In this document: piece by piece, positions 1 through 64,000 of the stretch | Numbering within the stretch: position 1 is the stretch's first letter | How the letters are laid out: every line of letters begins with the position of its first letter | Origin: Somniosus microcephalus | Taxonomy: Eukaryota | DNA length: 64,000 nucleotides | NCBI GenBank assembly: GCA_052327205.1 | Contig: CM126221.1 | Span: 24,738,001-24,802,000 of the forward strand | Direction of reading: 5' to 3' | The notes under the pieces: generated by a model | The model's database searches: none | The model's input: the letters and a program-made list of their open reading frames with translations, nothing else | Told to the model about the DNA's origin: nothing | Program-made: the position numbers and the translations under genes

Positions 1-466
1 GGGGCTTGTTTTTTAAAAAAAATTGTTATGTTTCCCATTTTAATGAAGATTATTGGAAGTGGGGAGACTTCTTTTACACTCCCCATTATGTCACACGAGC
101 TGCCATGCATACCTCCCCATGAGCAGACAATTTGCTGTCTTGGAAATCCCTGAAGCAAGGATTAAGAACGAAATTGAGATGGTTGAGATCCATCACCAGT
201 AAGGAGATGGTGTAAACACGCTGCTCTGTGACTGAATACAGATGCACACTATTCAGGTCAACGTATCTTGCTGTTGGCCATTGCGACAGTGGGATCAAAC
301 AAGCAGCTCTTCCCACTTCCGTGGCCTGTTGCACTGTTAAGCATTTAAATAGGACAGGTTGGCAATGTGGTGCAGGGATGACGGGTAACAGTTGTGGTTG
401 AGCTGCTGTAAACTTGGTAGAACAATTGCGTTGTACAAATTCAAAAAAACAAGTTTCTAATCTTAA

Positions 467-1087
467 TTGAAGGGACAGAGGGATTTGGATGGTGAGGAGA
501 GGTTGTGTAAATTGGGCATGTTCTCACTGGAAAAGAGAAGGTTGAGCGTTGGTGTGATTGCTGTTTTTCGGATGCTAAAGGCACTGGATAATGTAAACCA
601 TGAAAAGCTGTTTCACCCTGTCCAGAACAGTAGAACCAGAGGACACGGCCTCCGCTTGAAGGGGGTAAATTGTAAATTCAAAACTAAACTGCAGAAACAA
701 TATATCGGTGATCGAGTGGTCAATCTATGGAACAGGCTCCCTACGGAGGCAGTGGAAGCAGTTAGTATTGATTCATTTGAATGAAAATTAGATTTCTTTT
801 AGAAAATAACATTTTGGGATACAGTGTATGAGTAATTTGAGACATGATGTGGTAAATGTAGCGTGCTTGGGAGGAACAGGTGACTTTGGACCTATGGTTC
901 CCAAAGCTCTCCACCACTGGGGGTTTTCCTCGTGTCGTGTCTGGGCCTGTTGTAGACTAATTGATAGAGATTGGTCGCTGTGATTAGTCAACAACTCCAC
1001 AATCATTGTATCCTGTGACAACCAGGATGGTGGAAGGTAAACTAGAAAGACCTTGGTCTTTTTTCGTCTAGCATTTCCCATGTTCCT
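467..1087 (+). mobile_element. CR1-type LINE 3' fragment
   Basis: ORF 467-784 has the CR1 ORF2 C-terminal motifs LGMFSLEKRRL, SRTRGH and VVNLWNRLP, followed by a 3' UTR. Ends approximate. Confidence 0.8.
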
Positions 1088-2544
1088 ACTTTATTCTGTT
1101 GAATTACTTAATAATTTCAAAGTGTTACAAAAGGGAGATGTCCATCCATCTACCTGGGTCGTCCCATCAGCCATTACGAGCGTACGCAAACGACAGGAAA
1201 AGATCAACTGGCCCATCCAGATATGATGCAGCTTACGTGCACCATCTGTGTATAAATGCAAGGCTGTCTTTCTCTCTCGCTCTCTAGCCTTGATAACGCG
1301 GGGTGGGATCAGTTCGTGGGGGTGGTGGGTGGGGGTTGTACGAAACAGGCAGCGAACCCCGAGGTGAAAACCACCCGTGCCTCACGCTGCCTATGTCAGG
1401 ACAGTTGACTGCCGCAAGATGAATGCATCATGGCATTTGTCCGAAGAGTGGGCAGAGACTTGCATGATGCATGGTGTGGTCACATCCAAGCTGAACGTCG
1501 ATGGAATGAAACCCCTTGAGGCTCACGACAGCTCATGGCTATTCCTGAGGTGCCCTGACGGCAACATGAGTTCAGTCAATCACACCCTGGTCGAAGCGGG
1601 CTAAAATTGGGCATACTCTCTCTCTCGCCTTTTTTCTTTCTTTCTGCCTGTCCGGCTTTCTTCCTGTCTGTCTGTCCTTTATCAGATTTGTTGTTAACTG
1701 ACAATTTGGAAGCACTAACAGGGGGCAAGTGCGAAACAGTGTTCAGATATCTCTCTTGATGATGACTGGGAATCATTAGGGAACTCAGTGGGACTCTGCC
1801 TTTAACTTGGTTTCATAGTAATCCGTAACTTAACAAATTATGGTCTAAACCAGCTCTGTGAATTATGGACACAACAAGCTGCACAGAGATGAGCACAAAA
1901 AATTAAAATAGATTTTTTTTTTTACCCCATTGCCTAAATCATTACTAGAAGCTGTAATAAGCATCAAATTGAATCATTAGTGATGTGTATTGTACGTATG
2001 CCCATTAAAAGCAAAAATACATCAGTTTGCATTTTAATAAGATTTTCTTCGAGTCAGTTCGCTCTGCAAATGGATGTTATGTAGCAAATCAAGACAATTT
2101 GAAGCCTTGTTAACTTTCATCTTCAAAAGGCAGACTAGAGACCGTGTTATGTGGTTTTCTTCAACACCAAATGAATTGTTAGAGAATTGCTTTTTCTAGA
2201 GTTTGCACAATAAATAAAAAAATACATGTGGAAAGGAGATTGTTTCTCAAAATATAATATATTTTTAAAAAAGAGCTGCACTAATATATCATCTCACAGA
2301 AACCTCATGAACATTTCACACAGCAGAATACTTTTGAAGTTGGCCCAAGATGCTAATCATTTCGTCATGTCGGCAAACGCAGCAGCTGTATTTTCGCACA
2401 GCGCAATCCCACAGTGGAATTCTCTGCCTCAAACCGTTGTTGAAGCAGGGCTCATAAATCCCTTTCAAGCAGTTGCTTGAAAGTATGAATCTCGAAAGAG
2501 TAATACGGTTCGCGCGGGAGAACGCGGTTAAACTAAGTGGCTCA

Positions 2545-3046
2545 GTGGAGTAAAACAATCGAGGAACAGCACCTCATCTTTCGATTAGGCACTCTACAGC
2601 CCTCTGGGCTCAACATAGAGTTCAACCATTTCAGATCATAACCTCGGCTCCTATCATATATATATATTTTTTTAATCCACACTTTCGTCTGGGCTTTTTT
2701 CTTCCCTCCCACATGGCAGCTGTCCTTCATTCTGCCAGGGCCATTCACACTTCATCCAGAGCCATCCTTTATCCCTTGAATATCTCTCAATGTCTCTTAA
2801 TCTCTCCTGCTTTCTATCCTGTCGCTGACCTTCCCTTTTGTTCTTTCATCCCCCCCGCCTTTTCCCAGCTCCCACTTGCTTTAAAATCTATCCCCATTCC
2901 TGTCTTTTTCCAGCTCTGACGAAAGGTCTTCGACCTGAAACGTTAACTCTGTTTCTCTCTCCACGGATGTTGCCTGACCTGCTGAGTTTTTCCAGCATTT
3001 TCTGTTGTTATTTCGGATTTCCAGCATCCGCAGTATTTTGCTATTG
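2545..3046 (+). mobile_element. Penelope-like element 3' fragment (GIY-YIG C-terminus plus pseudo-LTR tail)
   Basis: From 2561 it reads EEQHLIFRLGTLQPSGLNIEFNHFRS*, a typical PLE C-terminus. A pyrimidine-rich tail and a CTGACGA...GAAAC motif follow. Confidence 0.75.
2911..2950 (+). ncRNA. Minimal type I hammerhead ribozyme-like motif in the Penelope tail
   Basis: CTGACGA (2916-2922), helix II AGGTC/GACCT (2924-2936), GAAA (2937-2940), then CGTT. The short helix I (AGCT/AACT) has one mismatch. Confidence 0.5.
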
Positions 3047-3105
3047 TATGTGTAAAACAATGGCACTGACTTGATGGGCCAAATGGCCTGTTTCTGTGCT
3101 GTGAA

Positions 3106-3410
3106 ATAGCAATGAGGTGCATGACCAGATATTTGTGTGTGTGTGTGGCGGTGGGGGGGGTTGGTGTTGGTTGATGGAGAAATGATTGCCAGAACTCCAG
3201 GATAGCTCCTTGCTTTTCTTAGAATAGTGCTGTGGGATGTTTACTAGCCATCAGAACAACGAGACAGCACCTCCCAGAATGCAGCATTCCATTTCGGTGC
3301 GACACAGGAATGTTGAGCTCAGCGATGTGCTCGAGCTCTGGAGAAGGGTTTGAATTTGTAACCATATGACTCAGTGGGCAAGAGTGTGCTCTACTGATCC
3401 AACCTGGCAC
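3106..3410 (-). mobile_element. Degraded Deu-SINE copy
   Basis: Diverged version of the adjacent 3442-3893 SINE, with the same block order. Confidence 0.55.
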
Positions 3411-3441
3411 TTTACTGTGCGCTTATATTTTGGCCTTTTGT

Positions 3442-3893
3442 AAAGAAAGAAAGACTTGCATTTATATAGCGCCTTTCGTGGCCTCATCACGTCCCAAAGT
3501 GCTTCACAGCCAATGAAGTACTTTTGAAGTGGAGTCACTGTTGTAATGCAGGAAACGCGACAGCCAATTTGTGCACAGCAAGCTCCCACAAACAGCAATG
3601 AGATAATGACCAAATAATCTGTTGTGGTGATGTTGGTTGCGGGATAAATACTGGCCAGGACACCGGGGAGAACTCCCCTGCTCCTCTTTTAAATAGTACG
3701 ATGGAATCTTTTATGTGCAGCCGATAGGGCAGACAGGACCTCAATTTAACATCTCATCTGAAAGACGGCACCTCCCGACAGAGCAACACTGAAGTGTCAG
3801 CCTGGATTATGTGCTCATGTCTCTGGAGTGGGACTTAGACCCACAACTTTCTGACTCGGAGGCGAGGGCGCTACCGCCCGAGCCACGGCTGGC
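3442..3893 (-). mobile_element. tRNA-derived Deu-SINE (SacSINE1-like)
   Basis: The minus strand begins with a tRNA-like head (A/B-box-like), then a central domain and an L2-like tail. A second copy lies at 34603-35412. Confidence 0.75.
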
Positions 3894-4137
3894 GCCCTCT
3901 CTCCTCGCACTCTCCCCACTCACAAAAACATGGCCTTCTCCTCACAGCTTGTTTCAGTAGAGATGGTAAGAAGGTGGAGGACACTGAGTTCTCCATGGTA
4001 ACAGTGCTTGCCGATCGGTGGAAAAGGTGTGTTTCTTGTGGTGATCAGCAATACCATTTCCCACCTGTGCCAGTTTCCCTTTGGTGAGGCACTCCCACCT
4101 AGTGGCCTGGAACAACAACCGCTGCCATCGTCACAAG

Positions 4138-4558
4138 GAGATATTAAGAACAGGCCATTCGGCCCTTCGAGCCTGCTCCGCCATTCAATGAGAGCAGGAC
4201 TGATCATCTGCCTCAGTTCCATTCACCGGCCTTATCGCCATATCCCTTGATGCCCATACTGGTCAGAAATCTATCGACTTCTGTTTTGAATATACCCAAT
4301 GACTGAGCCTCCACAGCCCTCTGGGGTAAAGAATTCCAAAGATTCACCACCTTCTGTGTGAAGAAATTTCTTCTCATCTCAGTCCTGAATGGCCTACCCT
4401 TTATCCTGAGGCTGTGGCCCCTGGTTCTAGACTCCCCAGCCAAGGGAAACATTCTCCCAGCATCCACCCTATCAAGCCCTGTAATAATTTTGTATGCTTC
4501 AACGAGATCCCCTCTCATTCTTCTGAATTCAAGAGAATACAGGCCTAGTTTACTCAGT
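4138..4558 (-). mobile_element. CR1 LINE 3' fragment
   Basis: ORF 4213-4518: MRGDLVEAYKI...SRTRGHSLRIKG...VVNLWNSLP. Confidence 0.9.
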
Positions 4559-4737
4559 TAAGGGAGGTGACAGGTAGGCTTTAAGGAGCTTCTTAAAGGA
4601 GGAAAGCGAGGTGGAGAGATTTAGGGAAGGACTTCCAGAGCCGCCAAAGGTGGAGCCATTAAAATAGGGAATTCTCAAGAGGCCAGAATTGGAGGAGCGC
4701 AGATATCTCGAAGGGTTGTAGGGCTGGAGGAGGTTAC

Positions 4738-7700
4738 TGTTATGTTCATAAATAAATAGACGTTTTCATTATGAACAGCTAGCTTGAGCTAGTCATTTAT
4801 TCAGCCATGTGGACTAGTGTACAGGCATCCATCTTGACTACTGCCTTGTGGGTAGCCCACTACTAAACATACAACTCCACCTAGTGTACCATTCTAGAAT
4901 GACATGTTACTGATCATTACATCCCCCTTCCTTAGAGGTTAAACAAAATCAATATCAATCAATCATAACGACATAAACATCTTCACAACAGTCAACACAT
5001 TTTCAAAGCTTTACTTTATGAACTCTAAGCTTTTCATTCTTTTATTATAGTTTTCTTTATACTCAAAGATTAAGTCTATCAGGCTTTTTTACTTCACGTG
5101 TGGATTTTCTCAGCACAGGTAAGTCTGATATGTTTTCATGAGAGCCTGTATGTGTGTTTGTGTTAGATTGCTCTGGTGGTGAGTGACAAGATTCAGTTGC
5201 GGCATTGTCATCGATTTGCTCTTGGATAGTTTCTTGTGTTTTCAGGAGGGAACGGCGGTTCCTCCTGAGAATCTGTCCTTCCTCAGTTCTAACAGTGTAT
5301 GACCTTGGTCCTACTTCCTCAAGAACTGTAGCTTTCCTGTTCCATGCATCTGGATCGTCAATCCTGACAACATCATCCCTTGTCAATGGTTTCAGACTTT
5401 TGGATGTCATAGTGTGATTTCTGTTTCAGCTTTAACAGTTGAAGTCTCTGTCTCAGTTCCTTACTCTGCTTTTCTTTTACACAGCAGGGCAGCATGGTGC
5501 GCAACTTGCGATCCATTAGGAGCTCAGCAGGTGAAGAACCACAGTCTAAAGGGGAGGCTCGGTAGCTCAGCAGGGCGAGATAAGGATCAGACTTGCTTTC
5601 TGTTGCTTTCTTCAGTAGCTGTTTGAGAACTTGAACACCTTTCTCTGCCTTACCATTCGACTGAGCATACAGAGGACTGGATGTGATGTGTTGAAAGTCA
5701 TAATGTGCTGCAAACTGTTGCCACTCCTTACAGTTGAAGCACGGACCATTGTCGCTAACGGCAATCCTGGGAATTCCATGTCTGGCGAAGATGGATTTAA
5801 CATGCATTATGACACTGCTTGCTGATGTGCTTGAGAGCAGTGCCATCTCAGGATAGTTAGAATAGTAGTCAATCACTGTTAGATAGTCTTTACCATTCAA
5901 ATGAAAAAGGTCCATACCAACCTTTTGCCATGGTGCTGTTGGTAAGTCAGCTACTATCATTGGTTCCTTTGCTTGTTTGCTTTGGTGCTTCTGACATGTC
6001 TCACATATGCCTATCATGTTCTCAATGTCCTTATTTATGCCAGACCAATAAACAGTGTCTCTTGCTCTCCTTTTTCATTTTTCAATTCGGAGGTGTCCCT
6101 CATGAATCCTTTTGAGCATGTCTCGACGTAGAGCCTGTGGAATGACTATTCTGTTCTGTTTTAGTAATAGTCCACTTGCGACACTCAACTCTGACCTAAT
6201 GTGATAGTACTTTGGACAGGAACCTTTTGGCCAACCATGATGAATGTTCTCTATTACTGTTTGTAACACTGTATCTTTTACTGTTTCTTCTGCTATTTGC
6301 TTTGATTTTGTGTCTGACACGGGCAGCGCAGCAGTGACCATACTCACATGAACATCCACGTCTTCCTCAGTAGAGCTCACATGACTCATTGTGGGTGCTC
6401 GGGATATTGCATCTGCTAACACTATGTGTTTGCCTGGTGTGTAGATCAGTTCAAAGTCATATCTTTGCAGCTTCATCATGAGTCGTTGAATCCTTGGAGA
6501 CATCTCATTCAGATTTTTTTTTATGATGGCAACCAGTGGGCAGTGGTCTGTCTCAACTGTGAAGGTGGGAAGTCCATATATGTAGCCATGGAACTTTTCT
6601 AGTCCAACTACCAAGCCTAGACATTCCTTTTCAATCTGGGTGTATCGACACTCAGAATCAGTCATAGACCTGGAGGCATAGGCAACAGGCTTCCAATCTT
6701 CACCCTCTGCTTGTAGCAAGACTGCGCCTAGGACATCTTTTGATGCATCCATTGACACTTTGATTCTCTTTGTTGGTTCAAAGAAGGTGAGTACAGGTGT
6801 GGTTGTCAGCAGTGTTTTGAGGTTCATCCACTCTTGTTCATGTCTTTCTGTCCATGCGAACTCATTTGTTTTATATAGCAGGTCTCGCAGACAGGCTGTC
6901 TTGGCTGACAAGTTAGGAACGAACTTTCCAATGAAGTTTATCATCCCCATGATGCGTAGCACTCCTTTTTTGTCAGTGGGTCAGGGCATTTTGAGTATGG
7001 CGTTTACTTTTTCCATATCTGGCTCTATTCCTTTACCAGATAGATTATCTCCTAGGAAAGTGACTTCCTGGACGCCAAACTGACACTTGGCTTTGTTGAG
7101 CTTCAGTCCTTTCCGGTGTATGCTCTGTAGCACTTTAGTCAGTCTCTCATTGTGTTCTTTCAGTGTGGAGCCCCAGATGATGATGTCATCAACATAGACC
7201 CGAACTCCTTCCAGACCTTCAATTATGTGTTCCTTCGCTCTATGAAAGATTTCAGATGCAGATATTATCCCGAAAGGCATTCTGAGGAAACAATACCTGC
7301 CAAATGGTGTGTTGAAGGTACAGTATTTGGTGCTCTCTTCATCCAGTTTTAGTTGCCAAAATCCTTGTGAGGCATCGAGCTTTGTGAAGTATCTGGCACC
7401 TGACATTTCACTGGTGATTTCTTCTCGCTTGGGAATCTGGTAGTGTTCACGTTTTATGTTTGCATTTAAGTCCTTTGGATCCATGCATACTCTTAGCTCA
7501 TTGTTCTTTTTCTTTACACATACCATGGAGTTAACCCAGTCTGTTGGCTCTTCGACTTTCCTGATGACTCCTAGTGTGGTCATTCTGCTCAGTTCTTTCT
7601 TGAGCCGGTCATGCAGGTGTGCTGGAACTCTCTGTGGAGCATGTACCACTGGCTGAGCATCCTCCTTTAGCTGGATCTTGTAAGTGAATGGTAGAACTCC

Positions 7701-9215
7701 AAATCCTTTGAACACATCCTGGAAATTACTCACTACAGAATCCACCGAGTAGACTCTCTTGACCAGTTCTAAGTCCTCACAAGCTTTGTCACCTAGTAGT
7801 GAATCAAGTGCTTCAGCAACAACAGAAAGCATGAGATGATGCACTTTGTCTTTGACTGTCTCTTTAAGTCTGCATACACCTAAGCTATCTATTTTCTGTC
7901 CATTATAGTTCTTCAGTAGTACTGACTTTTTCTGTATTTTGGGCTTTTCTTTCATATTTTTAATGTCACTCATACTGATTAAGTTTGCTTTTGCCCCAGT
8001 GTCTAGTTTCAATGTAACTAATGCTCCATTTACCTGCAGTGGGATCATCCATTTGTCCTCTTTTACTGCATTAACTTTATGTTCAGAATTGTCCATTCCT
8101 GAGGGCTGCACATTTTCTGTATCCTTTTCGATATTGTCACATGACACCATTCCTACAAAAAAGTCTCACTTAAATCAGTGTCCTCAATCACATTAACTTG
8201 TTGCTCTTTCTTTGTTTTTACTTTTGAAAAGCATTGTTTGGCAAAGTGATCCTTTCCATTACATTTTGTGCACATTTTCCCAAACGCAGGGCATTGTCTT
8301 GACTGGTGCTGGTAACCACAACGTTTACAATTAAAAATTCCATCCTCCGATTGCTTTGCATTTCTGTTCTGCCCACGTTTCTTCCCCTTGTAGGACACAG
8401 CACCGACAGCAGCACAGTCACTCATTATTGTCGCATTATTATTAATTTCACCGAAAGTCTTTGCGTGCTGTTGAGCTAGCTTACTGGCATGACATATTTT
8501 CACAGCATCCTCCAATGTTAGTTCGGTTTCTCGCAACAAACGTTCCCTGACCTTTTTATCATTAATACCGAACACAATCTGGCCACGAATCATGGATGAT
8601 TTCAGTTCAGAGAAATCACATGTCTGTGCTTTCAGTTTCAGATCGGTCACAAAGCTATCAAAAGTCTCATTTTGCTGCTGTGTCCGTGAACGGAACACGT
8701 ACCTCTCATAGTTCTCGTTCTTTTTGGGAGAACAATGTGTATCAAACTTCTTTAGCACATCGTCCATTTTTTCTCTGTCCTCCTCTTGATCAAATACAAA
8801 CGTATTAAATACCTCTATCACCTGCGGGCCTGCAACCGTGAGCAGTAACGCTATTTTCCTTGCGTCTGGCTTTGTACCGAACCCGATGGCAGCAATGTAG
8901 AGTTCGAATTGTTGTTTGAAAGTCTGCCAATTGCAGTTGACATTCCCCGTGAGTTTCAAACCCTCTGGTGGCTTCAAATTCTCCATGTCGCGTTTCACAA
9001 TATTCAGCAGATATTACCAATCCTGGTACCATGTTATGTTCATAAATAAATAGATGTTTTCATTATGAACAGCTAGCTTGAGCTAGTCATTTATTCAGCC
9101 ATGTGGACTAGTTTACTGGCATCCATCTTGACTACTGCCTTGTGGGTAGCCCACCACTAAATATACAGCTCCACCTAGTGTACCATTCTAGAATGACATG
9201 TTACTGATCATTACA
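4738..9215 (-). mobile_element. Full-length Gypsy (Mag-like) LTR retrotransposon, decayed
   Basis: 184-bp TG..CA LTRs at 4738-4921 and 9032-9215 with 6 differences. 5-bp TSD GTTAC (4733-4737, 9216-9220). PBS TGGTACCAGGA (tRNA-Leu type) at 9021-9031. PPT at about 4922-4938. Confidence 0.97.
5063..8986 (-). pseudogene. Disrupted gag-pol of the Gypsy element
   Basis: Gag with two Zn knuckles, protease LDTGA, RT YVDD, RNase H DAS and integrase (MDLF, SDNG, KAEK). Split into 5 ORF pieces by stops and frameshifts. Confidence 0.93.
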
Positions 9216-10174
9216 GTTACAGAGATGGGGAGGAACAAGGCCATGGAGAGATTTGAAAACAAGGATGAGAATTTTAAAATTCCGGTGTTGCTTAACTGGG
9301 AGCCAATGTAGATCAGCGAGCACAGGAGTGATGGGTGAACAGGACTTGGTGCACGTTAGGATACAGGCAGCAGAGTTTTGGATGAGCTTAAGTTTATGTA
9401 GGGTGGAAGATGGGAGGCCGGCAAGGAGTGCATTGGAATAGTTGAGTCTAGAGATAACAAGGGCATGAGTGAGGGTTTAAGCAACAGATAAGCTGAGGCA
9501 GGGGTGGAGTCGGGCAATCTTGCAGAGTTGGAACTAAGCGGTCTTAGTGATGGCGCAGATATGTGGTCAGAAGCTCATCTCGGGGTCAAATACGACACCA
9601 AGGTTGCAAACAGTCTGGTTCAGCCTCAGACAGTTGCCAGAGAGGATTGGAGTCAGTGGCTAGAGAGCGGAGATTATGGCGGGGAACACAAACAATGGCT
9701 TTGGTCTCCCTAATATTTATTTGGAGGAAATTTCTGCTTATCCAGTACTGGATGACGGACAAACAGTCTGACAATTTAGAGACCGTGGTGAGGTCGAGCT
9801 GGGTGTTGTCAGTGTACACGTGGAACCTGACGTGTTTTCGGATGATGTCACCGAGGAGCAGCTTGTAGATGAGAAATAGGAAGGGGGGGGTGGTAGGGGT
9901 CAAGGATGGAACTGACACATATTTAAGACTTGTCCACCAAGTAGCCCTGGGATTCAAACCTGTAACCTGGATTAGGAAGTTATAACCTACCCAGCTAGGC
10001 CACTAACTAAAAAAGAAGGAACTTCGACTTGCTTCAATAGTACAGTGAAAATTCTCTAAGATCACGTTGGCAGTTCTAATAAAGAAGACCAACTCTTTAC
10101 AGAGACCAGCTAAAATTAGACCCCATAATAAACGTGCAGGCGTTGCTGGAATGTTTGCCCTCACCATTTCCCAG

Positions 10175-10545
10175 TAGATCTCTCAGTAGCTCAACGAGTT
10201 ATTAATCTGAGCCAGACAAAGCGGAAAGTCCCAGATTAGATCCCTGATGTGCGCCGAGTTAGCTGTTCTCGGGCAGGGTGATGGTTTTAGTGACCCAAAG
10301 CTCCGCAGGGACAAATCAGGCAGGATTCCGACAACTAAGCATTATCCAGCAACCCCTGCTGGAAGAACACTTGCACGGACATCGAGTGAGGACAAGATCG
10401 GACTCAGCTGGGATGCCCCCCAGGGTTGGATAGCCTGCCGGCATTCGCCGTCACGGCAATGTAGCAGATGGCAACACAGTGCCCGTGGAACCATAGTCGG
10501 GTAAGGAATCAAGGCCTTCAGGAAAGGAAGGGGAGAGCAAAAAGC
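10175..10545 (+). mobile_element. tRNA-headed SINE resembling UCON3
   Basis: Blocks CTGAGCC..AC, GTCCCAGATT.GATCCC, GAGTTAGCTG.TCTC, ATCCAGCAACCCCTGCTGGAA, GTGAGGACAAGATCGG and CCTTCAGGA were recognised from memory of the consensus. A more degraded copy lies at about 13640-13900. Confidence 0.55.
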
Positions 10546-10660
10546 CAATGAGGAAAAAATGCCTTGGCAAATGTTCTGTGTTTTCAGCAGCTTTACAAAT
10601 TATAATTCTCTTCTCCCCACCCCTTCACCAAACAAAAAACATAGGTTACTAGGTGCAACG

Positions 10661-10972
10661 TGTTGTGCGTGGTGGGATAGCCTGGTTGGAGTCCTGATTC
10701 CAAAATGGTAACCAATAACTGAGGTCGACTCAGGAGATCAATCAAACAGGTCTTTAATGTAAGACTAAACGAGTTCAAACAGTTTGTTGAGATCGATACA
10801 GGAGAACCACGAAAACAAGTCTTAACAAGATGGAGATTCCACGAGGACTGCGCAGGCAGTCACGTGGTTTGCGACATGATGTCATCGCGTTTGCCCGCGT
10901 TGTCCCACGCTCTTAAAGGGGCCACGCCCCGTACATACAAACACTATATACAAAACACAGTAATGTCTAACA
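10661..10972 (-). mobile_element. Solo LTR (312 bp)
   Basis: TGTTG...AACA termini, flanked by CAACG/CAATG (5-bp TSD with a CpG-type change). CpG-rich. ATTAAA on the minus strand. Confidence 0.7.
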
Positions 10973-12366
10973 CAATGGTACCGGCTTAGGCTGGTGTTAG
11001 AACCTTGTTAAAGGGAATTATATACAGTTGCCCAGAGTCATTCAGTGGCTCCGCCACAATGGCAGCATTAAAGAGAGAGCAGACCAGTGAACCTGTCCTC
11101 CAGAGGAACTATTGAATTAAAGTACACAAGGGTTTGGAAAGGTTATGGACATTAATTAACTAAGGTTTTAGTAGTTTTAATTGTAACAAATATAAGCAGT
11201 AATTTTACAATCCTGCAATCCCAGCGGAGATGCTGCATTTGAAGGGGACACAGGTCAGAGGCAGGGCAATAACAGTGCAGCCTCAATCCTCTGATCTGTG
11301 CTTGCTGGGAGGGTGGGATTGCGACATTAACCCAACAGTTCAGTCAGTGAATTTTGCCATCCAAATTGAAATAATACACTGCTAAAAGAAATTACAAACG
11401 TTTGATACCTGTTTGTTTATTTGGCTTATTCATTTCACAAAAATAAGTTTCAAAAAAACCCCATCAGGTTCCAACCTTGAGTTCACAAGACTGACCATCT
11501 GCGGAAACAGAATTAATGTCCATACTTAAGGGTCATTTTATGAGATTGCACTCCTGCCGTGGAGCCTCTTGTTTGCCAGAAACACGCATCAAAAATTCAG
11601 AAACACTGTTTCATAAAATAGTCCTTTAAATTTTGAATATCAAAGTTAATGGCTGTATCTCTTCCATCACTTCTGTTGTCATAATCAGTAACTCATTCAA
11701 ATATAACAGGAGGCCCTTTAAAAATAAAAAAGATTTTTGAGCTTCTTAAGGCGAGGTGTTTCAGTCCTAGGGAATGGAATTGTCATTCAATATTGGTACT
11801 TCCAGGTCAGATGTAGATGTAGTGTAAAACTGCCTCCAGTCAGCCCCTAAACACACCTCAGCTTTAACCTCAGGACAGCATCCTCTTCTCTCCCGCACCT
11901 GAATATCATTTTGCTACTTTCCTCACCAGCCGCCCTAATGGTTTCTCAAAGTGAGATTGCCAGTTCGAGCTGATCTATGGTCCACTTGGTATTGTGGGCC
12001 TGTGCCCATTGGGTTTAGACCTGCTAAAGTCACTTCCCTAAGATTATTTCCAGGCGGAGAGAGAGGAGACTGCCGTCCCATTGATTGGATTTGAACGCAG
12101 ACCCCCCCCAAGGAAGGAAGGAAGGAAGGCAGTGCTCTGACCCGTCCTGCTCCTCTGGTCGTCACTCTCTAATCATCATTTTAGCAGTATAGTTAATTCA
12201 ACAAAAATCAAAGGGTGTTACAGAAACTTTGGCTTTTATCTAAACCAGCTTACCAACGATGAAATTAAAACGAGTGTACTTCCTGAGCTGATACACCATT
12301 TTGTTTATCATAACAATGCCAGTGCATGTTTAACGTACACTTCTGTGCTTTCTATTTTTTTTACAG

Positions 12367-12475
12367 TTGCCATGGCATCCAGCGAGCAAAATCCAGTGAT
12401 TGTCATTGCTGTGGTTTCTGTAGCGGGGCTGATTGTTCTGGTGTCCATGGTCTTCGGATTTATTGTCTGGAGAAG
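12367..12475 (+). CDS. EPHA10: EphA receptor transmembrane exon (EPHA10/EPHA7 group, exon 8 equivalent)
   Basis: Polypyrimidine tract plus ttacag acceptor and AG|gtaaat donor. 109 bp, phase 1 to 2. Encodes [35 protein letters not shown](R), compared with EphA7 [33 protein letters not shown]. The WRR ending favours EPHA10, but the paralog call is tentative. Confidence 0.92.
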
Positions 12476-14084
12476 GTAAATATATCCCAACCCCTCACAT
12501 CAAAGCCCATTTCTGTGCCGGGCATGAGGAGGGTATTAATGTGACTGGCCTGATACTGGAAGAGTTTCACACTTTACTCTATCAGATTAATACCTCCTCA
12601 AAAAAAAACGCTGGAAAATGCTAGAAATGCACAGCAGGTCGATGAGCATCTTCCTTGAGCTCCCACCCAAAGCGATAACCTATTTTTTCTGGTCCCAGCT
12701 GCTGATCAACCTCTTGTTTTCATGTTGGAGGAGCTGCTGAACCTGACGGTGGGGCTGTTAGAAATTGCTGGAGTCAGTGTTTGCTCGGCCCTCTGTCCTG
12801 AGGGGGATATTAATATAACTTACTGTACAATGTTTAAGGCGATTCACCGGATTGAAAAGCTAGGCACTTGGCTGACAGATGAAATCTCACACAGCCGGCA
12901 ATGCAATATTTGAAGCAGATAATTGTGTTACCTTCAGTGTGTTGTTTCAGAATTCCTTGTTTTTTTTTCCCCCGTCATAAAGGATGAAGATTGGCATTGA
13001 AGTTTTTTCACTAATTTGTCTGGTGCTGTAATTTAATGAATTGCAATTTTGGTTCGTTCAGAATCTAACTGAGCTATTACAAGCAAGCAATTCAAAACCC
13101 TATAGTGACACAGCAAGGCGCCTCTCAACTTGTGAAAACAGTTTAAGCCTTTCTGTCTGCAGAATTTGGTTAACTCTTCCAAAAATAGCTCTTTCAAAGA
13201 GCCAGCACAGGCATGATGAGCCGAATGACCACCACCTGTGCTGTATCATTCTATGATTCTAATGCTGCAGCTTTTCACGAGAGATCCCAGCATTCCAAGA
13301 TTGGCAGGCAGGGGAGAAAAACGTATCGTGGGAGGTTTACGCCAGATGGGTCGTGCATCAGTGAATGAATCTGCTGTTAATACCCGTGGTGGAGTGACTC
13401 CAAAGTTACATCAGCGTACAGCTGAATTTGAGTAATTCTGAAGCTTTAGGGGAGAGACACTATGGTTGAATTGTCATACGTCAACAAATGCATCATTATG
13501 AGGTAAAGCACAATGGAGTTGACCTGATGATGTTCTCTCCTACTTTCTCCCGTGGGAGCCACTGTTCTCCTCTTGATTGATGCCAAGTAGGGGATCCTTC
13601 CACAAATAAAATCTGGCTGCACTGCCACAAACACCGCTAAACAGACCAGGCGGGCCCAGGGTCGGTGCCCAGCTTCTGGTGTTAGCTGATCTTAGCCAGG
13701 GTATAAGTTGGAGCTGTATAATTACATTCACTGCGACAAGGCTAGGGAGGGAAGGGGAAAGAATTGGCCAGAGGCCCTGTTCTTGTTGCAAAGGAACGTG
13801 GGTGGACATATGCGAACCAGATTAACCTGCTGATAGTCTTTATCTAGGCTCAGACAGGAGGAACGATCACTTGGGCAAAATAGCAGATAGTGACTTCAGC
13901 CTGTGAAACCTGTAAGAGTCATTACAGAGATGAAAGGAGAATTGGCAAATAGTCATGCTACAGCTAACTATTGGACTCGGGAATCAGAAGTACAATTTCA
14001 AAATTTGTGGGCGACACCAAATTGGTGGGGGTGGGCGGTATGGACCAAATGGCCCGTGTCTGTGCTGTGCATTCTATGTAGCTA

Positions 14085-14655
14085 TATAAAGCTCTGGTTA
14101 GGCCCCATCTGGAATACTGCGTTCAGTTCTGGGCATCGCACCTCAAAGGATATGTTGGCCTTGGAGGGGGCGCAGTGCAGATTCACCAGAATGATACCTG
14201 GTCTCAAAGGGTTAAATTATGAGGACAGGTTGATGACTGGGTTTGTATCCCTTTGAGTATAGAAGATTAAGGGATGATATAATTGGGGTGCTTAAGATGG
14301 TTAAAGGCGTTGATAGGGTAGATAGAGAGAAACTATTTCCTCTGGTGGGGGTGTCCAGAACAAAGGGGGCATAACCTTAAAATTAGAGCTAGGCCGTTCA
14401 GGGGTGATGTCGGAAAGCACTTCTTCACATAAAGGGTAGTGGAAATCTGGAACTCTCTTCCCCCAGAAAGCTGTTGAGACTGGGGGTCAATTGAAAGTTT
14501 CAAAACTGAGATTGATAGATTTTTGTTAGGCAAGGGTATTGAAGGTTACAGAACCAAGGCGGGTAGATGGAGTTAAGATACAGATCAGCCATGATCTAAT
14601 TGAATTGCGAAACAGGCTCGAAGGGCTGAATGGCTGATTCCTGTTCCTATGTTCG
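14085..14655 (+). mobile_element. CR1 LINE 3' fragment
   Basis: ALEGAQCRFTRMIPGLKGLNYEDRL motif plus CR1 3' UTR. Confidence 0.85.
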
Positions 14656-14785
14656 TTTAAAAAAAAAAAGTGCCTCCAAATGGGTGCAAGAAGCATTGAT
14701 AATTTTTAGGGGTAATTTGCTTCTTAAGCTGGTTGTAGCTGGTTTAAATCTACATGACGTGAACTTTGAATCCCATCTGTTTCAG

Positions 14786-14841
14786 GCATTGTGGGTACAG
14801 CAAGGCCAGTCAAGATGGAGACGAGGAGCTTTATTTCCACT
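14786..14841 (+). CDS. EPHA10: EphA receptor juxtamembrane exon (exon 9 equivalent)
   Basis: ttcag acceptor and gtaagt donor. 56 bp, phase 2 to 1, in frame with the previous exon. Encodes (R)HCGYSKASQDGDEELYFH, compared with EphA7 RHCGYSKADQEGDEELYFH. Confidence 0.93.
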
Positions 14842-15471
14842 GTAAGTACCATCCGCAGGCTAACAGAGATGCACAGGCTAAGTTTCACAACCTTGTACTA
14901 ACATAATATTGTTTTAATAATGTGCTTCCAGGAGTGGAATTGTTTGTGTGGTTGTGGATACAATTGCTCCTTCTGAAGCATGTTATCCTGGTGAGTTTGT
15001 AATGGAGCTCTCCAGAGATGGTAGAATTGACAACTTCATATCCCTAGTAGTTGTGCTTCCTGCTCACGGGAAGAGTGTTCATACATCTAAAAGAGATGGA
15101 TGCTGCAGGCAAGCCAGGCCATGAATTATTCTGTTGAGTCTTTTTTATACTCGATCACCACAATCTTTAGATATTTGATGCTGTTTGCTGTGATCGAAAG
15201 CTTGCTTTCTTTTTTTTCAAATCAGTGAATTTGTAGTTGTAAACCCCGTGAATTAAAAAAAAAATCACATTTATGGGATTATATTTTTAGCTTGGTGTAA
15301 ACCACAGTTATTTCACTGTCGTAGTGAAGAATGGACGGTTCCATGATTGCCTGCTAAAAGCAGGTTCTGTCAGCGTTCCTTCCCCAATCCCTTCTCTCTA
15401 GCTTGAAGACGTACATCCAGATAAGATTGCAGAATTTGATGGCCCTCGTGCAACACCGTGTCAAAAATATT

Positions 15472-16042
15472 TTACATAGAATTACATAAATTGCAGCAGC
15501 GATGCAGGCCATTCGGCCGATGTTTAAGGCCATACGGCCTACTCCTGCTCCTAATTCTTCTGTTCTTATGCTCCACACGAGCCTCCTCCCACCCCATTTC
15601 ATCTCACCCTATCAGCATATCCTTCGATTCTTTTCTCCTTCATGTACCTTTCTAGATTCCCCTTAATGCCTCAGCCACTCCTTATGGTAGCGAGTTCCAC
15701 ATTCTAACCACTCCCTCGGTAAAGAAGTTTCCCCTGAGATCCCTATTGGATTTATTAGTGACTCTTATATTTATGGCCTTTAGTTTTGGTCTCCCCCACA
15801 AGTGGAAACATCTCCGCTACGTCTGCTTTATCAATCTCTTTCATAATCTTAAAGACCTCTATCAATTCACCCCCTCAGCCTTCTCTTTTGTAGAGAAAAG
15901 AGCCCCAGCCTGTTCAATCTTTCCTGAAAGATATGAATAACCTCTCTGTTCTGGTAAATCTTCCTTGTAAATCTTTTTTTCACCTTCTTCCATGCCCCTA
16001 TATCCTTTTTATAATATGGAGACCAGATCTATGCTCAGTACT
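15472..16042 (-). mobile_element. Degraded CR1 3' fragment
   Basis: Reverse-complement CR1 tail (AGGCCATTCGGCC) and ORF2 C-terminal remnants. Confidence 0.7.
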
Positions 16043-16589
16043 GAGATTACTGAGACTTCTGATCGATCACCTGAAGCACCATATCGAACCTAGTCATCTC
16101 CCCAGCCAGGTTCCTAAGAAGAAATCCAGAGTAATTGTTAACGGTCTATCAGCTTTGTCCTGATGGTCTAGCTAATGAAGTTTCAAAGAACCCAAGAAGG
16201 CCCAAGTAAGAAACCTAGACAACCCATCTAAATCCATATCTAAACCAATTCAGAATTGGAAAGAAAAATCACCAGATATTTTTAAAATCCTGCTGGAAGA
16301 AGTAAATCGCAAAGAGCCCATTTTTATAAACACAGAACCACAGACGTCTACAGCAAGGAAGGAGGCCATTCAGTCCATAGCGCTTGTGCAGGCTCTTTGC
16401 TGCTAGAGCAGTTCAAAACTAATCGCACTGGCCCATTCTCTCTCCATAGCCCTGGAACCAAGAATAAAGGGTGTCAAAAATAAGGGAGTAAAGCTGAGTC
16501 AGAAACAATGGATAACCATTGTCGTGAAAGAACAGACCATCATTCTATTCTGCCGAAAATTGAAGCCAAGAGAGAAGGAAAAAAGAGAC

Positions 16590-16975
16590 ATGAAAGGTTT
16601 TAACCTTGTACGCCACGTGGAAATGGGGTACAGGGCGAATTTAAGTCAGGGAAGTGATCTCTGATACCGCTGCCATCCCGTGCGACATCGTTTTAACCTA
16701 CTGTTTTTAGCCGGCGCATGAGACACTTGCTGGAATGCCGCTGGGCCCTGCTTTAAATATGCAGATCAGGCTCTGATGATGTCATCAGGCCCGACTGCAA
16801 TTTTTACCCGAGGCCTGAGTGGGGCAGCCGTCGTGGGTTCCCTGCAAGGCCAATGGGGCAGCAAGCAGATCCGGGGCTAGAAGAGGCCCAGAAAAGTAAG
16901 TTATTTAATATTTCATATGTGGGCCCGGAGGAGTAGAGTGCTCCTTCAGGCCCCACAGGGAATCCTTGGGCCTGT
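16590..16975. mobile_element. Probable non-autonomous DNA transposon fragment
   Basis: GC/CpG-rich non-coding block cut off by the LINE at 16980. No paired TIR seen. Confidence 0.35.
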
Positions 16976-16980
16976 TTTGC

Positions 16981-17720
16981 TTTTTTTTTTATTCGTTCAT
17001 GGGATGTGGGCGTCGCTGGCAAGGCCAGCATTTATTACCCATCCCTAATTGCCCTTGAGAAGGTAGTGATGAGCCACCTTCCTGAACCGCTGCAGTCCAT
17101 GTGGTGATGGTACTCCCACAGTGCTGTTAGTGATGGAGTTCCAGGATTTTGACCCAGCGATGATGAAGGAATGTCAATTTACTTCCAAGTCAGGATGGTG
17201 TGTGACTTGGAGGGGAACTTGGAGGTGGTGGTGTTCCCATGCGCCTGCTGCCCTTGTCCTTCTAGGTGGAAGAGGTCGCGGGTTTGGAAGGTGCTGCCGA
17301 AGAAGCCTTGGTGAGTTGCTGTAGTGCATCTTGTAGATGGTACACACTGCAGCCACGGTACGCCGGTGGAGGGAGTGAATGTTTAAGGTGGTGGATGGGG
17401 TGCCAATCAAGCGGGCTGCTTTGTCTTGGATGATATCGAGCTTCTTGAGTGTTGTTGGAGCTGCACTCATCCAGGCAAGTGGAGAGTATTCCATCACACT
17501 CCTGACTTGTGCCTTGTAGTTGGTGGAAAGGCTTTGGGGAGTCAGGAGGTGAGACACTCGCTGCAGAATACCTAGCCTCTGACCTGCTCTTGTTGCCACA
17601 GTATTTATGTGGCTGGTCCTGTTAAGTTTCTGGTCAATGATGACCCCCCAGGATGTTGGTGGTGGGGGATTCAGCGACGGTAATGCCGTTGAATGTCAGG
17701 TGGTTAGACGCTCGCTTGTT
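16981..17720 (-). mobile_element. CR1-group (Zenon/Crack-like) LINE 3' fragment
   Basis: ORF 17174-17599: YKAQVRSVMEYSPLAW...LDIIQDKAARLIG. A-rich tail at 16981. The same tail recurs at 52310-52400 and 62708-62800. Confidence 0.8.
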
Positions 17721-17890
17721 CGGTCATCCCTTCCACACCTGTGCAGAATGTTTCCAGTAGTTGAGCGGTCATGAACAAGGGGCCATGGATACAAGATTAA
17801 ATGTGAGAAATTTAGGACAGAGGGCAACAGAAAACCTCTTTACGCAGGTAATTGTGGAGCCGTACAATTAACTTCCCGGGTTAGTGTTTC

Positions 17891-18236
17891 ACAGAATCAC
17901 AGAAACCCTACAGTGCAGATAGAGGCCATTTCGGCCCATCGAGCCTACACCGACACATATCCCACCCGATCCCTGTAACACCAACACATATCCCACCCTA
18001 TCCCCGTAACCCCACGTATTTAATCCCCCTAACACTAAGGGTCAATTTATCATAGCCAATCAACCTAACCCGCACATCTTTGGACTGTGGGAGGAAACCG
18101 GAGCACCCGGAGGAAACCCACGCAAACACGGGGAGAATGTGCAAACTCCACACAGACAGTCACCCGAGGCCAGATTTGAACCCGGGTCCCTGGCGCTGTG
18201 AGGCAACAGTGCTAACCACTATGCCACCGTGCTGCC
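17891..18236 (-). mobile_element. HE1-like V-SINE
   Basis: tRNA head GGCAGCACGGTGGCATAGTGGTTAGC, V domain TGTGGAGTTTGCACATTCTCCCCGTG and CR1-derived tail. Inserted in an old CR1 3' fragment. Confidence 0.9.
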
Positions 18237-18855
18237 TCGAAACTGTGCCAACATTCAAGATGAGATTGGATGGATGGTGAAAGGATCTGGGAATAAGATG
18301 GGTGTGTGATTAAAAGTATTTGCTCATGTGGAGGGTAAATGTCGGCACGGACTGTTTGGACCAAATGGCCAGTTTCCGCATCGTAATTTCAATGTTTTAA
18401 CAGCTCATGAGGCTGAGGAAAACCCGTGGCTTCACTGCTGTTGGAACAACGTGGGTCCAGTCATTTATATTTAAGTGGAGCTGATGGCGAGACGATTATC
18501 CATTTGCCTTTGGTTGCCGTCTTCTGGTGTAAGTGCAGATAAAAATAATGGCAGCAGTGTAAAAAATACATACAGGAGCTAAGGTATGAATTCTACATGA
18601 TCCAACTGGGAAAGCAATCTATTGCACTTTTTTTGATAACAGGGCCACAGTGACCTGGCATAAGATTTTACAGAGTGTTTATTGATCACCAGCTCAGCAA
18701 TATAGATTTGGCTTTACAGGCCAAGATGCCTGTGAGAAGCAATAGAGAAGTAAAGGTATTAGAGGAGCTGTCTGATTCTGTTGCAAGTAAGTAGTCCGGC
18801 TGATCCTAACGTACATACTGAGAGACTAACGAGAGACATTGCAAACTAACCTGAA

Positions 18856-21775
18856 ATAGAGTCATAGTCATAGAGTTATACAGCACAGAAAGAAGCCCTT
18901 CGGCCCATCGTGTCCGCGCCGGCCATCAAGCCCTGTCTATTCTAATCCTACTTTCCAGCACTTGGTCCCTAGCCTTGTATGCTATGGCATTTCAAGTGCT
19001 CATCTAAATGCTTCTTGAATGTTGTGAGGGTTCCTGCCTCTACCACCCTTTCAGGCAGTGAGTTCCAGATTCCAACCACCCTCTGGGTGAAAAAGTTTTT
19101 CCTCAAATCCCTCTAAACCTCCTGCCCCTTACCTTGAAACTATGGCCCTGGTTATTGACCCCTCCACTAAGGGGAAAAGTTCCTTTCTATCTACCCTATC
19201 TATGCCCCTCATAATTTTGTACACCTCAATCAGGTCCCCCCTCAGCCTTCTCTGCTCTAAGGAAAACAACCCCAGCCTGTCCAGTCTCTCGTCATAGCTG
19301 AAGTGCTCCAGCCCAGGTAATATCCTGGTGAATCTCCTCTGCACCCTCTCCAATGCAATCACATCCTTCCTATAATGTGGCGACCAGAACTGCACACAGT
19401 ATTCCAGCTGTGGCCTAACTAGGGCTTTGTACAGCTCCATCATAACCTCCCTGCTCTTATATTCTATGCCTCGGCTAATGAAGGCAAGTATCCCATATGC
19501 CTTTTTAACCACCTTATCTACCTGTCCTGCTGCCTTCAGGGATCTATGTACATGCACACCAAGGTCTCTCTGATCCTCTGTCCTTCCTAGGGTCCTACCA
19601 TTCATTGTGTATTCCCTTGCCTTGTTAGTCCTCCCAAAATGCATCACCTCACACTTTTCAGGGTTAAATTCCATTTGCCACTGTTCTGCCCATCTGACCA
19701 ACCCGTCTATATCATCCTGTAGCCTGAGGCTTCCCTCCTCACTATTTACCACTCCACCAATTTTCATGTCATCTGCGAACTTACTGATCATACCTCCTAC
19801 ATTCATATCTAAATCATTAATGTACACTACAAATAGCAAGGGACCCAGCACTGATCCCTGCGGTACACCACTGGACACAGGCTTCCAGTCACAAAAACAA
19901 CCTTCGACCATCACCCTCTGCCTCCTGCTGCTAAGCCAATTTTGGATCCAATGTGCCAAGTTAGCCCTGGATCCCATGAGCTCTTACCTTCTTTACCAGT
20001 CTCCCATGCAGGACTTTGTCAAAAGCCTTACTGAAGTCCATGTAGACTACATCAACCGCGCTACCCTCATCCACATCCCTAGTCACCCCCTCGAAAAATT
20101 CAATCAAATTGGTTAGACATGATCTCCCCCTGACAAAGCCATGCTGACTATCCTTGATTAATCCTTGCCTTTCCAAGTGAAGACTAATTGTGTCCCAGAA
20201 TTTTTTCCAATAATTTCCCTACCACTGATGGGCTCACTGGCCTGTAATTCTCTGGTTTATCCCTACTACCCTTCTTGAATAATGGTACTACGTTAGCTGT
20301 CCTCCAGTCCTCTGGCACCTCTCCTGTGGCCAGAGAGGTTCTGAAAATTTGTGTCAGAGCCCCTGCAATCTCCTCCCTTGCCTCACACAGCAGCCTGGGA
20401 TACATCTCGTCTGGGCCTGGGGATTTATCCACTTTTAAGCCCGCTAAAACCACTAGTACCTCCTCCCTCTCAATGCTAATTTGTTCAAGTATATCGCAAT
20501 CCCCCTGCCTGATTTCTATGCCTACATCGTCCTTCTCCATAGTGAACACAGAGGCAAAATATTCATTTAAAACCGCACCCACATCTTCCGGCTCTACACA
20601 CAGAATGCCACTTTGGTCCCTAATGGGCCCTACTCTTTCTCTGGTTATCCTCTTGCCCTTAATATACTTATAAAACACCTTGAGATTTTCCTTTATTTTG
20701 CCCGCCAGTGTTTTTTCATGCCCCCTCTTCACTCTCCTAATTTCTTTTTTAAGTACCACCTGCACTTTCTATACTCTAGTGCCTCCACTGTTTTTAGTCC
20801 TTTGTATCTGCCAAAAGCCTCCCTTTTTTTTCTAATCCATTCTTGTATATCCCTTGACATCCAGGGTTCCCTGGACTTGTTGGTCCCACCCTTGACCTTT
20901 ACGGGAACATGTTGGCGCTGTACTCTCTCTCTTTTCTTTCTGAAAGACTCCCATTGCTCCGATGTGGATTTTCCTACAAGTAGCTGATCCCAGTCCACTT
21001 TGGCCAGATCCTGCCTTATCATATTAAAATTGGCCTTCCCCCAATTTAGAACCTTTATTTCTGGTCCATCTTTGTCCTTTTCCTTGACTACCTTAAATCT
21101 CACCGAATTATGGTCACTGTCACCAAAATGCTCTCCTACTGACACTTCTACCACTTGCCCGGCTACATTCCCTAGAATTAGGTCCAGTACTGCCCCCTCT
21201 CTTGTAGGACTTTCTACATGCTGGCTCAAAAAGCTCTCCTGCAGCCGTTCAGTGACATCCTTGACCCTGGCACCAGGGAGGCAACATACCATCCTGGAGT
21301 CACATCTGCAGTCACAGAAACGCCTGTCTGCACCCCTCACTATTGAGTCTCCTACCACTATTGCCCTTCCACTCTTACTCCTCCCCCCTTGTGCAGCTGA
21401 GCCACCCACAGTGCCGTGAACTTGGCTCTGGCTGCACTCCCCAGAGGAACCGTCACTTTCACCGTTTTCCAACACAGAAAAACAGTTGTTGAGTGAGATG
21501 CACTCTGGGGCTTTCCTGACTTCCTGCCGGACCCCCTTCTTCTGACTGGTGGTTTCCCATTCCCTCTCTGACTGCACTTTCTTAAGCTGCAGGGTGAACA
21601 CATCTAAAAACATGCTATCCACGTAACTCTCAGCCTCGCGGATACACTGCAGTGCCCCCAGCTGACGCTCGATCTCCGAAAAGTGGATCTCAAGTTGGCC
21701 AAACATTGGCCCTTACTGCACATGTGGTCATCCTGACTGCAAGAAGCGTCTAGGAATTCCCACATGCTGCATGCC
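18856..21775 (-). mobile_element. CR1 LINE with ORF1 remnant and an internal deletion
   Basis: RT motifs GVPQGSVLGP, KFADD and KSPGPD. ORF1 has the SGNH esterase start IVVGDSIVRG fused to late endonuclease PTREGAVLDL/DSDH. Tail repeats at 18856. Confidence 0.93.
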
Positions 21776-21776
21776 G

Positions 21777-24700
21777 TGTTTACTCACAGAATCTCCCGCC
21801 CTGTTTACTCACAGAATCTCCCGTTCTTTATACTCACAGAATCTCCCGCTCTATTAACTCACAGAATCGCCCACTGTTTACTCAGAATCGCCCACTGTTT
21901 GCTCACAGAATCTCCCGCTCTGTTTACTCTCAGAATCTCCCGCCCTGTTTACTCACAGTATCTCCCGCTCTGTTTACTCTCAGAATCTCCCGCTTTGTTT
22001 ACTCTCAGAATCTCCCGCTCTGTTTACTCACAGAATCTCCCGCTCTGTTTACTCACAGAATCTCCCGCTCTGTTTACTCACAGAATCTCCCGCTCTGTTT
22101 ACTCACAGAATCTCCCGCTCTGTTTACTCACAGAATCTCCCGCTCTGTTTACTCACAGAATCTCCCGCTCTGTTTACTCACAGAATCGCCCGCCCTGTTT
22201 ACTCACAGAATCTCCCGCTCTGATTACTCTCAGAATCTCCCGTCCTGTTTACTCACAGAATCTCCTGCCCTGTTTACTCACAGAATCGTCCGCTCTGTTT
22301 ACTCACAGAATCTCCCGCCCTGTTTACTCACAGAATCGTCCGCTCTGTTTACTCAGAATCGCCCACCCTGTTTACTCACAGAATCGCCCACCCTGTTTAC
22401 TCACAGAATCGCCCACCCTGTTTACTCACAGAATCTCTCGCCCTGTTTACTCACAGAATCGCCTGCCCTGTTTACTCACAGAATCGCCCGCCCTGTTTAC
22501 TCACAGAATCGCCCGCCCTGTTTACTCACAGAATCGCCCGCCCTGTTTACTCACAGAATCGCCCATTGTTTACTCACAGAATCGTCCACTGTTTACTCAC
22601 AGAATCTCCCACTCTGTTTACTCTCAGAATCTCCCGCTCTGTTTACTCACAGAATCTCCCGTTGTTTACTCACAGAACCTCCCGCTCGCTTTACTCACAG
22701 AATCTCCCGCTCTGTTTACTCACAGAATCGCCCGCCCTGATTACTCTCAGAATCTCCCGCTCTGTTTACTCACAGAATCTCCTGCCCTGTTTACTCACAG
22801 AATCTCTCGCCCTGTTTACTCACAGAATCTCTCGCCCTGTTTACTCACAGAATCGTCCGCTCTGTTTACTCAGAATCACCCGCCCTGTTTACTCACAGAA
22901 TCGTCTGCTCTGTTTACTCACAGAATCTCTCGCCCTGTTTACTCACAGAATCGCCCGCTCTGTTTACTCACAGAATCGGCCGCTCTGTTTACTCACAGAA
23001 TCGCCCACTGTTTACTCACAGAATCGTCCACTGTTTACTCACAGAATCGCCCACTGATTACTCACAGAATCTCCCGCCCTGTTTACTCACAGAATCTCCC
23101 GCTCTGTTTAAAACAGAATCTCCCGCTCTGTTTACTCACAGAATCTCCCGCCCTGTTTACTCACAGAATCTCCCGCCCTGTTTACTCACAGAATCTCCCG
23201 CTCTGTTTACTCACAGAATCTCCCGCTCTGTTTACTCACAGAATCTCCCGCTCTGTTTACTCACAGAATCGCCCGCCCTGTTTACTCACAGAATCTCCCG
23301 CCCTGATTACTCTCAGAATCTCCCGTCCTGTTTACTCACAGAATCTCTCGCCCTGTTTACTCACAGAATCTCTCGCCCTGTTTACTCACAGAATCGTCCG
23401 CTCTGTTTACTCACAGAATCTCCCGCCCTGTTTACTCACAGAATCGTCCGCTCTGTTTACTCAAAATCGCTCGCCCTGTTTACTCACAGAATCGCCCACC
23501 CTGTTTACTCACAGAATCGCCCACCCTGTTTACTCACAGAATCTCTCGCCCTGTTTACTCACAGAATCTCTCGCCCTGTTTACTCACAGAATCGCCCGCC
23601 CTGTTTACTCACAGAATCGCCCGCCCTGTTTACTCACAGAATCGCCCGCCCTGTTTACTCACAGAATCGCCCGCCCTGTTTACTCACAGAATCTCTCGCC
23701 CTGTTTACTCACAGAATCTCCCGCCCTGTTTACTCACAGAATCGCCCGCCCTGTTTACTCACAGAATCGCCCACTATTTACTCACAGAATCGTCCACTGT
23801 TTACTCACAGAATCTCCCACTCTGTTTACTCTCAGAATCTCCCGTTCTGTTTACTCACAGAATCTCCCGCTGTTTACTCACAGAATCTCCCGCTCGCTTT
23901 ACTCACAGAATCTCCCGCTCGGTTTACTCACAGAATCGCCCACTGTTTACTCACAGAATCGCCCGCTCTGTTTACTCACAGAATCGCCCACTGTTTACTC
24001 ACAGAACCTCCCGCTCTGTTTACTCACAGAATCGCCTGCTCTGTTTACTCACAGAATCGCCCACTGTTTACTCACAGAATCGTCCACTGTTTACTCACAG
24101 AATCGCCCGCTCTGTTTACTCACAGAATCGCCCACTGTTTACTCACAGAATCTCCCGCCCTGTTTACTCACAGAATCTCCCGCTCTGTTTACTCACAGAA
24201 TCTCCCGCTCTGTTTAAAACAGAATCTCCCGCTCTGTTTACTCACAGAATCTCCCGCTCTGTTTACTCACAGAATCTCCCGCTCTGTTTACTCACAGAAT
24301 CTCCCGCTCTGTTTACTCACAGAATCTCCCGCTCTGTTTACTCACAGAATCTCCCGCTCTGTTTACTCACAGAATCTCCCGCTCTGTTTACTCACAGAAT
24401 CGCCCGCCCTGTTTACTCACAGAATCTCCCGCTCTGATTACTCTCAGAATCTCCCGTCCTGTTTACTCACAGAATCTCCTGCCCTGTTTACTCACAGAAT
24501 CGTCCGCTCTGTTTACTCACAGAATCTCCCGCCCTGTTTACTCACAGAATCGTCCGCTCTGTTTACTCAGAATCGCCCACCCTGTTTACTCACAGAATCG
24601 CCCACCCTGTTTACTCACAGAATCGCCCACCCTGTTTACTCACAGAATCTCTCGCCCTGTTTACTCACAGAATCGCCCGCCCTGTTTACTCACAGAATCG

Positions 24701-27005
24701 CCCGCCCTGTTTACTCACAGAATCGCCCGCCCTGTTTACTCACAGAATCGCCCGCCCTGTTTACTCACAGAATCGCCCATTGTTTACTCACAGAATCGTC
24801 CACTGTTTACTCACAGAATCTCCCACTCTGTTTACTCTCAGAATCTCCCGCTCTGTTTACTCACAGAATCTCCCGTTGTTTACTCACAGAACCTCCCGCT
24901 CGCTTTACTCACAGAATCTCCCGCTCTGTTTACTCACAGAATCGCCCGCCCTGATTACTCTCAGAATCTCCCGCTCTGTTTACTCACAGAATCTCCTGCC
25001 CTGTTTACTCACAGAATCTCTCGCCCTGTTTACTCATAGAATCTCTCGCCCTGTTTACTCACAGAATCGTCCGCTCTGTTTACTCAGAATCACCCGCCCT
25101 GTTTACTCACAGAATCGTCTGCTCTGTTTACTCACAGAATCTCTCGCCCTGTTTACTCACAGAATCGCCCGCTCTGTTTACTCACAGAATCGGCCGCTCT
25201 GTTTACTCACAGAATCGCCCACTGTTTACTCACAGAATCGTCCACTGTTTACTCACAGAATCGCCCACTGATTACTCACAGAATCTCCCGCCCTGTTTAC
25301 TCACAGAATCTCCCGCTCTGTTTAAAACAGAATCTCCCGCTCTGTTTACTCACAGAATCTCCCGCCCTGTTTACTCACAGAATCTCCCGCCCTGTTTACT
25401 CACAGAATCTCCCGCTCTGTTTACTCACAGAATCTCCCGCTCTGTTTACTCACAGAATCTCCCGCTCTGTTTACTCACAGAATCGCCCGCCCTGTTTACT
25501 CACAGAATCTCCCGCCCTGATTACTCTCAGAATCTCCCGTCCTGTTTACTCACAGAATCTCTCGCCCTGTTTACTCACAGAATCTCTCGCCCTGTTTACT
25601 CACAGAATCGTCCGCTCTGTTTACTCACAGAATCTCCCGCCCTGTTTACTCACAGAATCGTCCGCTCTGTTTACTCAAAATCGCTCGCCCTGTTTACTCA
25701 CAGAATCGCCCACCCTGTTTACTCACAGAATCGCCCACCCTGTTTACTCACAGAATCTCTCGCCCTGTTTACTCACAGAATCTCTCGCCCTGTTTACTCA
25801 CAGAATCGCCCGCCCTGTTTACTCACAGAATCGCCCGCCCTGTTTACTCACAGAATCGCCCGCCCTGTTTACTCACAGAATCTCTCGCCCTGTTTACTCA
25901 CAGAATCTCCCGCCCTGTTTACTCACAGAATCGCCCGCCCTGTTTACTCACAGAATCGCCCACTGTTTACTCACAGAATCGTCCACTGTTTACTCACAGA
26001 ATCTCCCACTCTGTTTACTCTCAGAATCTCCCGTTCTGTTTACTCACAGAATCTCCCGCTGTTTACTCACAGAATCTCCCGCTCGCTTTACTCACAGAAT
26101 CTCCCGCTCTGTTTACTCACAGAATCTCCTGCCCTGTTTACTCACAGAATCTCTCGCCCTGTTTACTCACAGAATCGTCTGCTCTGTTTACTCACAGAAT
26201 CTCTCGCCCTGTTTACTCACAGAATCGTCCGCTCTGTTTACTCAGAATCGCCCACCCTGTTTACTCACAGAATCGCCCACCCTGTTTACTCACAGAATCG
26301 CCCGCCCTGTTTACTCGCAGAATCGCCCGCCCTGTTTACTCACAGAATCGCCCGCCCTGTTTACTCGCAGAATCGCCCGCCCTGTTTACTCACAGAATCG
26401 CCCGCCCTGTTTACTCACAGAATCACCCGCCCTGTTTACTCACAGAATCTCTCGCCCTGTTTACTCACAGAATCTCTCGCCCTGTTTACTCACAGAATCG
26501 TCCGCCCTGTTTACTCACAGAATCTCCCGCCCTGTTTACTCACAGAACCTCCCGCCCTGTTTACTCACAGAATCGCCCGCCCTGTTTACTCACAGAATCT
26601 CCCGCCCTGTTTACTCACAGAACCTCCCGCCCTGTTTACTCTCAGAATCTCCCGCTCTGTTTACTCACAGAATCTCCCGCCCTGTTTACTCACAGAATCT
26701 CCCGCCCTGTTTACTCACAGAACCTCCCGCCCTGTTTACTCACAGAATCGCCCGCCCTGTTTACGCACAGAATCTCCCGCCCTGTTTACTCACAGAATCT
26801 CCCGCCCTGTTTACTCACAGAACCTCCCGCCCTGTTTACTCACAGAACCTCCCGCCCTGTTTACTCACAGAATCTCCCGCCCTGTTTACTCACAGAATCG
26901 CCCGCCCTGTTTACTCACAGAATCTCCCGCCCTGTTTACTCTCAGAATCTCCCGCCCTGTTTACTCACAGAATCTCCCGCCCTGTTTACTCACAGAATCT
27001 CCCAC
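21777..27005. repeat. Tandem satellite, 25-bp unit TGTTTACTCACAGAATCTCCCGCYC, with higher-order structure
   Basis: About 5.2 kb, roughly 210 units. Diagnostic variants recur at a 2214-bp period, with a ~1.1-kb sub-period. Confidence 0.98.
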
Positions 27006-27867
27006 TTAGAGAGTAAAATCTAGGTTTAACATTGACCATAATAAATATGTAAGTTGCTTGAACAAATAACCCTGGCACAATAAGCCCAATGGACTCGACG
27101 GGCCGAATGTCCTCCTACTGTGCCGTAACGATTCTATGATATGATTCTATAACGGCCTTTCATTCCTCTCTCTGACGTTGGTCTGTGCATTCCTTCTTTC
27201 TGTTTTTCCCTGTTTTTTGTTTCTTGATATGTGCTGTGCCTTTCTCCTTTTTTCTGTTTGTACACCTCCCTTTTTTTTTCTTTAATTTGCCTCTCTTCCT
27301 GTCTCTGTGACTTCCCCCTCCGCCCCCACCCCCAGCCCCCCCTCTCTCTCACACATGTTTGTCGGGCCCTGCATTGGAGCCTACAAAGGCCCCAATGTAA
27401 TGTGGACGCCAGCAAAACAATAGTTAATTTTTCATGTACAGTTTAAAAAAAAAACTAGAGTTGGTCTTGTGTACAGAGAAAGAGGACCTCTTATTAACCT
27501 GAATGTTAGCCTATTTCCCATGGGGCCAGCGGCATGATTGTGATGAAGATGAAGCACTGTTTAACAAGTCCTGGTCCATTAAACGTTCCAAATAGGCACA
27601 TCCTGAGATCAATTGTTGAGATGTTTCTGTAAATTGGAGGCCACTTACGTGATGGCTTTTTGCGCCAGAGTGATTCGTTCAAGCAACTTATATATTTTAT
27701 TAAACCTTTATTTATTGTTCTAGAGAAAACATACTCATTTATGCAGCTGTAATGTATAAAGGAAACATTCTTTATTTTCCAAGTCAGTTAAGACACACTT
27801 TGGAATGCTGTAATCGTAAGCAGCACCACAGGAGATCCACTAGTTCGATGTTAACAGCGGTGTGGGA

Positions 27868-27868
<1 letters not shown>

Positions 27869-27932
<64 letters not shown>
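27869..27932. repeat. (CA)n microsatellite
   Basis: About 32 perfect CA units. Confidence 0.98.
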
Positions 27933-27937
<5 letters not shown>

Positions 27938-29003
27938 AGAAAGAGAACATACGTTAGTTACTTAATGCTGGGTGCTTCCGACCCGAACCAAAACTGCAGA
28001 GCACTTTACGATTTACATACTTCCCTTACCAAACAATTGAAGTTTAAATGACCTGAGCTTGAGTTTACTTATGAACTTAGTGATTTTAAAGGGGCCTTTC
28101 TGCATCTTTACCAAAATAATTCCTGGTGCATCATGTGGCATTATTATTTTATTACTATTATGATGTGGGACAGGCTTGAAGGGCCTTTTCCCGCCTGTCA
28201 TTTTTGTATGTATGTTTGTATAAAACTTCCCTCTCCTTATAAAAAGGCATATGATTCAAATGACCATATATATGAATAATATATGAAAAGCTGTATCCCT
28301 GTCACACTATGTTACAGATGGAAAACGCCCGTAAAGTGCTGCATGCTTCTGTGCTGGAGGGTGAACATCTAAAAATGTTCTCCGCTGCAAGCTACTGAAT
28401 ATACAAAAAACAAATGACAGGGAAAGACCCTCTGGTCCATCGAGCCTGTGCTATAGTGTCATGGTGTGACACACCATCACTCCCTTACCCACCAGACGTG
28501 AGGTTGCAAAACTCACCATGTAGGCAATTCTGGGTGTGATTATTGTACTTGGTGCATTGTCCCATTGGCACCCCAATGTACTGTGGTGCCTCCCCATTAC
28601 TTTGTAGTCAGTTTAGCTCCATTGTACAGCCTATTCTGGTATAAAAGATGTTCGAGCAACTGGTGTGGAAGAAATCTACTTGTCCAGTACCAGGACTTGC
28701 TTTGATCTGTGAAGAGCTCCCCAGTGTTTCGGAAGTGTGCTGGCCTCAGCACTTCTGTTTGTTTTAATAAGACTAATTCCATGGGGGATTTTAGCTGACG
28801 GGTTAATCTCACCAACCTTAAGTGCGGACTCATACTCTCAGCACTTCCCAGTGTTGTGTACACCAAAGATACAAAATAATAATGAAGGAGAAGCAGTTGG
28901 TTCAGCTTTAGAAGTCACTCAATGTAAATGGAGCTTTTGAAAGAGCTCCTATCAAGGGATCACTAACTGCAGAGTAGAAATTTCAGGGAAAGCATCCCTC
29001 TAC

Positions 29004-29290
29004 TACAACAACAACAACTTGCATTTATATAGTGCCTTTAATGCACCAAACCGTCTTAAGGTGCTTCACAGAGGCATAAGAAAAAAATTATACCGAACCA
29101 AAGGGGTGACCAAAAGCTTGATTGAAGAGGGTGGGTTTTAAGGAGGGTCATATAGGAAGAGGGAGGTGGAGTGGTTTAGGGAGAGAATTCCAGACTCTGA
29201 GTCCTAGATGGTGAATACCACAGGTGGGAAAGGGGTGGGATGCAATAAAGGCCAGAGTCAGTAGAACAGAGAGTTTGGAAGTTGGAATGC
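29004..29290 (-). mobile_element. Degraded L2 3' fragment
   Basis: (CAA)n tail plus CTTGCATTTATATAG, matching the other L2 copies. Confidence 0.65.
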
Positions 29291-31381
29291 TTTAGAATGT
29301 GAGTAATTTGTAAAATGCGGACTTAGTTTAGAAAAACGCCTCCAGTAAATGACTGCGATTGCGTTGGTGAAATGCTGCCATCTGTGCCACGATTTATTTT
29401 CTAAATGTTTTAACACATTCAGGGGCTACTGTGGCAGGACTGGATCATACACAAGACTCTGAGTTGTGATCTTGGGCAATGTTTCTGCATGGTAGTCACT
29501 TCACTGTCACCCTCCTGGTAGCGGAAAGAGAGGGCTGCAACCTGGCCTCCTTTGGATTTCTTCCTGTTTCTAAGTGGCATCGGTATGGACTTATATCCAG
29601 GGTTTGGAGATGGCCCAGCTAATAGGGGAGAGTGCCGGCTAAACAGTTAAATGGTTAACCCAAGGTCCAATTTTCCGGTCTTATTTTGGCCACTGCCAAA
29701 GGCTCCTTGATTTTGGTGTGGAGTCCTATGGAAAGCGTATGCACGTATCTAAATACCATCACTTTAAAGCTTGTCCCAAGGGAAGTTACCCAAAGTAATA
29801 GATTTAAGAAACTATTCCTGTATTTTTTTTACCCATTGTAACCCATCCAATAAAATGCTGTAGTCATCGTTTTGTCCCTACTTACCTAACTTCAAAAGGA
29901 AAGAGTATCCTCTGGGAAACTTTCAGTGAAGGACCTGGGGGAAGTTTTCCTCTGTGCACTGTGTGCAGTGACATTGTAAACATGTTTCTAAAGTACACGA
30001 TTGTGTGGATTTCTGTCGCTAGTGCAGACCCTCGCCTTCCCGCAGTGTATAACAGGAAACAGGAATTTGGGTGTGCACTATCTCTGATCTTCTGAACATT
30101 TAAACACTGCCAGCAGTGGAAAGTCAGAAAATGACACGTAGTGCACAGAGGAAATCTTTCCTACTACCTGCTTCAGGAACGTTGTCACTGTGAGTCAGCA
30201 TGGACCGAGGGGAAGGATGGCCACGTGTTACAGCTCCCTTGTGCTCTCTGTTCAGGTGGTTTGGTTCCTTTTCCCCTTGGGAAAGGGAGCTCAATATCTG
30301 AAGTGCACATTCAGTATCATAGAACAGCAATAGGGCTGTGGTGCTGCAGTGTGTTGCTGCATCCAAGCACTGTTTTATGGAGGAGTGGAACATAGGATTC
30401 TCCCTCTGATCCCCCTCCAAATCCAGAGCTCCCGATTCCAGTTCTACCAAGCAGTGGCCAGGTGCTTTCCCATTTTGCTAGTAGAGCGCCGTCATCACAC
30501 AGTGCGTAAATCTGCCCATATCATGTGTTTTTTTTTCCCATTTCACCCTTTCTTTCACCATTGATGCCAACTCTAGTTAGGATGTGGTTGTGTGGGTACC
30601 TGCAATCCTCTGATACCATGTGCAGGTGCGCCGATCTTGATCTGTAAGCCTGAGCTGAATAACTGTGGGAGGGGATTGGGGGGTTGCTTTACAGTCAATC
30701 CCAATTCTGTTTTCACTTGACACTCGCACAAAAACACACAGGGCAGAGGATGGTAGCAGGATCGCTGGCTGACTTCCAGAACCCAAGGGGCTCCTCTGTT
30801 CAGAACCACTAACTCCGCACTGACCAATCAAATTCTGTTGTGGGAGGCTACTGTCAAAGAGTGACCTGGGTTTAACTATCGCTCTAATTCTCCCCATCTC
30901 CTACCAGGAATGCCTAGCTTCCAGTGGGCATATTACCACAATGGCATGGAGGATGGAGTGTATGCCTTACCCCTCTGGGACACCACATCACACTGCTCAA
31001 ATGCAATGTGCCTCTGCACTGTCACAGCAATTCGATGCGTAATTAATGTGATGTAATTATAACTAGCCAGAAATCTGCATCAGTAATGAAGCAGCTCTGA
31101 ATTTAATCACTTTCTCAAACCGGAATGGCATTCAATGCAGACATTCATTCATCCTGTTCCATCGAGTTAATTTTTTCTCTTCAGTAATTGGTGTTATTGG
31201 TGTTATTGCTGTTCTCATGAATGAGAGATCATTCTATATCCAATGTCAGATTGCTTTACAGCCTATGTTCTCATAACAGGCTGAAAAGATTTAGTAACAG
31301 GCCATATTAGATTTACTAATGAGTAATGAGCCAGATTTAGTTAACAGTCTGGCAGTAAAGGAACATTTATGCTGTTCAAAA

Positions 31382-33560
31382 ACTACATCAGTGATTTGGA
31401 TGAGGGGCCAAACGTAATGGCCCAGAAATTCAGGTCGGGAGCTTCCCGCGGGTGCAAGCCCCCGATCTGCACTCACCTAGTGCGCCGGCCGTTGAGCTGT
31501 GGGCCCGCGTGGGATTCCGATCCTGGGCCTCCTCCAACTGCCGGCGCGCAGTGCTTGCGTATCCCAGGGGCGCAGTTAGTTCGATGCGTCCCCTGGGATC
31601 ACGTGGGCCATGGAGAGCCAATGGTAGCAGGGAATGCTTCATTCATAAGTTTGACAGGAAGAGCTGTCAAACCTATAAATACTATAAGCCCCAAAACATC
31701 ACTAAAACTTCAAATAATTTTTTTTTTTAAATCACATTTTTAAAATAACTATAAATTACATGAAATAACTATTTTAAACAATAATTTAAATTTTTGAAAA
31801 AATTAATTACATTTTCTAACAGGGCTAAAAATAAACTTACCTTTCTTTAAAGTATTTAAAAATAATAAACCTGTGGAAAAAATGTTTTAATTTTAATTAA
31901 TTCACCACTTACGTTGTTAAAAGCAGGCCTTGTGCCTCCTTTTTAAAAGTGTAACTGCTGGAGACTTACCCTCCCGGAAAAACCTGGAAAAAAACGTAAG
32001 TTCGATGCGCACGCGCTGCCTCTCCATCGCACGCGTTCCACCTGTCAACCCTTTCTTTCAGGGGAACGGAAGTGCTGGTTTCCCGCGCATGCTCAGTGCA
32101 TGCACAAAACCGGCACTTTCGTTGGGCCTACGCGTGAGTACCCAGTGTGTACTCACGCGTTGGGACCCGAATTTCTGGGCCAATATATCCAAGTTTGCTG
32201 ATGATACAAAGCTGGGTGGGAATGTAAGTTGTGAGGAGGATGCAAGGAGGCTTCAAGGGGATATAGACAGGTTAAGTGAGTGGGCAAGAACATGACAAAT
32301 GGAAAATAATGTGGAGAAATGTGAAGTTATCCACTTTGGTAGGAAAAATAGAAAAGCAGAGTAATTTTTAAATGGTGAGAGATTGGGAAATGTTGGTGTT
32401 CAGAGGGACCTGGGTGTCCTTGTACAAGAATCTCTGAAAGTTAACATGCAGGTACAGCAAGCAATTAGGAAAGCAAATGGTATGTTGGCCTTTATTACAA
32501 AAGGATTTGCGTATAAGAGTAAAGGGGCTAAAAATTGAGTAGTGCCGCATCTGGGGCACTAACTTCGCTGGGGCGCTAGCGCCCCGGAAAAATTAGTGCC
32601 CTGGAAAAATTAGCGCCCCTACGCCGGGAATTGAGTGGTTGTGCTCCAAGAGGGAAGTGGAGCGCTACTGAAAGCGCCCACATCCCTCTTGGGGCGCTGC
32701 GAGTCATGCGCAAGAATCACAAAGTTAACATGCAGGTACAGCAAGCAATTAGGAAAGCAAATGGTATGTTGGCCTTTATTACAAGAGGATTTGAGTATAG
32801 AAACATGGAAACTAGGAGCAGGAGTAGGCCATTCGGCCCTTCGAGCCTGCTCCGCCATTCAACGAGATCATGGCTGATCATCCAAACCCCAGCACCCGGT
32901 CCCTACACCGACAGCCATCCCACCCAAGAGTAAAGATGTATAAGAGTAAAGATGTCTGACTGCAATTATATAGGGCCCTGGTGAGACCACACCTGGAGTA
33001 TTGTGTACAGTTTTGGTCTCCTTACCTAAGGAAAGATATACTTGCCATAGAGGGAGAGCAACGAAGGTTCACCAGACTGATTCCTGGGATGGGGGGATTG
33101 TCCTATGAGGAGAGATTGAGTAGACTAGGCTTATGTTCTCTAGAGTTTAGAAGAATGAGAGGTGATCTCATTGAAACATACAAAATTCTTACAGGGCTTG
33201 ACAGGGTAGATGCAGTGAGAATGTTTCCCCTGGCTGGGGAGTCTAGAACCAGGGGCCACAGTCTCAGAATAAGGGGTTGGCCATTTAGGACTGAGATGAG
33301 GGGAAATTTCTTCACTCGGAGGGTGGTGAATCTTTGGAATTCTCTACCCCAGAGGGCTGTGTCGTTGAGTATATTCAAGACAGAGATCGATAGATTTTTG
33401 AATATTAAGGGAATCAAGGGATATGGGGATAGTGCAGGAAAGTGGAGATAAGGTAGAAGATCAGCCCTGATCTTATTGAATGGCTGATCTTCTACCTTAT
33501 CTCCTCGGCTCGAAGGGCCGAATGGTCTACTCCTGCTCCTATTTCTTATGTTCTTATGTA
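31382..33560 (+). mobile_element. CR1 RT/3' fragment interrupted by insertions
   Basis: YISDLDEG | NISKFADDTKLGG...RPHLEYCVQFWSP...RTRGHSL, with the 3' tail at about 33540-33560. Confidence 0.88.
31419..32181. mobile_element. Harbinger-family MITE (763 bp)
   Basis: TIR GGCCCAGAAATTC at both ends and 3-bp TSD AAT (31416-31418, 32182-32184). Removing it restores the CR1 RT. AT-rich core. Confidence 0.9.
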
Positions 33561-33677
33561 ACAGTGATCATACTATGATCAAATTCAATGTTAGGTTTGA
33601 AGAGGAGAAACCTAACACACGTACTAAGATTCTAGATTTTGGTACAGCTAACGTTAATGGGATGAGACAGAGACTGT

Positions 33678-34244
33678 TATCCAGGCCTTTGTTACCTCTA
33701 GACTGGACTATTCCACCACTCTCCTGACTGGGCTCCCAGCTTCCACCCTAAATAAACTTGAGCTCACCCAAAACTCTACTGCCCGTGTCCTAACTCACAC
33801 CAGGTCCAGCTTACCCATCGCCCCTGTGCTCACTGACATACATTGGTTCCCGGTCTGGCAGGGCCTCGTTTTTAAAATTCTCATCCTTGTTTTCAAATCC
33901 CTCCATTGCCTCGCCCCTCTCTATCTCTGGAATCTCCTCCAGCCCTACAACCCTCCGATACCTGCGCTCCTCCAATTCTGGCCTCTTGCGCATTCCTGAT
34001 TTTAATCGCTCCACCATTGGTGACCAGACCTTCAGCCGCCGATGCCCTAAGCTCTGGAATTCCCTCCCAAAACCTCTTTGCCTCTCTCCCTCTTTCTTCC
34101 TTTAAGACGCTCCTTAAAACCTACCTCTCACCTGTTCTAATGTCTCCTTATGTGGTTCGGTGTCAAATTTTGTTTGATAATCGCTCCTGTGAAGCGCCTT
34201 GGGACGTTTTACAATATAAAGGCGCTAAATTGTTGTTGTTGTTG
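33678..34244 (+). mobile_element. L2 LINE 3' fragment
   Basis: LRSSNSGLL...PKLWNSLP motif and a (TTG)n tail. Confidence 0.85.
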
Positions 34245-34602
34245 TCATCGACAGACGACCGCAAACTGGTCAAAATTGTTATCGGATAAAATTACAGATG
34301 ACAAGTGGGAGGTGTTAAAAAAAGAATTTAGCTCCATAAAGGACCAGTATATACCCCTGAAGGGCAAGACCTCTACTTACCAAATTAAACAGCCATGGTT
34401 GATAAAAGAGGTGAGAAGTAATCTAAAATTAAAGGAAAGAGCATACAGAAGTGCAAAGAATGGTGCAGATCCAGGGGAGTGGAAGATAGATAAAGAACAG
34501 CAAAGGAAGACAAGAAAGATAGTAAGAGCTGCAAAAAGGAATATGAAAAGAAACTTGCGAGGTATATCAATATTAACACGATGTTTTTACAATTATATTA
34601 AA

Positions 34603-35412
34603 AGACAAAGAAGGACTTGCATTTCTATAGCACCTTTCATGACCACAGTAAGTCCCAAAGCGCGTTACAACCAATGAAGTACTTTTTGGAGCGTAGTCAT
34701 CGTTGTAATGTGGGAAACGCAGCAGCCAATTTGCGCACAAGCTCCCACAAACGTCAATGTGAAAATGATCAGACAATCACAGAATCACAGAAACCCCACA
34801 GTGCAGATAGAGGCCATTTCGGCCCATCGAGCCTGCACCGACACATATCCCACCCGATCCCCGTAACCCCTACACCAACACATATCCCACCCTATCCCCG
34901 TAACCCCACGTATTTAATCCCCCTAACACTAAGGGTCAATTTATCATAGCCAATCATCCTAACCCGCACATCTTTGGACTGTGGGAGGAAACCGGAGCAC
35001 CCGGAGGAAACCCACGCAAACACGGGGAGAATGTGCAAACTCCACACAGTCACCCGAGGCCGGATTCGAACCCGGGTCCCTGGCGCTGTGAGGCAACAGT
35101 GCTAACCACTATGCCACCGTGCTGCCCATCTGTTTTTGTTATTTTGGTTGAGGGATAAATATTGGTTTAGGACACCGAGGATAACTCCGCAGCTCTTCTT
35201 CGAATTAGGATCTTTTACATCCACCTGAGAGGGAAGACGGGCCCTCGGTTTAACGTCTCATCTGAAAGACGGCACCTCCAACAGTGCAGCACTCCCTCAG
35301 TACTGCACTGCAGTATCAGCCTAGATGTTCGTGCTCAAGTCCCTGGATTGGGACTTAAATCCACAACCTTCTGACTCAGAGGCGAGGGTGCTACCAACTG
35401 AGCCACAGCTGA
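34603..35412 (-). mobile_element. Deu-SINE split by an HE1 SINE
   Basis: Collinear with the copy at 3442-3893 once 34779-35127 is removed. Confidence 0.8.
34779..35127 (-). mobile_element. HE1-like V-SINE
   Basis: Nearly identical to 17891-18236. ATC is duplicated at the flanks. Confidence 0.9.
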
Positions 35413-36181
35413 CCCAAGAAGAAAAAGGGTAGTCAAGGGTAATGTGGGCCCTTTATAAACAGATGCGAGTAAAATTGCAAATGAAAATAAGGAAATGGCA
35501 GACTTGTTGAGTAATTACTTTGAGCCAGACTTCACAGTAGAGGACGAGGATAATATACCTGATATTCCAGGAAAACTAATAATGAATCAAGGACAGGGAT
35601 TCACTGAAGTCAACGTAAGCAAGCAAACAATATTAGAAAAAATAATGGCACTGAAGACTGATAAATCCCCAGGACCAGATGATTTCCACCTCAGGGTTTT
35701 AAAGGAAGTCGGTGAGGAAATTGCAGATGCCTTAGCCATTATCTTCCAAAGCACTCTCGATTCAGGAATTGTCACTTTAGATTGGAAAATTGCAAATGTA
35801 ACTCCATTATTTAAGAAAGGCGAGAGAAAGAAACCAGGAAATTATAGGCCTGTTAGTCTAACATCTGTCGTGGAGAAGTTATTGGAATCTATACTTAAGG
35901 ACAGAGTGACTGAGAATTGGAAACTGTTTGGTATCCGGCACCGACGGGACCGGGATGGTGCCGGTTGATTAAAAAATCCGGATGATGGAGAGGGTTATCT
36001 ACCGAGGCTATTTTTAACAAACAAAAATAAAAAAATCAAGAAATGTGCAGTATACAGTAATTGGGTACTCACCTACAGAATGTTGTGTTAAATGGATGGT
36101 GGAAGATGCTTGATTAAGTACAGTCCTGCCAGTTGAGGGTAATCCATAACTCGTTAATTACTTAACAGTAAAACAAAACTT

Positions 36182-37978
36182 CTACAGTAAATGACTGTAT
36201 ACAGTACTGTGGTTGACTGTACACTTATTCCAAGCCAGCTGGTCCATCAGGAATATCCATGTCAGCTGGTTCATCAGGATCATGCACTTCAACAGATTCT
36301 TCAGGCACTTCCACTGCTTCAACTCTTTTGGAAGCTTTCCTAAACATGTCCCGGATGTCTGCTTGCTTAGTGGACTCTTGCCTTTTTTGTAGAAAGGTGG
36401 AATGCACAATATGGAGGTGCATAACTTCTTGGGCAGAGTAGCAAGGATGCCTTTCAGCAAATTGGAGGATTAAAGCAAATCCTTCTGCAGCTTTAGCCCA
36501 AGAAATCTTCTTCTCTTCAGAAATCTCATCCTCTTCACTTCCATCTCACTTTCCTTTTCTTTCTTTGGTTTCAAAACAGTCTCAATTATTTCATCATCAC
36601 TTAGCATATGCACAACAGCAACTTCTCTATCTGCATCAACCCACTGCTCAATATCACTTTCACTGAGGTTACGTAGAGGGTTTGCTGGGCCTACATTTTT
36701 CACCATGCCAGCCATTTCCATTATTGTACTCTTGGGACGAACATTGAACCCATGAAATTCCTCCTCTGAAGAAGAACCTTCAGCAAACATTACAGAAGGC
36801 CACAATTTGCGCCAGGCTTGCCTCAAAGTGTGACCTTTCACCAAGTTCCAGGAACATGCAACATTAAAGATGGCATCTTTAAGATTGTATTCCTTCTGAA
36901 ATGCGTGAATATTGTCATCTTGGCTTATCAGTTTACGTAGGAAGCCTTTCTTGTAATGACACTTGAGATTTTGGATAACGCCCTGGTCTAAGGGTTGTAT
37001 GAGAGAAGTTATATTTGGTGGCAAATAAATGGTGAAAATATTTCCCGAAACCAACTCGGATTCATGCGGATGGGCTCTACAATTATCGAGCAATAAAATG
37101 CATTTGCTATCTTCAGGTTTCCCTATTTTATGGAAATGTTCCTTCACAGATGGAACAAAAATATGATGGAACCAATACGAAAATATTTCCTTATCCATCC
37201 AAGCATTTCTTTGAGCTTTGTACTTAACAGGTAAGTGCCTCATATTTTTAAATGCACGGGGATTTTTTACTTCCCAATAACAAGAAATTTAACCCGGTGT
37301 GATCCAGCAGCGTTCGCACATGTTAGCACAGTTACACGATCTTTATTTTTCTTGTAACCTGAAGCATTAGCCTCACTAGCCCCAGCAAACGTTGATTCTG
37401 GCAAAAACCTCCAAAATAAACCAGTTTCATCAGCATTGTATATCTGTACTATGAGACAGATCATGTTGGTGCACAATCTGATTAAAATAATCGCAGTATT
37501 CATCTGCGGCATCGTGATCAGCTGATTTCTTCTCCCCGGAAATATCGAGTCGTTGTATCCCGTGCTGTAACTTGAAGCACGTTAGCCATCCCTCGGAGAA
37601 AGCACACTTGTCAGTGAGCTCCATCTTTACATAGAAATCCTTCGCTTTCTCGATTAGCATGGGTCCGGAAAGTGGAACACCCTCTAAACGCTTAAGAGAA
37701 AACCACTCATAAAGCACGGTATCCAGCTCTTCAAGCTTAGGCTTACGAAGCGTACGCCGTTTCTCTACACTGTTAGATGTCTCCGAGCTTGAATAAAACT
37801 TGAGCAGCTTATCCTTCTGCGATTTGATGTCGTAGATTGTTGACGAACCGATTTTGAATTCATTCATAATGTTGATACGCGTCTCTCCCCGTTCTAGTCG
37901 TTGGCATATCTCGATTTTCTGTTTTAAAGTTAACACCACTCTCTTCCTTTTGCTTGGACCAACTTTTGGGAATTCCAT
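36182..37978 (-). pseudogene. Frameshifted Tigger/Jerky-like transposase
   Basis: [12 protein letters not shown] and CENP-B HTH domains, plus DDE_1 motifs [19 protein letters not shown] and QPLDQG, spread over 4 frames. Confidence 0.9.
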
Positions 37979-38016
37979 AATGCAACATGGGGGAGATAAT
38001 TCATGATAAAGATGGA

Positions 38017-38162
38017 GAGACACATAGAAAAATGGCGGATCGGAGGAGAGTACCGGCAGCGCGGGAGACACACAGTAAAATGGCGGATCGGAAGAGACTA
38101 CCGGCAGCGCGGGAGACACAGAAAAATGGCGGATCGGAAGAGACTACCGGCAGCGCGGGAGA
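38017..38162. repeat. Three ~47-bp tandem repeats upstream of the Tigger ORF
   Basis: GAGACAC..AAAATGGCGGATCGGA.GAGA.TACCGGCAGCGCGG, three copies. Confidence 0.9.
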
Positions 38163-40106
38163 GTCAGACTCCTGTTATTGAGGTGTTTGGACTTCCGACA
38201 GCGCCAAGAAGCCGTGTAGTGGCAGTTTGGAGAACTACTCCCACTGACTAACTCGGCCACCGCGGGAGACTCGGACTCAGCAACATTTCCGGTTATTGAG
38301 GTGTTGTTTTCGGAGTATGAATTTTGACAGTTAATAGAGAATTACAGATATTTAGGTGCCATTTAAACGAGAGTTTCCTGTGCTGAGAACTTTGAGCTGA
38401 TTAGAGAGATTGTAAAGAAGTGGGTCATATCCAATGAACCTAATTAATTTTTTTGAGCAATAAACTAAAGTAGTAGACAGGGGAATGTCTGTAGATGTAA
38501 TTTATATGGACTTCCAGAAGGCATTTGATAAGGTTCCACATAAGAGACTGTTAGCTAAAATTAAAGCTCATGGAATTGAGGGCAGATTATTGACCTGGTT
38601 AGGAGATTGCTTAGACAGTGGAAACAGAAAGTAGGGATAATGAGTATGCACTCAGATTGGAAGGAAGTGACTAGTGGTGTCCCACAGGGATCTGTGCTGG
38701 GGCCTCAATTATTCACTATATTTATTAATGTCTTAGCGCAATAGCGAGCCATATATCCAAGTTTGCCGATGAGATAATGCGTGGTGGCGTAGTAAGTAGT
38801 GTAGGCGGGAGCATAAAATTACAAAGAGGCATTGATAGATTAATTGTGTGGGTAAAACTGTGGCAGATGGATTCCAATGCAGATAAGTGTGAGGTCATCC
38901 ATTTTGGACCAAGAAAGAATAGATCCAAGTATATTTTTAAATGGTGAAAAGCTAGGAACAGTTGAGATCCAAAGAGATTTAGGGATCACTAAACATACAA
39001 ACATAGAAGATAGGAGCAGGAGTAGGCCATTTGGCCCATCGAGCCTGCTCCGCTATTCAATGATATCATGGCTGATCATCGAAACTCAGTACCCTGTCCC
39101 TGCCTTCTCTCCATATCCCTTGATCCCTTTAGCCTTAAGAAATATATCTAACTCCTTCTTGAATATATTTAATGAATCGGCCTCTACTGCCTTCTGTGGT
39201 AGAGAATTCCACAGGTTCACCACTCTCTGGGTGAAGAAATTCCTCCTCATCTCTGTCCTAAATGGCGTACCCCTTATCCTTAGACTGTGACCCCTGGTTC
39301 TGGACTCCCCGGCCATCGGGAACATCCTTCCTGCATCTAGTCTGTCTAGTCCTGTTAGAATTTTATACGTTTCCATGAGATCCCCTCATTCTTCTAAACT
39401 CCAGCGAGTATAAGCCCAATCGACCCAATCTCTCCTCATACGTCATTCCTGCCATCCCAGGTATCAGCCTGGTGAATCTTCGCTGCACTCCCTCCATGGC
39501 AAGAACATCCTTCCTTAGATAAGGCGACCAAAACTGCACACAATACTCAAGATGTGGTCTCACCAAGGCCCTGTACAACTGCAGCAAGACATCCTTGTTC
39601 CTGTACTCGAACCCTCTCGCTACAAAGGCCAACATACAATTTGCCTTCTTAACCGCCTGCTGCACCTGCATGCTTACCTTCAGCGACTGGTGCACAAGGA
39701 CACCCAGGTCTCGTTGCATTTCCCCTTCTCCCAATCTATTGCCATTCAGATAATAATCTGCCTTCCTGTTTTTGACACCAAAGTGGATAATCTCACATTT
39801 TTCCACGTTATATTGCATCTGCCATGCTTCTGCCCAATCACCCAACCTGTCCAAATCATCCTGTAGTTTCTTAGCATCCTCCTCACAGCACCCACGCCCA
39901 CCCAGCTTTATGTCATCTGCAAACTTGGAGATATTACATCTAGTTCCCTCGTCTAGATCATTAATATATATTGTGAATACCTGTGGTCCTAGGACCGATC
40001 CCTGCGGTACCCCACTAGTCACTGCCTGCCACTCGGAAAAAGACCCGTTTATTCCAACTCTTTGCTTTCTGTCTGCCAACCAGTTCTCTATCCAAGTCAA
40101 TACCTT

Positions 40107-41214
40107 CAATTCAGTTCAATTCAATTCAATTTTATTTGTCATATATGCAGCAGACTTGTGTACTGCACAATGAAATGTTGATTTTTACGAGTCCTCCTAA
40201 CATTGGAATAAATATGGCATAACAATGATAAAAATACTAATAGAAATACTAATAGAAAGACAGTAATAATAAATAAAACAACAGTAATAAATAATAATAA
40301 ATTAATCGTTCATGAGTCTTATGGCCTGTGGGTAGAAGCTGTTTCGAAACCTGTTGGTATGAGACCGTATGCTTCGCTATCTCTTACCGGACGGGAGCAG
40401 GGCAAAGAGGTTGTGGCTGGGGTGACTCGCGTCTTCAATGATTCTCAGGGCCTTCCCCCGGCACCTCTCGGGGTAGATAGCCTGCACAGCAGGTAGTTTA
40501 ATTCCTATAGTGTGTTGTGCAGCTTTCACTACCATCTGTAGAGCCTTGCGGTCTGTGGCGGTGCAGTTGCCATACCAGGTAGTGACGCAGCCGGACAGGA
40601 TACTCTCGATGGTGCACTGGTAGAATTTGGTGAGAATCTGGGGGGCCATTCCAAATTTCTTCAGTCTCCTGAGGAAGAACAGGCATTGGCATGCCTTCTT
40701 GGTTACAACGTTGATGTGATGGGACCACGTTAAGTCCTCCATAATGAATACACCCAGGAATTTGAAGCTGCTGACCCTCTCCACCTCAGCCCCTTTGATG
40801 TAGATGGGGGTGTGTCCCTCCCCCTGCCGCTTCCTGTAATCCTCGATCATCTCCTTTGTTTTGCTGATGTTGAGTGAGAAGTTGTTGTACTTGCACCATT
40901 CTCCTAGGGCTCTTACCTCCTCCCTGTAGCCTGTCTCGTCGCCATCTGTGATCAGGCCTACAACGGTAGTGTCATCAGCAAACTTGATGACGGAGTTGAA
41001 GTTGTGCGTGGCCACGCAATCGTGAGTAAACAGGGAGTACAGGAGGGGGCTGAGCACACAACCCTGGGGAGCTCCCGTGTTCAGGATCAATGTGGAGGAG
41101 GTGTTTCTGCCTATTTTCGCCACCTGGGGCGTTCCCGTCAGGAAGTCCAGGATCCAGTTGCATAGGGAGGTGTTAAGTCCTAGCTCACTGAGCTTGTTGA
41201 CAAGCTTGGAGGGG
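40107..41214 (-). mobile_element. Rex1/Babar LINE, 5'-truncated
   Basis: [28 protein letters not shown] and [15 protein letters not shown] motifs, a (TTGAA)n tail, and TSD ATACCTT (40100-40106, 41215-41221). Confidence 0.92.
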
Positions 41215-41777
41215 ATACCTTGCCCCCAATCCCATGTGCCTTAACTTTACACGCTAATCTCTTATGCGGGACCTTATCGAAAGCCTTCTGAAAGTCCAAA
41301 TACACCACATCCATTTGTTCTCCCTATATCTATTTTACGAGTTACATCCTCAAAAAATTCCAGTAGATTAGTCAAGCATGATTTATCTTTTGTAAATCCA
41401 TGTTGACTTTGTCCGATCCTGTCACTGTTTTCCAAGTGCTCTGCTATTACATCTTTTATAATGGACTCTAGCATTTTCCCCACTACCAATGTCAGGCTTA
41501 CGGGTCTATAATTCCCCGTTTTCTCTCTGCCACCTTTTTTGAATAGTGGGGTAAAATTAGCTACTCTCCAATCCATGGGTACTGTTCCAGAGTCTATCGA
41601 ATTTTGGAAGATGACCAGCAATGCATCTACTATTTCTAGGGCCACTTCCTTAAGTACCCTAGGATGTAGATTATCAGGCCCTGGGGATTTATCGGCCTTC
41701 AATCCCATCAATTTCCCCAACACCATTTCCCTACAAACACTGATTTCTTTCAGTTCCTCCCACTCATTAGACCCTAT

Positions 41778-43394
41778 GGCCTAGAAATTGGGTATAGCCC
41801 CGCTTGGGGCGCTAGAATTGGCGCAGCGCAAAGTTTATAGCCAGACGCAACTTATCGCCACCTGGCGCGATATTGGGTTGCATCGACCCTAAAGGTGATT
41901 GAGGCGCGAATTCAGGCATTACACGGGACTCCTAAGGCGCTAAACTTTCGGCGCAACCCAATATCGGAGCGGATGGGCGCAGCGCAGGTGCTCTCAATTA
42001 CCGATGACCACGAGACTTCCAGGCGCCGGCCAGCTCTTAAAGGGGTGGGTCAGTCAGCTCCAGCATCCACACTCTGCGCCTTGTAGGCCTCAGAATCGGC
42101 GCAGGCCCTTCTCTGGTGCTAAAAACTTGGACCAGATGGAGAAGGTGAGACAGAGAGCAGAGCGCTTCACCAACGAGGCTCTGGAGCAATTGGTGGCTGC
42201 AGTGGTGCGCCGGCGAGATGTTCTCTACCCAGACAATGGCAGGAGGCCGAATCATAAGGACTACCGACGAGCTTGGAGGGATGTATGCCAGAGAGTCAAC
42301 TCCAGCAGCATGGCGACCAGGAGCCCTGTCCAATGCAGAAAGAAATTCAACGACCTCACTCGGGTCGTGAGGGTGAGTGTTGTTTCTGCAAACTTCTGCA
42401 TCCCTTCATTTGCACCTGACTTTATGGCTACAGGGTGGGCTGTGCCCCATTGGCCATCTGCCACCAAGCACCCATGGCCCTTTCTGGGCTCACACATGCA
42501 CATTTGACTCAAGGCGTCATGTAAGGGCTCTTGCACCATGGGGGGCATGAGATGATCACTCAGGGCATCATGTAACATAACTTCCCCTCCTTTACCCTGC
42601 GGTCCAAGCTGGCGAGGATTCGCAAAGACCAGCTTCGCACCAGTGGAGGACCTCCACAAGTGGATCTCGAGGAGAGAGTCCACCAGATTCTTGGAGGACG
42701 TCTGAGTGGTCCTGTAACCACTGCAGCTGCCGACCCCATTGTCGACAGCGATGGTAAGGTTCTCACCTTTTACAAATGTCTCCTTCCACTTGTTCCCCCC
42801 GCCAGCATGCTTTCTCACTGTGGACCCATGTCATAGCCTTGCCGCAATCTGGCATCCCTTGCTGCCAAGCTGTCCTTTTGCTAAAGCCACTCTTCCATCT
42901 CCCTGCTTTCAGATGCTTCATCACCAGCTCGGGAGCCGGGCCCTCAAGCTGCCAGTGCCAGTGCCTCCGAAGGCTCAATGAGAAAGTACTGTCCAACAGA
43001 AGGTCAGCAACTCTCTCCAGCAACGATCAGAATGGCCAGCCCAAATGGCTGCAGCTTTTATACTAGTGCTGTCCCCTTTAAAGAGCGCCCCCCGAGTCCG
43101 AGAAGGGCCTGGGAACGCTCCATCCAACTGTCACTAATAGCGCCAAGCGGAAAGGTTGCGGGCGCCACCGAATATCCGGTCCGGGGCGCAAAAAAGGCAT
43201 TGCACACTGAAATGACGTCATGATCTGCCTGCGACCGCGGGCGCGCACGCAAAGTGTTAGCGCTGGCGCTAAAAGGATACTCAATATGGGAGGTGGCGCT
43301 ATATTCACTGCGCCCGCCCGAAAATTGGGTAACGCCCCAATTCTCGGACTCATTAGGCGCTAATCGCTGGCGCTACCAACCGAATTTCTAGGCC
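41778..43394 (+). mobile_element. Non-autonomous Harbinger derivative retaining a Myb/SANT gene remnant
   Basis: TIR GGCCTAGAAATT and TSD TAT (41775-41777, 43395-43397). Myb exon 1 at 42136-42372 with a GTGAGT donor. No transposase. Confidence 0.92.
42136..43030 (+). pseudogene. Myb/SANT (MADF-like) DNA-binding gene remnant
   Basis: MEKVRQRAERFTNEALEQLV...QCRKKFNDLTRVVR. The exon 2 acceptor reads CGG instead of CAG (42600-42602), and exon 3 is truncated. Confidence 0.8.
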
Positions 43395-44123
43395 TATGTT
43401 CCCCAACATCTCTGGGAGGTTATTTGTGTCTTCCTTTGTGAAGACAGAACCAAAGTATGTATTTAATTGGTCTGCCATTTCTTTGTTCCCCATGATCAAT
43501 TCCCCTGATTTTGACTGCAAGGGACCTACGCTTGACTTCACCAATCTTTTTCTCTTCACATATCTATAGAAGCTTTTACAGTCAGTGTTTATATTCCCTG
43601 CAAGCTTACTCTCATATTTTATTTTCCCCCTCTTAATTAATCCCTTTGTCGTCCTTTGCTGAATCCTAAACTGCTCCCAACCCTCAGTTTTGCTGCTTTT
43701 TCTGGCCAATTTATATGTCCTCTCCTTGGATCTTATGCTATCCCTAATTTCCCTTGTTAGCCACGGTTGAGTCATCTTTTTTGTTTTATTTTTATGCCAA
43801 ACAGGGATGAAGAAATTCTGTAGTTCATCCATGCGATCTTTAAATGTTTGCGATTGCCTATCCACCGTCAACCATTTAAGTAACATTCCCCATCCATCCT
43901 GGTCAACTTGCGCCTCATACCAGACTCTACCACCAGCCAAAAAAGTTTCTCTCTATCTACCCTAACAATTCCTTTCAAAATTCTAAAAACTTCAATCAAA
44001 TCACTCCTTAACCTTCTATATTCCTGGGGCTACAAGCCTAGTTTATGTAATCTCTCCATGTAGTTTAACCCTTGGAGCCTTAGTAACATTCTGGTGAATC
44101 TGCATTCGCCTTTTTGATTATTT

Positions 44124-45650
44124 CTGGTAGAAATAGTAGATGCATTGCTGGTCATCTTCCAAAATTCTATAGACTCTGGAATAGTTCCCATGGATTGGAG
44201 GGTAGCTAATGTAACCACACTATTTAAAAAAGGTGGTAGAGAGAAAATGGGGAATTATAGACCGGTAAGCCTGACATCGGTAGTGGGGAAAATGCTAGAG
44301 TCCATTATAAAAGATGTAATAGCAGAGCACTTGGAAAACAGTGACAGGATCGGACAAAGTCAACATGGATTTACAAAAGGTAAATCATGCTTGACTAATC
44401 TACTGGAATTTTTTGAGGATGTAACTGGTAGAATAGATAAGGGAGAACCAGTGGATGTGGTGTATTTGGACTTTCAGAAGGCTTTCGATAAGGTCCCGCA
44501 TAAGAGATTGGCGTGCAAAGTTAAAGCACATGGGATTGGGGGTAAGGTACTGACTTGGATAGAGAACTGGTTGGCAGACAGGAAACAAAGAGTTGGAATA
44601 AACGGGTCTTTTTCCAAGTGGCAGGCAGTGACTAGTGGGGTACCGCAGGGATCGGTGCTAGGACCCCAGCTATTCACAATATATATTAATGATCTAGACG
44701 AGGGAACTAGATGTAATATCTCCAAGTTTGCAGACGACACAAAGCTGGGTGGGCATGTGTGCTGTGAGGAGGATGCAGAGAAACTCCAGTATGATTTGGA
44801 CAGGTTGGGTGATTGGGCAGATGCATGGCAGATGCAGTATAATGTGGATAAAGGTGAGGTTATCCACTTTGGTGGCAAAAACAGGAAGGCAGATTATTAT
44901 CTGAACGGCAATAGATTGGGAAAAGGGGAACTGCAACGAGATCTGGGTGTCCTTGTGCACCAGTCGCTGAAGGTAAGCATGCAGGTGCAGCAGGCGGTTA
45001 AGAAAGCAAATGGTATGTTGGCCTTCATAGCGAGAGGATTTGAGTACAGGAGCAAGGATGTCTTGCTGCAGTTGTACAGGGCCTTGGTGAGACCACACCT
45101 TGAGTATTGTGTGCAGTTTTGGTCACCTTATCTGAGGAAGGATGTTCTTGCCATGGAGGGAGTGCAGCGAAGATTCACCAGGCTGATACCTGGGATGGCA
45201 GGAATGACGTATGAGGAGAGATTGGGTCGATTGGGCTTATACTCGCTGGAGTTTAGAAGAATGAGAGGGGATCTCATTGAAACTTATAAAATTCTAACAG
45301 GACTAGACAGACTAGATGCAGGAAGGATGTTCCCGATGGCAGGGGAGTCCAGAACCAGGGGTCACAGTCTAAGGATAAGGGGTAAGCCATTTAGGACTGA
45401 GATGAGGAATTTCTTCACCCAGAGAGTGGTGAACCTGTGGAATTCTCTACCACAGAAGGCAGTTAAGGCCAGCTTATTAAATATATTTAAGAAGGAGTTA
45501 GATATATTTCTTAAGGCTAAGGGGATCAAGGGATATGGGGAGAAAGTAGGGATAGGGTACTGAATTTAGATGATCAGCCATGATCTCATTAAATGGCGGA
45601 ACAGGCTCGAGGGGCCGAATGGCCTACTCCTGCTCCTATCTTCTATGTTT
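44124..45650 (+). mobile_element. Young 5'-truncated CR1 with an open 472-aa RT frame
   Basis: ORF 44145-45563 has a complete RT (NYRPVSLTS, YLDFQKAFDKV, PQGSVLGP, FADD). Near-identical in reverse to 38989-41640. Confidence 0.95.
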
Positions 45651-46325
45651 CTAGGACAAGGGGACATAACCTTAAAATCAGAGCCAGGGCACTCAGGAGA
45701 GAAGTTAGGAAACACTTCTTCACACAAAAAGTGGTAGAAGTGTGGAACACTCTCCCACGTAAAGCAGTAGATGCTAACTTAATTAATAATTTTAAATCTG
45801 AGATGGATAGATTTTTGCTAGCCAGAAGTCTTAAAGGATATAAGGTGGGTGGATGGAGTTAGGATACAGATCAGCCACAGGCTTGAGGGGCTGAATGGCC
45901 TACTCCTGTTCCTAATAATTGTCTGGGCTCTGTATATTTTTTTCTAAATTGAATTTATGTCAAGGGACTTTTTTTTTCCCCAAATGTGCATCTTTGGTGT
46001 TAATAGTCCCAGTAGAGGTCTTCCCTCGAACAGGAGTTTGTATCAAACAAACTCTGCCAACAGTCACATGAAAAGTTTAAAAACAACAGCGGGTGAAAGA
46101 AATTTACCCACTATTGTTATGACCTGGAATGCACTGCCTGAAAGGATGATGGAAGCAGATTCAGTAGTAACTTTCACAAGAGATGTGTATATAGAATTGA
46201 AAAAGAAAATGTTGCAGGGCTATGGGGATACAACAGGGGAGTGGGGCTAATTGGATAGCTCTTTCAAAGAGCTGGCACAGGCACAATGGGCCGAATGGCC
46301 TCCTTCTGTGCTGTATGATTCTAGG
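45651..46325 (+). mobile_element. Old CR1 3' fragments
   Basis: RTRGHNLKIRA...VWNTLP (45651-45915) and TWNALPERMMEADS (46110-46325). Confidence 0.75.
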
Positions 46326-47148
46326 AACTTAGTGAATGTAAGATGGCTGAAGCAGGCTCCTGAATGTCTTTTACTTGCCTTCTGCCTGCCACGATTCCCA
46401 TGATAGAAAGTCATCAAAATATCAGAAAGAGGAGGCTGTTTTGGAGTTGACACGTTGATCATTATCTTGTTTGGCTCCTACCTCAACGACCTCCTCTGGT
46501 AATCGTGAATAGGAACCCAAAGGCCATACAGGGGAAAACCCGTTAATGATTTAGGTCTAGCTCTCTGAAGCCATTGGACAATGCCAAACCTCATGCACTG
46601 AACACATCAGAGACACATTGGACAGTTGAACATCTGTGTGAGGCATCTATGAAGCTGGGGGCTTACTAGAAACCATCCAAATGTGGGTCGATGGACATTG
46701 CCATTATCTTGTTTCCCAGAAAGGAGAATAAGTGTGGGAACTGTGGGCAACCCCGTCTAAAGTTGGCTGCAGGTTTTGAACACCAGAAATGTGGCTGTCT
46801 GCAATTAATCACCTTGGCCTAGAAATTCAGTTGGGCGCGCCAGCCGTTAGCGCCTTAGGAGGAGTAGATCTCGAGCGCTAGGCGCTTATCGCCCGGGCGC
46901 AGCGCGATCTGCGCCTCTCCCCAACTTCAGGACACATTTAGCGCCGGCGCAAAGTCTTAGCGCGCGCCCTGCTGCGCGCGCAGATCATGACGTCATTTAA
47001 TAGTGCAACGCCCTTTGTGCGCCCCAAACCGGAACTTCACTCGCACCGGCCCATTGTGCGCCGGGCGGCCCGAGCGACTGTGAAGTGGAACGGTACACAG
47101 GCCAGCCGGGCCGCGGGGAGCGCTAATTAAAGGGCACTTACCCAGCAG

Positions 47149-47154
47149 TATAAA
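47149..47154 (+). promoter_or_regulatory. Candidate TATA box of the Harbinger transposase
   Basis: TATAAA about 170 bp upstream of the ATG. A similar block occurs in reverse at the matching end of the 41778-43394 derivative. Confidence 0.5.
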
Positions 47155-47321
47155 GGCCAGCCATTTTGCAGCATTCACTCTTGTGCAAAGGTTTTTTGGA
47201 CAGAGACCAAGGAGGAGAGTTTACTGGTTTGGACCAACACTTGGACAGGCATTTTTGGCTCAGGCCAGAGCTTACCAATTATCTTTGCCTTCATTCAGAG
47301 CTCAGTGTTTGCCAGCATATA

Positions 47322-48467
47322 ATGGGGGCTGCATTGGGTGGCAACGCTGAATTTCAGCCTTATGCCAGAAGGGCTTACAGACGCCGTGAGAGAGTGGCAG
47401 CCCTGGCTAGACGCAGAGGGGGCAACAGGCGTCGCCAACTGAGGCCTTACCCACGCAGGGTATACCGCCAGCAGACCTCCTATCTGACCATGTCTGCTGC
47501 GATGTGTGTTAGGAGGCTGCGATTCCGAAGGGAAGTGGTTGCAGACATCTGCCGGCTGCTTCAGAGAGATCTGCAGCCACAGCTGATGCGCAGGACGTCT
47601 CTGTCGGTGGCAGTGAAGGTGACGGTGGCTCTCAACTTCTATGCCTCCGGCTCCTTCCAATCCGCTACTAGGGACATCGCTAACATCTCCCAGTTCGCCG
47701 TGCATTGCTGCATCCGCCAGGTGACCGAAGCCCTTTTCAGAAGGAGATATCAATTCATCTCCTTCCCCATGACCCTGGACAAGCAGCAGCAGCGTGCAGT
47801 GGGGTTTGCAAGAATAGCGGGCTTCCCCATGGTGCAGGGCGCCATTGACTGCACGCATGTGGCTTTGCGGGCACCTCTTGAGCATGCCGAGGAGTACCGC
47901 AACCGGAAGGGCTACCATTCCCTCAATGTACAGCTGGTGTGTGACCACAGGCAGCGCATCCTAGCTGTCAATGCCCGCTTTCCAGGCAGCAGCCACGATG
48001 CCTTTATCCTGCGACAGACAACTGTGGCTGACATGTTCCAGGCACAGCCTCCCCCAAGAGGATGGCTTATCGGGGACAAAGGCTATCCTTTGTGTACCTG
48101 GCTCATGACCCCGCTCCGCGCGCCCACGACCCCTGCTGAAGAGGCATACAACGAGAGCCATCAAGCGACGAGGAACCTCATAGAACAAACAATCGGCGTG
48201 CTCAAGCAACGGTTCCGCTGTCTCGATCGCTCCGGGGGAGCCCTCCAGTATTCGCAGGATCGAGTCTCCCAATTCGTCGTCGTTTGCTGCATGCTGCACA
48301 ACCTGGCTATCCGCAGGACTCAGGCACTGCCACCTCACGTTGGACCACCACCTCAGGAGGAGGAGCAGGAGGAGCATGAGGACAACGAGGACGAGGAGTA
48401 CCAGCCCAGGAGGGACGCACAAGGTCCAAGGGCCGCCCGTCGGCGGCTTATTGAACGTCACTTCTAG
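47322..48467 (+). CDS. Harbinger DDE transposase (HARBI1-like family), 381 aa, intact
   Basis: Motifs ALNFYASGSFQ, GAIDCTHV, NRKGYHSLNVQ, PGSSHDA, IGDKGY and RNLIEQTIGVLKQRFRCL. First ATG at 47322. Confidence 0.95.
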   Translation: MGAALGGNAEFQPYARRAYRRRERVAALARRRGGNRRRQLRPYPRRVYRQQTSYLTMSAAMCVRRLRFRREVVADICRLLQRDLQPQLMRRTSLSVAVKVTVALNFYASGSFQSATRDIANISQFAVHCCIRQVTEALFRRRYQFISFPMTLDKQQQRAVGFARIAGFPMVQGAIDCTHVALRAPLEHAEEYRNRKGYHSLNVQLVCDHRQRILAVNARFPGSSHDAFILRQTTVADMFQAQPPPRGWLIGDKGYPLCTWLMTPLRAPTTPAEEAYNESHQATRNLIEQTIGVLKQRFRCLDRSGGALQYSQDRVSQFVVVCCMLHNLAIRRTQALPPHVGPPPQEEEQEEHEDNEDEEYQPRRDAQGPRAARRRLIERHF

Positions 48468-48580
48468 GCCCCCTGTCAGGGAATGGCTTGTGCCAATGAC
48501 AGAACATGATTGCAGCCGCTCCGCAAGCCCTCAGCCGGTTAAGGCAACAAACACTTCAAAGATCAAACATGGACAATGTG

Positions 48581-48600
48581 AATAAATAAAATGCTTTATT
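48581..48600. terminator. Convergent polyadenylation signals between the two Harbinger genes
   Basis: AATAAA on + (48581-48586) and on - (TTTATT at 48595-48600). Confidence 0.65.
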
Positions 48601-48843
48601 GTACAAACTCTGGGCCCTTCCCACATGAAAACCAAAAAAAGACGAAACCCCCAAAAAACACTCAAACACATTACTCGCTCCCACAACCTGGAGACGATTA
48701 ACAAAATAGGGCAACTAAAATGGCCGTCATTCTCGGCCTTCGTCCAAAACAAACATCACATCATCGGCCTTCAAAAAACAAACATCCAATTCTCGGCCTC
48801 AAGAAACAAACACAAATGGCCACACATTCGACTATTTGGCCCG

Positions 48844-50859
48844 CTAGGGTGATGCCTTGGCCATCTTTGGGTGGCCCCTGCCCGCCCTGCTGCTCCGCCT
48901 CAAAGTAAGGCCATTGGCTGCTGCAAGGCTGGGGGCAGGCTCCTGAGTGGCACATGTTGTGACGGCAGATGCCCTTGGGGGTCGGCCTAGTCGAGGTCTG
49001 GCCGTCGAGCGGGCGGCTGTTGATTGCTGCAGCTGTGGCTGGCCAGCATCAGTCGCTGCAGCAGCTCCTGGCAGCTCCACTGGGGGAGTGGCAGTGGCGG
49101 CTGGAGGAATGGCGGCTAGCTGGCGGATGGCAGGCGCTCGCTGGTCGCCTGAGACACTGGCACTCGCCTGGGCCAGCACTGCAGCATGCGCACCAATCTG
49201 CCGAGGGACAGACCGCTGTGCTGCTGCAGCGCGCCGGGTGCCCTGGCGATGCCTGGCTGACACAGCGAGTGTGGCAGCAGTGAGTGCCGGTGTTGACCTG
49301 TTCACTGACCGCATCAGAGCAGCCAGTGACTGGACGGCACCACTGATCACCTGGCCAGTCGCTGACAGATCTGCCCGGTATTCCGCCCGACTGGTGGCCT
49401 CTGAGGGCCCGAACTCGGCCACACTCCGAGAGAGGGAATCGATGGACTCAGGCAACCATGCCACTGCCGCCATGAGCTCCGTGTGCCGGCACTCCGAGTC
49501 CGCGGACAAGTCTTCGAGGCGTTCCATCTCCTCGGCGAAGAGCATCTCCTGACTGGAGGCCGGACTCTCCCTCTGGGGAGAAGGCCGCCGAGCTGGCCGA
49601 CCCTTCCTGCGTTGCTGGAGGCCGCTGGGCCCAGCAATTGGACTCCCCTCTGATGCATCCCCACTCTGGGGAGAAGGCCGCCGAGCTTCCACCCCCCTCC
49701 CGCCTTTCTGCAGCACGCAGGTCCCAGGAGCTCCCCTCCCCTTCGACACTTCCGCCACGCTGCCCTCCAGGGAAGACGTGTCCCCTACATTGGCCTGGGT
49801 GGCCACGGCTGAGGGTTCCCCTGATGGGCTGCCTTCCTCTTGCTCCTCCTCCTGCTCCTCCTCGGAGGGTCTGTCACTGGCAAGTTGAGGGACCTCCTCT
49901 TGACCATCTGAAAGCAGGAAGGCACAAGAGTAGCTTTAGAGTGAGGAGAGGGCGTCAGTGCGGGATGCATGAGTGGTGGCATTCAGCGCATTGGTCGGAC
50001 AGTGGCAAAGGATGTAGATCTGATGCGCAAGTGGGACGAGAGAGGTGCAAAAGGTGATGTCCTTACCATTGCTGCCCAGAACAGGGTCGGCATCTCCACA
50101 TGCAACGGGCCCAATCACCCGGCCACCCATGAGGCGCTCCACGCGATGTTGCAGGTCGGTGAGTGGCTGGATATGGGGTCGGCCTCCCCCGGTCGCAGTC
50201 CGGCTCTTGCGATTATTCGCCAGCTTGGCCTGCAAGAGAAAGGACGGCCTCTAAGTACAGTGTGCCGCCGTGATCTTGTGTGCACTGCCTCCCATGGTGG
50301 AATAGCCTGGCCAGTGTGTCGCCATGATCTGGTGTGCACTGCCTCCCATGGTGGAATAGCCTGGCCAGTGTGTCGCCATGACCTGGTGTGCAATGCCTCC
50401 CATGGTGGAATAGCCTGGCCAGTGTGTCGCCATGATCTGGTGTGCAATGCCTCCCATGGTGGAATAGCTTGGCCAGTGTGTTAAGTGCAGAATGTGCCAT
50501 TGATGCTCATGCCTGTCCCATAGCTGCTGGATGAAGGCTGGCCATTAGAGCTTTCAGGTCCCTTTGCCCATAATGTGAGGTGCACATGCAAGGATGAGGA
50601 GGTCATTGGAAAGGGTACTCACCCTGACAATGCGTGTGAGGTCATTTAACTTTTTGCGGCATTGGGCACCGGTCCTGGGGACGTCACTGTTGGCTGACAG
50701 CTTGCTGGCGACATGCCTCCAGGCTCTCCTGTAGACGCGGACCGTCGCCTTCTTGCCATTGTCCGGGTACAAAACATGGCGCCTCTTCTCCACAGCAGCA
50801 AGCAGCACACTCAGATCACGCTCTGAGAAGCGCTGCGCACGTTCACGGGCCTTCTCCAT
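48844..50859 (-). CDS. Harbinger Myb/SANT DNA-binding protein, 3 exons, about 487 aa
   Basis: Exons 50859-50623, 50229-50067 and 49907-48844 have GT-AG junctions and splice in frame (phases 0 and 1). Sequence includes MEKARERAQRFSERDL...QCRKKLNDLTR and TATGGG. Confidence 0.88.
50258..50480. repeat. 54-bp tandem repeat, about 4 copies, in Myb intron 1
   Basis: Unit CAGTGTGTCGCCATGATCTGGTGTGCACTGCCTCCCATGGTGGAATAGCCTGGC. Confidence 0.95.
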
Positions 50860-51289
50860 GTCTTCAGGCGCTATTTGGGTCCAGCAGCAGTGTTCAGGCC
50901 TAGCTGGAGGGCTCCACTATCCAGGGCGTGGCAGCAGACACAGTCGACCCTTCCCCCTTAAGAGCTGGCCGGCGCCAGGGTGTCTGCTGTCAATCACGAG
51001 ATGGCTGCACCTGCGCTGCGCCCGGCCTCGGCGCTATCGATTACCACCTCCGGCTTAGCGCCCAAAGAGAGGCGTCCAGCAGCAGTTTTAGCGCTCGCCC
51101 GAACTAGTAGGGCGAAGCTAATGAATATCGGAAAAGTGGCGTCAATGAATTTCTAGGCCCTTGATTCTAATCAAATTGGGCTTGATGCATGATGGTTATA
51201 GATGTCCAGTGGCTAACTAAGCAAGAGAGCACCTATTCATGAACACCAACAAGTACTTTTAAGAAACCTCTAAACTTGTTTGTTAATTG

Positions 51290-52400
51290 TCTTAACTAGT
51301 AATCCAGAGGCCTAGATTAATGATCCAGAGACATGATGTAAGATCTTAATGATCTCTGAGTTCTTGGGCAAGACACCAATAGGCAGCAGCCAGTATGTTT
51401 GAGCAATAGATCAAGATTTATTAAGCTTACAGTGTAATTTACTTAACAACAGGTGATAGTTTAACGAGTAGCTCGCAGCCCTTGGTCTCGGGAATCTCTC
51501 GGACACAGGTGACGTTGTCTTCAGTCTGTTCCTTTGTTCTCGCAGTAGGTCTGTGTGAAGATGTTTTTTGAGTATCAAGGTTTTAACCCATTTCTTATCA
51601 AAAGTTTGTTTGGCCAGTGTCCATATATGGTCTTTAACAAAATCACCTTTAATTGGTTCTAATGGTCAAAATACCATTGTCATTCAGACTAAGGTTGCAT
51701 TTTGGCCCCTCCTGGCTCAGTCATTTTCCAATAACTCTACCCTATTCATTGTTATCTTGTTTATACGTTCTTCACTTCATTGGAATTTACCTCATCTCTC
51801 TTATTTCTAGCTTCAAGCAGTACAAGGCCTCGTAAGCTGTATAGACTGCGTGACTGTCCATTATCAGAACTAGTCTTGATCAGTCCCGGCTGTCTTTGCA
51901 GTTACATTTTGAGCAAGCCTTAGCAATTTATGCACAAGTCATTACAGGTCATACAGAATATAGATATTTGGTTAATGTGAAGTTCACTATTCTACACTCA
52001 CACTTATATCTATACATGTTATTCCTAAAAACATCAAAGTCTTTTGTACACTGAGTTCACATCCCACCAGCTGGGGAATTTAAATTCAATTGATTAAATA
52101 AATCTGGAATAAAAAGCTAGTGTCAGTAATGGTGACCATGCAACTACCGGATTGTTGTAAAAACCCATTTGGTTCCTTTAGGGAAGGAAATCTGCCGTCC
52201 TTACCTGATCTGGCCTATATGTGACTCCAGACCCACAGCAATGTGGTTGACTCTTAACAGCCCTCTGAAATGGCCCAGCGAGCCACTCAGCTGTATTCAA
52301 GAGGCAGCTCACTGCCACCTTCTCGAGGGCAATTAGGGATGGGCAGTAAATGCTGGCCTTGCTGGCGACCTCCACATCCCGTGAAAGAATTAAAAAAAAA
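51290..52400 (+). mobile_element. SINE-like retroposon with a CR1-group tail, split by a solo LTR
   Basis: GATCCAGAGACATGA|GTTCACATCCC rejoins across the LTR. The tail matches the 16981 LINE 3' end and ends in poly(A). Confidence 0.6.
51337..52050 (-). mobile_element. Solo LTR (714 bp), possibly retroviral
   Basis: TGTA...TACA termini with flanks ATGA/CTGA (4-bp TSD, one mismatch). AATAAA on the minus strand at 51417-51422. Confidence 0.62.
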
Positions 52401-53364
52401 GATTTCCAAGATATACACAAACTAGAGAATAGTCTATTTTTAGAGAATAGTCTACTTGCTAACTGTTTCCTTTTTTATTGACTTTACATTCAAATAACTT
52501 ATTTTGAGATTATGATCTCCTCTCTGGTTCACATGGAGCGAGAATTTTTCTTACACATAAGAAACCCGAACCAACTCATTTAATGAAAATAAAAATCCTG
52601 TTTGTAATGTAGCGCGGCATCACAAATGAAATTGTGAGGCGCAGTTTCTCTACAGATTCATTCAATAGTAATGATGCAGTGTTGCGATTCTGATCTTAAT
52701 CCAGTTTCTTATCACAGTCTGCACAGAAAGAATCCTTTAAATCATGAGATGAATCAATAATGTTTTTAAAAGCATCTCAACTTGGTGCTGCGAAATTCTG
52801 TTAAAATTATAACATGCGATCAACAAAGAAAGGGCCATTTGTTTTCCCACACATGAGATCATTACGTTTTGATTTGGTCCTAAGTGAAGCAGCTTCATTA
52901 CGCTGGTGCCCTTTGGTAGTGAGTTCAACATTGAGTGCAGTGTTATCCAAAGATTGATTGGGTGAGGGCTGGATGGTATGAGTGGAGCATTAACCTACAC
53001 AGCACAATTAAAGTGGAAAGATGAAAGCAGCTGTATTGCATTGCTTCATGGAGGATTAAGGAACGTTACACCAGACATTACACCATCATATTTTGATACT
53101 CAGGTACTCCCTTTAGAAAAGTGATCTAAATCGGTACACCCTGAAGTCAAATAGGGCTAATCGTTGATGGAAATTTCAATGAACAGCAGCTGCTTGTAAA
53201 TCCCTGGTTCCTGCCTGTGGAAAGAATTCAGGTTATCAAGGTCCGAAAAACCAGCAGGAAATGACTGGCATTCTTTTTTTTTAAATACCTTTGAGAGGTG
53301 TGAGGTTGGAAAACTGAACATGTGCCAGACAGCAGACTTTTATGAGTTTATTTCCTACAGTGTG

Positions 53365-56300
53365 TGATATACCTATCAATTCAGTTCATGAAAAGCGACG
53401 AGTTAAGTTAGTAACTATAGGTTTTTATTGGCTAAATAACAGAGCCCACCCTCGTGGGTGATCGGATCCAACAAGGAGGAATACCAGCCAGTCGGCCACC
53501 TTTATACCTGGGCAAGCAGGCGGAGCCAGGGGCGGAGTCAGCTGTGGTCAGCCCAGGTATAACAGCGTGGCAAGAGGTGGCCTTGTGTAGTGATACAACA
53601 GTGTGAACAGTGATAACCATAGTGTAACGATATAAACAGTGATAACCATAGTGTAACGATAGTGAACGATAAAAGTGGTTTACTACATTCACCCCTTGTT
53701 TAAATTTGAGTCCGGCGGGGTGAAGTGTACTACCAGTTCGGGTATGTCAGTCTGTCCGGAGGCCTCGTAAGCCTTTCTGATCGGCGCAGCAGCGGCGGCG
53801 GTGGTGCAGTATCCGATGTTAATGCTGGTGTCTGCGTGGTCGGCGAAGGCTTGTGGGGTTCCGGCATGCCGTCTACCTGGGCTGGATTTGGGGGGGTGGT
53901 GAGGGGTAATGGTGGTGTCTCAGGGGTGCCCGAGGGTGCGGGGTCTCGTAAGGAGACTGTGTCCTCCCGCCCGTCTGGGTATGCCACATAGGCGTACTGG
54001 GGGTTGGCGTGCAGGAGGTCCACCCTATCGACCAGGGGGTCCATTTTATGGGCCCTCACGTGCTTTCGCAGTAAGACGGGCCCCGGAGAAATCAGCCATG
54101 TTGGTAGCGAGGTTCCCGTAGTCGACTTCCTGGGGAAAACAAACATTCGTTCATGGGGGGTGGCGTTAATGGCAGTGCAAAGCAGTGACCGGATGGAATG
54201 CAGCGCTGCCGGGAGGACTTCCTGCCAGCGAGAGGTTGGGAGGCCCTTAGACTTTAAGGCTAAGAGAACGGCCTTCCAGACAGTCGCGTTCTCTCTTTCC
54301 ACCTGGCCGTTCCCTCGGGGGTTGTAGCTGGTGGTCCTGCTTGCAGCAATACCTCTCGCTAGTAGGAACTGGCGAAGTTCCTCGCTCATGAAGGATGAGC
54401 CCCGGTCGCTATGTATATAGTTCGGGAACCCGAACAAGGCGAAGAGGTCGTTCAGGCATTTGATGACCGTGGTACTGGTCATGTCTGGGCAGGGGAAGGC
54501 AAAGGGGAAACGGGAGTACTCATCAATAATGTTGAGGAAGTACACATTACGGTCAGAGGACGGGAGGGGCCCCTTAAAATCGATGCTCAAGCGCTCGAAG
54601 GGGCGGGTGGCCTTGATCAGGCTTGCTCTGTCCGGCCTAAAGAAATGCGGTTTGCATTCGGCACAGGTTTGGCAGTTCCTGGTCATGGTCCTCACCTCCT
54701 CGATGGAGTATGGCAGGTTGCGGGCCTTAATGAAGTGGTAAAGTCTGGTGACACCGGGGTGGCAGAGGTCGTTGTGGAGGGTCTGCAGTCTATCAATTTG
54801 CGCGTTGGCGCATGTACTTCGTGATAGAGCATCTGGGGGTTTGTTCAGTTTACCAGGCCGGTACAAGATATCATAATCGTAGGTGGAGAGCTCGATTCTC
54901 CACCTCAAGATCTTGTCGTTCTTGATTTTGCCCCTCAGCTTGTTATTAAACATAAAAGCGACCGAGCGCTGGTCGGTGAGGAGGGTAAATCGTTTGCCTG
55001 CCAGGTAATGCCTCCAGCGTTGTACTGCCTCCACGATCACCTGGGCCTCCTTCTCGACCGAAGAGTGTCGGATCTCAGGGCCCTGGAGGGTCCTTGAGAA
55101 GAAGGCCACAGGTCTCCCCGCCTGGTTAAGGGTTGCAGCTAGGGCGAAGTCGGATGCATCGCTCTCCACCTGGAAAGGGATAGACTCATCCACCGCGTGC
55201 ATTGTGGCCTTAGCAATGTCTCCCTTTATGAGGGAGAAGGCTGCGCATGCTTCTGCCGTCAGGGGGAAGGAGGTGGACTTCATGAGGGGTCTGGCTTTGT
55301 CCGCATAATTGGGCACCCATTGGGCATAGTAGGCGAAGAGCCCCAGGGTTCTCTTCAGCGCCTTTGGACAGTGGGGGAGGGGAAGCTCCATGAGGGGGCG
55401 CATTCTTTCGGGGTCGGGGCCGATGACTCCGTTCTCTATTACGCAGCCAAGGATGGCAAGGCGCGAGGTGTTAAACACACATTTCTCCTTATTGTAGGTG
55501 AGGTTCAGCCGTTGGGCCGTACGGAGGAATCTCTCCAGATTAACATCATGGTCCTGCCGGTCGCGGTCGCAGATGGTGACGTTATCTAGATAAGGGAACG
55601 TGGCATGCAGCCCGTTCTGGTCAACCATCCGGTCCATCTCCCTTTGGAAGACCGAAACCCCGTTGGTGACGCCGAAGGGAACCCTACGGAAGTGGTAGAG
55701 GCGGCCATTCGCCTCGAAGGCGGTATACTGGCGGTCCTCAGGGCGGATAGGGAGTTGGTGATAGGCCGACTTAAGGTCGATGGTAGAGAATACCCGGTAC
55801 TGTGCAATCTGATTGACCATATCAGATATGCGGGGAAGTGGGTATGCGTCCAGCTGGGTGTACCGGTTTATGGTTTGGCTGTAGTCGATGACCAGGCGGT
55901 GTTTATCGCTGGTCTTAACGACTACGACCTGGGCACGCCAGGGGCTGTTGCTTCCCTCGATGATGCCCTCCTTCAGGAGTCGCTGCACCTCTGAGCTAAT
56001 AAAAGCTCTGTCCCCGGCGCTGTACCGCCTGCTCTTGGTAGCGACGGGTTTACAGTCACGGGTGAGGTTAGCGAACAGGGAGGGGGGCGGGACCTTGAGG
56101 GTGGATAGCCCGCAGGTGGTATGCGGTGGGCGGTTTAAAAGCTGCTGGTTGTAGACTGTGAGTGGGGGGAGGGGTCCACCGTATGCCAAAGTGACACTTT
56201 GAAGGTGGGATTGGAAATCCAGCCCTAGTAGGACGGCAGCGCAGAGCTGGGGCAGGACGAGAAGTTTAAAATTTTTATACTCCGTGCCCCTAACCGACAG

Positions 56301-58052
56301 GGTCACAACACAGTAGCCGCTGATGTCTGTAGAATGGGACCTCGACGCCATCGAGATCCGGTTGCACGTTGGCCGGACAGTGAGGGAGTAGTGGCTCACC
56401 GTGTCTGGATGGATGAAACTCTCCATGCTCCCGCTGTCGAACAGGCAGGTCGTGGCGTGGCCGTTTACTTTGATGTCCATCATGGACTTGGACAGGTGAT
56501 GCGGGCGAGCTTGGTCAAGTGTGACGGAGGCTAGTGTATGGCTGAGCGAGCTGCTGTAGTCTGCGGGTGAGGCGGTGGTCAGGTCTGGAGACAAGGTGGC
56601 GGTCGAGTGTGGTGAACAAAATGGCGGCGCCCACGACGTTGAATAAAATGGCGGAGAAGATGGCCGCCCCCACAACTCACATGAGGCACTGCCGGCGTCG
56701 GTGGCCTTGATCAAAGATGGCCACCTCCACGACTCACACGAGGGTATACTGGCATCTGTGGCCTTGATGAAAGATGGCCGCCCCCACAACTCGCATGAGG
56801 CACTGCTGGCGTCTGTGGCTTTCCCCCTGCAGGCCTTCGCGAAGTGGCCTTTCTTGTGGCAGTCGGAGCAGGTCGCGTTTCTTGCAGGGCAGCGCGCCCT
56901 CGGGTGTTTCGCCTGGCCACAGAAGAAGCAGCCGGCGGCCCGATCGCGTGGCTCCGATGTCGCAGCCGGTACCGGGGGTGGCGGTCCCGATCGGTTCCGG
57001 GACACCGACGCTGTGGTAGGTCCCAGAGGCGGCGGTGCGAGGGGTATTGCGGCCGGGGTCGGGCCCAAGTCCCAGGGTCGCGCAGCACAGTACCTGAAGT
57101 ACGCCTCGAGGTCCTGATGGGCCACTTCCAAGGAGCGAGCGAGGATAGCAGCTGTTTTCAGGTCGAGGTCCTTTGATTCCAGCAGTCTTTGCCATGAGTA
57201 GTCTGACCGAAGGCCTTTCACGAAGGCATCTCGGATGTTTCCATCTGTATGTTCTGCAGCTGTTACGGCTTTAAAGTCACAGTCCCTGCCGAGTATTTGC
57301 AGCGCCCATAAGAAATCATCAACCGACTCTCCTGGCTGTTGCGAGCGGGATCTTAGGAGATGCCTGGCATACATTGAGTTTACAGGGCTCCGAAACTGTT
57401 CTTTTAGCAGGTTGAGGGCGTCCTCGTATGTGGCAATGTCCCGGATGAGTGCAAATACTTTAAGGCTCACCTGAGCGGTCAGAACTCTTAGTTTGGATTC
57501 CGGAGGCACGCCGGATTCTCCCAGGTAGGCTTCGAAGCAGCTCAGCCAGTGTTCGAAGTCGAGGGCTGAATTCGCAGCCTGTGGGTTTAGATCCAGGTAT
57601 GGCGGCCGGAGGGCTCGTAGCCAGGCCGGCTGCTGGGGCTGTTGTGGATGGCCGTTTGGCTGGGGCTGTACGTCTGACTGGTCGTTTGGCTGCTCCGTTG
57701 TAGACATTTCAAAATTTAGCCAATAAAATTGATATACCTATCAATTCAGTTCATGAAAAGCGACGAGTTAAGTTAGTAACTATAGGTTTTTATTGGCTAA
57801 ATAACAGAGCCCACCCTCGTGGGTGATCGGATCCAACAAGGAGGAATACCAGCCAGTCGACCACCTTTATACCTGGGCAAGCAGGCGGAGCCATGGGCGG
57901 AGTCAGCTGTGGTCAGCCCAGGTACAACAGCGTGGCAAGAGGTGACCTTGTGTAGTGATACAACAGTGTAAACAGTGATAACCATAGTGTAACGATATAA
58001 ACAGTGATAACCATAGTGTAACGATAGTGAACGATAAAAGTGGTTTACCACA
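53365..58052 (-). mobile_element. Full-length Gypsy LTR retrotransposon with intact ORF and no tRNA PBS
   Basis: 323-bp LTRs at 53365-53687 and 57730-58052 with 6 differences. TSD GTGTG (53360-53364, 58053-58057). PPT AAACAAGGGGTGAA next to the 3' LTR. Confidence 0.98.
53730..57707 (-). CDS. Gag-Pol polyprotein, 1325 aa, uninterrupted
   Basis: Two Zn knuckles, protease LFDSGS, RT (IDLKSAYHQ, PFG, YLDN), RNase H (SDAS, TDQ), and integrase HHCC plus DDE (SIDF, SDRG, QVER). Confidence 0.96.
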   Translation of the reverse strand: MSTTEQPNDQSDVQPQPNGHPQQPQQPAWLRALRPPYLDLNPQAANSALDFEHWLSCFEAYLGESGVPPESKLRVLTAQVSLKVFALIRDIATYEDALNLLKEQFRSPVNSMYARHLLRSRSQQPGESVDDFLWALQILGRDCDFKAVTAAEHTDGNIRDAFVKGLRSDYSWQRLLESKDLDLKTAAILARSLEVAHQDLEAYFRYCAARPWDLGPTPAAIPLAPPPLGPTTASVSRNRSGPPPPVPAATSEPRDRAAGCFFCGQAKHPRARCPARNATCSDCHKKGHFAKACRGKATDASSASCELWGRPSFIKATDASIPSCESWRWPSLIKATDAGSASCELWGRPSSPPFYSTSWAPPFCSPHSTATLSPDLTTASPADYSSSLSHTLASVTLDQARPHHLSKSMMDIKVNGHATTCLFDSGSMESFIHPDTVSHYSLTVRPTCNRISMASRSHSTDISGYCVVTLSVRGTEYKNFKLLVLPQLCAAVLLGLDFQSHLQSVTLAYGGPLPPLTVYNQQLLNRPPHTTCGLSTLKVPPPSLFANLTRDCKPVATKSRRYSAGDRAFISSEVQRLLKEGIIEGSNSPWRAQVVVVKTSDKHRLVIDYSQTINRYTQLDAYPLPRISDMVNQIAQYRVFSTIDLKSAYHQLPIRPEDRQYTAFEANGRLYHFRRVPFGVTNGVSVFQREMDRMVDQNGLHATFPYLDNVTICDRDRQDHDVNLERFLRTAQRLNLTYNKEKCVFNTSRLAILGCVIENGVIGPDPERMRPLMELPLPHCPKALKRTLGLFAYYAQWVPNYADKARPLMKSTSFPLTAEACAAFSLIKGDIAKATMHAVDESIPFQVESDASDFALAATLNQAGRPVAFFSRTLQGPEIRHSSVEKEAQVIVEAVQRWRHYLAGKRFTLLTDQRSVAFMFNNKLRGKIKNDKILRWRIELSTYDYDILYRPGKLNKPPDALSRSTCANAQIDRLQTLHNDLCHPGVTRLYHFIKARNLPYSIEEVRTMTRNCQTCAECKPHFFRPDRASLIKATRPFERLSIDFKGPLPSSDRNVYFLNIIDEYSRFPFAFPCPDMTSTTVIKCLNDLFALFGFPNYIHSDRGSSFMSEELRQFLLARGIAASRTTSYNPRGNGQVERENATVWKAVLLALKSKGLPTSRWQEVLPAALHSIRSLLCTAINATPHERMFVFPRKSTTGTSLPTWLISPGPVLLRKHVRAHKMDPLVDRVDLLHANPQYAYVAYPDGREDTVSLRDPAPSGTPETPPLPLTTPPNPAQVDGMPEPHKPSPTTQTPALTSDTAPPPPLLRRSERLTRPPDRLTYPNW

Positions 58053-58326
58053 GTGTGTAGAAAATGGGCAGATTTATAACAATAGACATGGGGCCCCGAT
58101 TTTCACAGCCTCCGTTCAGCAGGAATGGGATAACAGTGGGCCGAAAAGGGCAGTGCCTCAATTTCTGCCTCTTTCCTCCTCCCAAGGTGGATGGCGCCAT
58201 TTTCACTGGGGCCTTGACATGGGTGGCCCAGGTGCCTGCCTGCCTCAGCCAGTAACCTACTTTCAACATGGTAATCGGGGTCCTATGACTTCTATAGGAC
58301 CTGGATGCAATTTTGAGGCACCAATG

Positions 58327-61300
58327 TGTAGTGTCCGCGTACCAATAACACACGGACTGCAGGAGAACGGTAATAACAGGTGTTTACTGAACAGAGGGTA
58401 TGCTGGAACTGAAAGTACAGAAGCCTGCTACGGCTTTATATACAGGTGTGGTCACTGCCGGTACTACAGTATAAAAGCAGTTCTCTCTTAAAGGTACATA
58501 CACAACAATTCCCCCCCTTTTAGATAAACAGTACATAACATTCATTTAACAACTAAATAATAACTAATTACAATTACAATTTTCTCTGTACTATATACAT
58601 CAGCTGAAAGTAATCATTTATAAATTCAGTCTTTGAGGAGGCTTCCTGATCCTGTCTGGATAGCGCCTTTCTCGAGTATCCTGTTCTTGCGGCGGAGTCG
58701 ATTCTGGCTCATTGTCATTGGTTGGTTCGTCAGCTTCCAATACCACTGATTCTGAGGTAGACGCAATCTGTACTTCGGGTTCATCACCAGATGCGCATGC
58801 TCGTGGTATGGGTTTGACTTGTTCCTGTGACTCTAGAATCTGGTCAGCATGGCGTCTCACGATGCTCTCTCCAACGTCCACTGTGTACATTAGTGGTCCC
58901 TGCTGTGTGCATATCGTTCCTGGCTGCCATTTTTCTGTTCGGTAGTCGCGGGCCAAAACTGGTTGCCCTATCTTGAAGCTCCTGGTTGGCTTCTCATTGA
59001 TGTGCTGGAATTGCTTATCCTCAACATCTCGTCTTATGTTTGGTTTGAGCAAATCCAGGCGACATCTTAACCTTCAGTTAAAGAACATCATGGCTGGAGC
59101 TTGGTTGGTGACTGCATGTGTCGCATTCCGGTAAGCAAACAAGAAATTATCCATCTTGTGTTGCAGTGGTATGTTGTCGTTATACATCGCCTTTATTGCT
59201 TTTGTAACGGTCTGAACAAACCTCTCAGCCAATCCATTTGTGGCTGGATGATATGGGGCAGATGTGTAATGCTTTACCCCATTATTCCTCAAAAACCTCC
59301 GGAAATCCTCGGACACAAACTGTGGTCCATTGTCGGAGCAAATCTGTTCTGGCAAGCCATTCCTGGCGAAGATGGTCCGTAGGACTGCAATAGTTTTCTC
59401 CGTGGTGGTGGAGGACATTTTGATGACCTCTGGCCATTTCGAATGTGCATCCACGGCGATTAAAAACATTGAGTCCATAAATGGACCAGCAAAATCAATG
59501 TGTACCCGTTGCCATGGAGATGAGGGCCACTCCCATGGGTGTAGCGGGGCCTGTGGTGGAGCGTTTTGGACTTTCTGGCATCCTGTGCATCTCTTGGTCA
59601 TTTCCTCGATTTCTTTATCGATTCCCGGCCACCACACAAACGCCCTGGCTAGGCTCTTCATTTTTACCCCTCCCAGATGACCCTCATGAAGCTCATTGAG
59701 CACTCTATCTCTCAACTTGGGTGGAATTACCACTCGGGATCCACACATCAAGGTCCCCCGGCACACTGACAGCTGTTCTCTCCTTGGCGAGAATGCTGGC
59801 AACAGTGAGTCGCCATGTGCTGGCCATCCCTTCACCGTCAAATCATAGACCCGAGAGAGTGTCAGGTCATTTCGGGTTTCCTTCTCTATACTTGAGTTTG
59901 TAACAGGTAGACATTCGACTATGGTCGAATGGAATATCTCAACAGGGTCCACTGCAGGTGCTTCCTCCCCCGTAGGCAGCGGCAGGCGCGACAGCCCATC
60001 AGCGTTTCCATGCTGTTTCGTACCCTTATACTCTATGTCGTATTGATGTGCCCCTAGAAAAAGTGACCATCTTTGCAGCCGTTGCGCCGTCATCACTGGA
60101 ACACCCTTCTTTGGGTTAAAAATGTAGACAAGAGGCTGGTGATCAGTCAGTAAGGTGAATTTCTGCCCGTGCAGATAGTGATTGAACTTCTTCACCCCCC
60201 ACACCAGGCTGAGGGCCTCCCTGTCAATCTGGGCGTAGTTACGCTCGGCTGAGGTTAACGAGCGCGACGCAAAAGCTGTTGGCCTCTCTGAACCGTCAAG
60301 GAATTTGTGCGACAGCACTGCTCCAATGCCGTAGGGAGACGCATCACATGCCAACCGAATCGGTAGTGTTGGATTGTAGTGGGCCAATACTTCTTTTGAA
60401 GTGATTAGGCATTTACATTTCTGAAAGGCACGCTTACAGTCATCACTCCATTTCCATGCTACTCCAGTTTGCAGCAGGGCATTCAGTGGGTGCAGAATTG
60501 TAGACAAATTTGGCAAGAACTTATGGTAGTAGTTCACCAACCCGAGGAACGACCTCAGTTGCGACACATTTTCCAGTGCTGGAGCCTTGACTACTGCCTC
60601 AATCTTGTCTGGGGACTTATGTAACCCCTCTTCATCAATCATGTGGCCACAATACGAGATTTGTTTCCTGAAAAACTCGCATTTGGGGCGGTTGGCTCGT
60701 AGCCCATATTCTTGTAATCTAGTGAGCACCTGCTCCAGGTTGGCAAGGTGTTCACTGTCATTTTCGCCCGTAACCAGGATGTCGTCCAAATAACACTGGG
60801 TCCCTGGGATCCCTCGCAGGACTTGTTCCATCGCCCTCTGCCAAATAGCCGGAGCTGATGCTACCCCGAATACCTGTCGGTTGTACTGGTAAAGACCTTT
60901 GTGAGTGTTTATCGTGAGGTATTTTCTAGATGCTTCATCTACCTCCATTTGTAGATACGCTTGGGCCAGATCAATTTTCGTAAAGCGCTTCCCTCCAGAT
61001 AGTGAGGCGAAAATATCTTCTATCCACGGAAGTGGATTTTGTACTGTGTGCAGGACTGGGTTCACAGTTACCTTAAAGTCCCCACAGATGTGAACCTTCT
61101 TCGGCTCCCCAGGCGTGCTGCTCAATGATTTCTTCATTACAGGAACGATGGGTGTGGCCCACTCGCTCCAGTCCACCTTGGACAACACACCCGAACGCTC
61201 CAGACTTTCCAGCTCTGTTTTGACGGCTGGGCGGATCGCATACGGTACCGGTCTGGCCTTAAAAAATTTTGGGTTTGCGTTATCTACATTTTTTATCGTT

Positions 61301-62703
61301 GCCGTTATGCCTTTTAGAGTCCCAAGTCCTTGCTGGAACACCTCTTTCGCGTCAGTTAGAATTTTTGACAGTCGTCCAGGTGTGATGTCGTCATCCTTTT
61401 TGTCAGCCATAGTTAGCGCCTGAATGGAATGCCAATCCAATTGTATTTTTCGGATCCATTCACGTCCCAATAATGGTGGTCCTCCATCTTGTAGTATATA
61501 TAGATACAGTTTATTTGTTTCCTTGCCGTTGTATTTAACGGGCACCCTTATTTTTCCTCTGGGGTAGACTTTTTGCCCCGTATATGTCTTCAAGACAATG
61601 GACGTGTCCTTCAAGGGTATGTGTGAGAATAGCCGCTCGTAGTCTCGTCGATTCATGACTGTTAGGGCTGATCCTGTGTCCAATTCCATCTTTACTTGGG
61701 ACCCTGCTATCATGAGGGTGACCCAAATGGTTCGGTGATCCTCCTTTGCGATCACGCTGTGTAACTTTAGACAACTTAGTCTCCTGCTCCCGGATTCATT
61801 ATCACTCTTCTGAACTACTGTCCGTCATCTTTTGTACTTTCTTGTACTTTTCCTTAGTAGTTCTTCTAGTGTTGGTTTTCTTTCCCGACCTGCAGACTCG
61901 TGCTATGTGTCCCACTTTTCCACATTGCCTGCATACTTTGTCCTTAAACCAGCAATCCTTCTGGTCATGGGTTGTTCTGCCGCAGCGATAGCACTTTTCT
62001 GCTCCATATGCCATTTCATTGGTGCTATATTCTTGCGGTTTCTGTTGTATTTCCGCAGCTCCCCGTGCTGCTGCTTTGTAGGATACTGCCACGCTGAAAG
62101 CCTTTTCTAGCGTAAGGTCCTTTTCTGAAAGTAGTCATTTCTGGGTTCCTTCACTCTGGAACCCGCAGACAAACTTATCCCTTAAGGTATCTGCCAGTCC
62201 TGCTCCGAACTGGCAGTGTTTCGATAACTTGCGTAGTTCCGTAAGATAGTCAGCATTACTCTCATCTTTGTGCTGGTTTCTTTTATGGAACTTGAATCTT
62301 TCTGCTATCAGCAGCGGTGTAGGGTTTAGATGTTCCTGTAAGATATTGACAATCTCTTCAAAGCTTTTCTCCATTGGTTTAGCTGGGGTAATTAAATTCC
62401 GCAATAGGCCGTACGTTCTCGCGCCCATCAAATTCAATAATACCGACGCCTTCTTTTCATCGGCCACCTCATTTGCCTTGTAGTACACTTCAATTCTTTC
62501 CACATACGTGGTCCAGTCTTCTATTTCGTTGTCGAAAGCAGTAATGCTGCCACTCTTCGGCATCTTGGGTGTTTTAAAATGGCGCCTCCCGCGCTTTTCC
62601 TTCTTCCCCAATGGATTAAAATGGCGCCTCCCGTGCTTTTCCTCCTTCCCCCTGCTGCCAATGCTGCTCCTAGCATTTTAAATAGTAATGGCGGCGCCCC
62701 GCG
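58327..62703 (-). mobile_element. Gypsy (Mag-like) LTR retrotransposon lacking its 5' LTR
   Basis: 3' LTR 58327-58507 (TG..CA) with an adjacent PPT. The 5' end breaks into a LINE tail at about 62705. Confidence 0.92.
58618..62563 (-). pseudogene. Disrupted gag-pol
   Basis: Gag (EDWTTYVER, two Zn knuckles), protease LDTGS, RT YLDD, RNase H CDAS and integrase IDFAGP/SDNG/LAER, in 4 ORF pieces. Confidence 0.93.
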
Positions 62704-62807
62704 ACTTCTTTATTGCCCATCCCTAATTGCCCTTGAGAAGGTGGTGGTGAGCCGCCTTCCTGAACCGCTGCAGTCAGTGTGGTGAAGCTCCTCCCACAGT
62801 GCAAGTG

Positions 62808-62950
62808 TCTGGCGCCTTTCATGACCTCAGGACATCCCAAAGTGCTTCACAGCCAATGGAGTATAGTCAATGTTGTAATGTAGGGAAAAGCAGCGGCCAA
62901 TTTGAAATAAAGCAAGCTCCCACAAACAGCAAAGGTGTTGGTTGAGAGAT
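62808..62950 (-). mobile_element. Deu-SINE 3' fragment
   Basis: Matches 3470-3640. Confidence 0.7.
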
Positions 62951-63469
62951 TAAGTTCAAAAGTGGTTTGGTCCTTTGCGTGCACAGAGGATGCAGCACAG
63001 TAAGAATGTTTATAAATCAGGGCCATGCTAGGGCTGGATGGGGGCACAGTGCACTTCTATTCTCTGGTGCTGTGATGCCGGTTCGTGCCTCCAACTCCCC
63101 AGACTGGTGAATCCCTCCTCTCAAGTGTGATACCATAGGCAGATGCTGAGCAGAAACCAGCTGATTTCCTGTGGGCAATGAAGGAAATTGGTCAGGCCTA
63201 TCAAATAGGACATTCTCAGTAGCAGTAGAGCACTGTTGTTCAGACCTCTCTCCAGACAGGTTGCTTAATGCATCGGAACTGCATGAAGGAGAGAAACCAA
63301 TGCTTTAAAAAAAATTTTTTTTTTAATGTCAATGAAAAGTGAATCCCATAGAGTACATTTGAAAATTTTTATTTTTTTACTTCCTTTTTCTGCCAATTTT
63401 TCCCTTCCTCTCCTGACTTCTGATGGGGTTTGGACCCATGACCATCAGCCACCTCCAGTACCTCAATGA

Positions 63470-63730
63470 CTCAATGGCCACTTTTCATGTGGGGCATCTC
63501 CAGGCAGCAATCTGCATGTGAATTGCACCAAGGAGGAGGAGCCTGGCCAATTGCCATCTGTCACATATAAAATTCGATTCATGCAGTTGTAGTTTTTAAT
63601 CACAGCTTGGTCCATAGATGTTATTGATGGCATATTTAGAGGCAGAAGAGTTAGGTTTACATTTGTTAGGATGTCCACAATGATCACAATTTTTCAATAA
63701 ATGCACCAATGCTGGTCATTGATCCTCTCC
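63470..63730 (-). mobile_element. Highly degraded pogo/Tigger transposase fragment
   Basis: NVNLTLLPLNMPSITSMDQAVIKNY resembles the DDE_1 motif LPPNTTS..QPMDQGII. Confidence 0.5.
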
Positions 63731-63823
63731 AGTCACTTGGAAAATAGAGCTGAGGTCATCCAAGCATTGGAATCTGCTTAATATTGAATTTCGAGCAGAT
63801 TAAGATTGACTCCACAGGAACAG

Positions 63824-64000
63824 GGGCAGCACGGTGGCATAGTGGTTAGCACTGTTGCCTCACAGTAACCAGGGACCCGGGTTCGAATCCGGCCTCGGGC
63901 GACTGTCTGTGTGGAGTTTGCACATTCTCCCCGTGTTTGCGTGGGTTTCCTCCGGGTGCTCCGGTTTCCTCCCACAGTCCAAAGATGTGCGGGTTAGGTT
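63824..64000 (+). mobile_element. HE1-like V-SINE, cut by the window end
   Basis: GGGCAGCACGGTGGCATAGTGGTTAGC head, B box GGTTCGAATCC and V domain. Confidence 0.9.

Follow-up and report, generated by a model that had tools for sequence, protein, structure and literature searches.

The window, which is the whole stretch of 64,000 nucleotides that was analysed, carries at 46816..51159 a two-gene PIF/Harbinger transposon copy with a length of 4,344 bp. Its terminal inverted repeats (TIRs; 46816-46829 on the plus strand and 51146-51159 on the minus strand) match perfectly over 14 bp, and each is flanked on the plus strand by the triplet CTT (46813..46815 and 51160..51162) as the target site duplication (TSD). 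Inside the left end, a subterminal region (46830..47130) contains repeated TTAGCG(C) motifs, and motifs of this type are also borne by the ends of sister elements and of MITEs. In one full copy of the family (L002), GCGCTAA occurs seven times in 660 end bases and is absent from 3,745 interior bases. To judge from the sequence, these repeats are likely candidates for the binding sites of the Myb protein. The transposase gene occupies a single exon on the plus strand (47322..48467; ATG at 47322, stop at 48467), and a TATA box lies upstream of it (47149..47154, plus strand; TATAAA in 12 of 14 sister elements). The encoded protein of 381 aa matches the Pfam family DDE_Tnp_4 (PF13359, E 5e-38) and retains all three catalytic residues, D176, D252 and E288. 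Convergent poly(A) signals are found at 48581..48600, with AATAAA for the plus strand at 48581 and TTTATT, the minus-strand signal, at 48595-48600; the latter is retained by most sister elements. An earlier note on this DNA had described the perfect ends, the CTT duplication, the unbroken transposase and the convergent signals, and all of these stand, as does its three-exon model of the second gene, which is backed by homologs and by splice sites shared with 14 sister elements.

This second gene lies on the minus strand, where exons 50859-50623, 50229-50067 and 49907-48844 are joined at GT-AG sites into a frame of 487 aa that aligns with homolog P0127 over residues 2-478 (E 1e-53). Exon 1 (50623..50859, 79 aa) encodes a Myb/SANT-like DNA-binding domain matching the profile Myb_DNA-bind_5 (PF13873, E 1.7e-13), with a dN/dS of 0.50 against the sisters; a HMMER search with this exon found 82 proteins, and its comparison with longer proteins in a word-indexed database gave no match. 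Intron 1 (50230..50622, 393 nt) contains a 54-bp tandem repeat of 4.1 units (50258-50481), the unit number of which differs between copies. Homologs align across the first junction into exon 2 (50067..50229, 163 nt), where dN/dS is 0.48 in frame vs 1.39 out of frame. Intron 2 (49908..50066) measures 159 nt, and 158-159 nt in all 14 sisters. Exon 3 with the stop (48844..49907) is of low complexity, under weak constraint, and includes a 93-bp duplication (49571-49742). Selection between the two main subfamilies is not significant (dN/dS 0.51 for the transposase, 1.07 for Myb), and coding constraint becomes visible only in the wider comparison with sister elements. In most sisters intron 2 continues the reading frame up to a stop, which raised the possibility of a truncated Myb isoform with a retained intron, comparable to the P-element repressor. 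The data do not support a coding role for it: intron 2 has a dN/dS of 0.82 in its own frame, vs 1.4 and 2.5 in the two others, and no in-frame signal comes from intron 1.

The family comprises at least 3,191 copies, according to a whole-genome count of exact left ends (3,191) and right ends (2,972). The exact 14-bp TIR occurs 78,560 times in the genome, a figure that includes sister families and MITEs, against none for the control. The sister families form a graded series in which the transposases are 75-90% identical; painting of subfamily-diagnostic sites revealed a group (D) of intermediate type in which no crossover block stands out cleanly, so that there is no claim of recombination. In a positional sample of 99 copies from one contig, 89 are full length and 29 have both frames open, which extrapolates to about 935 copies of this kind genome-wide (Wilson interval 680-1,240). 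With indels included, the transposase frame is open in 56 and the Myb frame in 46 of 89 copies, while a neutral simulation of substitutions only leaves proportions of 0.68-0.72 and 0.64-0.68 open, respectively. That many frames are still open is probably due to slow mutation rates in sharks.

Divergence was assessed in an alignment of 119 of the at least 3,191 copies, composed of the 99 taken by position on one contig and the 30 top matches, less 10 that were not full length. The closest independent insertion pairs are 0.91-0.94% apart, two closer pairs being duplicates that share their flanks. Five whole-genome DNA queries (the window copy, L003, L108, L185 and L183) returned no full-length twin, with best non-self matches of 98-99%. 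Since 119 copies and five queries were sampled, an occasional recent jump by some random copy would escape notice. Terminal branches at non-CpG sites have a median of 0.53-0.55% and lowest values of 0.16-0.2%; the median corresponds to some 4-39 million generations if one applies a pedigree rate, with a tenfold interval, that was obtained in a different shark; insertion ages read from terminal branches come out too high. The element had been called recent, which holds for the low divergence but hardly for an age of this order. The statement that CpG density is still high is weak: the observed/expected ratio of 0.64 in the element compares with 0.55 in the window, 0.46 in the 5 kb to the left and 0.66 in the 5 kb to the right, and 14 of 34 substitutions are CpG transitions. 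CpG decay affects all 30 top copies, with 6-19 CpG transitions each.

The window copy itself is not as intact as it had appeared. The other 29 best copies measure 4,387-4,405 bp, and the window copy is shorter because 61 bp are missing near its right end, 19-28 bp inside it. The junction (51134..51140, plus strand) shows a 7-bp microhomology, AAGTGGC; its sequence occurs once in the genome, and the deletion is found in the window copy alone among the 119 aligned. It removes the two conserved TTTAGCG motifs closest to the right TIR, so that the window copy has neither of the two motifs that 28 of the 29 other top copies carry in their last 70 nt. In comparison with its own subfamily, its transposase also bears the changes G117R, H143Y and D355N, the first of which is nearly private (of 83 genomic copies, one has R117) and lies outside the six commonest residues at this site in 120 homologs. 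The 61-bp loss would likely weaken the mobility of the window copy, which is a poor donor for the gene-transfer use once suggested, though the family may still lend itself to it. The copy belongs to some three thousand that decay slowly in a genome probably of a shark or ray, and these bases are missing beside its right end; it is therefore likely an ageing representative of a known kind and not an active one. In two DNA runs (organisms A and B), the private bases 51042 and 51133 were not seen and the flank bin 51194-51249 had zero depth, a value that is uninformative on absence.

Two RNA runs, of unstated tissue, perhaps from another species and possibly differing from the germ line, yielded no joint at either Myb intron at a 1% share among the nine joints listed, and intron depth equals exon depth in both. 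Reads leaving through the left TIR into mixed flanks number 90 and 183, and the window-private bases at 47250 and 47534 are carried by none of 189 and none of 369 reads. Strand bias is seen at 47929-48109, in the 3' half of the transposase (631 vs 76 and 641 vs 102 reads), which fits sense transcripts of the family or its relatives. In these two runs the family RNA is unspliced and looks to be mostly read-through from host loci. The burst of the family looks finished, given that no independent pair is closer than about 0.9%, five queries gave no twin and no spliced Myb reads were seen. Together with the clipping of the window copy in cis, the same absence of twins and of junction reads in two runs leaves the suggestion that the element is possibly still active unsupported here.

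Distinct insertions define the target. A 3-bp duplication is present in 93 of the 119, against 3.5% of shuffled flank pairs, and is therefore no chance effect; duplications of 4 or 5 bp were absent among 82 insertions. Insertion takes place in the middle of a palindromic site of 15 bp, AAACAC-NNN-GT(G/C)TTT, in which the duplicated triplet is nearly free: 28 different triplets are seen, mostly of A/T bases, and the 93 include 7 TWA, 2 CWG, 14 TNA and 17 ANT. The triplet is preceded by C in 58 and followed by G in 62 of the 93. The literature searched, which took in few subscription journals and not Repbase, gave no account of this family or of a target with a free centre.

Taken together, the locus quite probably represents a Nuwa-like PIF/Harbinger copy of full length with two genes. 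It would be one of at least 3,191 that stem from a burst now likely over, and it has since been clipped by 61 subterminal bases whose loss likely weakens its own mobility. By analogy with Harbinger3_DR and Ping/Pong, the repeated TTAGCG(C) motifs within the two ends would be recognised by the spliced Myb/SANT protein, which would also guide the DDE transposase to the nucleus and the 14-bp TIRs; the transposase would then excise the element and insert it with a 3-nt stagger. Each inserted copy would afterwards decay almost neutrally, and in a host that presumably mutates slowly many frames would outlast a slowed or stopped mobility. It is distinctly unlikely that the family, or the clan sharing its TIR, still shows low-rate germ-line mobility, sustained by part of the roughly 900 copies in which both frames are open, in which case the window copy could supply protein or move in trans; those open copies, the lowest terminal branches, the strand-biased transposase RNA and the many MITEs with the exact TIR favour such mobility, against which stand the lack of twins among the 119 aligned copies and five genome-wide queries, the lack of spliced Myb reads in two RNA runs and the CpG decay of all 30 top copies.

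A recent horizontal transfer into the lineage, which might explain the low divergence between copies and for which the element had been named a candidate, appears very improbable. Among 7,993 candidates scored, the closest matches are without exception shark and ray proteins (57-68%), vs 46-51% for bony vertebrates, and transfer is therefore unsupported, even if transposons are under-sampled in annotated protein sets and Harbinger transfers are reported in fish and sea kraits (PMC9179366, PMC8437027). In a quick tree, midpoint-rooted and built from 40 of 120 homologs, the window copy groups with the 14 sisters in a single clade (support 100) nested in a shark/ray protein set of 25 rows (95). 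The graded sister families fit a long diversification in place, and the DNA is common to three organism labels. A domesticated HARBI1/NAIF1-like gene pair, evoked by the automatic database label ‘putative nuclease HARBI1’ of homologs, deserves practically no credence, being already refuted by the dispersed multicopy structure, with thousands of copies in differing flanks, perfect TIRs and a target duplication where the domesticated type is a single copy without TIRs, and private non-synonymous changes in the window copy, so that the earlier identification as a transposon holds.

The preferred reading, that of an aged copy from a likely finished burst, indicates that in a slowly mutating genome perfect ends and open frames are no proof of activity. 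A broader proposition is unlikely: that the native, unreconstructed gene pairs of this shark Harbinger clan, which extrapolates to roughly 39,000 elements with TIRs at both ends, some 13,000 of them full-size, remain functional and mobile in the germ line, a 15-bp palindrome being read through its flanks around a free triplet. If true, the clan would be a natural two-component system of a vertebrate, with a target class outside the TWA, CWG, TNA and ANT groups. With its hundreds of native copies that keep both frames, and with a target logo drawn from many insertions, the family makes two points testable: by which protein a Harbinger target is read, and if a vertebrate Harbinger can function in cells without reconstruction. 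For the latter the window copy is the wrong donor. A Harbinger family of the elasmobranch type is now described in detail; one survey reported no Harbinger in elephant shark and urged that other cartilaginous fish be checked (PMC9179366), and for the whale shark and the grey reef shark repeat tables already record such elements (PMC8455134, PMC12498223).

In the broad sense (PHIS, two-ORF) the element is a PIF/Harbinger, having a DDE_Tnp_4 triad, a Myb/SANT second gene, short TIRs and a 3-bp TSD. The TWA duplication of the narrow definition (Han et al. 2015) occurs in only 7 of 93 insertions. CWG, the mark of NuwaI, occurs in 2 of 93, and the TIR begins with GGCC rather than the usual GGG; the C|TNA|G target of NuwaII is approached by flanking C and G in about two thirds, with TNA in 14 of 93, and the ANT duplication of Pangu accounts for 17 of 93. 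By eye, the transposase motif blocks are about equally like NuwaII-4_XTro and NuwaI-2_DRer in the PMC4482050 supplement, and the quick tree was built without any named Nuwa sequence. Harbinger3_DR, the reconstructed zebrafish element also named NuwaI-2_DRer (PMC3016246, PMC9710019, PMC2836001, PMC4482050), shares a DDE_Tnp_4 transposase and Myb_DNA-bind_5 protein, a size of about 4.2-4.4 kb, short TIRs, a 3-bp TSD, a repeated subterminal motif and a palindromic target of 15 bp; the most frequent bases in the shark insertions, AAACAC and GT(G/C)TTT, match the flanks of its AAACACCWGGTCTTT consensus. It differs in its CWG centre, its GGG TIR, a listed Myb of 221 aa vs 487 aa here, and 293 listed copies vs at least 3,191, hundreds of them native with both frames open. 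NuwaII, a group of the PHIS superfamily (PMC4482050), likewise has TIRs starting with GG, two ORFs and C/G around the triplet, but is marked by TNA. Harbinger-Snek of sea kraits (PMC8437027) and the Pleurodeles expansion (PMC5741667) are also mass expansions in vertebrates, where numerous intact two-gene copies are accompanied by solo-ORF derivatives and MITEs and near-identical copies are scarce, which indicates a slowed expansion; Harbinger-Snek, however, was acquired by horizontal transfer, of which there is no sign here, and has 269 intact copies in L. colubrina vs about 935 in this one family. The two-protein mechanism is described in PMC9710019 and PMC2836001, and Ping/Pong and mPing of rice (PMC2836001 and PMC9921582) share it, here by analogy, along with an extended target preference and MITE derivatives; their mobility is affected by sequences inside the TIRs. 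They differ in being plant elements with demonstrated activity and a TAA duplication.

At 46816-51159 lies an ageing Harbinger transposon with a clipped end, one copy in a large family. Comparison of its ends yields perfect 14-bp terminal inverted repeats (TIRs), and a CTT target-site duplication lies on both sides. The transposase gene (47322-48467) encodes an unbroken 381-aa protein with a Pfam hit to DDE_Tnp_4 (E 5e-38) and with D176, D252 and E288 all in place, and poly(A) hexamers at 48581 and 48595 face each other; in these respects the earlier note described the element correctly. The high CpG density it reported holds in direction, but the margin is small (observed/expected 0.64 for the element, 0.55 for the window). 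The transposase carries G117R; R117 occurs in one of 83 genomic copies, and G, A or S fills this position in most homologs.

The description of the element as intact fails at the right end. A genome search with the element returned 34 copies at 98-100%, and the 33 others match only up to base 4,323-4,331; the 29 other top copies that were fetched measure 4,387-4,405 bp. Close to the right TIR, on its inner side, this copy lacks 61 bp lying between two AAGTGGC repeats, and with them the two TTTAGCG motifs nearest that end, which 28 of those 29 copies keep. A single site in the genome shows the deletion junction; the clipped form has thus left no further copy. In a full-length copy (L002), GCGCTAA is found seven times in 660 end bases but is missing from the 3,745 interior bases. 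Both element ends are enriched in the motif, which recurs in MITEs and in the sisters, 14 full-size elements of the same genome outside the family. The 9-bp subterminal site of Harbinger3_DR (PMC9710019, in extract) offers a parallel, and on that basis the motif is probably where the Myb protein binds.

The Myb/SANT gene is read on the minus strand as three exons with GT-AG sites (50859-50623, 50229-50067 and 49907-48844; 487 aa), the first matching Myb_DNA-bind_5 in Pfam. Long frames also come from many alternative junction pairs nearby, so that the open frame alone is little proof. The three-exon frame of about 487 aa is backed instead by homolog alignments, sister splice sites and dN/dS of exons 1 and 2. 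Exon 1 alone retrieved 82 homologs, and homologs obtained in this way align with the spliced frame through both junctions (best: residues 2-478, E 1e-53); read-through of intron 1 ends at a stop after 22 codons. Donor 1 and acceptor 1 are conserved in all 14 sisters; 13 of the 14 keep the donor and acceptor of intron 2, and the lengths of exon 1 and of exon 2 are likewise each kept in 13. In comparison with the sisters, exon 1 has a dN/dS of 0.50 and exon 2 one of 0.48 (1.39 out of frame). Hardly any constraint acts on exon 3, with 0.98 (0.81 in a second computation, against 1.05-1.15 out of frame).

Across 15 elements (this one and L181-L194), both Myb introns (49908-50066 and 50230-50622) are more conserved than fourfold-degenerate sites (shared non-CpG changes 96/432 versus 105/279, p 1e-5), with intron 2 holding to a length of 158-159 nt throughout. 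Coding read-through is unsupported as an explanation.

Two raw RNA runs were searched, both of organism label B, whose species may not be the host's, with tissue not specified. At 90% likeness, coverage by 10,342 and 14,921 reads extends over the full element including introns and ends, and reads run out through the left TIR into mixed flanks. None of 189 and none of 369 reads shows the bases private to this copy at 47250 and 47534. The proposed check of the Myb junctions gave no supporting read in these runs: no Myb intron joint is among the nine joints listed (49850-51500, 1% share; 1,522 and 3,007 reads). A sixfold to eightfold strand bias at the transposase 3' half would be in line with sense transcription in the family or in its relatives.

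The suggested check of copy number and divergence bears on whether the element is recent and possibly active. The genome holds 3,191 occurrences of the left-end 24-mer and 2,972 of the right-end pattern. A positional sample took 99 of the first 100 left ends listed on one contig (C1), the 100th falling within one fetched stretch; 89 are full length, four measure 744-804 bp and six lack a right end inside the stretch. By strict criteria the transposase is open in 56 of the 89, Myb in 46 and both in 29, which scales to about 935 (680-1,240) copies genome-wide with both frames open. There are three or four subfamilies, 4-7% apart. At non-CpG sites the median terminal branch is 0.53-0.55% (this copy, 0.4%), very roughly 4-39 million generations if one takes 7e-10 per generation, as estimated for the epaulette shark (interval 1.4-14.1e-10; PMC10587355, in extract), a rate from another species and an age too high wherever ancestors are unsampled. 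No full-length twin emerged from five whole-genome queries, and the closest independent insertions among aligned copies are 0.91-0.94% apart, the two closer pairs having common flanks. A neutral simulation with substitutions only leaves 0.64-0.72 of each frame open, near the observed share, so open frames require no recent activity. The closest-pair and twin tests rule out a large current burst; rare jumps may remain.

Horizontal transfer, also put forward, fares poorly. Sharks and rays supply the closest proteins (57-68% identity; bony-vertebrate matches, 46-51%), a quick tree of 55 rows nests this element and the sisters as one clade (support 100) among shark and ray sequences, and four runs from three organism labels contain half or more of the sampled words. 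The host is therefore probably a cartilaginous fish and the descent probably vertical, though transfer from an unsampled source is conceivable.

Other repeats share the window. A non-autonomous Harbinger of 1,617 bp (41778-43394; TIR GGCCTAGAAATT, TAT duplication) retains Myb exons 1-2 and lacks the transposase and exon 3; a 763-bp MITE-like element lies at 31419-32181 (ends GGCCCAGAAATTC, AAT duplication). An LTR retrotransposon with two near-identical LTRs (about 53425-58050, minus strand) has one open 1,335-aa frame spanning protease, RT, RNase H and integrase; further LTR-retrotransposon pol regions occupy 59077-61824 and, split over several frames, 5376-9013. A Tigger/pogo-like transposase lies in two frames at 36473-38143 (CENP-B_N, HTH_Tnp_Tc5, DDE_1), and a LINE reverse-transcriptase fragment, open for 481 aa, at 44118-45563, 1.2 kb left of the element. 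A 25-bp satellite (21773-27003; 212 copies, CpG observed/expected near 1) gives rise to open frames that are long but spurious.

Exact matches to the 14-bp TIR number 78,560 in the genome (control, 0). Among the first 100 matches listed, 31 facing pairs were counted by eye: 17 of 4.1-5.1 kb, ten of about 700 bp, three of about 1,380 bp and one of 6.3 kb. All 14 fetched full-size non-family elements carry both genes, with transposases 75-90% identical. Perfect 3-bp duplications flank 17 of 20 fetched elements sharing the TIR and 93 of 119 distinct family insertions; among the first 82 of these insertions, shuffled flank pairs matched at a rate of 3.5%, and 4- or 5-bp duplications were absent. 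Four pairs of loci (L009/L014, L196/L199, L191/L200 and L189/L194) have the same immediate flanks around different elements, even of different families. In L009/L014 the flanks are 92% identical and the elements 98.6%, which suggests that favoured sites in host repeats were hit more than once by independent insertions. Full-length elements stand 50-220 bp apart at L080 (C1:41065013-41073693 of the searched assembly, G000) and L063/L186 (C1:7864678-7873898), a sign of local hot spots.

Tested against group definitions, the element is a PIF/Harbinger transposon in the broad sense, but its duplications match those of none of the narrow subgroups. The 93 duplicated triplets take 28 forms (all-A/T 50, TWA 7, TNA 14, CWG 2, ANT 17) and fall outside every duplication class in the extract of PMC4482050. 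Their flanks are strongly patterned, most commonly AAACAC before and GT(G/C)TTT after, and of the 93 sites 77 carry A at -5 and 80 carry T at +5. For Harbinger3_DR the target is given as AAACACCWGGTCTTT in the extract of PMC3016246; the flanks here match it, with a free centre. We infer a mode of action as in Harbinger3_DR.
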